DNA of 64,000 bases from Phoronis australis (lineage: Eukaryota > Animalia > Phoronida): positions 687,393-751,392 of the forward strand of contig NMRA01000087.1 in NCBI GenBank assembly GCA_002633005.1, given 5' to 3'. The notes beneath the pieces are model-generated. The model saw only the letters and a program-made list of their open reading frames with translations. It ran no database searches and was not told where the DNA came from. The position numbers were made by a program, and so were the translations under genes. Positions 1-64,000 of this stretch are shown here, piece after piece; within the stretch, counting starts at the first letter, position 1, and each line of letters begins with the position of its first letter.

Positions 1-1166
1 GGGTTGAAGGATGAGAGACGAATGACTACGTATGATCATATGACGCAAAATAGTAGAAACGTTAGAACATGTTCAGTTTGAAAAGTCTCCAAATTTAGAA
101 CGTGTGAATAAAAGTTTTGCAGTAACGATATTTTATGTTGATATCTTTGTGATTGGTCACAATAAATAATTTGCGGCGATACAAATGGTGTTTTGTTCTT
201 ATTTTTAATCATTCCGTTCGGCTTGGATTACCAGTGACAGGTATTCCTCAGATGTTTCTACACATTCGCCATTTCTTTGTTGGAACTGACAGGGTCACAC
301 TGTACTATAATGCTTTTTACAAACACCTTTTGGATGGGGTTGATTTTTGAAATAGCTTTGACCAAAGATGTAAACAACACAACAAAATTTGTTGTATTGT
401 TGTTTTTTTCATAATAAATCGGAGATTCTTAGTTAAGGATTCCAGTCAAACTTAACTGAAATCGAGACGGTGATCTTATCAGCTGTTTGAGGAGGCAGTG
501 TGACCTAGTGTGGTAGGTTCCCGCTTTCTTTACTCTAGTTTCACTGAGCCACACAACTGCTAGATCCCTGAGCCAGGATTCCATCTCCTCGGCTCGGTTT
601 TAACGATATATATTAATAAAGCACAAAAATGGTTAAAGGTGATCAGGTCAGTGGACCTACATGCACGGCCTTAGAGATGTAGTGTCAAGAGTACTCTATT
701 GGTTCAATCCCAGCTTGCGCCAAGAAAAAACGAAGAGTCCTCCTCACTGACCACCATGAATGTAAAATACACCCATGCGCGTTCTTCGAATAGCGCTGTA
801 AAGCTGATGATGGTCAGAGAAATGACCGATTGAAACGTCGTGTCAGTGTAGATAAGCTGGAGGCTGGTGTAAATAGACCAGTAGATTTCAGAAATGATGT
901 TGCCACATCTCCACCTCAAAGCAGTTTTAGAAAGACATTGTGCAAGATGAGCTTACTCGGGTGGACTGCAGAGACACCCGTGTAGGTTTGCAATCCTCAT
1001 TCGTCATTCAGAACTCAATTGACATTCGGGCTTGGTATTTATTGATTTTAAGCGTTAAAGCTGTTTTGGAAATCCTATCATAGTAATGTCTCCTGAGTTC
1101 CACCAGTTAAAGTTGCATTTCCTCCTGTTTTGCAGACCAAAAAACTAAAATCGAATTTTAATTTTA

Positions 1167-1218
1167 TAAGAATCAAAGACTTTTAAGTCTTTTAAGTCTT
1201 AAAACTCTTTGATTCTTA
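1167..1218. repeat. Inverted repeat, 21-bp arms with 1 mismatch, 10-bp spacer
   Basis: taagaatcaaagacttttaag (1167-1187) versus cttaaaactctttgattctta (1198-1218). Confidence 0.8.
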
Positions 1219-1225
1219 AAAGGAG

Positions 1226-1283
1226 CACACACATACACACGCAAACACGCACGTACGCACGCACGCACACTCATGCACACACA
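1226..1283. repeat. Imperfect (CA)n/(CGCA)n microsatellite
   Basis: cacacacatacacacgcaaacacgcacgtacgcacgcacgcacac read directly. Confidence 0.85.
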
Positions 1284-1503
1284 AATATTTATATTTTTAC
1301 TTTTACATCGGCTTATCTACATGAAAAGGTTAATTTTACTATATAATAATGTGAAGAAGTGGTAGCGGTTAAAAATATCATCAGTCATTGTTTTATTCAT
1401 TTTAATGGCATGCCTGCAAAACTCTCCGCAGATCTAAAATTTTATCCGAGACGCAAGTACAATAACGTTCACTGTCACAAACAGTATAAATTCATAATTA
1501 TTA

Positions 1504-1724
1504 ACCCCCCCCATTGGCGAAGTGGGCAAAAAAGGCCAGCCTCAGAAAAAACAAAAACTCCGAAAAAGTAGAAAACGATACAAAAGTCAACCAAAAAACA
1601 GAAACTATCAAAATTTGGTAAATGCACAATTCATAGTTCTGAACGTACCTCGTGAATCTTAGTATGGTCCACATTCTCAAAAATTCGAGCCCTCCTCCTT
1701 TAATTTTTGGTGGGTGCGCGCATG
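1504..1724 (+). mobile_element. 5'-truncated copy of MITE family A (CATGCGCGCACCCAG termini)
   Basis: Shares ccattggcgaagtgggcaa...aatgcacaattcatag...aaaattcgagc...gggtgcgcgcatg with 5725-5983 and, inverted, with 8917-9171. Confidence 0.75.
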
Positions 1725-4700
1725 AAATATAGTATTGAGCGTGAGTATGATGGTATTAAAGACTTCGCTTTGTTTGCTAAAGAAGGAAATTAAAAAGTAG
1801 TTCAAGATTGCACTTATCGTTTTGTTTTTATATGACATGAAATAGACTGTTATTGTCACTGCTAGCCACTACATTGCTACTATCAGAATAGAGATGATTC
1901 AATGTGCAAGTTGAACATTTTATTTATGACATGAGGTAGTCAATCTCAGAAACACAGAAGGTGTAAAACATTTCTTGAAAAGTTTGGACTTAACCATAGT
2001 AGGGACATTGGTAAGCTTGTGAAGTACCAAAATTTTAACATATTTTCGTATATTTTTTGTGGATTTGAAATGTTTAAAGTTAGTCGAATGAGAGTTTATG
2101 AGTAAATTGAAGGAAAGGACGATTGCATATTCCTTTAGTTTCGTCGTCTGTGTAGTAATTGAATAATAGTTAGAGTTTCGTTTTTAGCCAGCTAATAAAG
2201 TAAGGTTGTGGGTGAGGCGGTGCTTATGGGTCACGTGATTCAATATCCAGGATTGAGCCGAGGGTGCTGGCCTTGCGCATATTTGAGAAAATAAAAACAG
2301 AAGAAAAACACATTCACGTAAAAAACGAACTATTTTTGAAGAAATGGTTCCGAACAACTGTTGAGTTGCCCGCGATCATTCTTTGTAATTATGTTCAACT
2401 TTTGCGCATGTTATTTATGTTTTGTCGCAAATTTTATAATTGGTGATTTATAATTTCAAAAAAAGAAAGATGGTGACCTTACCACAGAGGAATTTCATGA
2501 GAAACAGGACTTTGTATTTTATAAAAACTGTCTTCTTTAAAATTCTGAATAAATTTGTTCGTTCTTGTTTTTATCTCTCTACACAGTTTTGTCGTGTGTT
2601 TCTCTTGTATTTTTTGCAAGAGCATTAGGGAAACTATGCCTCGCCCCTAAACACCTATGCCGGTCGCGGGCAAAGTTTCGTCCTGCACTTTCAAGTTATC
2701 AATAGTTACTCATGTGTGTAAACGTATTAAGTTTTAAAATATTTAAACTCGTTTCATAGTTTTTAAAATGCTTTTTGAAGCAGAGCACAGCGGCACTGTT
2801 AGTTATGGTGAGTAAACAGTAGGTGAAAAGGAAAAACGTGGTGCGTTACGTCTACGTGCGTCTACGTCTGACTACACCACTGTCTAAACTAACTGCCCCT
2901 AATTAGGTTAATAGTGAATGATACTGTTCCGCAAATGATTCGAAAAGTATTGTTTGCTCATACTTACCTGAGGCTCATAGATGTCTGAGGCTCTCAATTT
3001 TTTTGACACTCCTTTTCAACACATACACAACATTCGACTTAGAAAACTGCCGATATTTCGACTTAAAAGTGAACGTTTCTGGACTTTTTTAGTGTCGGGT
3101 ATGGTTTGCTTTCGCGAAAACACGCTTGTTCTACATTTTAGTGAAACATCAAAATCACGTTATGCTACAGCTGATTAATTTAAAAACCAATTTGTCATTA
3201 CCCGTATATTGTAATAGATTCTTTCCTACTCGACATTCCAGAGTATGTACTTGCTGACGTCACTACAATTAAGAAATGTTGAAGCTAGAGGATCAACTGA
3301 CGTCAGATCTGCCAATTCAGAAGTCGCGCTGTTTCTTGTGACGGTTGTTATCTTTTGAGTCATAGAAAGTACTTGTGAGAAATTCCCATGTTCGTGTTTG
3401 AAGGCTGAATAAACAGCAATGATTATTTAGACTCATTTTACGTTCATTAAAACACGGTTGAGTAAATGAATTAGTAAGGTCCTCGTTAAAACATCTTTAT
3501 TGGGTAGGTCACTAGGTAGATTGTTTTACATCTCCGCTTTTCATTGTGGGAACGCGCTCATTTTCCTTGCAACATTTCGTTTCTACGATTCACATAGCCT
3601 AGTTGCAAAAAGAATTTGGGGGTGGTGCATGGTTTGGTATTTATCAGTAACAAAGTCACGAATTTGGTCTTTCCCACGGTCTTTCTCACATGTTCAGTTA
3701 TTTGCGTTAATCGTGTTCTGCTAAAAACTGCATGTTCCCAAATAGGATTACTGTCTGACACACGTGGGACTCGTCAGACATGTAACCTGGGCTGTTAAAA
3801 TTAACGTCATGGGGGAACTCCGATTGGAAGGGTTACTAGGAATGTGTCGCTAAATCGGTTGGGTATTTTGCTATTTTAGGTGTCGTCCCGAGTGAGTATT
3901 TTGACCTGAGGTATCGTCTTAACTTGATGGATTGTTTCTTGTACCAAATTTTTCCTGCTACTATTAAGACGTTGCGTTAGGGTGAAATTTTTACTACGAG
4001 GAGGCACCCCTATCCATCACTTGGTTTAGAAGCCCCGGGTTTCAGGTACATATTTTTAAGGTATCTGTATAATTCTTACGTATGCTGACGATTTAGCAAA
4101 CGCCCAAGACAGTTGCAAAAACATATAAAGGTTGTGGAACAATTTTCTAAGCCATTTGGAATAGAGAATTAAGGGAATTTGTCTTTGTTTTGGGATTAAC
4201 GGTAGAGGGGACTAGACTTCTTTAAATTATTAACTACGACCAGAGCTTTAGAACAACAAAATCCGTTGCGTCTATTGCGAATCGTCGGTTGGCGACCGGA
4301 GGGGTTAAAATTCTTTTACGTCTATATTCGGAATTTCTTATGTCGTATACCCGTGACCATTACACTTAGGGTTAGGTAACAGAGGGGAGGCCTATCCATG
4401 TGTCTCTGCCTCTTCGTGTCCCAAGCATTCTGTTATAATCCCCAATTAAACACATTTAGTGATATTTCCATAATAATTTTGTCCATTGATTACTTTCCAT
4501 GTTTTTTTTCTTCTGTATCACTATAACTCTCCATTTTTGAAGAATCTAAGGCTACATTACACGAAAATAAGTAATGTCGATTTAATTTGAATATGAATAA
4601 AGATTTGTGGATAGATGCTTTTCCGTTGGTGGAAGTTGTATATTTTAATACTAACACTGATTTACATACTTTACCCCTGATGATAATTAGAATGAAATGG

Positions 4701-5724
4701 CGGCCAATCATAAGTGAGGCAGACAAATGAAGCCCGGGATATATGGAACACGGAATACTGAACTCCGCTTAAAAATAATTTCATTTAGGGACGCATAGAA
4801 CCCGGGACGCAGAATACCCGCAACGCATGGGATCAGACACATACGGATGATCTCGGTAAGTGGATACCAAAGGTGAAGACTGCAACCTGTCTCATAACAA
4901 ATTTAGACAAGTTTTCACAGTGTACGAAGTAAAAACGTAATCATGCACGGTGCAGCACCGTGAGATGTTGAAAAATACTTAAGGCAGGACACAGACAAAT
5001 TGACTTTGTCAAACTCTGTGTCTCCTTGATCACCTCCAATTTGGGTCCTCCTCACCACCAGTATATTCCCCCCCAACCTGTTGTCAAGAATTTGGTACTT
5101 CGCGATAGCCACATGTTACCACTTATCTGCCCTTCGCGTTGGGCAATTCCTCCCACAATTTTGCAGTGATTGCAGGATGTGGCAACTCACTAAGATTCAC
5201 GAACAGAACTTACTGAAATCGTAAGTCACACTTTTTACCCACATGAAACGATATTTTAGTATATCCCAGATTCCTGCACATGGCATTACCGCAAAACCAT
5301 TTGTCTACGTTGGAGGCCAACATGAGAATCCAAGATGGCAGCACACTCCTACTGATCTAACCCCACCTTTGGCAGAGCTCCAGACAAGATCATTCCTTTT
5401 TTGCTTTTGTGTTCGATAAAATTGCTGTCCGAATTAGTTCATATTTTACGTGTTCAGCATAGATTATAGACAACAGATGTACTATAGTCTACGATGTTCA
5501 GCTATCGTTATGACAGAACCTGGCCTAATCACCAAAAATGATATGAGCGCAATGTTGATGAAGAACCAACAAATTTGACAAAACAACAATATTAGGTAAG
5601 AAAGCAAAGATGATTGGTGGTGTGTACTCGGCTCATTTTGAGACCTGCGCTCCTAGATTAAAAAGAAAGCTCAGCGCTTCAATTTCAACCAAGGTCTCGT
5701 GCTGCCCAAAAGTACGTAAGCAAG

Positions 5725-5983
5725 CATCCTCGCACCCATGGGGAGGGGGTCGGGGGCTCGAACGAGGCCCCGCCCCCATTTGGCGAAGTGGGCAAGAAGG
5801 TCCGCCTCAGAGAAACAAAAAGCCCAAGACAACGAGACAAAAGTTTACTATAAAGGAGCGAATGCACAATTCATAGCTCTCAACGTGATGCCCCATTTTT
5901 ATTCTCCCGGGTTTTTTGTTAGTAAAAGATCCACATTGATAAAAATTCGAGCACCCCTATATTTTAGGCTAGGTGTGCGCATG
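5725..5983 (+). mobile_element. MITE family A, full length, 5-bp TSD GCAAG
   Basis: Imperfect TIRs catcctcgcaccca / taggtgtgcgcatg; gcaag at 5720-5724 and 5984-5988. Confidence 0.8.
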
Positions 5984-6400
5984 GCAAGCCGGGTATTCAA
6001 GGTTTGAAATGCCATGATTTGGCACGCGCTGAGTAACAAACAAATCCCGCATAAATTTTGTTTTTACTCTTCTCAGTAGGATTTTCTGTAAAAGGTGAGC
6101 AACCAATGCATGTCGCGCACAAACTCGAGTTTTCAAAAAAAAAAACAGACCACAACCAATTATACTTTTCTGCTTTAGTATGAGAATTCGGAAATCCTCT
6201 TAGACTGAAAGCGTTTCTGCTGTAAGGAAAAAAGTCATAACACAGATAGTAACACTCATTCATTACCCAAGTATTCAACCATTGACAATTTTAAATGAAT
6301 GGCTCAGTAGCGCGTTACCACATTCAACTTGTTTGAACTAAATAGTTGTGAAGTTGGAACAAAGTATTTCAAAGATACAGTTTCTGTTCAAATTATCCGT

Positions 6401-6406
6401 TTTATT
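6401..6406 (-). promoter_or_regulatory. AATAAA polyadenylation signal of the secreted Cys-rich gene
   Basis: tttatt on the + strand, 50 nt downstream of the TGA at 6459-6457. Confidence 0.55.
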
Positions 6407-6456
6407 GATTACGCTTTGTGACATACACAGATGAGACAAATGCATCAGTATGATTT

Positions 6457-8088
6457 TCACATTTTATGTAATGTACAATCTTCTTTGACGCGAATTTTGC
6501 GGTCATATGTGCATCCAATGACAAAGAAGCATCCGTTTCTTTTGAAGCCACAGTGAATAACACGACCGGGATTGTAGCACTCTGCCATCGGTGGTGGCGA
6601 AGGTGGTGGAGTGGAGATGTTTGGGTTCCTCGTACATAGGGCATATGCTAGTTTACCAGAAGACCAATGTGCTACTAGACAGTCTTGTTTTGGCTGAAAA
6701 AAGCAAAACAGATCAAGCGACTAAGACAGTTAAAGTTCAAATTGAACCGTACTTGCATGTTATGCATTGAAACGAGTCGTGGCCTATAATAGAGGTGCGG
6801 GATATTCCCAAAAGCGTGATTCCTTGCATTCCCTAACAAGAATCGTGGAATATTGAATAGCCAGTGTACCCAGAAACGTCTGAAGCATTGTCAATCAAAT
6901 GCCAAGGACCGCAACGAGTTCGAAATTTGTTTAGTTTCAATTCCAACCAATCAAAAATGGTAAAAACAAGATTCGGTAATTTAAGAAAACGCTCTGTTCT
7001 CATTTGCCACATATAGTCTTACGAATACAATTCTCTTTTTGTAAACGGTATATGTTCCCAGTAAGAGTGTACACGTTTGAGACATTGTTACATATAGAAC
7101 TGAACACGTGTAACTCGTGCCTTCTGTCAGCCGTCAAGTGAAAGTCGTTAGAAAGGAGTTGCGCTAATGAAAAAAGAGCCGTAAATGAGAACGCCACTGC
7201 GAACCCCGAGAGAGTAGGAATGTCCACCCTGTACATGAATGAGTGAACGACCCCTTAACTCGACTGCTGATGATATATTTTAAATACTCGTAAAGAAAAA
7301 ACAATTGTCCAAGTTTTAGACCACCACCAGTCCTCAGGGTATAATCTCTGTACTCGAAACTCGACTACAATGTCAGTATTCGAACCTTTGATTTCTTCTC
7401 TTTTTTGCTATCACTTTTATAGCTTAGTTAAGGCAGTACCAGTTGCGAAACGTACTGTTGAAAACGAATAATTAAAGACTAGCGGCAATGCGTTTACAAG
7501 TAGGCCTAGGCATTTCTTACTCTTGATTTGTGGTTGGAGATTTTATATGAAGTCATGAGAACTGGCTATGGAACGAGAGCAGTGGTGGTTCATTTTCGAG
7601 GAAAATATATCCGCGAGAAAGTCCAAAGTGTATGAGAATATGCTCAAAACTACTGTGATGCGCACATAATCACGTGACTGGCTAAATCTTTATCTAGCAA
7701 GTATGAATTGGGAGTGTAAGACCAAATTTCAGTCTTAAGCCTTGGGTCACTTTCATAAAATAGACCCCCGAAATCCTTGCAGTGCGCCTGACTCATGACA
7801 CAGAGCAAGACACGTGTTTACTATGTCTGTCTGAATATAATTTAACGAGAAATATTTTCAAGTTTTTCAAGTAACTCTACTGACTTGGAGAGTCAGTGTT
7901 ACCCTGGCCTATAGACATACCGGAATAGTTGATGGAACAGGAGTTGTTGTGCGGTGATCGAACACCATATTCTTGCAGTTTTCCTTCACGTCAGTCAGAT
8001 TAACCGTCCCTCCAATAGCAGGAATGCCTGTGAGGTAACTGGACGCTGAAGTAAAGAGCAGACTTAGGCCTACCAAATAAGAGAGCAT
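6457..8088 (-). CDS. Putative secreted cysteine-rich protein, 149 aa; coding exons 8088-7921, 7565-7521, 6693-6457
   Basis: ATG in gcaaaATG context, signal-peptide-like MLSYLVGLSLLFTSASS, phase-0 GT-AG junctions (CCG|gtatgt, ccatag|CCA..AGA|gtaaga, ttttttcag|CCA). Spliced: MLSYLVGLSLLFTSASSYLTGIPAIGGTVNLTDVKENCKNMVFDHRTTTPVPSTIP-PVLMTSYKISNHKSR-PKQDCLVAHWSSGKLAYALCTRNPNISTPPPSPPPMAECYNPGRVIHCGFKRNGCFFVIGCTYDRKIRVKEDCTLHKM*. An acceptor at 8127-8126 implies an upstream UTR exon. Confidence 0.6.
7650..7767 (+). mobile_element. Right-end fragment of MITE family C (Harbinger-like)
   Basis: actgtgatgcgcacataatcac and gtcttaag...gtcactttcataaaatagaccc match 50315-50555 and 34310-34572. Confidence 0.6.
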
Positions 8089-8916
8089 TTTGCTTGCTTC
8101 GCTACGATTCAGTTTGTGTCGAAACTGAGACACGTATTAACCTTATGAAGCAACTTGTACTCACGATAAAAAACATAAAAATGGTTGATAATAAAAGATA
8201 ATTTGGGATTTGAGAAATGACATTTGGTACGTTGACGCACTTTTTTTTCAGGGCCTGCCACTCCAAGGAAACTACAATCTAATGTCTCAACAACATGTGT
8301 TAACCTTCGCCCTTCCTGAGAGTTGAATACAGCAAATATTCTATTTAAAAGATGTAATTCAGTTACTGCCCCAAAAATAATGTATCATACGTGCGCAGTC
8401 CACTCATTCGAGCTCATTGCACGAAGTTTCCACCTTATCTTATGGAAAGCATTTGCATTTCTTGCCATGCCTATAAATATTCATACTGCATGTCTACCCT
8501 TTACAACCGTAAAGGAACTTTCGGAACTGTTAGACGAACCACAGTGGATCCACATAAAAACAACCAAACAAAGTAACTTGTGTACACATCTGAACTTTGA
8601 GTCTAAACGCTTTCTCCCCATGTACTAATGCCGATATCAATCAATCGTAATTTGAATTATTCAGTCAACACCTATTCCTTGTCTACTCTCTAAATGACCA
8701 CATAATGCCAAATCTATACCTAAATAACAGTGCTTTTATGTTCAACGCTCAACATGATCTGTTTTGTTTATCCATGTCAAACTATTAATACATAATTCAG
8801 TACATCTCTAATTTGCAGTACTTACTAAGTTTTGCCAAAAAGTAACAATTCTTATAATAACATGTATGAATAATCTACTCAGTCCACCTCCGGTCGAAGC
8901 ATGCACTTGTAAATAA

Positions 8917-9171
8917 CATGCGCGCACCCAGCCTTCAATATAGGGGGCTCGAATTCTTGACGTCGTGAACCTTTTGCTAACAAAACAGCGGACTAAAAAA
9001 TAAAAGGGAGCACCACTGTGAAGTGCGCGTTTGCGCCTATTTAGTGGACTTTTGTCCCATTTTCTCGAACTTTTTGTCTCTCAGGGGCGGACCTTTTTTT
9101 GCCCACTTCGCCAAATGGGGGGCTCTTTCGAGCCCCCCGAGCCCACCCCCCTCCCCCTGGGTGCGCACATG
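8917..9171 (-). mobile_element. MITE family A, full length, 5-bp TSD AATAA
   Basis: TIRs catgcgcgcacccag / ctgggtgcgcacatg; aataa at 8912-8916 and 9172-9176; interior is reverse-complement similar to 5725-5983. Confidence 0.85.
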
Positions 9172-9540
9172 AATAACATCCTCTTCTAAACTCTATGACA
9201 TTAGATTTTGTTGTGCTGATGTTCAATTTCCATATGAAACAGTATGTTTCCAATTCTCTTATAGTTCTTTACTTGTATATTATATTAAATGAAAACAATG
9301 CAAGACCATCAGCACTAGCAAATGCAAATTGATCGTTCAAATTTTTACACTAAAGACAACTTGAACTCATGTTCTAAATTATTTACATACAATGAAAACA
9401 GGAATGGTGATAGTTGCCATCCCTTTTCATTGAGCAATCAAACGGATAAGTTGTGAAACCTTCTGTGTTCGTCATAACACAAGATTTACACTTTCATAAT
9501 TTCAAGATATATATTTCCCTCATATTTCGTATTTTAATGT

Positions 9541-9795
9541 TTTTTATACCACAATATTAGCGTCAAATGGCAGATACAACCGTGTAATAACCTATAAAGT
9601 TATCTCACTAGTGAGATAACGATTTGGCGGGAAACCGAGGACGGGGTCGAACCCGGGACCCTAATATTGCTGGTCGCCGACTTTAACCACTACACCACGC
9701 AGCGACTGACGTCATCAAGTGTGAAAATAGAATACTTAAATGAGCACGCGCAATAATCGCACGTTCAACAAACCGCATTGTACTGTACTTATACG
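9541..9795. mobile_element. Helentron/DINE-like non-autonomous element fragment carrying a tRNA-like segment
   Basis: Begins tttttatacc in a T-run; perfect 22-bp palindrome gttatctcactagtgagataac (9599-9620); absent from the adjacent duplicated flank. Confidence 0.5.
9634..9703 (-). pseudogene. tRNA-derived Pol III head (pseudo-tRNA or SINE head)
   Basis: Minus strand GCTGCGTGGTGTAGTGGTTAAAG...CCGGGTTCGACCCCG has A and B boxes and a T-arm; the anticodon arm does not pair and the acceptor stem is poor. Confidence 0.6.
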
Positions 9796-12700
9796 NGGAT
9801 AAGTTGTGAAACCTTCTGTGTTCGTCATAACACAAGATTTACACTTTCATAATTTCAAGATATATATTTCCCTCATATTTCGTATTTTAATGTTTTATAT
9901 TTTCCATTTTCTGGACAAATGCGATCACATGCGTTTGTGAAATCTATCAATAAACAATAAAGATGGTATTTGTTCTTCCTAAAATATTTAGTAATTAAAG
10001 TATGTAAAATAAACAAATTATCAGCAGATGAGTAATACTTAAGAGAGCCTTCTTGCGATTCACAAATGATGTCATCCTCTTTCTCCCATATATTAAGCTA
10101 TTAGAGATAAAATGTTAATTTCAATGTACTTTCAATATGTCCGTGTGCTTGCTATCTATGGACCTATGACCATGAATGTGTGAAATAAAGCTTAGGTATA
10201 CATGTACAAAGTTTGCAAAAAATATTAATTCAATCTATAATAGACTACAATTAAAAAATGTGATTATTATGAGGTAACAGTAAAGAAATTATAAAAATTT
10301 AAATACTGTGTTTTTATTTTAAAGACAAGAGAAATCAGAGGAAACTGTAGAAATTAGGTTAACCTACGAACACCGCATCTGAAGAATGGCTGATGGGATT
10401 CAAATGAGGAAATTGTTTTTTAACGTTTCGTTTTTCCACCAAATTCTATTGAAATTAGAAGCTTTTATATCAATTTCATTTCTTATTTGTAAATATTGAG
10501 ATTATATCTAAAATATTTATATCGAAACAAGTTTGGTCGCACAGTTTCAATTTTGCCAGAAATACTATTGTTCTGATACGAGTGTACTAAATATGACCAC
10601 GCAACCCAATCCATGATGAATTGGTGTGAAATACTATACTGTATTCTGCAAGGTTTCTGCTCAACTATAACCTTTCGTTAATAAACATTTAGCAGACTTG
10701 AAATTTGCTAAAGCTTCATCTTCGTATTTTTATCTTCAGTTAGAAAGGTGTGCCACGTTTTACACACTAAATTTATTTATTTACAGTAGTTTATGGTGGA
10801 CGCCAGGTATCAGTCTCTCTGAATAATTTCTGATGAGCTAACTTCTAGGCCCTACGCTAAACCAACACCACTAGCGCGCACGTAAAGTGTTGTCTAATGT
10901 CTGCAAAGGTATTTACGTCTATGAAAATTGCTTCCCTGTGCTTAAAAAATGATGTTTGAACGCGCTTTCATCTCATAGGCCTATATGTTTAACCCCTATG
11001 TTTCCATTCTCAAAGCTCAAAGCAAACATCTTCTGTCAACATTCAAATAATACTTCTAAGCGGGATAACATTTGTGTGCTTAACTTTTCGTGAGGCTGGA
11101 TGCGTTTCAACAAGTTTGATGTCGCTATCTGCGGATTACTTTTCTTACAAACAAACGATACCGTTATTCAAAACATATGGGGACTTGAAAACTTGATGTT
11201 ATTGATCACCTTATGGCGTCTTGTCAGTTGGCGCTACAACGCATCTGCGCGTTCATATGTAACATGGCATGGTCTTTCTCACATGTTCTGTTATTTGAGT
11301 TAGCTTACTCTAAATGAAGTTACCAGAACTCAGCAAACTAGACGGTTATTTCCTAACGCAAGTGGGACCTGCCAGAGACGAGTTAAAAGTGTTGTAAACC
11401 TTGTTTTAATCTTAAAAGATCAACTCTCTTCAAAGGCGTGTTTGCTCTTATAAAACAACGTCGTCACGTTCTTATCTTTTGTTTGAATTGAAATTGGTTA
11501 CAATATATCCCTGGAATTCTTCTGACGGCCACGCTCCTTTCGTTGATGACCGGAACTAACCTGCCGAGAAAGTAAAGGCCTCTGGTCTAAAGTAAAAACG
11601 ACCTGTCAGCCAGTCTTCTCGCTATGACACCGTCAAAGGGATGTTTCAATGATGACAATTTTTGCCCTCTTGGATCAAGGATTGCAAACGGCCGTGTGTT
11701 GTAGTATGGTAAATGTCTGGACATGCCTTAGCCGTTGTCACCTACAAGTGTATTTTCAGAGACACACGACTGCCTCCTGCAGCACTGACACCTGTCGACG
11801 CGACGACTTCAACAATTTCACCTGTAATAGCCTACTTCAAAGAGAATGGTACAAAAACTAGCGCTAGTGCGAACCAGGGACAACTAGGCATCTGTCCACT
11901 ACAATGCGATTAATCTGGTGAAGTACGTTTGGACCAAAGGCAGTCTCAAATGCCCATATTATAAAAACCACGCCCGGTAAACTCGATTTTGCAGAGACAA
12001 TTAAGATTCGCTGAAATTAATACGAAGAGGTTTTCAATAACTGATGAGAAATGATAAACTAATCAAAACTAATTTGTTTAAAAATGTCTAGAAATGAATC
12101 TGTCAATTAAGGAGTGCTGTCAAATAAAGTCCGGCCAGAATTTAACATTTTCAACTCGGGTACACTGATAGTGTTAGTGCATTTTCAACTTGCCAATCCG
12201 ACAGTTGCACTGTAATGAGCATTAGCAACGGATATCACAAACAAGGATTTTTACCCACGACGACGAAAGATTGAATCAATAGAGCTATTTAATCTTAAGT
12301 ACTCTGCTATACAGTCAATGAATCATATCTGCGCCGGCGTAGGAACGTGACCAACGAGAACTGGAGGAAGGCGGCCGCAGTAGCGGGGCCGTATTTCAGT
12401 GCCAGTAAACCCCATCGGTTTGTACAACTAGGCAGTCATATGCAACCGCGAGCCTCCAATTCACTCGTTTTTCGGTGCACCAGAGCATGATATCGAATGA
12501 TTACTCCCCCCACCGGGAGGAGTGTAGCATCGTACGGCTTTCGTGCAAAATCCCCAAAGGGAACACTTCAGTCTCAGTACTAGACTTACGTGTGCCAAGA
12601 GTATGTGTTTCAACTCAGACCAGAAATACAGTGGATATCCCAGATATTCAACTAATTGCGTCTTTATTATATTTTTAAAACATTATTTCAAATATACTAT

Positions 12701-13097
12701 TTGAACATAGAAGAAATCGTTCATCACCCCGTATACAGGACCGTCCTCCCTCCCTTTGAATCACTGGTGTCACATTTCTAACAAGCTGAAGTTATTTTGC
12801 GACGCACTGGTCAGAGGATTTTATTCACATTTTTACGACAACAAGTAAACTTTTCTGGAGAGCAACAGTTCAATTAATTCTGAAGCGTTTTCTACAACCG
12901 TTGACGATTTCATTGTTCTTGTTGATAACGGAAACAGAATCTTGCCACGGTAAGTAATATTACGCGAGTAAAAGGCCTCATTCGATTTTTGCTTTACCTG
13001 CTAAACAGGGCGATGCAGCGTTCATTGGCGCGGTTTCCAACAAGTAGCCAGGTGGAACAATGCAAAAACAGGAAAACAATCAGACTCAGTCAGTGTC

Positions 13098-13103
13098 TTT
13101 ATT
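13098..13103 (-). promoter_or_regulatory. Candidate distal AATAAA for the RASSF gene (about 3.6-kb 3'UTR)
   Basis: tttatt followed on the minus strand by a U/GU-rich tract (attgttttcctgtttttgc, 13080-13062). A more proximal AATAAA lies near 15456-15461. Confidence 0.3.
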
Positions 13104-15677
13104 GGTACATTGAAGTATTATATAAGTCAAAACCAAGGCTATTTCCTTTATCAAACAAATGGTGCATTTTTAACAGTGAGAAAAGTAACTGTACGAATAC
13201 TGTACAATTTAAGGAGCCTAAAATCAGTCAGCATTAAAATTAAAAAATTCGATTGGAGTTTCATTAGCCGCGGCTAGTGCAATTAACAATTTGATTAATC
13301 TATTTACAAGTAGTCTAAAAGCAGTCAATAGATCCACACTTGCAATATAATACAAATAATACCGAATAAAACTTTTATAAATTAGTATATAAAATAAATG
13401 ATTTTACAAAGTTAACACAAATAGATAAAACAAAAAAGCCAAACCCCAACAAACCACCACCTACCTAACACTCTTATACCAAGTAACTATGGAGGTTAGA
13501 CGAAACAAAGATCTTAAAGATCGGATTACTTTTGCATTTATAATTACAAACAATATGCCTAAAGGTTTCCTTTGGCCATTTGCTAAACATTGAAGTCATA
13601 CACAATTAAAGGCAATAATCTAATCTCAGTAGGTTATGATAAATATTAACAGCTTGAGGTGAAGTCAAAACACTAAACAAGCAAAAGCCGGCTAAAGCTT
13701 CTTTGATAATCAACAAGAAAAATAACATAAAAGACTTGGATAATGTTCGATGTGCACACTGCATCAAGGTTTCTGTTAATTCTAACACATGAATAATCCT
13801 GGTTGTAGGTTGGTCAGTCTCGGGATAAAAGCAAAAAAACACTATACCTTGCAAAATGTAATGAATAGAGTGAAACTTAATTTAAAGCTACAGCCCTATG
13901 CATGCCTAAAATCAGACGATATAATGGGTTTTCCTTTCAATAACAGAGAGTTTATGGCAGACAGAAAGTCAATCTAGGAATGAATTTTTATGACACACAG
14001 ATGCCTTGCGTAATCGTAATGCCCGACAGAAAGTCTATTCTATGTAAAAATGCATGACACATACATACAGCGTAATGAGTTATTTCATTGTCGGATCCTA
14101 CGGTTTTACGCAATGCATGTCTTTTTAGCTTTAGAGATAACATGTTAAGTGGAATGTAACAAACTGTACAATACACCTCTAAACCGCACCACGTAGAGTC
14201 AATCTGGAAGACAGGGACCTCTTCACAAATGCCACTTCTGGGGGTGTTCAGCAGTAGTACAAGGTTTTTCATCAAAGATATTTACTCCCTACCGTATTCT
14301 GCATTCAAGACCACATAGATTTTTGTTGGCCAACATTATCCTACCACTGGGTAATTTGACTAAAACTTACTCCCAGTATTTAGTACCTTGGTAAAAAGGG
14401 CTTCATTCAGCATTCCATCAATGCGTATTAAAAGATGTCAGTACCCCCAGTAGCAATAGTAAATCATAAAACACCTTCAGTAGGTATGGTGGATGGGAAA
14501 GGACATCATAGTTATTCCGTAATTCCATAAAGTTAAATTCATCTCACAATGTGCCAACTTAAAAAATGTACTACTTTCGCTCAAAGGTTAAAATCCGTAC
14601 ATTGAGCGCCTGAGTTACAAGTCCAGGGCTCAAGCGACAAGCCGAGCACTAAACTAATTATAAGTCAAGCGTTAGAAAAAGTTTTATGTCCTTTACCAGC
14701 CACCACACACATGAAACATCGCTGCAGGATTAAAAACTAGCTAGAAGCCAAAGCCCAAGATGTGTTTTCAGTTGATTAATTGAGTTTTACAATAACCCAT
14801 CAGGAAATTCAGGTTACAAACTGAAATTTGAAAACTAATATAGCTGTTAACCAATTCTGAAGATGACTGGTCAAAAATATAACAAAATTACACCCAAAAG
14901 AGAAAGAACTTACTAATAAACACACAAGTGTATAAAAAAACTGGTTTTTGTCTCCGACCAACAGCATGAAAATAATGCCAGAGGTATTTTTTCAACAATC
15001 TGATGAGGCCACTGCAGTATAAACAAAGCTATTTCAAAAACTTTTAAGATGCACTGATTCAGTAAGTCTGTGAATCATAAGTACCAAGCCACAATCATTT
15101 CATAAGCAGTATACTAGCTTACAAGCCCTAATGACGTTTTAAGTACATTTCAACCATGCAATATTGCAACTACCATCTGCAACACACAACTACATGCAAA
15201 GCACTCGAGCAGTTTCTACTTAGTTTGCACTTAGGAAGTCAATCTTCGTGGAAAGTTAAATGTATTATTCACACAAGCATAAAATTTTACTTTACTTTTC
15301 ATTGATACGCACAACATCTCCTTAAACACATTGGCTATGAGCTCAATATGCTTCAATTACATGGCAAATCTTTATCGGCCATTTTCAGGCATTTTGATTT
15401 TCCATGCTTTAAGCAGTTTTGAACAAGGAGTTCGATTCACATGAAATTGTGCATATTTATTTTATGGTCTTTGGACAAGGGAATCGAGACTCAAATCTTT
15501 GATTTTCTGGCAAACAACAGAGATATCAGCCATCAAAACCAATGACTTGGAACATTGGGGGACTTTGAAGAATGATATTTCTGTTGCTTGAGGGTAAATC
15601 CAAAATGTGAGACACAGTTCCCCTGAGTATTGGCAGGAATACATAGTGTACACAGTAACTCAGAACCCCCAACAGTT

Positions 15678-15794
15678 TACCGTAAACTCGCAGGTTAATG
15701 CCCCATGCCCGGGTAATCGCCCCCNCCCCCCCCCCCCAGGTCTCAGGGTTTCCCCTTTTCAGCGCACATGGTGTTAACCTGTGAGTTTATGGTA
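15678..15794. mobile_element. Tc1/mariner-type MITE with TA TSD
   Basis: TA-ccgtaaactcgcaggttaatgcc ... ggtgttaacctgtgagtttatgg-TA; contains an N within a C-run. Confidence 0.7.
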
Positions 15795-16737
15795 GGTTCT
15801 TTTAGAAATTCATGCTCAAAGCAAAAAAATGACATTTTTTTAAAATGACAGTCACGCGATCATAAATGACTGCAATGTTTGTTTTAATGCGGAAATTGAA
15901 GTATTTCAATCATCGAGGATACAGAAAATATTCACATCTTTGTCAGTTGAAAGTGGACAGTTAAAAAATTATTCTATGCAATATGAAAGAAGTTCACGAA
16001 GGTTGACAATTACCATAAGATCTTTGTATTAATTGCCAAAAACAAATTCAGCTAAAGCTAGTGTTTTGTGAAATACTAATTTACAGGCAGGTACAACAAT
16101 AACTGTGATACTCTACTTCATTCAGCAAACCTTGTGTGAAGCAGCAAACTTTCCCAGGGTCTCACTTTACAAAGAGGTTTCACCCTCAAAACTGCACAGA
16201 AAACCATGAGCGGCCATGCTTGCTTCAACAGGAACTTGCTAAACTTTAGACGAATGTTCAAACTTTTTCTACAAAGTTTGTTAAAAATGTCTTACTTTAC
16301 GACACTTCTCAATCCACTACCAATGCAAAATGAGTATAAACATCATCAAGGTTTCCAACTCTGCTCCACTTCCTAGACAGCAGCTGAATGCCCACAACTA
16401 CCTTACTCCTTCGAATAATGAGTCAGAGGATATTACCTCACATTCTAAATCCAGGTCAGTGCAACATCTGGATTAAGGGGTATCTAAGATAATACCAAGT
16501 GATGAAAACATCCTACCAGAGGCAATATCACAAGTGGCTACCTCCCTTTGAATTACCCAGACCAGGTGGCAACACAATGCCAAAATACCTGAGAAGAAAA
16601 AACTGAGCCTTCTGAGATGATGCCCAAGGAGACAATATACCTGTCTACAAACGTCTTCAAAAATACACCCCCCCTTTTCCCGATGGAGAACAGTAGCCAT
16701 GGCTTCTTCGTGGGCATTATTCATTGGAATGTTACTC

Positions 16738-19700
16738 TCATGCTGTTGAGGTTCTCCTCATCTGCACCTCATCCATCCTTTTCTTCAGAGCATCGCGGAA
16801 AGCGGAATACCTAACAGAACATATAATTAATGAGGAAATACACATCAAATGCATCAGAAAAAGCACGAAATATTTTTTCTCAGAATTGAGTCTTTTTTAA
16901 AGGAGAAAGACAGAGAAGTGCTATCTATAATAGCCACCATTTTGGTGACAGAGATTTTCCTGCTAAAGCCATACTTTCTGTCAAAAACAAAAGTTTTGAT
17001 CCAAGTCACTCATGAATATGAAATTAGCCTTTTCTTGTTCTGGACTCAGTTAAGAAGTTATCTCCGGGGTCGGAACGGACTGACAGTGTGTTATTTCATC
17101 AGACTAAGCTCATAAATTTCAAGTCACACCATGACCTATAATTTCATGATCCTGGTCTGAATAAATAACAAACTAACAGTTCTTTCCAAGCCTGGAAATC
17201 ACACCTGTTTTGACCATGGACTACAGTACATGGACCGCCAACTCCGTATATTTTCAATGGATGAAATCTGTGATCTTACGCACAAGCTGCGACATCGCTA
17301 TTCACTAGCGACACATAGCAAGTTTTACTTCCGGTCAGTCTGCTAATCTGTTGTGTGGTCGGGTGATAAAAGTACTCACGATACCAACAGTTCTATTATT
17401 GGAAGACTTTGAACAGCGTTTCAATGCTGAAATTGTTTTTGTTTTGTACTGGACAGTGAAAAAGATGCGAAAATTTCCCATCACAATACTCTGAAATGAG
17501 ACCTCAGTGAGGTCACTACAAAGTTAAAATCACTATTTAAAGTTATTCAGTGACCAATGGAAGACTTTGTGTGCAATAATTCATTTGCAAGTAAAGACTA
17601 TCCACTGTGCTTGCCCAAACTTTGACTTTGACTGACGTTTTAACATAAGCTCATGAACAGACAAGCACACATCACCTCAACAGAAGGCAATATGTACTTT
17701 TTGCCGATTTAACGTAAATGCTAAATTTTTTTCAACTGTTGTGGTAAATTTGGCATATTTTACTAACTCTGAAATGTATTTTGAATCTTTTTATTTGATT
17801 TTTTCGTTGTGACACCGTGAGCAAGTCACACAAAGCAGACACTGTGTCTGACTGGCGCAGTGTCTACTGTATTAGTTTTAGCAAGTGATTCTGTCATCTT
17901 TGATGCAGTCAACAGCTAATTACTAGGTAAGGGGCTAGCACTGAAAATCTTGCATCTCAGCTATTGACAAGCAAACACAATTAAAAGTGAGGTAATATAG
18001 CTAACTTAGACCGATTGATCTTTCCAAACTTGTTCACTATTTTATTAATTTCAGGATCTTTTTACTGAAAAGGTTCAAAATATCTTTTATGGCAAATTAA
18101 ATATACCAAACTGACCAAAATGTATTCAAAAAGGTAACAGTCCCTTTTAAGACACGCACCAAAATCAGTGCCATCCAACTCACACCTGGACGTCCACAAT
18201 CAAGAGAAAAGCACCCATTCTTACTTGGATTTTATCTTTTCAATGGCATCCTCTTCATCTCGAACATACTTCTCAAGAAACGCCGATAACAAGGCGTTGG
18301 GTAAATTGACAAAATCAGCGATCTGAAGACGAAAGGATGTTAACTTGTGATTTACTTTCTGACAACTTCACAATAAACCCAATGCACAGCCTAATTTCTG
18401 TTGAAATGTCTGAAAATATGCAGCCATCACTTAAAGGATAGAGTAGAATATTACATAGGCATTTGTCCCTACACATCAAGACATCAATACACTGCTTACT
18501 ATGTGATATATATCATATTTACTAGTCATCTCAATAATCGAGTTGCCAAAATCTCACTGACAAAAACTGAAATGCCATCATCTAAAGTTCAGTTCGACAT
18601 TTAACAATTACCGATTTTTTTAGATTAATTAGAAAGTTTGCATTATACTGTAAGAGCATCTATGGAGCTTTAGGGTGCTTAAACACTACATAAACTAGTC
18701 AATACATTAATTGACTCACCTCCGGGGGTACGTCTGTTATTGTTTTCCGATCCGCGTCGTGTTCCATAAGAAACAATTTCCTGTGACACACTTCCTCAGG
18801 TCCCAGTAGCACTCGCTCTATTAGAGGTAAATCAATATCCTTCATTTTTGTAAGAGCTGGAAAGATGAGAGAGAAATGGTTATAACAACAAAACTTTCAG
18901 AACGAAGACAAAATATCGCTAATTTCTTCCAGTCGAAAACTCGTAACAACACTCAGGTCTTCATGAAGTCTTAGAGCAAATTTTGCAAAAAATGAAACCT
19001 TCCAAAGAGATATTTGTAACCAAACATTGGTGGGGCACAAAGCAGTAACCTCGTGACAACAGGGAGTCCAGATAAAACCCATAGACCAGATAGAATTCGC
19101 AGTCGTGCAAACACTAAAGAGTAGTCAGGCTTCACAATCAAATGCCTGTTGGCTAAAAATCAATTCTGACATGAATTTCATCAGGACTATAAAATTTCTG
19201 ATAAACTTGGAAAAGTGTAATTTATCAGGCAAAAATGGCACCTTACCTCCGGCTTCGTCTACTAAAAAGAGTGAGAACTCTTGAGGTGAATTCCTTATTT
19301 TGAACTTTTCGAGGATGATGGTGATGACGGGTAGTACTGACTGAAGACTAGTGACAGTGACTGACATTACAGCACCAAAAGCTGGTGTGAAGACACAGGT
19401 CTGAAAAGAAAAACGGCAAGAAAATGATTTACTACGAGACAAATTCATTCATAGATGAGCCATCATAAAATTGTTTTTTATTTTCTTCAACTTTGTATAC
19501 AGGTCAAGCAGAAGTAGAAGTAGAAGTCGACATAGTACAATGCAGCAACTTTACTCTATTGTGGATTCCAGTCTCTGTTTTTGCTTTGGCCTCTATGATG
19601 GGTTTATGGCTTTGATGAAATCCGAAACAAGAATTTTCACAGACTTCTGTTGACTAAGTCCAAACTTCAGTGAAGCCAATGTCTACATGGCTTATTTCCC

Positions 19701-22700
19701 ACATTATTTACAAGCTTACTGCCAAAATCCTAGCGACAACTTGAATTGGCACTTGTGTGGTCTCCCCAAACTGACAAACTACTAGCTTAATATATCCCTG
19801 TTGACAGCTATCAGTTTGTTAGAGGGCGATATCATAATTTCAAATGCCACAAATGCACCCTGACATCTCCAGCAGAAAACCTGCCATATTAAGCTGGTTA
19901 CGTACATTGCTATCGTAGAGATGACCGTTTATCGAGTATCGTTTCCTTATCCTTCTATCTGCCTTGAAGCCAACAGTACTGAATTTGTTCTTCCGCCTTA
20001 AGACTACTGTTGACGTGTCCACTTTGATCTTGTCCGACTCTCCCAGGCTGTTGCGTCGTTTGGACTCTTGTCGAGCTGGAGACTCCACCTGAAACAAAAG
20101 ATGCAATACATCGAGATGGTGCACATCAAAACAATATAAACAACTTAAGTCTCAGAAAAAGGTCACGCCAGCGATGTCTTATAAAATTCAAACACATTTA
20201 GTACAGCGTAACATTTAGTTCACGCGTTTGGTTTTTAAAACAAGCTGTGTCAATTTACCACACACATTTTATTCATTCATAGATCGTCGATTCATTTTCA
20301 AAAAAATACATTACCATGGATAGCCTCACAAGTGCTCTGCATTTTTTCCACGAGGTCTCTCCCTACACTCAAGTTTACACTGATCATAAAAAGACTATTG
20401 GTGCAATGCTCATTGTGGATTAGCTAGAGATGAAAAGATTCAGTGTAAAATTCCACAAAGTGTCCCACAACCACCAACTCCCTCACCCAAAGACTTAGCA
20501 TTACTATTTAGCAAACCTTGGTATCAGTCTTCAAGCTGGTCTAAACATTAAGTGATGGTCAACAAGGGCTGCAGATGATTATCTTCAGTCAAAGATTGTC
20601 AATCCGGCAGCATTTATTTATTAATAAACTAAAACGTCGTTTCTCATCCGTAAAACATCACAGCCTTTCTATGACCAGTCACTCACCACAGGTGATAGTG
20701 TTTGACTGGCTAGTGCTGGGTCTATTTCGTTCTCCATAGCGCGGATGTAACTCTTCCTGAAGCTCAGTTGTGGTACAGGCACATTGTCATTCTGCTGTAG
20801 TTTGATGGCTTTCTTCACCCCCCAGCACACACGCAGCAGGCCCTGGATGTAGTACTCACCATCCTCCTAAAAAATATACATAGTGTAACAAAGTCGCCCC
20901 TGTATGTGAAGCCGCAGCCATATGAGTTAGGCACATGCAGCTAGATTAGAAACATTTACATATGTGTAAAACCGAAGAGCAAGCTTAGTAACATGTGAGT
21001 TGAGTACCTTATCACCGTAGATGATTTAAGATTAATAAATCAATTGAAAAGTATTTGCCAATGACTCTCACAAATTAGGTCTAGCTTAAGTGGCAAAACG
21101 GAGCGAATCCTTCCATTGATGCTATCAATGAGCACCATTCGGTCTAGTTTCATCAGGTTAGCTAAGAACACTCTAACTCCGCACATTTAAAAAGGAAACA
21201 GTAGCTTTCAAGGAAGCATTGAACGTGGCTTTAACAATGGATAGCAACAAAAAATATGCAAGTCATCAAGGAACACCTTTGCATGCCTTTAAGTGGAACT
21301 TATGCGTCTGTATGTGAAGCACTTGAACAAACTTTAATCATCAATTATTTCAAGCATGGCCCTACTGTAACAGAGACAACAGCCATTTTTGATGTTGTAC
21401 TTTTTTTTTCCATATTTTTATTTTGCTCTAGCATGATAATTACAAGTCAAATCAAACAATATACTATACATCGTTTACAAAAAATAACATTAAATCATTG
21501 ATGTTGTACTTATTGGAATTCAGATCCCTGGTTATCTTGGAGGGACATATTTCCTATAGTTTTTATTGTCCATGCAATGACAGAAAGTGACGCACATGGC
21601 ACAGCGAAAGGCCCGCAACTTAGCTCTGTATTCACATCCACAGAGCGAACACAATATTAAACTCACTAGTATTCATTTGTGTTTTGGTCAATTATGTCTC
21701 GCTCAATTAAGTTAAATGGAAAATGTCTCTCCACGATAACCAAGACTCTGTACTTTCAGCAAATGTAATGGTTACTTTCTCCCATAAATATGGGCGTATA
21801 CAGTCAAAGAACAGTGTTTTGTCACCTCAACAGAACAAGAGCAACGCAGAGCGTTGAAATGCGCCCACAATTGCACCGTATACGGTATCCTTCTAGGGTT
21901 GTTTATTGGTACCATAAAGTGGCCAGTAGAGGGCATATATGTAGTATGTTGTACTTTGCAAAATGGAAAGGGATGGTCATTGTCTCCTCAATAGGCTAGG
22001 NNNNNNNNNNNNNNNNNNNNNNNNNNNNNNNNNNNNNNNNNNNNNNNNNNNNNNNNNNNNNNNNNNNNNNNNNNNNNNNNNNNNNNNNNNNNNNNNNNNN
22101 NNNNNNNNNNNNNNNNNNNNNNNNNNNNNNNNNNNNNNNNNNNNNNNNNNNNNNNNNNNNNNNNNNNNNNNNNNNNNNNNNNNNNNNNNNNNNNNNNNNN
22201 NNNNNNNNNNNNNNNNNNNNNNNNNNNNNNNNNNNNNNNNNNNNNNNNNNNNNNNNNNNNNNNNNNNNNNNNNNNNNNAAATCCGTTCAGGACTTTTGAA
22301 GATACAAAGGTAAGCGTAAAAAACTAAAATTGCCACTAGGGGGCACACCGGTAGTCGGATCCGTCCGAAAGTTCGCACATGCCGTCCCATTCATGAATGG
22401 AACATATGTGCCAAATTTCATGAACATATGTCAAAGGGTTTTGGAGATAGAGCAGCGGACGCCGGACGCCAGACGACGGACGCCGCCCGTACGGACGGAC
22501 GGACGGACGGAGATGACGGCATAATGCGTCCACATATAAATATGTGGGTGCATAAAAATGTATTGCCTTCAAAGCACTTACCCCAAATATATTTAAAACC
22601 TTGCTTGCTGACGACTCTCTGTAGAACTCATTGTATTCTTTAAACCGCACAATAAACTCATCACTAAAATACAGAAGAATGGCACTGACAGTCTATAAAT

Positions 22701-25700
22701 ATCCATACAGACGGGCAGCACCAATACAATTCAACAGGTGGAAGACACAAGCACTTGGGTGACAAAAAATGATACAAAGTTAAGTTCACTGCCACACTGA
22801 AATGAAATAAAGTAGACTTATAGAACAACTGACATGTCCTCATATTCTGGGTAATGCTCTTATTCTAGTAAGGAGAGGAAAGACATTGAGGGATTGTACA
22901 AGAGATCACAAAACCCCGATCATGTAACCCTGCGTCTCACTGTTTAAATGTACCGGTATGCCAGTTTTGTAAAGAAACTCCTTTTGCAGACCACAGCGCA
23001 CGAAAAACATAAAGGGTGGCAAAAAACTGTATTAACGATTTTAAATCACAAATCACGCTATCATTATTAGATTATACTACAGTAAATTAAAGTTGAATGT
23101 CATTCTATATAGCTTTCACTTTAAATGTACTTTGAACTTTTAACCAAAGACCTGCAGTGATTAAAAACATTGCTATGTCTAAGAATTGGTCGACAAATCC
23201 AATAAAAAATCACCAATTTTCCAACACCTGCGTTGACTTGTTGACTTTGTGTATAGTCTTCTTAGTAACAGAAAGTAAGTCCCCAATTCGATTTTCAGTT
23301 TCTAGCTAGCTAAACAAGCTAAACAGCTTTAAATAAGTACAGCTTTTAGTAAATAATTCATTAAATAAATGACCAATTTATGATCTAATAAATAAATAGA
23401 TTTATTGAGTGAATACGGTTCACTTCACTTACTGAACAGCTGTCTACAGATTTCTGAGGTTTCAAATCGCACGCTAAAATCCTTTGTCAACATAATGATA
23501 GCATGACAAGCACAAAATTCAGGAAGTAACTCAACTAGCCATCCTCAGTCACTGATAGTGAAATAATCAAACAATTGCGACACTTACCTGCCCCCTGTGA
23601 TATTACTTCGCTGGACATTAGACACAGCCCCCTGTCTCATCAGTGTAGGACCAAACAGCCTATTGTAGCAAGGTACATGGCAGTAGGGAAGCCCTTTGTG
23701 CTGAAGAACAAAAGATAAAGTCACACAGAGCAGATAATAATGCCAATGACATTGGGCCAAACTGGGTCCATTGCACTAATCACCTGATTAAGGCTCAAGA
23801 GGATCCCTCGCCATCCGGTTCTTCTTGAGCAGTCTTCTAATCTTCAATTTTTTTCAGGAAATTAAGAAAGTTATTGACCCTGCACAATCTGCTCAATAAG
23901 TTATATGTCAATATTTATAAAGGTAAGCCTTTACAGTTAGTATTTTAGAACAAAGAACATATGTCAATTCAAATGTTGCCAGGAGTCTAACTTAGCGCCT
24001 AGCCCCTCTACGTCATCTTCCCGAGTAAGATGGAGATCAATCTCAATGAAAAGGGGTGTGATGATCAGAGCTGTCAAAAATTGAACAGTTACGATGTTAT
24101 TAATGAAAAATAGTGTTCAACAACAAGTCCTTTTTTCAGCTTATAACATGCTCTTTGCAGGATGAGTAAAAAGTTGTGTAATGCTGACATAACATGTTTA
24201 AAAGCTGTCATAAGCTTCCATGGGGTAGACTTGTCACCTACTTCCACAATCCAAGTTCTATTCTTGCCTTTGTTAAAATATAGTCAGGCTCGTAATTAGA
24301 AATTGTGTATCTCTTATGCCTAGGAAAAGTGATAATGACAGTATACACTTGCAGTGGAGTGAGCTGAAAAACTTTAGCTGACTGACGGCACAAACATAAT
24401 AAAATACTGAGCATACATGAAAGCTCAAACAGAACATTGTCAACAAGATTCGGACAAATACAAACCTCGGCGTGTTGACCTTTAGTGAGCACTTTGTTGC
24501 ATGCTTCACATCTCAAACATTCCCTGTGCCAATCTTTACCCACAGAAAATATTCTCTCAGCTGAAAGATATTTTTGTGCTCAGTCTCGATTTCGTTACAT
24601 GTTTTACCATACCTAACAATACATTTTCATCTCTAGGTTCAGTTACATTGTAGTACAGTGGTGGATCTGCGTGAGGTTCAGGATTTAAAAACTTCTTCGC
24701 CACCATATCATATCAGGATGCCAATGGCGTCAGTTACTATAGTAACACCCCTGGTCCCATCATTCAGCAAAAATACAGATTGCTTTGAAGCAACGCTGGG
24801 CTGTGATTAAATCTTTTCAGTAAATACAATTGAAACTTTCCCCCAATTTGAGTTTCTCTGAGCAGGATTTGTTCATTATGTTCTATAGCAACACCATTTC
24901 ACATGAAAGACAGAACAAAAATTAATAGTCAAAGAAATTCATCAAAAGGAAACATGAGCTCATACCTTTTCCCATGAAAGTTGTTTTGGCCAAACTATGG
25001 ATTTGCCATGACACCAGTCTATTCAAGTTATCTATGTACTACCAAATCACTATCATGACAATGTCTCTTTCTTGAATGTTCAGAAAATTTCACGATCTAT
25101 TAGCCAATGAAAATCATGTTGGAAAGTTTTACTTAGCTCACCCATTTCAAGCTCCGCCTCAGAGAATGACGAGACAAAAACATCAAATAATGCACTTGGT
25201 TTGAATCAAATGTTACAACGTTACAATGCACTCCTATGAAAGAGATCAGCAGGAAGTGTTCATTCAGGGGGGGTACTAGATTATATTTCTGATGGAGTTG
25301 CAGCTCTGAAAAATCAGGATACCAATCCATTTAGAATGTAGGTTAAAAAGGAGAAATGTCTGCAGGGAGCTAACATGAAAAGACATGCTTTAGTATTTTC
25401 CCAGAAATTCCAACATTTTATCGAGGTTAATTCCATTCCAAGGGATTTTGTCAGAGATGCCAGGTTTCTTTGCCTTTTGCAGCAAAGTTTCGAAAATGTA
25501 AATAACATCAAAAACCTTAGTGTTCATAGATTTGCATATGCTAAAAAGTTGAACCTTTTTGCAAGGAACTTTGCCAAAAAGACACCCTATCCTATTTATC
25601 AGAAAAGCAAGGCATCCTTCGCTGGGTAAACTCAGGCATTAGCTAGGCATTCTCCCGTTCAGTAACTTTACCAGACATACAATGGTTGTGAGTGTGTGAT

Positions 25701-26558
25701 AAAATCTAGCTCCTTTGTTAACTGCCCAGCACAGACTTTTGTCTAATATGACAACATGCAGGCCAATTATCTAGGCAGGCTTATTACCAATCAAATGTGA
25801 ATACAGTCAAACCCAGAGCAAAGTGGTACGTTCGGAGATAATAGATTGTCATAACTTCGGTTGTAGTTGGGCCATTTTGGTGATTAAAAAACTAAACATG
25901 ATCAGCATTTGACGCGAAATTCAGAAATGCTATTGGTTTGTGTTCAAATATATTATGACTTAACTTTTATTTTTAACAGTACAGCCCAGTCAGGCTAGAC
26001 ACAATCTTATAGGAGATTAAAGCAATTAAGGAACAAATGAGAGCTAGTACTCCAACCATAAATTCCAGAATGGAGTTAATCATTCGTGTAAGATACTGGC
26101 TACAGCAGTCATCCTCCCAACTTGTTGATGGGCTATACAATCGAACAAGTTGGGCTCAACGGGAAAACGCCGTAATAGGTCGGGAGAAGAGCAACCTTGT
26201 AAGGAGCACGTCTCGTACACCTCTTCTATAAAGTACCCCCAAGGTGTCCTAGGGTTTCACTATCGCTGAACAAACACACCAATAATTTGGCATCCTGCAT
26301 TGTGTGTAGTAAAATGATACGCAGTTATCATGTTCAGCATCTCACATCACGCCGTCACAGCGTAATCAGTTCACTGCGATAGGAAACCGAAATGCTTGGC
26401 CCACTGTAATCGCTCCAAAACACTCGACATAGCTACGTAACAAAGTTTAACAAGAAGCGTGTTACACAACATTGTAGTAGGATTGGTGTACGAGATCATT
26501 GACAAAAGTTCTCACCAAAGTAGACTGGTTTTTTACACTTATGACACACGAAAGACAT
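16738..26558 (-). CDS. RASSF2/4/6: LIM-RA-SARAH Ras association domain family protein (RASSF2/4/6 group), 385 aa; exons 26558-26516, 24560-24466, 23700-23588, 22663-22582, 20866-20687, 20088-19906, 19400-19247, 18856-18720, 18322-18225, 16810-16738
   Basis: All nine introns GT-AG with compatible phases, 1158 nt in total. CRIP-type LIM ([54 protein letters not shown]); RASSF2/4 motifs [43 protein letters not shown]; RA domain ([34 protein letters not shown]); SARAH ([35 protein letters not shown]). Confidence 0.93.
17057..17202. repeat. Degenerate inverted-repeat element (old MITE) in the last RASSF intron
   Basis: tccggggtcggaacggactgacagtgtgttatttcatcagact pairs imperfectly with ggtctgaataaataacaaactaacagttctttccaagcctgga. 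Confidence 0.55.
22001..22278. other. Assembly gap (278 N) within RASSF intron 4
   Basis: Run of N; flanking exon phases are compatible, so no missing exon is required. Confidence 0.98.
22279..22558 (-). mobile_element. Helentron-associated (DINE-1/pearl-like) element end with (GGAC)n microsatellite
   Basis: Minus strand reads TTTTTATGCACCCACATA-TT-TATATGTGGACGCATTA (terminal hairpin) then (GTCC)n and runs into the gap. Confidence 0.7.
25802..26263. mobile_element. Degenerate pogo/Tigger-like non-autonomous element
   Basis: TA-cagtcaaaccc ... gggtttcacta termini; short TIR only. Confidence 0.4.
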
Positions 26559-26877
26559 AACGATACCACCCAACAGGAAATGTTACTGTTTACTTCACTC
26601 AATGTATACTTGAATATTCGTTCGAATCACAAAGTAGTTTAAAAAAAGAGACAATAGAATGCCATCTTTTGCAGTAAATTGTACATAATACATTCCATGT
26701 TGTGCAGAATTCGCTTGCCGTAAGCTTTAAACAGGAAGAACGCTTCTGAAGACACAAACTACAAAACTGTAGAAATGTGTATTCTAACGCGTTTTAAACA
26801 ACGCATATTGTGCTGACATCTGGCGGATAGCAGACGTTCAGAAAGCCAAACATTATTTTTGACAACGAGAAAAATAT

Positions 26878-27133
26878 CAGTGGGGCCGGATCCAGGATTT
26901 TGAGTTGGGGGAACGGCACAGGAATAACCAGAATTTCGCCACATTTACGCACCCAGGGATTCAGGGGTTTCGAATTTTTGAGTTTGAGTACCTTATTACA
27001 AAAAAAAAACGGTAAACGGGGTTTATTCAAGGCCTATGCATTGTGCATTCGCCCCCTGAGTCCCCCTGGGTGCTCGCATATGCTAGTCAGCAATTCGCAC
27101 CCCGAACTGCCAAATGGTACCCGTCCGCCACTG
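26878..27133 (+). mobile_element. MITE family B copy with a nested family A-like element (26942-27080)
   Basis: cagtggggccggatccaggattttgag...gaatttcgcca [insert] tgctagtcagcaattcgcaccccgaactgccaaatgg...ccgccactg is colinear with 41563-41717; insert ends catttacgcacccag / ctgggtgctcgcata. Confidence 0.7.
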
Positions 27134-29530
27134 TACCGTCTTGCGCACGCGGTGAAGATTATATTTTGTCATTAAGACTACACTGGAGTTTTTTGTACCA
27201 AATCATTTTGGGAAGTTGCATCTCGGGACAAACATTGAAATAGACTGAAGTGGACGACCGAGAAGTTACCGTTTTCTCCTTATTTCCAGGAAACTGAGAG
27301 AACATAATTCAACTGTCCGAATCAAGTTTATCAAATGTGTTTGCGAATTGTTTTAAATAGGCAAAAATTGTCTAATATACTTTGATATTTGGGGAGTCGG
27401 TTGATAGCGATTAATTTCACTGAAGTATTATCAATTCCAACAAATTTTGCCTCTCATTGTTATCTACGATTTTAGGAAACATATAGATACATAACAGTGT
27501 GTACCAGAAACCCAAAAATTCGTTGTTAATCGAAACAAAATATCATAAATAATTCCTGAAGACAGATTATTGACGGACATCGGGACTCTGACGAAGCATC
27601 TCACTTGCTGTGGGGTCCTCCCAAGACTTTCCAAATGCATTCTTATTAACGTGTATTTTGGCTCATTCCAGAGGTAGAAACTATGGTTCATGAGTTAAAC
27701 TTTGGATCGTTGAAATCTTTGTTTATAATTGCCAGCAAATTTTCTAGGAATACGAACATTAAGAATTGTTTTTACAAACAATCATTGAACTCTAGTTCTA
27801 ATTCCATGGCTCCATGGTTCTACAGCAAACAACTCATAGTTACGCTGCTATTCTTGTGATACTACGGGGAAAGTATTAACATTTTATAGCTATAAAGCTG
27901 TCAGGAATGTTCGTTATGTGTAATTCATCAAAATTACATCCCTTCGATCATTTTTTGTTGTTTGAGCCGAAAGTCTCTTAAGACTCCTGTGTTACACAAA
28001 TTTGTTTTGTAATTTCCAATGATTTTGGAATCTTATTCTTGCTGCCCTCGTGATTAGTTGATAGGACTGGATTTATAGAGAAGAGAAGACCTCGTGTGAT
28101 TGGTTACCTCTTAATATAAAATATGGAAAAGGGTGACAATTAATTCCTTCATCGTGTGACCCTCCAAGAAATGAAGTGCCTTAACTTAAAATGTTCAGTG
28201 TACGGTATCACATAAACAAGAAAACACAAGCAATCGATTCTATCATTGTGCCCTCTCATCTTCATCTGCTTACTAGACAGAATTATCAGCAAAAACGAAA
28301 AAACGTGGCCCCGTGGATACCATTCACACACTCCCTTAAAGGGGGATGTGCCTCTAAGAAAGAGTCTTTTTAAAAAAAAGGGATATGCGCAACAATTGAT
28401 TCAGACTATCATAAGTTCTCAACGTTTATTAAGTGATATACAGTTTCGATAAAAACGAAAAAATAGAGCGCCTGATAACTCCGGCCATTATCATTTGCCA
28501 GAGAGGGGCCCTCAGCTGAAGAAATAATACGGAACTACCAAAAACTGTCTTCTTGAATATAAAAAATCCAGTGCTCTTGAAAAGCTGTGCTTCACAAATT
28601 TTCTCGCATGTATGAATTATTAAGTGCAGGCTTTCAAGTGCGTTTAGACGACCTATCTGCAAAAAATGGGGGCCCATAACAACAATGTCCTGCCAACTGG
28701 TAGGTGAAAAAAATGTTTTCTTGGCTGAATTTTCTCTTTTCCCCATGCTTCAGTTCACGGTCTTTCCTTTCTCGACTGCCGATGTTTTGGCGACATGCCA
28801 CCCACCATTCACTCATTTTGAGCTTGCAACAATATACACCCAACAGCCCTGCACCAAAAGCCTCATGGCAAAAGCCTTCCGCTGTCGGGACCCGAATCAA
28901 GTTGACCGAACTCTAACCCTGCCCGTTGATATTTTCTATCCTGTTCAATTGTCAACGTGTCTGTCAAGTCCAGTGGCCGTCTTTTTGCGTGAAGTGCCAT
29001 TAAAGTTCACTTATCCGTTCGACAGGCCGTCTGAAATTTCCCCGCGTTGTCGATGTTTTGAGTTGAAAAGAAAGGTTTACAGAGACTCTGTACTGACATA
29101 GTAAATATGACATCGTTCGTTATAAAGCGCTAGTTATGATTTATAGGAATAGTGTACTGGCACCCCACGTCATAAAATTTTTCAGTTACGCACCGGGTCA
29201 ACTCAGGATGCAAGTGACCACTGAGGGACCATGACAACGACTTTTGTTGAGCGACTATGGTGTTGATAATACTGTTGATTCATTTACATTTTAATTCGCC
29301 ATGATTAAACGAAAACCGAATATGGCCTTTCAAAAATACTTTCTGATGATAAAATGCGAGAAAGCGTCTCAGAGTTCATTCATTGGGGTTAGCTCATCAA
29401 AGAACTATTCAGTTTTGAGTACCGACGCTGCCAAAGCTCCTTTGCCTGACCACCAGGATCGCTACTGCCACGAGTGAGGAATCACAGTTGCATTAAGCTT
29501 TGACCTACTTAACGAATTCACGCTGTTTTG

Positions 29531-29586
29531 ATTGGTTCGTTGTTCAAAGAGACGAAGTTTAAATCCCTCACAAGAAGACTTCCGGT
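29531..29586 (+). promoter_or_regulatory. Candidate CENP-E core promoter: inverted CCAAT, two CHR-like elements, ETS site
   Basis: attgg 29531-29535, ttcaaa 29543-29548 (reverse TTTGAA), tttaaa 29558-29563, acttccggt 29578-29586, just upstream of a donor at 29654|gtaagc. Confidence 0.5.
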
Positions 29587-29654
29587 ATATTTCTTCATTT
29601 GTCAAGTCGTTTTTTCTTGTTCAGCAATCAGTTGAACAGTGATCAACTTGGAAA
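29570..29654 (+). other. CENPE: Putative non-coding first exon of CENP-E (start approximate)
   Basis: The first coding exon has an acceptor (tttacag 32216-32222) 1 nt before the ATG, so a UTR exon is needed; this one has a gtaagc donor and promoter motifs. Confidence 0.45.
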
Positions 29655-32223
29655 GTAAGCACATTGTTTGCTCTATAGAGCGTTTGTGACTAAAATAATT
29701 TCAAAATATTTGCTTTCATTGTTATTGTTCGTACATTTTGTTGCTTTCATAATTGTTATACCAATGTGCAATGACTCAAATCGGGAAATCTGTAGTCCAA
29801 GCTCGAAAGATGGTTAAACGGCTGTAGGGCGTACGTGAACTTGGAATTCTGCATAATTTCAAGACTGCCTATGGTTAATCTTGTAATTAAACCATTCGTT
29901 AAAGCAGTCGGGTCATTTATTGACCAGTGTAGAAAATTTTTGTAATTGTTGGCTCCACAGTCACCCATCTTCTCGTTCTCTACTAGTCTAGACTAGAGTG
30001 TAGAACTTGTAGACTGACCACCGTCTCTAGCTGGCCAAGAAGTAGACGTTGAATCTCATATAATAGCTTAGTTCTTAGGCCAGAAGCTTTTCCTCAAATT
30101 ATGCCTCACACTGATTAAAACATCAAAGTCGCCTTGTTATATTCTAAACACTTTTTGCACATACTAGTAGTGTAGTAGTCATAGATTAACAAGGCTTAGC
30201 AGGAGGCCGTCATTCCGTCAATGTCTTTCTTCAAACTCAAACAAATACTCCCATACTTTTTCTTTAAGCAGTCCTTTATTCAATTGCCCAAATCGGCAAG
30301 TGGCCATTTTCAAAACTGCACACTCCTGGACCCTCATTGTCTCTTCTGGGGCCAGTGTTCAAGTTGTCTACAGAACTTGTGTCACAGAATGGAAGGAAAA
30401 TATCGATTATAAATGAATGGCTAATTATTGTTTGGTGTGTAATATCCCCAAGCAGTTTAAAAAAGTCAATAAAGGTTGGTTAAAATTCATGTTAGGCCTA
30501 TTTTATAAACATGTAATTTGCTTTTAATGCTGTGAAAATTTTTATCATCATAAGCACTTGATGTTTAGCTTAATTCAAAGTCGCATATGACGACTTGGCT
30601 AAAATTACAGGTTGCTGAACAAAGTCTGAGGTCGCCAAAAATGCCATCAAAGTCTCAGGTTACCGAAATTAAATCTCCAGGACTGACAAATGCACTGTTT
30701 TCATAAAATAAACAGAACATTTGTGAACCAAAGGTTTTAAATCTTGGAAAAGTGTCAGTAATTTTAAGTTCGAAAGTCACCATAAGCTTTTGGAATACAT
30801 TTCCGAGTAATTATTGTCTCACTTTGATACTGGCTGTGGGGACTTCATGGCAGTCTGGGATTTTCCCCATTTTGCCACACACATTCTGAGGTAGCACTGA
30901 GCATGAATACAGTCATTTGAGTGAACTTGCCAAGTCTCCTATGCTAATCCAAGATCACGCGTATGATGATTTTGAAGTTGAATTCCAAGTTAAAGCACAG
31001 CACAACTCCAGCTTATTTCGGAATTTTTAGTTGGTTACTATTCAGGAGCACAGGCTTATTTATGAAAATACTGTGGCGGCAACTTGCTTGTAGAGCTTGA
31101 TAGGTTGGTTTATTGTAGGTGGTGGTAACTTTGATATTGCCTCAATTGAGTGGCTGGTTGCAGTATTTACTTTTGCTCTCAACAAATCTCCTGTTTACCT
31201 TCTGAATCAAGGGTTTTCTATTTTAACTTGAGAAGCTCAGAATTAAAGATCTCCTTTGTTGAAACAAAGGTGGGGAAAAAACACTTACCAGTAGCAATAT
31301 AACATCAGTTTAATATGAATTTCTCAATTCTGTTGTAAAGTCCATGTATAAAGTTAAGTTATTTTACGCCCTAAACTTATGTAGAACTCATAGGCAAACT
31401 AACATGTTAAAGTATATTGTTTTGTTATTTCATTTTAACACAGTATTTCAAATTCCTCACTTTTTTCGTTCCTGGGAACGGGCTTGTGACGTTTGATTTT
31501 TTTCTGTCCATGCACACGTAGCTGTAGGGCCAGAAGTCATGGTTGAAATTGATTTTGAACTGGTCAGATAATAAAGTGTTTTTTTTCATTGGTGAAATTC
31601 TGAGCCACCTAGGCACTTGCATGGAATAAATAGCTCACTTCAGATAACTGCGCCAGACTGAAAATCGCTATCCCACTAGACGGTAATCAGGTCTTTGGTG
31701 GGCATGCATTAAGCGCCACCTAACAGATCCCATGTAATGCGGATGGCAGGTTTCAACTTACTGGTATAAACAGTGTTTTAGCACCTTTCCTATTATAATG
31801 CCTGCAAATATATTTTCACTGCTGTGTAGTAGAATGTACCAATGGCTTGCGAAAAAAGGCAAACATTTTGAAATATGAATGGAAGAATAAAGACGTCATG
31901 TTCCATATTACCCACTGCGAAGAAGAATGTGCAGCCAAGCCAGTGGCTGCGGTTAATAAAGCGGGAGAATTGCGATGCTACCTGGCATCAAAAAGCTAAA
32001 TTAGTGAACATAAGCTGATGAAACAATGGCATGGCTTGACTCTGGGATTTATTGTACCCCGTTTTCAAATTAATAAACCACTTTGTAGTTGTGAATTTTT
32101 GTCTTGTCTTGTCATCGGAGGTCACTTTTGTGCTCTCATTGCTTTAGAGAGCGCCAACCTGAACAGTCCTTATTGAAAACCACTTGTAACATTGGTAAAT
32201 CTTGTGTTGTTGTTATTTACAGA

Positions 32224-35200
32224 ATGTCTGACAGCATTCATGTGGCTGTCAGAGTGAGGCCCCTTATCACCAGGTAGGAGTCAACTATTTTGGAATTCTT
32301 AATGAAGCGTTCTTGTGTAGTGTTTAAATGCCTGTTAGTGATAAAACTTTAAACGTAGTTGCTTTCCATAAGAATTGACCTCTATAATTTTGAAAACTAG
32401 TGATTTCACACAAACTAGGTGAAGTATAGACAATTAAGCTGATTCCTTCAATTCAACCATCAAGCCACTTGAGATATAAATTCTTTGAAGTGTTTCTTGA
32501 ACTTGTTCATGAGTGTGCTGATGTTTAAGTGATACATACGTTATCCAGGGAGAACAGAGCGCAGTCAGAAGTAGCGTGGAAAGTCCTGGAAGGGAGTGGG
32601 GCTATTATGCAAGCTGATGGCAGTGGACAGCCTTACACATTTGGTATCAAGTTTTGTGTTAAATATAAATACTCCTATATATGAATGATTACTATAAATA
32701 CTCAGTGTATCATTGACTTGTAGCCTCTCAGAAGCTTGAAACACGTTTCACATCCATGGTTTATTTTTGAATGAAGATCCAGGACTTACTGAGTCATGCT
32801 ATGGGTCATTCTACTTTACAATGCCGCAATATTAAAGGATATGTGCTGACTCCAATACCAAAAAATTTGCATCAATTGGTCTATGATGGATAACTGATTC
32901 TAACGAGGATTTTAAGGTGACAAAAGGGTGTCAATCACTGACACATGTTAGCAGACAGAACATCTACATTGGTGCTATCAATTTAAAATGCTTTCTTTTT
33001 TGATACAGTTACATGTTCTGTGTGCAAGTGTTTTTTTTTTTTCTTTCAGATCATGTATTTGACATGTCCAACTCTAACACTGATGTCTATGACAATGTTG
33101 CTGCACCTATAATTAATGGAGCCATGGAGGGATTCAATGGTAAGAACACAATTTGCTGTGTTTTGACTAATAATTGTGACAACTGTCTTAAACCTTACTA
33201 TGAATAGCTCTGCATATTGCAGTCTTGGAATATTCCCCAAGCCCATGATATGTTCAAATCAGTTATAAGCCCACATACGGTCACTAAAACAAACTTGATT
33301 CACACCACTTGGTATGAGATTGCTCATTAGTCAAATTAGAAGTGATTTTTTGGCTTGGAAAGATTACTGCTCTAGAGCAGTCTTCAAATGGCAAATCATA
33401 AGAAAGAATAAACTGACAGTTTTTTCCAAACCTTTAAAGCATATCTCATCTGAGTTGAGATCCTGGTGATACCTGTTAAGTAGCAGTCTGAATCAAAAAT
33501 TATTTTGTGACAGTACTCTTGTTTGTGGATGTATGACTATCCCATCAAGTTTCAAACGTTATTTCTATTTGTGGTGTTTCAGGCACCATCTTTGCCTACG
33601 GCCAGACATCGTCTGGTAAAACACATACCATGATGGGAACAGCAAAAGAACCTGGAGTTGTCCCCCGTGCCGTACAGGACATTTTTGATAATATTGAATT
33701 GGTGAGTAAAGTTGATTGAACCTAGTCTAAAATGTTATTTGTCATTGTGTGTTGTTTGTACATTACAATTTAGCCATGCTTTTGTTTGCCAACCTTTAGA
33801 TTTTTGCCCTTTCAGTATAAATTCTGTTCATCTTGGCTATGTAAGACAAAGTGCTACCATGGCTTAGTGGACTTAAAATATTTTTTACTGCAAGAAATTA
33901 TTCATAAACTGTATACCATGTAGTACTGAAATCTGATTTTGGCAGAGCAATTTGCATTAAAAATGCTGCTTCAAGCAATATGGATTGTCACCACATCACT
34001 CTGTTTTTGCATGTAATTTTGTGATTTTTTTTCAGATGAGCAACAGGGAATTTCTGTTTCGTGTTTCGTACATGGAGATATACAACGAAAATATCTCTGA
34101 CTTGCTTAACTCTGAGAAAAGATCTCTGAGGATCCATGAAGATTCTGTAAGTAGAGGGTAGTTGTCTTGACTTTAACAACCCAAAATATGAAGCCTCATT
34201 TTGAAGTCGAAGACTCGACTCAAGGATGGTGAAATTAACCAAGGTGCATCACGTTTAGAAGACATTGTTGGCAACTTGGTGTTATTTGAAATTGTTATCC
34301 AACAATTCTTTGTTTCATGAAAAGTTTGGTGCTATGCTCTCGCTTCACCATTATCAAATAAAAAGTTTAGTCGTGTAATTTTTAACACATCACTGCCCAC
34401 AAATAATGTGTTCAATTTTTCTCAGTGCGTATCAGTTTTGGGTATATTCTCGGATATTCTATTCTATTCTTTTGCAAAAGTGAGCTCCCGATTGTTTTCC
34501 AGAAATGGTTATGCGGAGCATAAAACCAAATTTCTGTCTTAAGTCTCAGATCACTTTTCACAAAACAGACCTCAGGTGTCCTCTGTGTTCTGAAAAGCTA
34601 AGCCTTCCTTCTTTCAATTAATTTCAAACATTGGAAACGCTTCACTTTATTTGAATATTTTATACCGATCTATATCTGTCCCACAGTTGTGCTATTGAAA
34701 AACGTGCCAGCTCTGATGTTTGTTGTCTTACTTTCCCTGAAAACCTTGTTTCTGGATGATTGTCTTAATGTTATGTTGGGCCTTATTGAGAAATGTCAGT
34801 TCAAAGTCAGTTATCAGAAAAAAGTAGTATATATTTTTTAAAAAATAGCAATCAAGGTTTTGAAAATACGCTTGATACTTGCGCTAACTTGGCCACCTTT
34901 TAACAAAGTTATGTTCAAAGAACAACAACCACTTTAGTAGTTGATTTTAATTAAATCTTTTTAAATGAAAATTTGTTGCCAATTCTTTCAAATATGTTGT
35001 CAGGAATTTTTGATTATTCATTTAGTTTGGTTTCTATGCCAAATTAACCAGAAAAACAAAAGTATTATTGTAAAAAAACAACAGTTATATTGGTCTAGTA
35101 CATTTAAAAATCATATTAGCATAAAAATTGAAAATTGGAAAAAAGTTTCAGTGAAGTCCACACAGCCATTTTCGAGAACTCTTGTTCCTAAGTTCAAAAT

Positions 35201-38200
35201 CAGTTGATTTGCCAAATCCGAAAATGTTGGGTGTCGTAAAGAATCAAGGTTTTGCTTTAATAATTATTCAATGAAAACTTGTTGTTGGTCAAACAACCTA
35301 TACATGCCTCAAACGTTTTCATTATTTCAACATTCATTTGCAATGTCAACTGACTTTCCAGTGCGTAATCAATTTAATTATCTCTAAAATATTTTTTCTT
35401 GAAGGAAAAGCACGTGTATGTGAGTGGACTGACTGAGGAGGTTGTGAACTCGGCTGAAGCCATCTATACTTTGATGAAGAAAGGAGATGGTAGGTTAAGA
35501 TCACTCACCACTAGTAATTATCCAGAGGTTTACATGTCTTACTTGTACTTTAAAACCTGGCAAATAAGGCCATAGCCTTATATGGCCTTACATTCAAGTA
35601 TGGCTTGATATTTGAATGTAAGTCCTTGGCCTTTTATTAAGGATCATTTGCATTCTGGCATGAACAAAGCATTAATTCAAAAATAAAATTTGCAACATTT
35701 GTATTATTTGTTCAACTTTTCCATGGAATAGTTTTATCCATCCAATGTTCTCTTACCTTTGATAGTAATTAACATTTTGGTCATATTTGATTGTCAGAAA
35801 ACACAAGTTATACAATATTGCTCTTACATCCATTGCATTTGTAAATGTTTCCCTTTAATATAAGAATGTGGCCTTATATGCCAGGTGTGTAGTAGTGTTC
35901 AAATCTGAGCAACGCCATCTTTGAAAACCTGTGTTTAGTTCATGTTTTCATTTGTTCATTTTTAATGTGGCGAGTGAGTAATCTTAATTACACATGATAA
36001 AACCATGGAATTCATAAATTGCTTCAGCGGAAAAAATCCCCACTATCTTGATTTACTTGATTATGAAATTTGCTATTGATGTTCGACCCAGTTAGCCCTG
36101 TGGGACTGTAATATTCTGTCTCTTCTTGCGAAGCTCAGCAATACCTTAATAAATGTTTGCATTTATACCAGTGAAATGTCTAGTTCAAAAGTATTGTGGC
36201 TTTAAGGTTTTCGAAATTGGTATTACATTCTCTTCACCTATCTGTTATTTTTCTGAACCTATAAATGTGTTTATGACTACTGAATATTTAATGGTCTGGC
36301 ATTTTTTAAAAGCTCCCATGGATATCGTGAAAATTGGATATGTTGTGAACCATTTTCTATGGCACTGACTTTGTTCACTGCATTGAATGTGCTAGGGCCA
36401 CTTGTTGTTTTCGCCCACTTGATGAGTGATCTTTTGTACATTGGAGCAATTTACATGACTACATATCATGTGTGTTTCAGCTCAAAGAAGAGTTGGTGAA
36501 ACTAACATGAATGAGAGGAGCTCTAGGTCTCATACAATTTTTAGAGTGGTACGTATTGATGACTACACGTGTCTGTGTGTTTTGTTTCAATGACATGATA
36601 GCCCAAGTCTCATTGACAGCCATAATTCTGTTTTTATACGTCTTCAACGTCTGCTTTAATGTTTTGGTTTATTTGTTTTAGTTATTGGGTGAAAACTGTA
36701 TGTAACATTTCATGATCGTTTGTTCAAGTTCTTTCCTACTTGAATGTACAGTTGTTAAACAAATGTATAAGATGAACCATGTTGTTTCAGATCATAGAAA
36801 GTCGAGAGCGGTGCTCAGACAGTCGTAAGTCCAACGACGGAGCTGTTAATGTGTCACATTTGGTAAGGTTTATGACATGACCATTCGTAACTGGATGTTG
36901 CTGATTTTAGATGTGAATCGACAGATAATGAGAAATAATTGTTTTAATCTCATATGTTCATTTGTTAGAAAACTATTGAACGGTTAATAAACATTTACAT
37001 TAGGACTCAGACCTGTCACAAGAATGATACAAAACTGCTGCATAAAAACAAACAATTGTTGTAATAGTAGTCAATGTATATAATTTGGCTTTGTGTTGCA
37101 GAACCTGGTTGATCTTGCGGGCTCGGAGCGTGCAAGTCAGACGGGTGCTACAGGAGAGAGGCTGAAAGAGGGTTGTTCTATCAACAGGAGTCTCTTCATG
37201 CTGGGTCATGTGATCAGTAAACTGAGCGAGGGCGAGTAAGTCACGTTGTATTCACAGTAGGCGCACTATTCTACCCTTCTGTGTTAAGCTCCACGTTTGA
37301 CTTAACATTCAGTCCTAAAATTTCCAGATTTTTGCTTTTTTTGAAACGCCTATGCAAAGCTTAACGAATTTTAGTGTAACAAACCGTCACAAGTTTCACC
37401 AACACCTTGCCTTATTCTTGTGGGAAAATTCACATACTCTTTATAGTTTGCCAAATGATATAAATGTGGCTCTCTCTGTGTTTACGGGGCTGTTTGGATA
37501 AATGCCCCCCCCCCTTCCAACTTCTGAAAAAGTTGTATAAGAATTGTTATATCAATGATATTGCCAGGCTAAATCAACATTTTAAGTCAAACAATTCAAA
37601 ACTGGTTTTAGTTCATGCATTTTGGCGTATGGTGTTGTATTTAGAGTTCTATTGTCATGTGCAGTAATGAAGCAGTCATACTGCTGATTAATAACGTTTA
37701 ACTAATGCTGTTTTAGATTATAAGTAGAAGACCTGGATGATGAGAACCATTACTTATTTCAGTGAAGTGTGGAAATATGATGCGAATATTTTGTCCGGTC
37801 AACACGCCATGTTTTTGGTCACATCACGGTCAGGGACAGAAATCTTTTCCTTAGGTCTTGTGATGTGACCAAAAAGATGGGGTGCTGACTGGACAAAATA
37901 TTTGCAAAATAGTAATATTGTTAGTAATTTGACAATATTGCTGACACAACATACAGCACATTGGCCTAGCCTGAATGTAATGATTGTCGGCCTTTCCCAT
38001 TGTGTGTCTGTTTTTGATTCTGTTACAGCCAGTTTGTGAACTTCCGTGACTCCAAGCTGACTCGCATTCTTCAGAACTCTCTCGGTGGCAACTCCAAGAC
38101 GGCCATTATCTGTACAGTCACTCCGGCATCCATTGACGACACTCTGTCTACACTGAAGGTTTGTGACCTATCCCGATAATTTCAAATTATGACTACAGAT

Positions 38201-41200
38201 GCCTGTTGCAAAACCCTTTGCAGTGGTACTCACTTTCGTAAGCAGACGTCCTGGGTGACACAAATGCCATATGTCTTCTTACTCTGTATTCTCTGTTCTG
38301 AATGTGTTGTGGAGTTACTTGTTTTTTTCTGTTTGGTGTTATATTTAGCAGGGGCGGATCCAGGATTTTGAGAAGGGGGGACAGGGCAGAGTATTAGCCA
38401 GGATTTTGCCTGTCAGACATTCGCACCCCTGTACTTCCAAATGGAATCTGGGAGAATTTTGGGGAGGCCATGGCTGTCTTGGCCCCCCTCTAAATCTGCC
38501 ACTGCATAGTATTAAAGGAAATAGTCCTCCTATCATTATTACTCACGTTACTCTGCTCTGTGTGGGAGTTAAAAGAAGTCTGATGTCTCTTGTGATGCAT
38601 CAGATGTGCACAGGTCTCATGGTTAGGTCCATTGCACGAAATACCTGAGCTAAAATTCACAAGAACCCTATTATTGATCAACAGGTTCTTCATGAAAGAA
38701 GTTTTCAAGTGTTCCTGTCTATTTTAAGAAAATTGACAGACTTCTTTTTGTTGCTATGCAATACATGTTGGAGGCATCTAATGGTGCCATCCAGTTGCTT
38801 GTTCTTGAGCCTATAAAAAGCTGGGAAAGACTCTAACAGGCATTTAGGCCACCCATATCCCCCGTGATGTGTCTGCGTCAGGCTAGGTTACAGTGACCTG
38901 TTAAAATTTGAATGTCTTATGCCCAATGTGTCTAGACCCAAAGAGTTTTCTGAACCTTTTGATTTGATCACATTGGAAGAGTGTGAGAGTGATATGTAGT
39001 AGGTATCACTACTGTTCAAATTCCTTTTCACAATCCTCTGTTCTGTGTAAGAGTTATACATAGTAGGGAGATAACCGTGGTATCACCGTCGTTCATGTTC
39101 CTTTGTGACCCACCACCACAAAACGAGTCTTAAGTCGGGATTTGTAATTTTTTTAATTGTTATTTTTTCTGAAAATACAGTGTTTTCTGATCATTTTGAG
39201 GTATGAAACATGTCCTTATCTTCACAAATGACCAAGTTATTGCCAATTCTAGCCGGGGAAAGCGAAAATTTAGAGCTTTCAAAAGTCAAGGAAAATGGCC
39301 GACAAAAAGTGCCGATAGTGTCTTTAAAATTTCCCTAGCAACCTGCAGTTGAATGCTACATTTCAGACTTATTAGTATACACAACATAAACAAATAATAA
39401 AAGGAATCAAAAATTAGATAGAATATAGACCTTATTGTGTAATCTCAGCCAAAAACGAGTGATATTTATGTTGGGTTGCCGCAACTGGGTCAATAAATTT
39501 CCCAGCTAATGTATACAGGGTCAGTCCACTTGTGGCAGGAGGGGTTACCGCAAGTAAAACAAGAAGTTAAAGTGTATTTTGGAGAAGTTTAATAAAATGA
39601 AGTCTTGTAGATTACAAAATATACGTTCCTGGCTGATTTTTGTTCAAAATAATTCAAAATTTTACGGTAGTGTGAATAATTTTGAAAAAAATGACAATCA
39701 CTCATCCCTATCCAAATCCACTGACACTGACTGAAGAGCAACAATTTCCTCGACTTCTCACCGAGTGATTCAGCCCTATCGAAGATTGTTCAGTCTTGCA
39801 GTAATATTCAGCTGCTTGCACCCCGATCGACTGGCTTTGCAGATACAAGACATTGTTGTGCGATTAAGGGCTGTTCCAGCAAAATCTGTATGGGAGGGGG
39901 GGAAGGCACTTTTATTTCGTACCCACCGCCCATAATTTTCATTTATTTCTCCAACCCATGACCCATAATTTTTTAATTATTTTTAATAGGTTAAAATATA
40001 AAATCCAACACTTGCAAACAAATTGCCTCCAGGAGGACCTGTTAAGAACTTAGATGATTGACAGACCAGAACCAATANCATGACCATTCGTAACTGGATG
40101 TTGCTGATTTTAGATGTGAATCGACAGATAATGAGAAATAATTGTTTTAATCTCATATGTTCATTTTTTAGAAAACTATTGAACGGTTAATGAACATTTA
40201 CATTAGGACTCAGACCTGTCACAAGAATGATACAAAACTGCTGCATAAAAACAAACAATTGATGTAATAGTAGTCAATGTATATAATTTGGCTTTGTGTT
40301 GCAGAACCTGGTTGATCTTGCGGGCTCGGAGCGTGCGAGTCAGACGGGTGCTACAGGAGAGAGGCTGAAAGAGGGTTGTTCTATCAACAGGAGTCTCTTC
40401 ATGCTGGGTCATGTGATCAGTAAACTGAGCGAGGGCGAGTAAGTCAAGTTGTATTCACAGTAGGCGCACTATTCTACCTTTCTGTGTTAAACTCCTCGTT
40501 TGACTTAACATTCAGTCCTAAAATTTCCAGATTTTTGCTTTTTTTGAAACGTCTATGCACAGCTTAACGAATTTTAGCGTAGCAAACCGTCACAAGTTTT
40601 ACCAACACCTTGCCTTATTCTTGTGGGAAATTCACATACTCTTTATAGTTTGCCAAATGATATAAATGTGGCTCTCTCTGTGTTTACGGGGCTGTTTGGA
40701 TAAATGCCCCCCCTTCCAACTTCTGAAAAAGTTGTATAAGAATTGTTTTATCAATGATATTGCCAGGCTAAGTCAACATTTTAAGTCAAACAATTCAAAA
40801 CTGGTTTTAGTTGGTGCATTTTGGCGTATGGTATTGTATTTAGAGTTCTACTGTCATGTGCAATAATGAAACGGTCATACTGCTTATTAATAAAGTTTAA
40901 CTAATGCTGTTTTAGATTATAAGTAGAACACCTGGAAGATGAGTACCATTATTAATTTCAGTGAAGTGTGGAAATATGTTGCAAACATTTTGTCCCGTCA
41001 GCACGCCATGTTTTTGGTCACATCACAGTCGGGGACAGAAATCTTTTCCCTAGGTCTTGTGATGTGACCAAAAAGATGGCATACTGACTGGACAAAATGT
41101 TTGCAAAATAGTAATATTATTAGTAATTTGACAATATTGCTGACACAGTATGCAGCACATTGGCCTGAATCTGAATGTAATGATTGTCGGCCTTTCCCAT

Positions 41201-44200
41201 TGTCTGTCTGTTTTTGATTCTGTTACAGCCAGTTTGTGAACTTCCGTGACTCCAAGTTGACACGCATTCTTCAGAACTCTCTCGGTGGCAACTCCAAGAC
41301 GGCTATTATCTGCACAGTCACTCCAGCATCCATAGACGACACTCTGTCTACACTGAAGGTTTGTGACCTATCCCGATAATTTCAAATTATGACTACAGAT
41401 GCCTGTTGCAAAACTCTTTGCAGTGGCACTTACTTTCGTAAGCAGACGTCCTGGGTGACACAAATGCCATATGTCTTCTTTTTCTGTAAATGAGCTCAGT
41501 ATTCTCTGTTCTGAATGTGTTGTGGAGTGACTTGTTTTTTTCTGTTTGGGTGTTATACATAGCAGGGGCGGATCCAGTATTTTGAGTTAGGGGGGCCAGG
41601 GCAGAGTATTAGCCAGGATTTTGCCGTCTGACATTCGCACCCCCGTACTGCCAAATGGAATCTGGGAGAATTTTAGGGAGGCCATGGCCCCCTTGGCCCC
41701 CTCTAAATCCGCCACTGCATAGTATTAAAGGAAATAGTCCTCCTATCATTATTACTCACATTACTCTGCCCTGTGTGGGAGTTAAAAGAAGTCTGATGTC
41801 TCTTGTGATGCATCAGATGTGCGCAGGTCTCAAGGTTAGGCCCATTGCACGAAATACCTGAGCTAAAATTCACAAGAACCCTGTTATTGATCAACAAATT
41901 CTTTGTGATAGAAGTTTTCGAGTGTTCCTGTCTATTTTAAGAAAATTGACAGACTTTTTTGTTGCTATGCAATATATGTTGGAGGCATCTAATGGTGCCA
42001 TCCAGTTGCTTGCTCTTGAGCCTATAAAGAACTAGGAAAGACTCTAACAGGCATTTAGGCCACCCATATCCCCAGTGATGTGTCTGCGTCGGGCTAGGTT
42101 ACAGTGACCTGTTAAAATTTGAATGTCTTGTGCCCAATCTGTCTAGACCCAAAGAGTTTTCTGAACCTTTTGGTTTGATCACATTGGAAGAGTGTGAGAG
42201 TGATATGTAGTAGGTATCACTACTGTTCAAATTCCTTTTCACATTCCTCTGTTCTGTGTAAGAGTTATACATAGTAGGGAGATAACCGTGCTATCACCAT
42301 CGTTCATGTTGCTTTGTTCTTTCAGTTTGCCAGTCGTGCGAAGACAATCACCAATAAACCTAAAGTCAATGAGGTCCTGTCAGATGAAGCCCTGCTCAGA
42401 CGTTATCGCAAGGAGTTGAACGATTTGAAGAAAAAATTGGAATCCGTAAGCTCTCTTTTAATAAATCTTAAATTTATTGAGGCAAACTATTCTGCAAATT
42501 TTGGCAAGGCAGAACTCAAACTCATTCCTTTGAGCGCCATCAAGTCTCAGAGAACTGTGGCAATGTTTGGCAAGTAAATTGTCCAGCCCCTCTAGATTAT
42601 AGGCAAACCAAAACAGAAGACATTTTAGGCAATAGTTAATTAACTGTTTTAAAAAATTGTCTTCTACACTCGGCATAAAGTCTCCACAGAAATCCCAGCA
42701 AAAACTGATGTGTGTGTCCAAACAAACTAGAAATCCATCCATTGTGGTATGGTTTTCTAAATATGCTTTTTAGGTCACAATGTATTATTTTCGTTTAACA
42801 TCTTTCCTCATCAGAGTGGCGTGATTGAAGAGCAGAAGGAACGTGAGAACTTGCAGCTCCGCCTGGAGGAGAAAGAGAAGTCTGAACAAGAACTACAGGA
42901 CAAGATTGACATGTTGATGAAGTTAATCTGTGTCTCAAGCGTGCCCAATGAGCCGCAGGAGAAACCTAAGGTAAGGAGTTCTGGCGGTTTGAAAAATGGA
43001 TTTTCACTGTAGCTGTTACTGCAGTTAGAAATGTTGCATTTTTTGTTGAACGGAAAATCTAACTTTTGGCCCGGTACTATTGGTTCCACAGCAAAAAGAT
43101 GCTTCCAGTTAATTTTAGTACCAGTTTCAGCCCTCAAAGTTTTAAGTGTTTTCTAAAATATTTTGTTGTGGAGTAACTTATTGGTTCATCTTTTATACCT
43201 TTAAGAACCAACATTAAGCAACCAGAATGCCCTGTTGGGTCATTCTAAGCAATCAGATGGAACACATATTGAAATCTTCATGTCAAACATATTCTAGTTA
43301 TTTCAATATTTGGCAATTAAAAGCACTCAGATACCTAGGTTTGCTATGTGCTTTGTGCATTTGCATATTAATTTTGGTTTTATCAAAAATAAATTGTGCA
43401 AAATTTTGCCTTCACGATTGAATTTTAAGATGAACGTACCAACAGTAAAAAATATGTGCATCAAAAGCCAGAGATGAAAAGGTGCCCGAGGTTGGCGAAA
43501 AAATTTCATTTATTACGACAATACCATATTGCCATGTCTTGCCATGCCCATGGGCCTATATCAGAAATAATGCCTTTTTATTTTTCGTGGCCATTTTGTA
43601 CCCAAGTGGTTCACATACTGGCACATGCGCCTAAGTTTCACATATAAGCCCAAGTAATGCATATAGGCGCACCTGCTTTCTTTTCAAAAATTGACTTGCT
43701 TTTCATGAACAACATTTTATTTGAAATATACAACTTATAGGTCTTTATATCTTAAATTCGTTAATGACTGTAATAAATCTGTCCAACGTGGGTAAAACCA
43801 GTGTTGGCCTTATATCTGAAATACTGCCTTTTTGCTGGCTTAGTGGTTCGCGTGCAGACACCTATAAGCCTAATGGCGCTGCATTATGGTATAACTACAA
43901 AGAATAGGGATGGAAATACAATACAATATGTAGAAAATAATAAATAATATCTAGTAAAGATGTGCAATAAAAGGCGCTTGCTTTTGTATTTATATACTGT
44001 CCTCATGAATGACCTTATTTCGCCCTCTGTATGATCATAAAGGACACACAACTGACTATTGTGCGACAAATATACAGTTGCAGGCACTGCCAAAAATGGC
44101 AGACAAATCCTAAAAAGCATACGAATGGCAGACAATTAAATGCAATATATGTTTTTCAGAAAAAGCTGCGCCGTGAGACCTGGTGCCCGGGCAATGCACT

Positions 44201-47200
44201 CTCTCGTAACCCCCTGTCCTCAGCACATTCCCTGGAGTTGGAACTACAGACTACGAGTAGTTGCTTAATGCCTCCACCAATGAACACAATTGCAGAGAGG
44301 TCGTTTTCTTGCTCATCCAGTTTTTCCATGAAACGGAAATCGTCTTCGAGCTCAGAGTCCCATCTTTCTGACAGCGGTTTGTACTATTTTTTATTGTATC
44401 CCTTTTATTGTAGTGTTCTATTGCATTTTTCAAATCTTGGAAAATTTCCCTGAAGACAAATTAAAATCTCTGGAATCAACGTAAAATTCGTAAAAATGTC
44501 ACAATTTTTTGCATGTTCACTCTGTTCCACAGCCTTTGCACCAATCCAGGAAGATTTCCTGGTCGAACTAGAAGCTGCTGAGGACGTTCAACGTATTGCA
44601 GATGGCTCGCTTGAGAAAAGGAAGAAAAGACGGGTTGTCCACTTTGATGACTCACCCATTGACATGACGTTTCTTGGCTCTGACGTTGCCTGTCAGACTG
44701 AGGTGTGTGATGATGTTTCGTTAATGAAGGTGGAGGCTGTAAAGGGTTGACTTGTAGAAAAAACTAACGACCCACCAATAATAAATACATATAATGAGGT
44801 TACTAAGTGTCTTTACACATGTAGTAGTACTCGTGCTAGGGTGTAGGTAAAATGTTTGTGGGAATGAGATTGGGAAATGCAATGCTCTGCTTTTTATATC
44901 AGAACAAAACTTTGCAAATGGTATTAATTCACATTAATCTCACTTGGTGACCACATTTATGGACGGAAGAAGAGTGTGCCTATAAAAATTCAAATTACGA
45001 GAGTCTTAGCTACAACTGACCGCTTGGCCAACAATAAAATGGACCCCTTGTCATTAGGTCGCGTCTGTATCTGGCAATGCGGCTTGGTAACTGAATTTTA
45101 TTTGCATTTCTCTTTCTATTGTTACCATCATGTTATCAGAGGATCATATCCACCACCTTGTCGGAAGCTGTTTTCTCAAAAAGAGACTTTTCAGTTGGGG
45201 TTGTACCATTTACTGTAGATAAATGAAGCAACTGTGTATGAGGACAAGGATATGGAAATTCAGATGTTGATTAAGACGTTGAACGAGACCAATGAGGAGC
45301 TGGCAGAAAAGACGCGTCTGCTTGAGGAGGCGGGGCCAAGTCAAGAACAGACGATCGCACAACTCACCAAGCGCAATGCTGAGTTGGAAGCTGTGGTGGC
45401 TGAAAACAAGATGGCTGAAAACAAGATGGTTGAAAACAAGATGGCTGACAGCAGGTGGGTCAAGGAGTGCAGTTCTGGCTTGGTAAACATGCATTGCAGC
45501 CTCTTTGATTTCTTTAAAAGCCTAGTTTATATTTCACAAGCCTAGATTTGACCCACATGTTGGACATGCATGCACTTTCCAGTCTAACGGATGGTAATTA
45601 TCAATATTTCAGCTGTCAATGCAAAGATCTTCAACTCGAGGTGGACACTTTGAAAGACTTGAACCATGATCTGGAGGAGAGGTTCTCCCAGATGTTTGAC
45701 GACTGTGAGGGGTACAAAGAGGAGGTGCAGGGTCTAACGACCAAATTGAGGAATTCCGAGGCCAAAGTGTCACAGCTACGGTCTGAACTAGAAGAGAAGT
45801 GTCAGTCGGGAGATACCAACGACGTTGAAATGCTACAAGGACTCATAGAAACTTTACATGACAAGGTGTCTGCGTATGAGACTGAGGTTGCCGTCTTGAA
45901 AGAATCACTGATTAGCAATGACAGCACCAAATCTCAGGAAGCCTCAACAAGTGAGTTGCAGAAAGAAATCGTGTCTCTCAATATGAAGATTGAAGAGCAA
46001 AAACTGGAGATTGAGTCCCTTCACGAAGTTAACACCCACTTGGAGAGTATGAGAATACCCGAGGGTGGCAACAAAGAGGAAGGAGAGACAGAAGATTTGA
46101 AACTGGAGATTGAGGCACTGCGTGAACTTGTGGGCGAATATGAGAAACAGCTAGACAGGAAGTTGTCACCTGAACCTGATAGCGATTCACTGCTGGAGAA
46201 GGCAAGGCTTGATTTGGAAACTAAAATGTCACATGTTACATATTTTAATTGGAATATGCATTTGTTCATCCTCAAGATAAAATGTTATTGATTTTAAAAT
46301 AAGATAATAATGACAGAACCATCTTTTAAAATCTTTTGTCTGGAATTTTTTTATTGTTTTCATTATGACGAGTTATAGTTCCTAATTATACACTTTGGAC
46401 TAAATGTAGTTTATTTATGGATTACCTCTTCTGTTAGATTCATCCCTGCAAACATGATTTATTCCGGTACAAAATTTTAACTTATGACCCAAGTTGTTTG
46501 ATGATGTACACGGCATTGTCAATAAGAATAGGTAATTCATTTTTTACTTTTATCAAAAGAATATTCAAATCTCTTGCTCTTTCTGATGAGTGTGTTTCAA
46601 ATTAATATTGAAATGATTTGGGTGACTTTTCATACACCTACAGGCACGTAACCTGGAGACCGAGTTATTGACCACTGTCCAGTTGTGTGAGCAGATCTCT
46701 TCAGAGAAAACCAAGTTGGAAGAGGAGGTGTTAGGACTTCGACAGGACAACGTTAACTTGTAAGTGGAAAGATGTCGGAAATATTTGTGTTAACGCCGAG
46801 GGAGTGAAAATAAGCCTGAAACTGTGTGAGGAGTAGCCTACCGCACACGGGCATTGTAATAATAAAACTTCAAGAAATCAAAAGCGAGCTCATTTAAACC
46901 AAATATGTAGAGCTTGCATGGGTAATGGGACTGGGACTATGTTCACGGTATCTTAAAAATTGTTCACTATTATCGTCATTTTCATGCAAATGCAAAATGC
47001 CCACCTTTTTTCTTCCCCATTTCCCTGAAAGTGTAGAAAGATGTTTATATTTCTATGGGAAAGTTTTGTATAAACAATGCGTTGAACTATCTCAGCTGTT
47101 ATGGATATTCTCATCGATTAACAATTGGGATATTATAATTCTTGGCTGTTTAGTATTACTTTAAGGACGTAATAAAGTAACAAATGTAACCCTTAATTTT

Positions 47201-50200
47201 GTTCTTTACATTGTCGTTTTATGTCATCAGCAGTGCCCACTTGCAGTATGTCTCTTGTCCCTCCCTCCCCAAACCATAGGCATTGTACACGCATGAAAAT
47301 GGTCGCAACATAAGGCTACTTTGCACATTGGTGATAAATCTTGTATTTTTGATTACACTGGCCTATGATCTAGACCACCAAACAGTAACTCTAGTCACAT
47401 TGCAGGCTTCCTGTAATTTGAAGGCTTTCATCTGCTGCTGTTGCTTTTCAGGTGCATTGTAGGATAGTTGTGAACTTGTAAACATCGAGTAACATCACAT
47501 AACTTGTTGACGTGTATTGTTATTAACAATTGTGTTTTAATTGATCAAATTTAACTTCAGCACTTAATGGATGAAGCTTGCCTTGAGAATCTTTTACATG
47601 AAAGATTTGCATTTTGAAACTCGCTTCAATCTTATATTTTTCTATGATGGTTTCTCTGTTGCACCTACACCAAAATGTATGTACAGTGAATTTGTGCTTT
47701 CAATTGTGGTGCGCTCAAGTGATAAGTTGCATTCTTTGTCACACGTCATCACGTTATCCGTGATGTCTCTGGATGTTTACAAGTTGACCTCTTCCCACAA
47801 TGCATTTGAAAAACGACAGTCGCTTTGCTAGAGAAAATCCTCCAAATTTCATACCAATTTGACTACAGGTATTCAGTTTTTGAGCCTAGTCTTGGTCAAC
47901 ATTTGGTGGTTAAGCAAGACATTCACTGTGCCCTGTACTGTGAACGGAATACATGAATACTGGGTAGTATTCAATGGGTTGTTTTTGCTCTGCCAAATGC
48001 ACTAATGCCTTACTTATAGCTTCTCTCCAGTTTTGTTCGGTTGCATTGATCTACTATTTGTATTTACTGTTGTCAGGAAAGCCAAGTGTGAAGACTTAAA
48101 GGAACAGAATGAGAAGAAAGCAGCTGAACTTCGTGAGCTGCATGAGTTCACGGCATTTGAAGCAGGACTTCAAGATCTAGAGGTCAGATCTACAAACCAA
48201 TGTTTCAGTTTTAATTTGATTGTGTTTTTTGCATTTGCCTGTTGGTCAAGCTTAACCTTGTGCAACATAAGGTCAGAATATAGAGTTGTTGACAGTGTTC
48301 AAAATTGAATGCCTTTTTTGACAGTGGCACAGTTTGTTATACAGTGGGCACAAAATTTGATGTATGGTTCTGTTGATCAAAATTTAAAATCTCATACGTC
48401 ATCATAATTACATGTGCTTGTTATGGAAAAAACTTTTGTTGGACATTGAAAGTGAATGCAGAAATGAGATTCGTGAAACTGGTTATTGGACCTACTATGT
48501 TACTGTTGCTGCATGTACAGTTAATAAGAACCAAGAGAGTAACAGTTAGAGCTGGCTTTCTTCTTCTAAAATAGCATTTCAGTTGAACCTGCTTGATATC
48601 ATATCCTCAGTTTTGACGTAAATTATGATGATGTGCAAGCAGTTCCATTAAGCGGGTTTGGACTTGGTGGTGATCAGAACCACTCTTATAAGCTAATCGT
48701 GCTATGTGGATAGCCTCGGAGTAAGACAGGTAAACAGGAAATGAATTTAAGATGAATTAAGTTAGTCTTTAGTCAGAAAAATGAAGATAAACTTGCTCAT
48801 AAGTGTGTGAAAATTAATTTTGCAGTTTTTAATGACAGTAGCCAGGAATATGATTGATGAATCATTGCATTATTTTACGTGGATTTAATGGGAAATGATT
48901 CGTTTTTGATATTTCGTGACTATAACTGGGATATCCTATTACCTGATATGCATTAAGTAGGCTCCACTGTGCTTTTCCTATAGGTTCAGTTCCAAGATGA
49001 AATCAGCGGCCTGAAGAAACAACTTGAAGCTACGCAGAAAGAACTTGAAGTGGCTAAACAGGGGAAGAGTACCATTGATGTGTTGGATGGGGTAGGTTGG
49101 ATATAACTACATTGCTATTCTCTCTGTTTAATACTCACTGTAAAATTGGGGTTTTAGTTTGCGTTTTTTTATTTAGACGTTTTGTCCTGCCAAGTCAGTG
49201 CTGAGAAACATCTTTTTTGTACATCACACAACAATTTTTATCTCCTTCAGATAATCAATAATTTTTTGCAAAAACACCAAATTTTTGATACAGGTAAAAT
49301 TAACTTGTTTAAACTTTTTGTAAAATTACTAGCTGTACACCATGTTTCAATTGTTTGTTTAACACAGCATGTGCCTGTAAATGATACTTCGTCTCAAACA
49401 AGCGTGGTTAGTTGGTAGTGGATTTACATTTTCATGCTGAGATCTTGTTTATGTTTTAGTCCTCTGATGAAGAGCTTCGTCAGAAGATGGCATCTCTAAA
49501 GAAGAGCGAGTCGGACGCTGAGAATGTACTTTTGGACGTAAATCGTACGCTGGCAGAGAAATTGGACGAGATCGCAGCTCTGAAGCAGACAATTGTAAGT
49601 ACATCCTATACTTAAGTGACCTTTTTTACGGACAATGTTGGTCAGATTGACCCCTCAAGACCTGTTTTACCTCAGAGTAAAAAATCTAAATTATTTGATG
49701 CAGTGTGATCAAGAGGTGAAGATGAAGAAGTTGGAACAGAGCCAGGCAGACTTTGACTCATACCTGGAGATGGAGAGGGCAAACCGTCGACGGACGGAGG
49801 CAGACCTGCGCAGCCAGCTACAGACCACTTACCAAGAGAACACGGAGCTACAGGCACAGTTGGACGTCGACAGCAGTCAGAGAGAGGCTCAGCTGCATAC
49901 TGAAGTGAAGACAACGAGGGAGGAGGTTGTGAGGTTAGTGAAGATCCTCATTCAGTGTCAACACATGCATGGGTAAAATTTGAAATGTGTGAATATTCAG
50001 ACTTTGAGATATATTTATCATTTTTAATTTTGTTTGGTTAGGTCATGGCTTAATTCTTTCATTCCTCACCAGTTGTTGGTCATACTGTGTCTCTGTAAAA
50101 CTATCTAGCTGTTTATTCGTTATTTTTATTCATTGTAGCCTTTCTGAAAAGTTGCAGCAAGCACAGGTTGACTTAGAAGAAGCCGTGGATGGGGTATGGT

Positions 50201-53200
50201 TGATTTCATGATAAATTGTCTTCTGTTTGCTTGAGACTTACATTTTAACCATTTTTATAACAGTGCAAAACATAAACAAAAGTGTTCAAAAAAGTATATT
50301 CTTTTACAGACCTGGGGTCTGTTTCATGAATGTTACACTTCACACAGCTATTTCTGAAAAACACTTAACACATTTCGAGAGACGTGCCAAGTTCCTGAGA
50401 AAATACACTAAAATGCTAGTTACTGTGACAATTTTTATTAATCATTTCTAGACTGTGATGCGCACATAATCACTTTGCTAAACATTTGTTCAGAAATTAT
50501 GAAGTGAGAGCATATTTCTGTCTTAAGTCTTGAGTCACTTTCATGAAACTGACCCAAGGATTTATGATAATGTAAATTGTATGTACGCGTTGACCATGAC
50601 AGGAGTTTCTGGATGTTTCTGTCATTGAATTGCGCCATTGTTAAAGCTTCTATTAAATTGTTTCATTGTAATTTAAGGTTATGTAAGTCATTATTGACAT
50701 GTCTGCATTTAACCAAATATGTATAAAACTAAATTTTCACTGAACAAGAGTGGAAAGCCTATAGAGTCAATTCATTTTTAGACTATCCATCATTTATTTG
50801 GTCATGTGACCATGTCTTTTTGGTAAAAGTTAGCAAAAAATAAAGACATATTAATAAGCCAAACAATGATATTAGTAACATGATCAAATTCTATTTGATA
50901 TTAAATGCTCGCGATGAAATCTCAAAAACAATGTTACAGTTTTATAAATGATCATTCATATTTGTTTTACACAATTTTTGATTTTTTCATGAAAATCATA
51001 AACTATAAGTCCTATTTTTATACCCCCTTATGCAAACGTAGAACTTTTTAAAAACAGGTTCTTAACATCGTATCATAGAACAGTGCATAAAGCCTAATAT
51101 CAGAAAGTTTTGTTTCAATCCGATCAAGTTTTTTGAGTTATGATGTTCAACATAACCTTAACAGACAAAAAAAGCAGCAAATAGTGCTGATTTGTGTTGT
51201 TTTTTTTTGCATTGTATTACCGTTTTTTTGTTTGTTTTTTTTTTTTTGAAGTCAAAACTTTATTCTAGCTACGAGTCTCAATCCCCTCCCTCACTAAAAC
51301 ATACACTTTGCACATTTGATAATAACAACAACTGTGGACAGTCCACTAGCTGATAAGGCATGTGTGGGCTGCAGGGCCAGGTTAATGGTTATTTGTGAAT
51401 GCGTGGATGTCTTTGGTCATTCATCTTGTCACTGCTGATCCTCTGTTAAATGCTTGGATGCTTTAAAGAGTCAAAAGTATTCTTCAATACCATATTCCAC
51501 TCAAAATACTTTCAGTGAGTTATCTGACTGCGTTTATATACATTCTGTAGTCAGTCAGTTACATTGTATCATAATCATGCCTTTAAGGTAGGATTTGAAA
51601 TGGGATATGTGTTTAATTTATTTACATTGCCAATGACCAGTATTCGTTTGCAGTCATTGGAAGTCAACGAACAGCTACGCCAGTGTCAGGCAGAGCTTTC
51701 TGCCAAGGATAATGAGGTGGCTGCACTCAAAATGGAAGTGAGGAATCTAAAAGTCATTGTTGAGGAGAATCAGCATGTGGAGACTGCAGCTGTCAATAAA
51801 AGTGTCGCAAAGTCCGTTGACGAAACTCTGGAGTTTGACGTTACAGTGTCCAGCAACATGGCATTCAACTCAGAAGGACAGTCAGAGGTAGAGTTATATA
51901 ATGTGAAATCATGGCAGGTGGCAGCTGTTTTGTACCTGACTTAAAAGAAGGTTGACACTTATGTAACTAACCATGAGTAACTGATATTTGAATGCAGAGA
52001 CTCAGATTGTCTTAAAAAATTATTGCCTATGTCATTCGCCTCGTGTTTGTTGTAGATGTTGCCTCACGAAACCTTGAGCGATCTTTATAGACGTTGGTAT
52101 TGTATACTCACTGTAATTCAAAAATCTCACAACCTCAAAGTTGTTTTGCCTGCAATTGATAGTTTTGAATGTCAACAAGTGATGATGCTGAATTAGTCAA
52201 CCTATGCAAATTATGTATTTTATGGTTTTTGGCTCCGTGATAACTTGCTGCAGTCTTATGTTACACACTGTTTTGTGCAGTGGGCATTTTTACAGAAATA
52301 AATTGATTGATGATGAATGTTGACATTGTTCGTCTATCCTGCATTTAGGTGTATGTCAGTACACTAGTTGTCATATACAACTTTGTATATAACATTTTAG
52401 CTCCAAAAATTATGTCCAAACACCTGTCTTTACACTTTGATTGAACGTATATGAAAGTTTCACTGTAGATTGGACTTAGCATCCTCAATTTCTCCATCCA
52501 GGCTCTTAGTCTACAAGCTGAGCTGCAGGCAGTTCAACTCAACACTGTTGGAGAGAGTGATGATGACAAAGAAAATTCAAAACTCAGTTCCCCAGGTACT
52601 GATCATAAGGTTTAGTTGTGCTGATAGCTATATGAAGACCAGTGGATAGATTTTTGATTAATGCGTTGACAAAAGATGCTAGTCCTTGTAACTTGTGCAT
52701 GCATGGCTGCCAACTGTTACGGATTTATTCGTATTCTACATACTGTCCAGGCAAATCATTACCTATGGACTTTTAAATGTTACAGATTTCGAACATTTAT
52801 TTCCCTTCAAAAATCAAATGAAAATTAAAATATCTTTTAAATTGTCAACATTTTGAAGCACAAGATCGACAAAGATTGAGGCAGGAAGTACCGTAAAATG
52901 ATGGAAATTTTCAAGAACGTAACATCTGACCAATAAGATGTATCCTGAGTACCAGATGTAGAATACAACTCACAATTTACATACAAAATTTCCCTTTTGT
53001 GATTGATCAATTGCAATTATTTGTGAAGGACAGACCAATGAAAAATGCGCTTACTTGGTTTTGCATTGTGGGATATTGTACGCTTTGGAATTTGTGTTAA
53101 GATGTCGAGAGCGAAATTTCGAAGACAAGTATACTGATGCATTAGATTACGTTTAGAAAACGGGGCTGCTTTTAATCCCGCTGTCTTCAGCATTGAGAAC

Positions 53201-56200
53201 CCTGATGCTTACAATACTGTTATGGATCAGGAATTATGAGATATTGGTATTTGTGGGGAGGTGGTGGTGTGGGAAGAAATCAACCATTTTGACAATAAAA
53301 GCCAAAAAACATCGATGTGATGAGCTGAATTATTACGTAATGTTGCGTTTTAGTTAAATACTATTTGAAATTGAAAATTTTTGTTTTGGTGTGTATCAAT
53401 CCATCTTGTGATTGAATTAAGACTTTCAAACAATGTTGGAAACCATACAAGTTCTGACTTGCAAAATACATACTTTTAACATGAAGATTATAGATTATGT
53501 CCTTAATGAGTTAACAGCCCTGTGCTTGTGATTAAAACTTTCAAATTGAGTTTGGTCTCGTGTGCTCAAAAGTTGATTCAGTGTTCACTGGTTATTGATT
53601 CTTGTTGTAATTTCAGACTCTGAAGAAATGGAAGCCACCGTGGCAAGTCTTAAGGAACAAGTGGATTCTTTGACTGCTCGTTGTCAAGAATTAAAAGACA
53701 ATAAAGAGCAGATGGAGGCAATGGTTGATCATTGGAAGCCCAAAGTTAGTGAAATGCAGCATCAGCTTGACCAATACCAGGCCTTGGAGAAAGAGAGTAG
53801 TGAGAGAGGGGCGGAGCTTGGGGCCGCACAGGCGGAGCTTGATGCTGTAAAGGCAGAACTTCAGGAAGCAAGGGCAAAGATATGTCATTTGATTGACAGC
53901 AATGAAGAACTGTCTAAGCGCGTGGAAGAGACAAAAATGAGTGCAAGTGTTGCAGACACAAAGGTCAACGAGGTAATTCAGAATAAGATTTTCACTAGAA
54001 AAATGAAAGTAACCAAGTACAGCTATTCATGTTTTTCAGTTGTGACATTCATTCTTTTCTATGGTGCTGAGTTTAACAACGGAAGAACAGTTGTTCTCTT
54101 TTGCAATCTGAATGCCACAAATTCACTTCATATCAAACTGAAAATTTTGAATCTAGTCATAACCTGTGGTTATCATATTTTGTTTTGCAGACAACTTCTA
54201 AGATTGAGGAGATGAAGATGGAGTTACAGCTAGCTAAAAATGAACTGACCTTCAGGTCAGTAACACCGACCAATGAGAGCAAGATGAGCGAGCAGCTGCT
54301 GAATGAAGAGAAGAAAGCATATTTGCTGCTGCAAGAAAAGTGGGTGGAGTCAATGTTGCATGTTGTCATTCAAAATGAATTTGATGTGCTTTGTTGGGGG
54401 TGTGGTTCAACTGGTTGTAATAGCTGTCCTGTGCAGTTTGAGATATGCAATTAGTTACTTAAAAGCATTTAAATGTACAAATAACCAAAACAATGACAGC
54501 AAATGGTGGTAAGTGGGATAGCTTATTTTGGAGTTTATTAGGTTTTAGCATTGTTAATTGTTATGCTCAACATTCAATGGGACTTCTTTTGAATATCCAG
54601 ATACTACAATCAGTTCTATTGCTTCTTTCATACAAGTATGGTCATTTGCTCTAAGCTGGTCCTGTGTGCTGGCCTGGTTTTGCCCCTTTGAGCAGGCACA
54701 GCTAAGTCATAGTACCAAACATCATCTAACAACAAGGAAAAGTCTATAGTGAAACTCCTCCAAAAGTCCTCATGTTGTATATATCTATGGACGTAAGAGG
54801 TTTTTGCTTTTCCTTTTGTTTAGATATGACAAGCTGTTGTCCGAGTCATCCCAGGCCAAAGGGAGGCTCCTCTCGGAGGTTAATCGCGACCTTGGCCACC
54901 AACGACAAATTGAGGAATTGGAGAAGGCATACAAAGAGCTGCAGAGTGTCTTCTCACAGATGAAGAAACAGAATAACGAGCTTATAGAGTCGCTCAATAA
55001 ACAGGTAAGAGTATGTGGTTTGACACATTTGGGTTCATTTTCTTATAACTACAATGCTCAGTTCCCTTAAAAGTATCAAAATGCACAAATATTTTCCCAA
55101 GTGCTGCATGGAATATGACTACCAGTTAATTGATTTTGTATTTCAAGAATTTCAGTATAGTGTGTTTTCAATACTTTTTGCACCTTGGTTAGAGTAATGA
55201 CGTAAAAAACAACATTGCAGCTATTGAAGTCATACTTCCATACTTATATCTCTTTTTGTTCAATTGCAACCGAGTCAAAATTGTGGACATTACTTTTTGG
55301 CAGAAATGGCTCCTGCGTATGTGTTTTCAGTGCACTGTAGGCCCTTTCATTTTGAGGTTTTTTTTGAGTTCTATGTGAAGTGTGGTGACTCACACATTTT
55401 GAAGACCTGTAGAAAGAAAGCTAGCAATATTTCTGGGTGTGTGTTCTGTTGTGATTAGCTGCTTATACCGCCTGTGTAGGTGTATGAGCTTCAGTGCAAG
55501 CTGCAAAAGTCAGAAGGTGAGCGGGAGCTTGCAGTACACCAGAACTCAAAAACGTCAGAGAAGTTGGAGTCAGTGAGGGCGGAGCTACGCAATATGGAAA
55601 CATTGCAGAGCCAGCATGCCAAGACCCCCAGCAGACAGGAAATGGATCCGCAGAAACTGGTGCAGCGCATCAAGCAGTTGGAGTTTAATCTGGATCTGAC
55701 AAGACAGAAGTCAGAAAAGTTCCAGCAGCAGGCCAAGAGTGTGACTGGTAAGTAGGAATGGAGCTTAAATTGGGTCATTGTACTGAGAGAGAGGGAGGGG
55801 GAGGGGGAGGGAGGGATTGAGGGAGAGAGGGAGAGAGAGTGTGTGTGCGTGTGTCATTTCATAAACTGCGACAAGTTCAACAGCAGGTCAGACTACTAAT
55901 TTGAATGCATTGTTTTGTTCACCAAAGTAGTTTTTGTTGTCTTAAGAAGTAAAGTATTAACTTTTGACTAACAGAAAAATGTGCTCACTATTACTGAAAC
56001 TTGTCCACGAAACGCCTTTGTTTTTCAGACATGGAAAATAAGCTGGACAGTGCCCAGTTTGCCCGCAATGACCTTCAGCGACAAGTTCGTGACCTACAGC
56101 ATAATCTTGACCTTCAAAAAGAACAACACCAGCAACTGATAGGTCGGTTCAACCAGAGTATGTCACAGTACACCAACTTGCAGCAGCACACCAACTCTCT

Positions 56201-59200
56201 TCAAGAGGAGGTCAAAAAGGTGGGAACTTGATTTCCTCTGCAGTAGAAAAGTTCAATAATTTCCTTGCTGTTGCTTGGATGTGAGATAATTGAAATAATT
56301 TAGCCACCTTCACCTTTCCAGAAGATTCCCTAATTGTTTTACGAAATGACCGCATTTTTACAACAAGGCCTTATGTTCTACTCTTTGAAATCTATGAATG
56401 AACAGTGAGTGGGCGAGACTTGGATTGTGTTTTTAGAAGATCCAAATGTTTATGACTCCCATTCTTTTTAATGACATCTCATTGGAAAGTCCCTCTTGAC
56501 GCTGAATCAAAAACAAACCTGAACATTTCACTGATAACCCTAAGAACAACAAGAGAGCAGTTAATCAAGTGAAAAGTATTTGGACAAAATGACCTGGAAA
56601 TCCCCGTAATGATGGCTAGGTGGATTCATTGACTGAGTAGTCTTCCCTCATGACCAAGAATGATATAATGGCAAAGTTAGTAAGGTGGCTATGCTATTTT
56701 GTATAAATTAGAATTTGCTGCACTCGGGGCTTGAAATTTTCCTCTTGATAGGATTTCTTTTTTCTGTTAACGGAATTATCCGCCGTGACTGGATAGCGGT
56801 AATTTGTCTGACTTTTTTTCTTGTACTGTAAAAGGATATCATGTCCTGGGGCCTGTTTCCTGAAACTTTCTGTTTTAACTAATACACAACAATCTGGCTA
56901 ACTTAAGACCAAAATGTCTTAGCCCTGATTCATGAAATTTCTTTAAGACCAAAATAATGACCAAAAATCAATCTAAGCTAAGACTGAAAGATAGTCTTAG
57001 TATACAGAATATTAAGCTTAAGATTGGACTCATAGCCTATATGACCAAAATGTATGAATATTTCATAAGCAGATATTTTCTCATCTTTTACTATTTATTA
57101 TAAGATTGGCTGCTTTCATTTCGGGAAGTGACAAACCACTGCAAATATGATACAGGGAGACTTACTTGCACAATGATGTTTTCTAGTCCAAGCTGGGCAT
57201 TCTCACATAAAAGAGATATTCACTGTATCCAAAGTGTTGTAAATAAATCTCCATTTAGAGTTTTAAGACTAAAAATATTAGTCTTGAAACTACATTTCAC
57301 ACACTGCCTCGCTTAGTGATATGAATTTACAACAGTTGGCGAACATGTAGTTTGTATGCCTACTATGTTCATAACGCGACTTGATGTCTAAGTTAAAAAT
57401 GGAAATGGACGTTGTGTTCATGAAAGGCTCTTTTCTGAATTTTTGGCTTCAATCTTATCTTAGCCCAAATTTTGGTCTTAACTTAGACTAATTTTTGGTC
57501 TTATGTCTCTAGTCACTTTTCACGGAACGGACCTCTGGTGTAAGACTTCTAGTAAACAGGCATTATTGCGTCTTCAACCAATTTTACTCTAGTTATTGTA
57601 TCTAGAGATTCACTTGTTGTTTGCAGATTAAGAAGGAGAAAGACAATATTGAAAAACACATTGACACATTGAGCAAGGAACGCAGTGATCTTCTTGAGAA
57701 AGTTGAACAGGTATACGTCATCTGTGTATACATCTTGGATAATATTTTTCATGTGATAGCACTGTATATTGGACATAGTCAGTGTTGGTGGCAGATTTCA
57801 ACTGCCTTTACATCGTCTAATTGTCTTATCTGCTAGTTGTCTTCTACTTGTCATAATACCAGACCTGGCATCTCATCTTAAGCCTTTTATTCTGTTGTGT
57901 ATTAGCTTTGAGAGTGCACACAGTAAAATTCTGCTGTTTCCATACAAAATGCTATCTGACAGTTAGCTACATTACGTTTTTTGGCTAATGAAATGCTTTA
58001 ACTGTAATGGTCTGCACTATCTGAGGGCTTCTTAGTTTATTTAGATTCTATCTGAGGGCTTCTTAGTTTATTTAGATTCTATCTGATGGCTTCTTAGTTT
58101 ATTTAGATTTTACATGTTTTGTTTCAGCTTGACTCATCACTTAAGTGTGCTCAGAGCAGTCACGTGTCATCAGACGTATTGAGTGAGATTCAACAGTCTC
58201 ACGCTGATGAGCTGCAACGTACTGTACAGACGGAGCAAGAGAAACATGCGGCACTCCTGGATGCAGAAATAACGCGCATGTCACTTGAAAAGGAGCAGGC
58301 ATTTGATCAAAAGGTGGCAGCTCTGCGGGATCAGAGCCTGGAAAAGATGAGGGAAATTGAGGCAGACTTGAAGACAAACTATGAAAAGCAGGTGAAAACC
58401 AAAGCTATGCCTAAAATCGTGCAATTTTGGAAAGAACAGCTACACAGTGAATAAACCTTTCAGTTGCCAGACTCATAAATACTGTAGCCAGACTTCCTAC
58501 TACACCAGTAACACTTTTCAGCACTATAACTGTAGATCTCTGACTGAATGAAAACACTGGGGCTTATACCTTTAAATCCAGTTGCTGAATCATGTACAAT
58601 TGGTATGGCCACAGATAAGTTACCACACCATTATCTACTGTTACTCATTGTTGATAGGCCAGTATGTTTAGCTCATAAGCCATTGGATTCTTCAGTTGCA
58701 CCAATGTAAGAGACTGTGACTGTCAGAAGAGCTCCAGAAAACTTGGAGTTCTCTAGGTGTTGCATGTTTAGCAAGAATCCTTCTTATAGAAATGCCTACA
58801 TTCAGGTAATCCCATGCCACATTTATTTCACAAACATCCTCATACTTAGGAAGTGTTTTCTACACTTAATATATTCAGAGAAGGGCTTTCATTCATTGGC
58901 AGCACCTGGTGAACACTGAGTCCTCGTTTACAATGTTCACTGGAGTAAAATCCAATTTATTCCATTTTTCCTCATGAAAATTCATGACTCAAACACAAGT
59001 GGAAAATTACAGAGTCTTGGGTGAGTATAAGTAGCTGCAAGTCTAAATCAGCACTTTAGCATTTGGATTTGAAGTTTCCATTTGGTCTCACCATGAGTGC
59101 CATACTTATCCTACAACAATGCACTGCGCGTTTTCAGGCTGAAACAATGAAAGAGGAAATTTCCAAGCTCTCTGGGGAACTCAAGCTGACTCAGGAGAAG

Positions 59201-62200
59201 TTGCTTGTTGCCGAGAGACAAGACGGTGAGATGTGTGCCAAGATGGCAGATGCCGAACTACAACTTGACAAATGGCAAAGGCAGGCGGAAGAGCTGGAGC
59301 AGAAAGTTGCGTATCTAGAGGAACAGTTCTCAGATGCTGTGAACCGATTGGAAGAGGCGGAGGAGTCCCGTCTGCAACATGCCGAACAGCTTGAGGCAAC
59401 CAAGGTATGTTGATCTCCATCGTCTAGACTAAACTGATTGACAAAACAGCCTTTGGTAAATTGTTACTTTTCGTGATTGAGATTACTGAGAATTTAGCTG
59501 GATATTTGTCAGAACAAACACTTTTGTATTGACGTAAACAACGGTTTCAGTTGTTGACATGAAGTCTACAGCAAATTTTTTGAACCAACATTTACGTGTG
59601 ATCACCATAATATTGTCATCATCAGCAGCAATGACAACAGTACTATTGTTCTGTAAGTTTTTTGACACCATTAATACAAAATTAACAACTTTTATGTTAA
59701 TAAAAAGAATTTTTCATTACATCTTGCCTGCTTTTCATGTTCCTCTGGACTAAACTGATAACAAAAGAGCAGAGGCAAAGGATAAAGAAGGCTATAATGG
59801 TGCGGTAGTGTTTTTAAAGGTGTTTAATGCTGAATTTTAGGGCAGAATTAAGAAAGTCGATGAGAAGCTGCAGCAGGTTTTGCATTGGTTGCCATTCAAT
59901 GCTTTTGTTATTTGGGAAACAACTATTCTGTTGAGATCTTGGGTTGTTTGTGTTTCAAATAGACTTGTATCATTCATCTGTCACTGTTATTGTTTGTGTT
60001 AGGTGTGCTAAAACTATTTAATCTTTTAATTTAAGTAGAATCAATAAATGGCGTGAATCTTTCATAGTATTTTGTTTAGTGGGAATCGCTTTCATTAAAA
60101 CTTCGAGATTGTTGTGTTTTTACATTGTGTTTCAAGGCAATGATACTTTTTGACAGCTCTGTCAACATAAATTATGTTTTTCACAGTTTTTGTTTTTCTG
60201 TCCAGTTACTGATACCAGTCATGTTGCATGGTTCTTAAAATGTATTTTATTCTCAGTTGCAAAACCAGCAGACGTCAGACCATAGCTCTCAGCAGGTTGT
60301 TACCCTGACAACCGAACTGGAGTCAGTTAAAACACAACTGAATGAAGCGAAAGAAGAGATCGACAACAACTATAAGGAGATCAGTCACATGCGTGAGTGT
60401 TGTGATCAGTCGGACAAAGAGTTGGAGGCTCAGCAGACTGCACTACGACAAGCAAGGGAGACAATTACCAAACTGGAGGTATGTCTGCTTTGTAGCAAGC
60501 AATTGTGAAATTTATTTGACACTTTTATTTCCTGAAAATTTTATTTTTTATAAAATTTAATCATCATAATTGAATCAACTTAACGTAGGAATAGAGATTG
60601 AAATGTGATCTGTGCATGCAAAGAAGACTGTGTTATAGCCATCAAGGGAAGTAATTATGTGATACTTCACGAATTTGTGTTCAACATTTGTTTGTAAGTG
60701 CTCAATGACCAAGTAGTTTCACTGCACAACCACAAGTCTTTGGTAAATAGTTACTTTGTTGAAGATGGCAACCCTCTCCATTATGATTATAAAAACTGTA
60801 GTTAGACATCTTTCAGAACAAGAATTATTTAGTGGGAATCATTAAAACTTAAGAGATTGTTGTGTTTTTGTATCGCCATTCAAGGCCATGATACATTTTT
60901 GACAGCTGTGCCAACATATGTTTTTCACAGTTTTTGTTTTTCTGTCCAGTTACTGATACCAGTCATGTTGCATGGTTCTTAAAATGTATTTTATTCTCAG
61001 CTGCAAAACCAGCAGACGTCAGACCATAGCTCTCAGCAGGTTGTTACCCTGACAACCGAACTGGAGTCAGTTAAAACACAACTGAATGAAGCGAAAGAAG
61101 AGATCGACAACAACCATAAGGAGATCAGTCACATGCGTGAGTGTTGTGATCAGTCGGACAAAGAGTTGGAGGCTGAGCAGACTGCACTACGAAAAGCAAG
61201 GGAGACAATTACCAAACTGGAGGTATGTCTGCTTTGTAGCAAGCAATTGTGAAAATTTTTGATACTTTTATTTCCTGAAAATTTTATTTTTTATAAAATT
61301 TAATCATCATAATTGAATCAACTTAACGTAGGAGAAGACTGTGTTATAGCCATCAAGGGAAGTAATTATGTGATACTTCACAAATTTGTGTTCAACATTT
61401 GTTTGTAAGTACTCAATGACCAAGTAGTTTCACTGAACAACCACTAGTCTTTGGTACTGTTACTTTTGTTGATGATGGCAACCCTCTCCATTATGATTAT
61501 TAGTACTGTAGTTAGACATCTTTCAGAACAAGAATTATTTAGTGGGAATCATTAAAACTTTAGAGATTGTTGTGTTTTTGTATCGCCATTCAAGGCCATG
61601 ATACTTTTTGACAGTTGTTCCAACATATGCTTTTCAAAGTTTTTGTTTTTCTGTCCAGTTACTGATACCAGTCATGTTGCATGGTTCTGTAAATGTATTT
61701 TATTCTCAGCTGCAAAACCAGCAGACGTCAGACCATAGCTCTCAGCAGGTTGTTACCCTGACAACCGAACTGGAGTCAGTTAAAACACAACTGAATGAAG
61801 CGAAAGAAGAGATCGACAACAACCATAAGGAGATCAGTCACATGCGTGAGTGTTGTGATCAGTCGGACAAAGAGTTGGAGGCTGAGCAGACTGCACTACG
61901 AAAAGCAAGGGAGACAATTACCAAACTGGAGGTATGTCTGCTTTGTGGCAAGCAGTTGTGAAATTTATTTGACACTTTTATTTCCTGAAAATTTCATTTT
62001 TATAAAATTTAATCATCATAATTGAACCAACTAAACGTAGGAATAGAGATTGAAATGTGATCTATGCATGCAAAGAAGACTGTGTTATAGCCATCAAGGG
62101 AAGTAATTATGTGATACTTCACAAATTTGTGTTCAACATTTGTTTGTAAGTGCTCAATGACCAAGTAGTATCACTGCACAACCACAAGTCTTTGGTAAAT

Positions 62201-62679
62201 AGTTACTTTTGTTGATGATGGCAACCCTCTCCATTATGATTGTAAAAACTGTCATTAGACATCTTTCAGAACAAGAATTATTTAGTGTGAATCATTAAAA
62301 ACTTAAGAGGTTGTTGTTGTGTTTTTGTATCTCTATTCAAGGCCATGATACTTTTTTCACACCTGTGCCAACATATGTTTTTTGTAGTTGTTGTTTGTCT
62401 AACCAGTTACTGGTACTAGTCATGTTGCATGGTTATGTAAATGCATTTTAGTCTCAGCTGCAAAACCAGCAGACGTCAAATCACAGCTCTCAGCAGGTCG
62501 TTACCCTGACAACAGAACTGGAGTCAGTTAAAGCTCAACTGAGTGAAGCGAAAAAAGAGATAGACGACGGCTGTAGGGAGATTAATCATATGCGTGAGTG
62601 TTGTGATCAGTCGGACAAAGAGTTGGAGGCTGAGCAGACTGCACTACGAAAAGCAAGGGAGACAATTACCAAACTGGAG
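32224..62679 (+). CDS. CENPE: Centromere-associated protein E (kinesin-7), 3'-incomplete; exons 32224-32273, 32549-32643, 33050-33139, 33583-33701, 34036-34146, 35405-35489, 36481-36548, 36791-36862, 37102-37235, 38029-38158 (duplicates 40305-40438, 41229-41358), 42326-42445, 42815-42970, 44160-44376, 44533-44702, 45219-45454, 45613-46201, 46644-46759, 48077-48182, 48984-49091, 49460-49594, 49704-49933, 50139-50193, 51654-51887, 52502-52595, 53617-53972, 54191-54339, 54824-55004, 55480-55747, 56029-56219, 57627-57710, 58128-58391, 59138-59404, (59841-59876 uncertain), 60257-60478, 61001-61222, 61710-61931, 62458-62679
   Basis: N-terminal kinesin motor: VAVRVRPL, P-loop [16 protein letters not shown], switch I NERSSRSH, switch [25 protein letters not shown]. 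Kinesin-7 neck [17 protein letters not shown] and RRETWCPG, then long coiled coil. Phases are consistent over 6168 nt (2056 codons, one copy of the duplicated pair, uncertain exon excluded) with no stop. Confidence 0.93.
34310..34572 (+). mobile_element. MITE family C copy (degenerate)
   Basis: tgtttcatgaaa ... tttctgtcttaagtctcagatcacttttcacaaaacagacct-cag, similar to 50315-50555. Confidence 0.5.
35555..35886. mobile_element. Unclassified MITE-like element with 18-bp TIRs
   Basis: acctggcaaataaggcca / tggccttatatgccaggt (1 mismatch); internal taaggcc/ggcctta motifs. Confidence 0.55.
37781..37906. repeat. Intronic inverted repeat with 47-bp arms (second copy 40980-41105)
   Basis: tgcgaatattttgtcc...tttttggtcacatcac / gtgatgtgaccaaaaa...ggacaaaatatttgca. 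Confidence 0.85.
38349..38504 (+). mobile_element. MITE family B (CAGGGGCGGATCC...CCACTG)
   Basis: TIRs caggggcggatcc / aaatctgccactg; counterpart of 41563-41717. Confidence 0.75.
39107..40077. mobile_element. Unclassified insertion interrupting duplication copy 1 in the polypyrimidine tract, truncated by the N
   Basis: Copy 1 leaves homology after ctttgt (39106), whereas copy 2 continues tctttcag|exon 42326; no ORF. Confidence 0.5.
40305..41358 (+). CDS. CENPE: Second copies of CENP-E motor exons (40305-40438, 41229-41358), same 88 aa
   Basis: Intact splice sites; all differences from 37102-37235 and 38029-38158 are synonymous. Confidence 0.7.
41563..41717 (+). mobile_element. MITE family B, 5-bp TSD CATAG
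   Basis: catag (41558-41562) caggggcggatcc...aaatccgccactg catag (41718-41722). Confidence 0.8.
45399..45448 (+). repeat. Coding 15-bp tandem repeat, 3.3 copies ([17 protein letters not shown])
   Basis: gctgaaaacaagatg units within exon 45219-45454. Confidence 0.9.
50315..50555. mobile_element. MITE family C (Harbinger-like), full length
   Basis: TIRs gggtctgtttcatgaa / ttcatgaaactgaccc. Confidence 0.7.
55785..55854 (+). repeat. (GA)n/GGGA-rich plus (GT)n simple repeat
   Basis: gagagagagggagggggagggggagggaggg...gtgtgtgtgcgtgtgt. Confidence 0.9.
56849..57534. mobile_element. Harbinger-like non-autonomous element related to family C, 3-bp TSD CTG
   Basis: ctg|gggcctgtttcctgaaa ... tttcacggaacggacct|ctg; repeated subterminal taagac (left) and gtctta (right) motifs. 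Confidence 0.7.
58017..58109 (+). repeat. 31-bp minisatellite, 3 copies, just upstream of an acceptor
   Basis: ctatctgagggcttcttagtttatttagatt x3, one substitution in copy 3. Confidence 0.92.
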
Positions 62680-62720
62680 GTGCGTCTACTTGATAGCAAG
62701 CAATTATGAAACTTTTATTT
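60075..62720 (+). repeat. Tandem array of four exon+intron units (periods 744, 709, 748 bp), each with a 222-nt phase 0-0 CENP-E exon
   Basis: Exons 60257-60478, 61001-61222, 61710-61931, 62458-62679 are all open, with tctcag acceptors and GT donors; the introns are homologous. Confidence 0.95.
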
Positions 62721-64000
62721 TTAAAGGCGAAGGCAACCTTTTTCCATGTCATTTTGAGCTAAAATATGGTTGGTTGGTTATCCTAGACATATTTTCCACT
62801 TAATTACAGCATTTCGTAATTTTATTAATTACTCGTCCGCTCTTCCGGAAGTGACGTTTTAGGAGGCAAGCATTTCGCGCCAATTTCTTTTCATATAGTC
62901 TGACTGTGAGAGCTGCCGAGTCAGTCATTGTTCTACCTCGGTTGTGTTAAGTTCCGTCGTCGTTTGCTTTCATTTACTAGTCAGTCAACATGCCACACTG
63001 TTACTGCGTACCAGGATATACTAATTATCGGCTCACGCGCGCTTTGGGAGTACCTTTGCATCGCTTTCCGATGGATGACACACTTCGCCGTACTTGGCTC
63101 GTTCGTGTGAAGAACGCAGCGTTACCCGTCCACGCAACGTACAAAGCAGTGGAGAATTACCGTGTGTGTGGCAAGCACTTTCTGCCGTCCGATTACGAAA
63201 GGGATTTGTACGCTGAACTGATGAAGGTCCCTGCGAAACAACGCCTGAAGAAGGATGCCATTCCGTCTGTGTTGATTCCCGGCAGTGCCCCGTCGCCACC
63301 CCCGAGAAGTGCGTTTTTGAAGCGAGAAGCCTCGCGAGCTGTGGCCAGTACAGTGACTGGAGCCAGTGGAGGCACTTCATCTACTGTCACCCGTGCCTCC
63401 GAACGTACCCCAGAGCGTGCAATTCCTGGAACCAGTAGTGATTCGCCCTGTGCTGTTTTCTCCAGCCCAGAGCCTCTAAGCAGCCCTGCAGCGATATTGA
63501 GTAGTGGGAGTGATTACAGGCCCAGTTCGACACCCAGTGAAGAGGACAGTTCGTCGTCCAGTGAACAGATCGGTGAGCCAAACTTTGATAAGTTTATTGT
63601 GGACTTGTCTAAAGTGTTGGAGCTATTTAGAAGGTGCCAGGTGTGTGGCGAGGGAGTCACACGACACAATGTAAGCAGTTTGGGTGCTCAGGTCACCATC
63701 CAGTGGGAGTGTGTCACGGGACACTCTGGCAAGTGGGACAGTTGTTCCTCTGTCCGTGGTATGCCGGAGGTCCACTTAACCATGTCCAGTGGTGTGCTCT
63801 TCACTGGAAACACGTTTCAGTCGGTGAAGACAATGATGGACTTTGGAAAAGTCAAGTTTTTTTTTCGAAAACAACATTCAACAACATTCAGAATTCCTAT
63901 TTAATACCAGTTGTCAATGACGCATACATGTCACAACATCTCGAGTTGGTGGCGGAATTCATGGAGAAGGAGAACTTGTCTGACTCACCAGGGCGGTCCG
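62721..64000 (+). mobile_element. Kolobok-type DNA transposon, 5' part, inserted at TTAA in a CENP-E intron
   Basis: Homology to the array intron ends at TTAA|AGGCGAAGG; a THAP-transposase ORF follows. Confidence 0.75.
62990..64000 (+). pseudogene. THAP-domain Kolobok-like transposase, disrupted
   Basis: THAP (CYCVPGY...HRFP...W...VCGKHF...LKKDAIPS), S/T-rich linker, KFIVDLSKVLELFRRCQVC...C..GH...W zinc-finger region. Frameshift at a T9 run (63857-63865), after which another frame reads SKTTFNNIQNSYLIPVV...ENLSDSPGRS. Confidence 0.75.

What the first reader, a model, noticed from the sequence alone, without database searches (positions are those of the whole stretch)
60075..62720. CENP-E stalk extended by a tandem array of duplicated 74-aa exons
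Seen: four exon+intron units, each with an open phase 0-0 exon of 222 nt encoding a polar linker ([12 protein letters not shown]) plus heptad-like helix, all with intact splice sites. Intron 2 lacks a ~35-bp block present in introns 1 and 3, so the units are distinct paralogues rather than one sequence copied by the assembler. Established: CENP-E is a kinetochore kinesin whose long flexible coiled coil acts as a tether; coiled coils rise about 0.15 nm per residue, so one module is at most about 11 nm. Inference: copy-number change or exon skipping could tune the reach of this motor in fixed steps. 74 is not a multiple of 7, so each junction should be a hinge or stutter. More units may lie beyond the transposon. 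Best candidate here for an undescribed system.
Basis: partly seen in the sequence, partly recalled or inferred. Interest (0 to 1): 0.8.

Follow-up and report, generated by a model that had tools for sequence, protein, structure and literature searches.

The report
Repeated exons lengthen CENP-E's stalk
In this invertebrate, four near-identical copies of one exon are spliced one after another into the message for the chromosome-moving motor CENP-E, adding about 220 residues to its long stalk; similar young repeats occur in CENP-E of lamp shells, fish, turtles and songbirds, so this is likely ordinary, tolerated length drift and not a purpose-built tuning device.

Summary
The array is real and expressed. 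Four phase 0-0 exons (60257-60478, 61001-61222, 61710-61931, 62452-62679) lie in the CENP-E stalk. RNA reads from two runs join module to module 3.4 times as often as they cross a single-copy junction (95% CI 2.4-4.9), i.e. about four modules per message. Reads leave the last module into a new in-frame exon, and none listed skips the array. DNA contig depth fits 3+1 copies, with no fifth unit right behind the transposon. Corrections: exon 4 is 228 nt (upstream AG), the intron-2 deletion is 32 bp, and that deletion alone would not exclude a haplotype artefact, which this assembly likely has at 40078. The copies show conversion or unequal crossing-over, and RNA reads hint that the array differs between individuals. 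It is not a new system: 35 of 167 long CENP-E relatives carry repeats at least 80% identical (31 in the stalk), homogenised within species in fish. The scan noted the same in two cartilaginous fish. Four paper searches found no description of it. No evidence for regulated skipping or adaptive tuning of reach. New member of a known kind; interest 0.3.

The parts
32224..59404 (+). CENP-E (kinesin-7) gene upstream of the array: 32 modelled exons, aa 1-1760 (motor, neck, RRETW motif at aa 414, coiled-coil stalk)
   Evidence: Open 36-exon model of 2058 aa to the end of the array, no stops, all introns GT-AG but one GC-AG. Pfam Kinesin; best PDB hit CENP-E. Only junctions from 55747 onward were checked in RNA.
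60075..60827 (+). Repeat unit 1 (753 bp); exon 60257-60478, 74 aa
   Evidence: RNA joints from 60478 into the next module, 17 reads in X5 and 7 in X6
60828..61537 (+). Repeat unit 2 (710 bp); exon 61001-61222; its downstream intron lacks a 32-bp block
61538..62280 (+). Repeat unit 3 (743 bp); exon 61710-61931, identical to exon 2
   Evidence: 0 of 222 differences
62281..62720 (+). Repeat unit 4, the diverged edge copy; exon 62452-62679 (228 nt, 76 aa, upstream AG); all 19 differences from exon 3 lie in the first 132 of the 222 shared nt
   Evidence: (joints into 62452); single-copy contig depth in X1 and X2
62721..64000 (+). Kolobok-type DNA transposon inserted 42 bp into the intron after exon 4: TTAA at 62721-62724, AGG terminus, THAP ORF 62981-63901; runs off the window
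   Evidence: loose ends at 62721, very high depth; THAP E 8e-11

Best explanation
Four tandem copies of one in-frame exon are spliced in series into CENP-E mRNA, and they likely represent tolerated lengthening of a loosely length-constrained stalk, likely made by one old duplication and kept alike by unequal crossing-over or gene conversion. Shown: the copies, their inclusion (about four per message on average), a clean heptad pattern over residues 14-73 of each module, a mosaic pattern of differences, and similar arrays in other animals' CENP-E. Inferred: (1) an old duplication of the exon with about 180 bp upstream and 350 bp downstream, whose edge copies are 9-21% diverged in intron; (2) later expansion and homogenisation of the inner units, which differ by 3-6%; (3) survival because phase 0-0 keeps the frame and the dimeric coiled coil only needs to be long and flexible; (4) weak purifying selection keeps each module a coiled coil. 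The protein would gain 224 aa, at most 33 nm, with a register break and probable soft spot every 74-76 residues.
For: Module-to-module joints number 34 (X5) and 22 (X6), against five single-copy junctions summing to 44 and 38; pooled ratio 3.41 (95% CI 2.39-4.85); three internal junctions p=0.48, two p=0.002. Exit reads into a new in-frame exon: 28 in X5, 5 in X6. Contig depth of the shared exon part is 128-130 against 43-55 single copy in X2, 28 against 11.7 in X3, and 22 against 6.6-10.6 in X1. The 19 exon 3/4 differences leave the last 90 nt untouched (simulated p=0.0006). Exons 2/3 differ at 0 of 222 sites, their flanks at 26 of 486 (p=6e-5). pN/pS for exon 3 v 4 is 0.063/0.169 (Fisher p=0.035). 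Heptad a positions are hydrophobic in 9 of 9, d in 6 of 9. 35 of 167 homologues of 900 aa or more have 40-aa repeats at least 80% identical, 125 of 167 at least 50%. Lingula has five 82-aa copies with no significant match to this module (best E 0.059). In fish, within-species identity of the repeat core is 82-93% against 52-78% between genera. Apparently full-length vertebrate records run from about 2084 to 3354 aa.
Against: Neutrality was not tested directly; pN/pS below 1 shows constraint on sequence and says nothing on copy number. Exons 2 and 3 are identical and all four share their last 26 nt or more, so short reads cannot exclude minor skipping of single modules. Read numbers are small and come from 18-19% of two runs of one study; control and array counts come from two lays with different likeness cut-offs (90, 85). 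Cutting the stalk by 85% does impair CENP-E (PMC4116301, passages), so length is not free. The homologue set is mostly birds, holds several isoforms per species and one informative invertebrate, and some of its repeats may be assembly errors (P0049 likely is). Identity of exons 2/3 at synonymous sites alone is not significant (0 of 47, p=0.15).
Confidence: 0.7

Rival explanations
1. Copy number is under selection and sets the motor's reach (or the strength of its auto-inhibition) in steps of about 10 nm.
For: The stalk matters for activity and congression (PMC4116301, passages). Modules keep heptads and show pN/pS of about 0.37. Arrays arose independently in several lineages.
Against: One step is about 4-5% of the 230 +/- 25 nm measured for Xenopus CENP-E (PMC2364708, passages). 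Unit sizes vary from 71 to about 300 aa among species, and total length varies by over 1000 aa. No phenotype or correlation is in hand.
Confidence: 0.13
2. Regulated exon skipping makes CENP-E isoforms with different numbers of modules.
For: All modules are phase 0-0, so any subset is in frame. Database isoforms of loggerhead turtle CENP-E (P0207, P0211) differ by exactly one 124-aa repeat (annotation only, near-identical repeats can be mis-mapped). All 10 entry reads in X5 and 8 in X6 begin with the first letter of exons 2/3, not of exon 1.
Against: The mean is 4.4 modules per message. Exon-1-type 3' ends and exon-4-type 5' ends both appear at about single-copy frequency, and no listed joint or loose end links 59404 to the post-array exon (2 loose-end rows were not shown). 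The first-letter difference is as easily an allele.
Confidence: 0.12
3. The array is an assembly artefact, or has a wrong copy number, from haplotypes laid in tandem.
For: This assembly very likely has such an artefact in the same gene (36876-39106 / 40079-42317, at the N at 40078). Exons 2 and 3 are identical. No contig spans the array.
Against: There are four distinct units and no N; depth is 2-3 times single copy on shared parts and single copy on unit-specific parts; module-to-module joints occur in RNA from another study. The DNA runs may be the assembly's own sample, so they are not independent.
Confidence: 0.05

Closest known systems
CENP-E / kinesin-7 stalk of Xenopus and human (PMC2364708, PMC4116301; passages read)
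   Same: N-terminal kinesin-7 motor followed by a very long discontinuous coiled coil; the array is an ordinary stretch of such a stalk.
   Different: Xenopus breaks are mostly Pro/Gly segments, whereas this module's break is a 13-residue polar stretch without Pro or Gly. The passages read mention no stalk repeats ('repeat' occurs 0 times in PMC2364708).
Internal stalk repeats in database CENP-E of Lingula anatina (P0031, five 82-aa copies), Thamnophis (71 aa), ray-finned fishes (3-9 copies of a shared core in six of seven proteins), turtles (124 aa) and songbirds (77 and about 295 aa)
   Same: Young, near-identical tandem modules in the stalk, homogenised within a species.
   Different: No sequence match to this module and a different place in the stalk, so independent origins are likely. 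Exon structure in those species was not checked, and RNA support was checked only here.
Tandem duplication of symmetric (phase 0-0) exons with serial inclusion (general knowledge; recalled examples nebulin, titin, LPA kringle IV-2)
   Same: In-frame exon+intron units, concerted evolution, diverged edge copies.
   Different: Only four units; no shown copy-number phenotype.
Mutually exclusive exon arrays from tandem duplication (PMC6071210, search listing only)
   Same: Origin by tandem exon duplication.
   Different: Here the copies are spliced to each other, not chosen one at a time.
Length-conserved coiled-coil rulers such as kinesin-1, kinesin-5, myosin-2, ROCK, Ndc80 (PMC5082667, passages)
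   Same: Coiled coil used as a spacer.
   Different: Those keep their length across vertebrates; CENP-E does not (about 2084-3354 aa). The review does not mention CENP-E.

Membership tests
CENP-E (kinesin-7) | N-terminal kinesin motor whose closest relatives are CENP-E | tested here: met
   Pfam PF00225 on 3 of 3 core motor exons; PDB best hit CENP-E, 60.9 v 42.6 bits for the next family and 47.6 v 44.7; most named top homologues are annotated CENP-E; 65% identity over the motor to Lingula P0031. No tree was built.
CENP-E (kinesin-7) | RRxTW motif behind the neck (its role as Aurora/PP1 site is recalled, from no call) | tested here: met
   RRETW at aa 414; 54 of 57 long homologues carry R[RK]xTW
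CENP-E (kinesin-7) | Very long discontinuous coiled-coil stalk | tested here: met
   Open model of 2058 aa to the end of the array; stalk exons match only coiled-coil families weakly; heptads in the module
CENP-E (kinesin-7) | C-terminal kinetochore-binding and microtubule-binding tail; kinetochore localisation | not testable with these tools
   The tail lies beyond the window and no genome is held; RNA shows only that the frame continues past the array
Tandem symmetric-exon duplication with serial inclusion | Homologous exon+intron units, same phase at both ends, copies joined to each other in mRNA | tested here: met
Mutually exclusive exon array | One copy per transcript | tested here: not met
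   56 module-to-module joint reads in two runs
Regulated length-tuning cassette | Module number differs by tissue or stage | tested here: inconclusive
   Estimates of 4.9 (X5) and 3.9 (X6) modules have overlapping intervals; identical exons prevent phasing with 151-nt reads
Kolobok DNA transposon | TTAA target, AG/RR terminus, THAP domain (PMC6004289, passages) | tested here: met
   left end only
Kolobok DNA transposon | DDE core, H2CH finger, right terminal repeat and second TTAA | not testable with these tools
   The element runs off the window at 64000

The most novel reading that the evidence does not exclude
CENP-E is an accordion motor: across animals its stalk is repeatedly rebuilt by lineage-specific exon arrays under concerted evolution, module number or order segregates within species (hinted here by reads that do not fit the window's order of copies), and selection or splicing uses these steps to set kinetochore reach or auto-inhibition, possibly biasing chromosome segregation.
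Probability: 0.15. Interest if true: 0.65.

Novelty: new member of a known kind. Interest (0 to 1): 0.3.

Why it matters
By itself it is a well-supported example of a common process. Its value is comparative: it adds an independent invertebrate case, with RNA support, to a pattern (CENP-E stalks growing by homogenised internal repeats) that my paper searches did not find described. It sets CENP-E apart from length-conserved motors. If copy number segregates within the species, it gives natural length alleles of an essential kinetochore motor with which to test how much stalk length matters.

Tried and rejected
No whole genome is held, so the tail and the far side of the transposon could not be read directly. 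A homologue search with the module found none (60 candidates, none at E<=0.01, only proteins of 131-2000 aa). A 197-aa stalk exon found no relative among 1.84 billion representatives. So no near relative was available to date the duplication. Self-BLAST of homologues reported no repeats; this was a method failure (off-diagonal hits suppressed), replaced by a diagonal scan with shuffles, whose background was 12-18 of 50. The profile search meant to fetch full-length invertebrate CENP-E returned vertebrates and Lingula only. The module has no significant match elsewhere in the upstream stalk (best E 0.08). AlphaFold on one module cannot decide hinge versus stutter, because the junction was not modelled and single chains favour helix. 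Paper searches: CENP-E + coiled coil + tandem exon duplication (208 papers with two of the terms; none of the 20 listed held the third); CENPE + tandem exon duplication (0); CENP-E + duplicated exons (0); CENP-E + tandem repeats + stalk + evolution (5; one read in passages, not on this); CENP-E + internal repeats (7, 6 listed, none on this by title or abstract start); some searches gave only general background. The library lacks most subscription papers, and I opened no supplements; the sizes of the 'long' and 'medium' Bonsai constructs are in a supplementary figure I did not see. Rejected: mutually exclusive splicing; a single unit; a fifth near-identical unit right behind the transposon; transposon-driven duplication (it sits in unit 4 only).
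Full report
Observation. The repeat is present as described. Four units start at 60075, 60828, 61538 and 62281 (753, 710, 743 and at least 440 bp). Each holds an open exon between AG and GT in phase 0-0: 60257-60478, 61001-61222, 61710-61931 and 62458-62679. Exons 2 and 3 are identical, exon 1 differs from them at 4 of 222 nt and exon 4 at 19. Intron parts differ by 3-6% among inner units and by 9-21% at the edges. The block missing from intron 2 is 32 bp (60590-60621 in intron 1). There is no N in the array.

The gene. Exons from 32224 onward join into an open frame of 2058 aa up to the end of the array, 36 exons without a stop; the array is aa 1761-2058. Three motor exons hit Pfam Kinesin, and the two tested against the PDB have human CENP-E as best hit. 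Most named top homologues are annotated CENP-E. The RRxTW motif, found in 54 of 57 long homologues, sits at aa 414. Of 17 motors compared, Lingula is closest (65%), which fits a lophotrochozoan; I did not determine the species.

Artefact check. The array differs from that case. It has four distinct units and no N. Contig depth is 128-130 on the part shared by exons 1-3, 91-107 on intron parts shared by two units, and 43-55 on unique parts including exon 4 in run X2; X1 and X3 agree (22 v 6.6-10.6; 28 v 11.7). These depths are rough, the runs are one sample that may be the assembly's own, and no contig spans the array.

Expression. Of three raw RNA runs laid (18-19% of each read), X5 and X6 cover CENP-E and X7 does not. 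Four upstream single-copy junctions have 9, 10, 6, 9 reads (X5) and 5, 11, 8, 6 (X6). The entry into the array has 10 and 8, and module-to-module joints total 34 and 22. The pooled ratio is 3.41 (95% CI 2.39-4.85), or about 4.4 modules per message; two internal junctions are rejected (p=0.002) and three fit (p=0.48). Reads leave the module end into an exon that is not in the window and stays in frame over the 30 letters shown (28 reads in X5, 5 in X6). No listed joint or loose end bypasses the array (2 loose-end rows not shown). Mutually exclusive use is therefore excluded. Minor skipping of single modules cannot be, because exons 2 and 3 are identical.

Variation between individuals. X5 and X6 carry changes found in no window copy (60412, 60438; offset 29 of exons 2/3 in 14 of 46 and 23 of 36 reads). 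All their entry reads start with the first letter of exons 2/3, while 2 and 4 reads join a module end to a start with exon 1's first letter. This does not fit the window's order and hints at rearranged or converted arrays in these animals. Alleles or back-splicing are alternatives, and no DNA of the same individuals was available.

Beyond the array. A Kolobok-type transposon (TTAA at 62721, AGG terminus, THAP domain E 8e-11) sits 42 bp into the last intron and is very high copy. A single-copy 1179-nt contig in X2 and X3 matches intron positions 60701-60794 with 11 differences from its letter 187 on. That places its start at about the insertion point, so I read it as the rest of intron 4 (inference). 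It has no match to the exon, so no fifth unit follows directly.

How it arose. All 19 differences between exons 3 and 4 lie in the first 132 nt (simulated p=0.0006 for a gap of 90 nt). Exons 2/3 are identical while their flanks differ at 26 of 486 sites (p=6e-5; p=0.15 on synonymous sites alone). Diverged edges and homogeneous inner units are what unequal crossing-over and gene conversion produce (established knowledge; mechanism inferred). Exon 3 v 4 has pS 0.169 and pN 0.063 (p=0.035), and 8 of 9 amino-acid changes avoid a/d positions, not clearly more than the 5 in 7 expected. Exon 1 v 2 has 1 synonymous and 3 non-synonymous changes, too few to judge.

Structure. Residues 14-73 form an unbroken heptad series (a: 9 of 9 hydrophobic, d: 6 of 9), about 8.9 nm at 0.1485 nm per residue (rise recalled). 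The other 13 residues are polar without Pro or Gly. A 74-residue period is a formal stutter; the step into exon 4 is 76. AlphaFold on one module gave a single helix with lowest confidence in the first ten residues (pLDDT 73), so a hinge is not shown. Three extra modules add 224 aa, at most 33 nm. Xenopus CENP-E measures 230 +/- 25 nm with more than 20 predicted breaks (PMC2364708, passages), and removing 85% of the stalk impairs it (PMC4116301, passages). Neither speaks to 5% steps.

Comparison. Among all 167 fetched homologues of 900 aa or more, 35 contain 40-aa windows repeated at 80% identity or better and 125 at 50% or better. Dropping one probable assembly duplicate (P0049) and three lizard tail repeats leaves 31 in the stalk: a lamp shell, a snake, six fish proteins, two frogs, nine turtle and twelve other proteins, counting songbirds and isoforms as listed. 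The set is bird-heavy and includes isoforms, so these are not independent events. Lingula has five 82-aa copies, unrelated to this module. In six fish proteins with several copies, the shared core is 82-93% identical within a protein and 52-78% between genera, the signature of concerted evolution. Two loggerhead turtle isoforms differ by exactly one 124-aa repeat (annotation only). Length-conserved motors such as kinesin-1 and myosin-2 behave differently (PMC5082667, passages). The scan recorded the same pattern in two cartilaginous fish; my own survey was run before that look-up and agrees, but those notes are not independent evidence. Searches found no paper describing CENP-E stalk arrays.

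Verdict. A real, expressed, serially included four-exon array, most likely tolerated stalk lengthening under concerted evolution (0.70); selected tuning of reach 0.13, regulated skipping 0.12, wrong assembly 0.05. New member of a known kind; interest 0.3.

Noticed in passing
window 36876-39106 and 40079-42317: A 2.2-kb duplicate (94.5%) holding two kinesin motor exons, starting right after a single N at 40078; likely two haplotypes joined by the scaffolder, one with a 971-bp extra segment (39107-40077). It would mislead gene models. No reads were laid here.
   Followed up: partly
window 9444-9547 and 9797-9900: A 104-bp 99% duplicate right after the single N at 9796; same kind of contig-joint artefact.
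   Followed up: no
window 59405-60000: Sense-strand RNA depth of 1-4 in the intron just before the array in X5 and X6, fading 3', while neighbouring introns have about 0; 4 reads cross the donor unspliced in X5. Possible intron retention or a minor transcript ending before the array (stop two codons in), which would lack the tail. Only a handful of reads, and no cluster of ends.
   Followed up: partly
window 60049-60056 and 60805-60812: An 8-nt word just upstream of the unit boundary is shared by the unique upstream flank, the inner introns and the downstream flank seen in a contig loose end; possibly microhomology at the first duplication's breakpoint. Tentative.
   Followed up: partly
window 62721-64000: High-copy, transcribed Kolobok-type transposon; its ORF loses frame near 63860-63900 in a T run and the element runs off the window.
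   Followed up: partly
window 46201/46202: The modelled 589-nt stalk exon needs a GC donor to keep frame; not checked in RNA.
   Followed up: no
window 45397-45448: A 15-bp tandem repeat (3.5 copies) inside a stalk exon gives a 5-residue repeat, a second small in-frame expansion in the same gene.
   Followed up: no
window 24241-24579, minus strand: ORF with a LIM-type zinc-finger-like stretch (by eye): a neighbouring gene transcribed away from CENP-E.
   Followed up: no
proteins P0207/P0211 and P0217/P0202: Database isoforms of turtle and frog CENP-E differ by 124 and 150 aa within their repeat regions; real skipping or mis-mapping not tested.
   Followed up: partly
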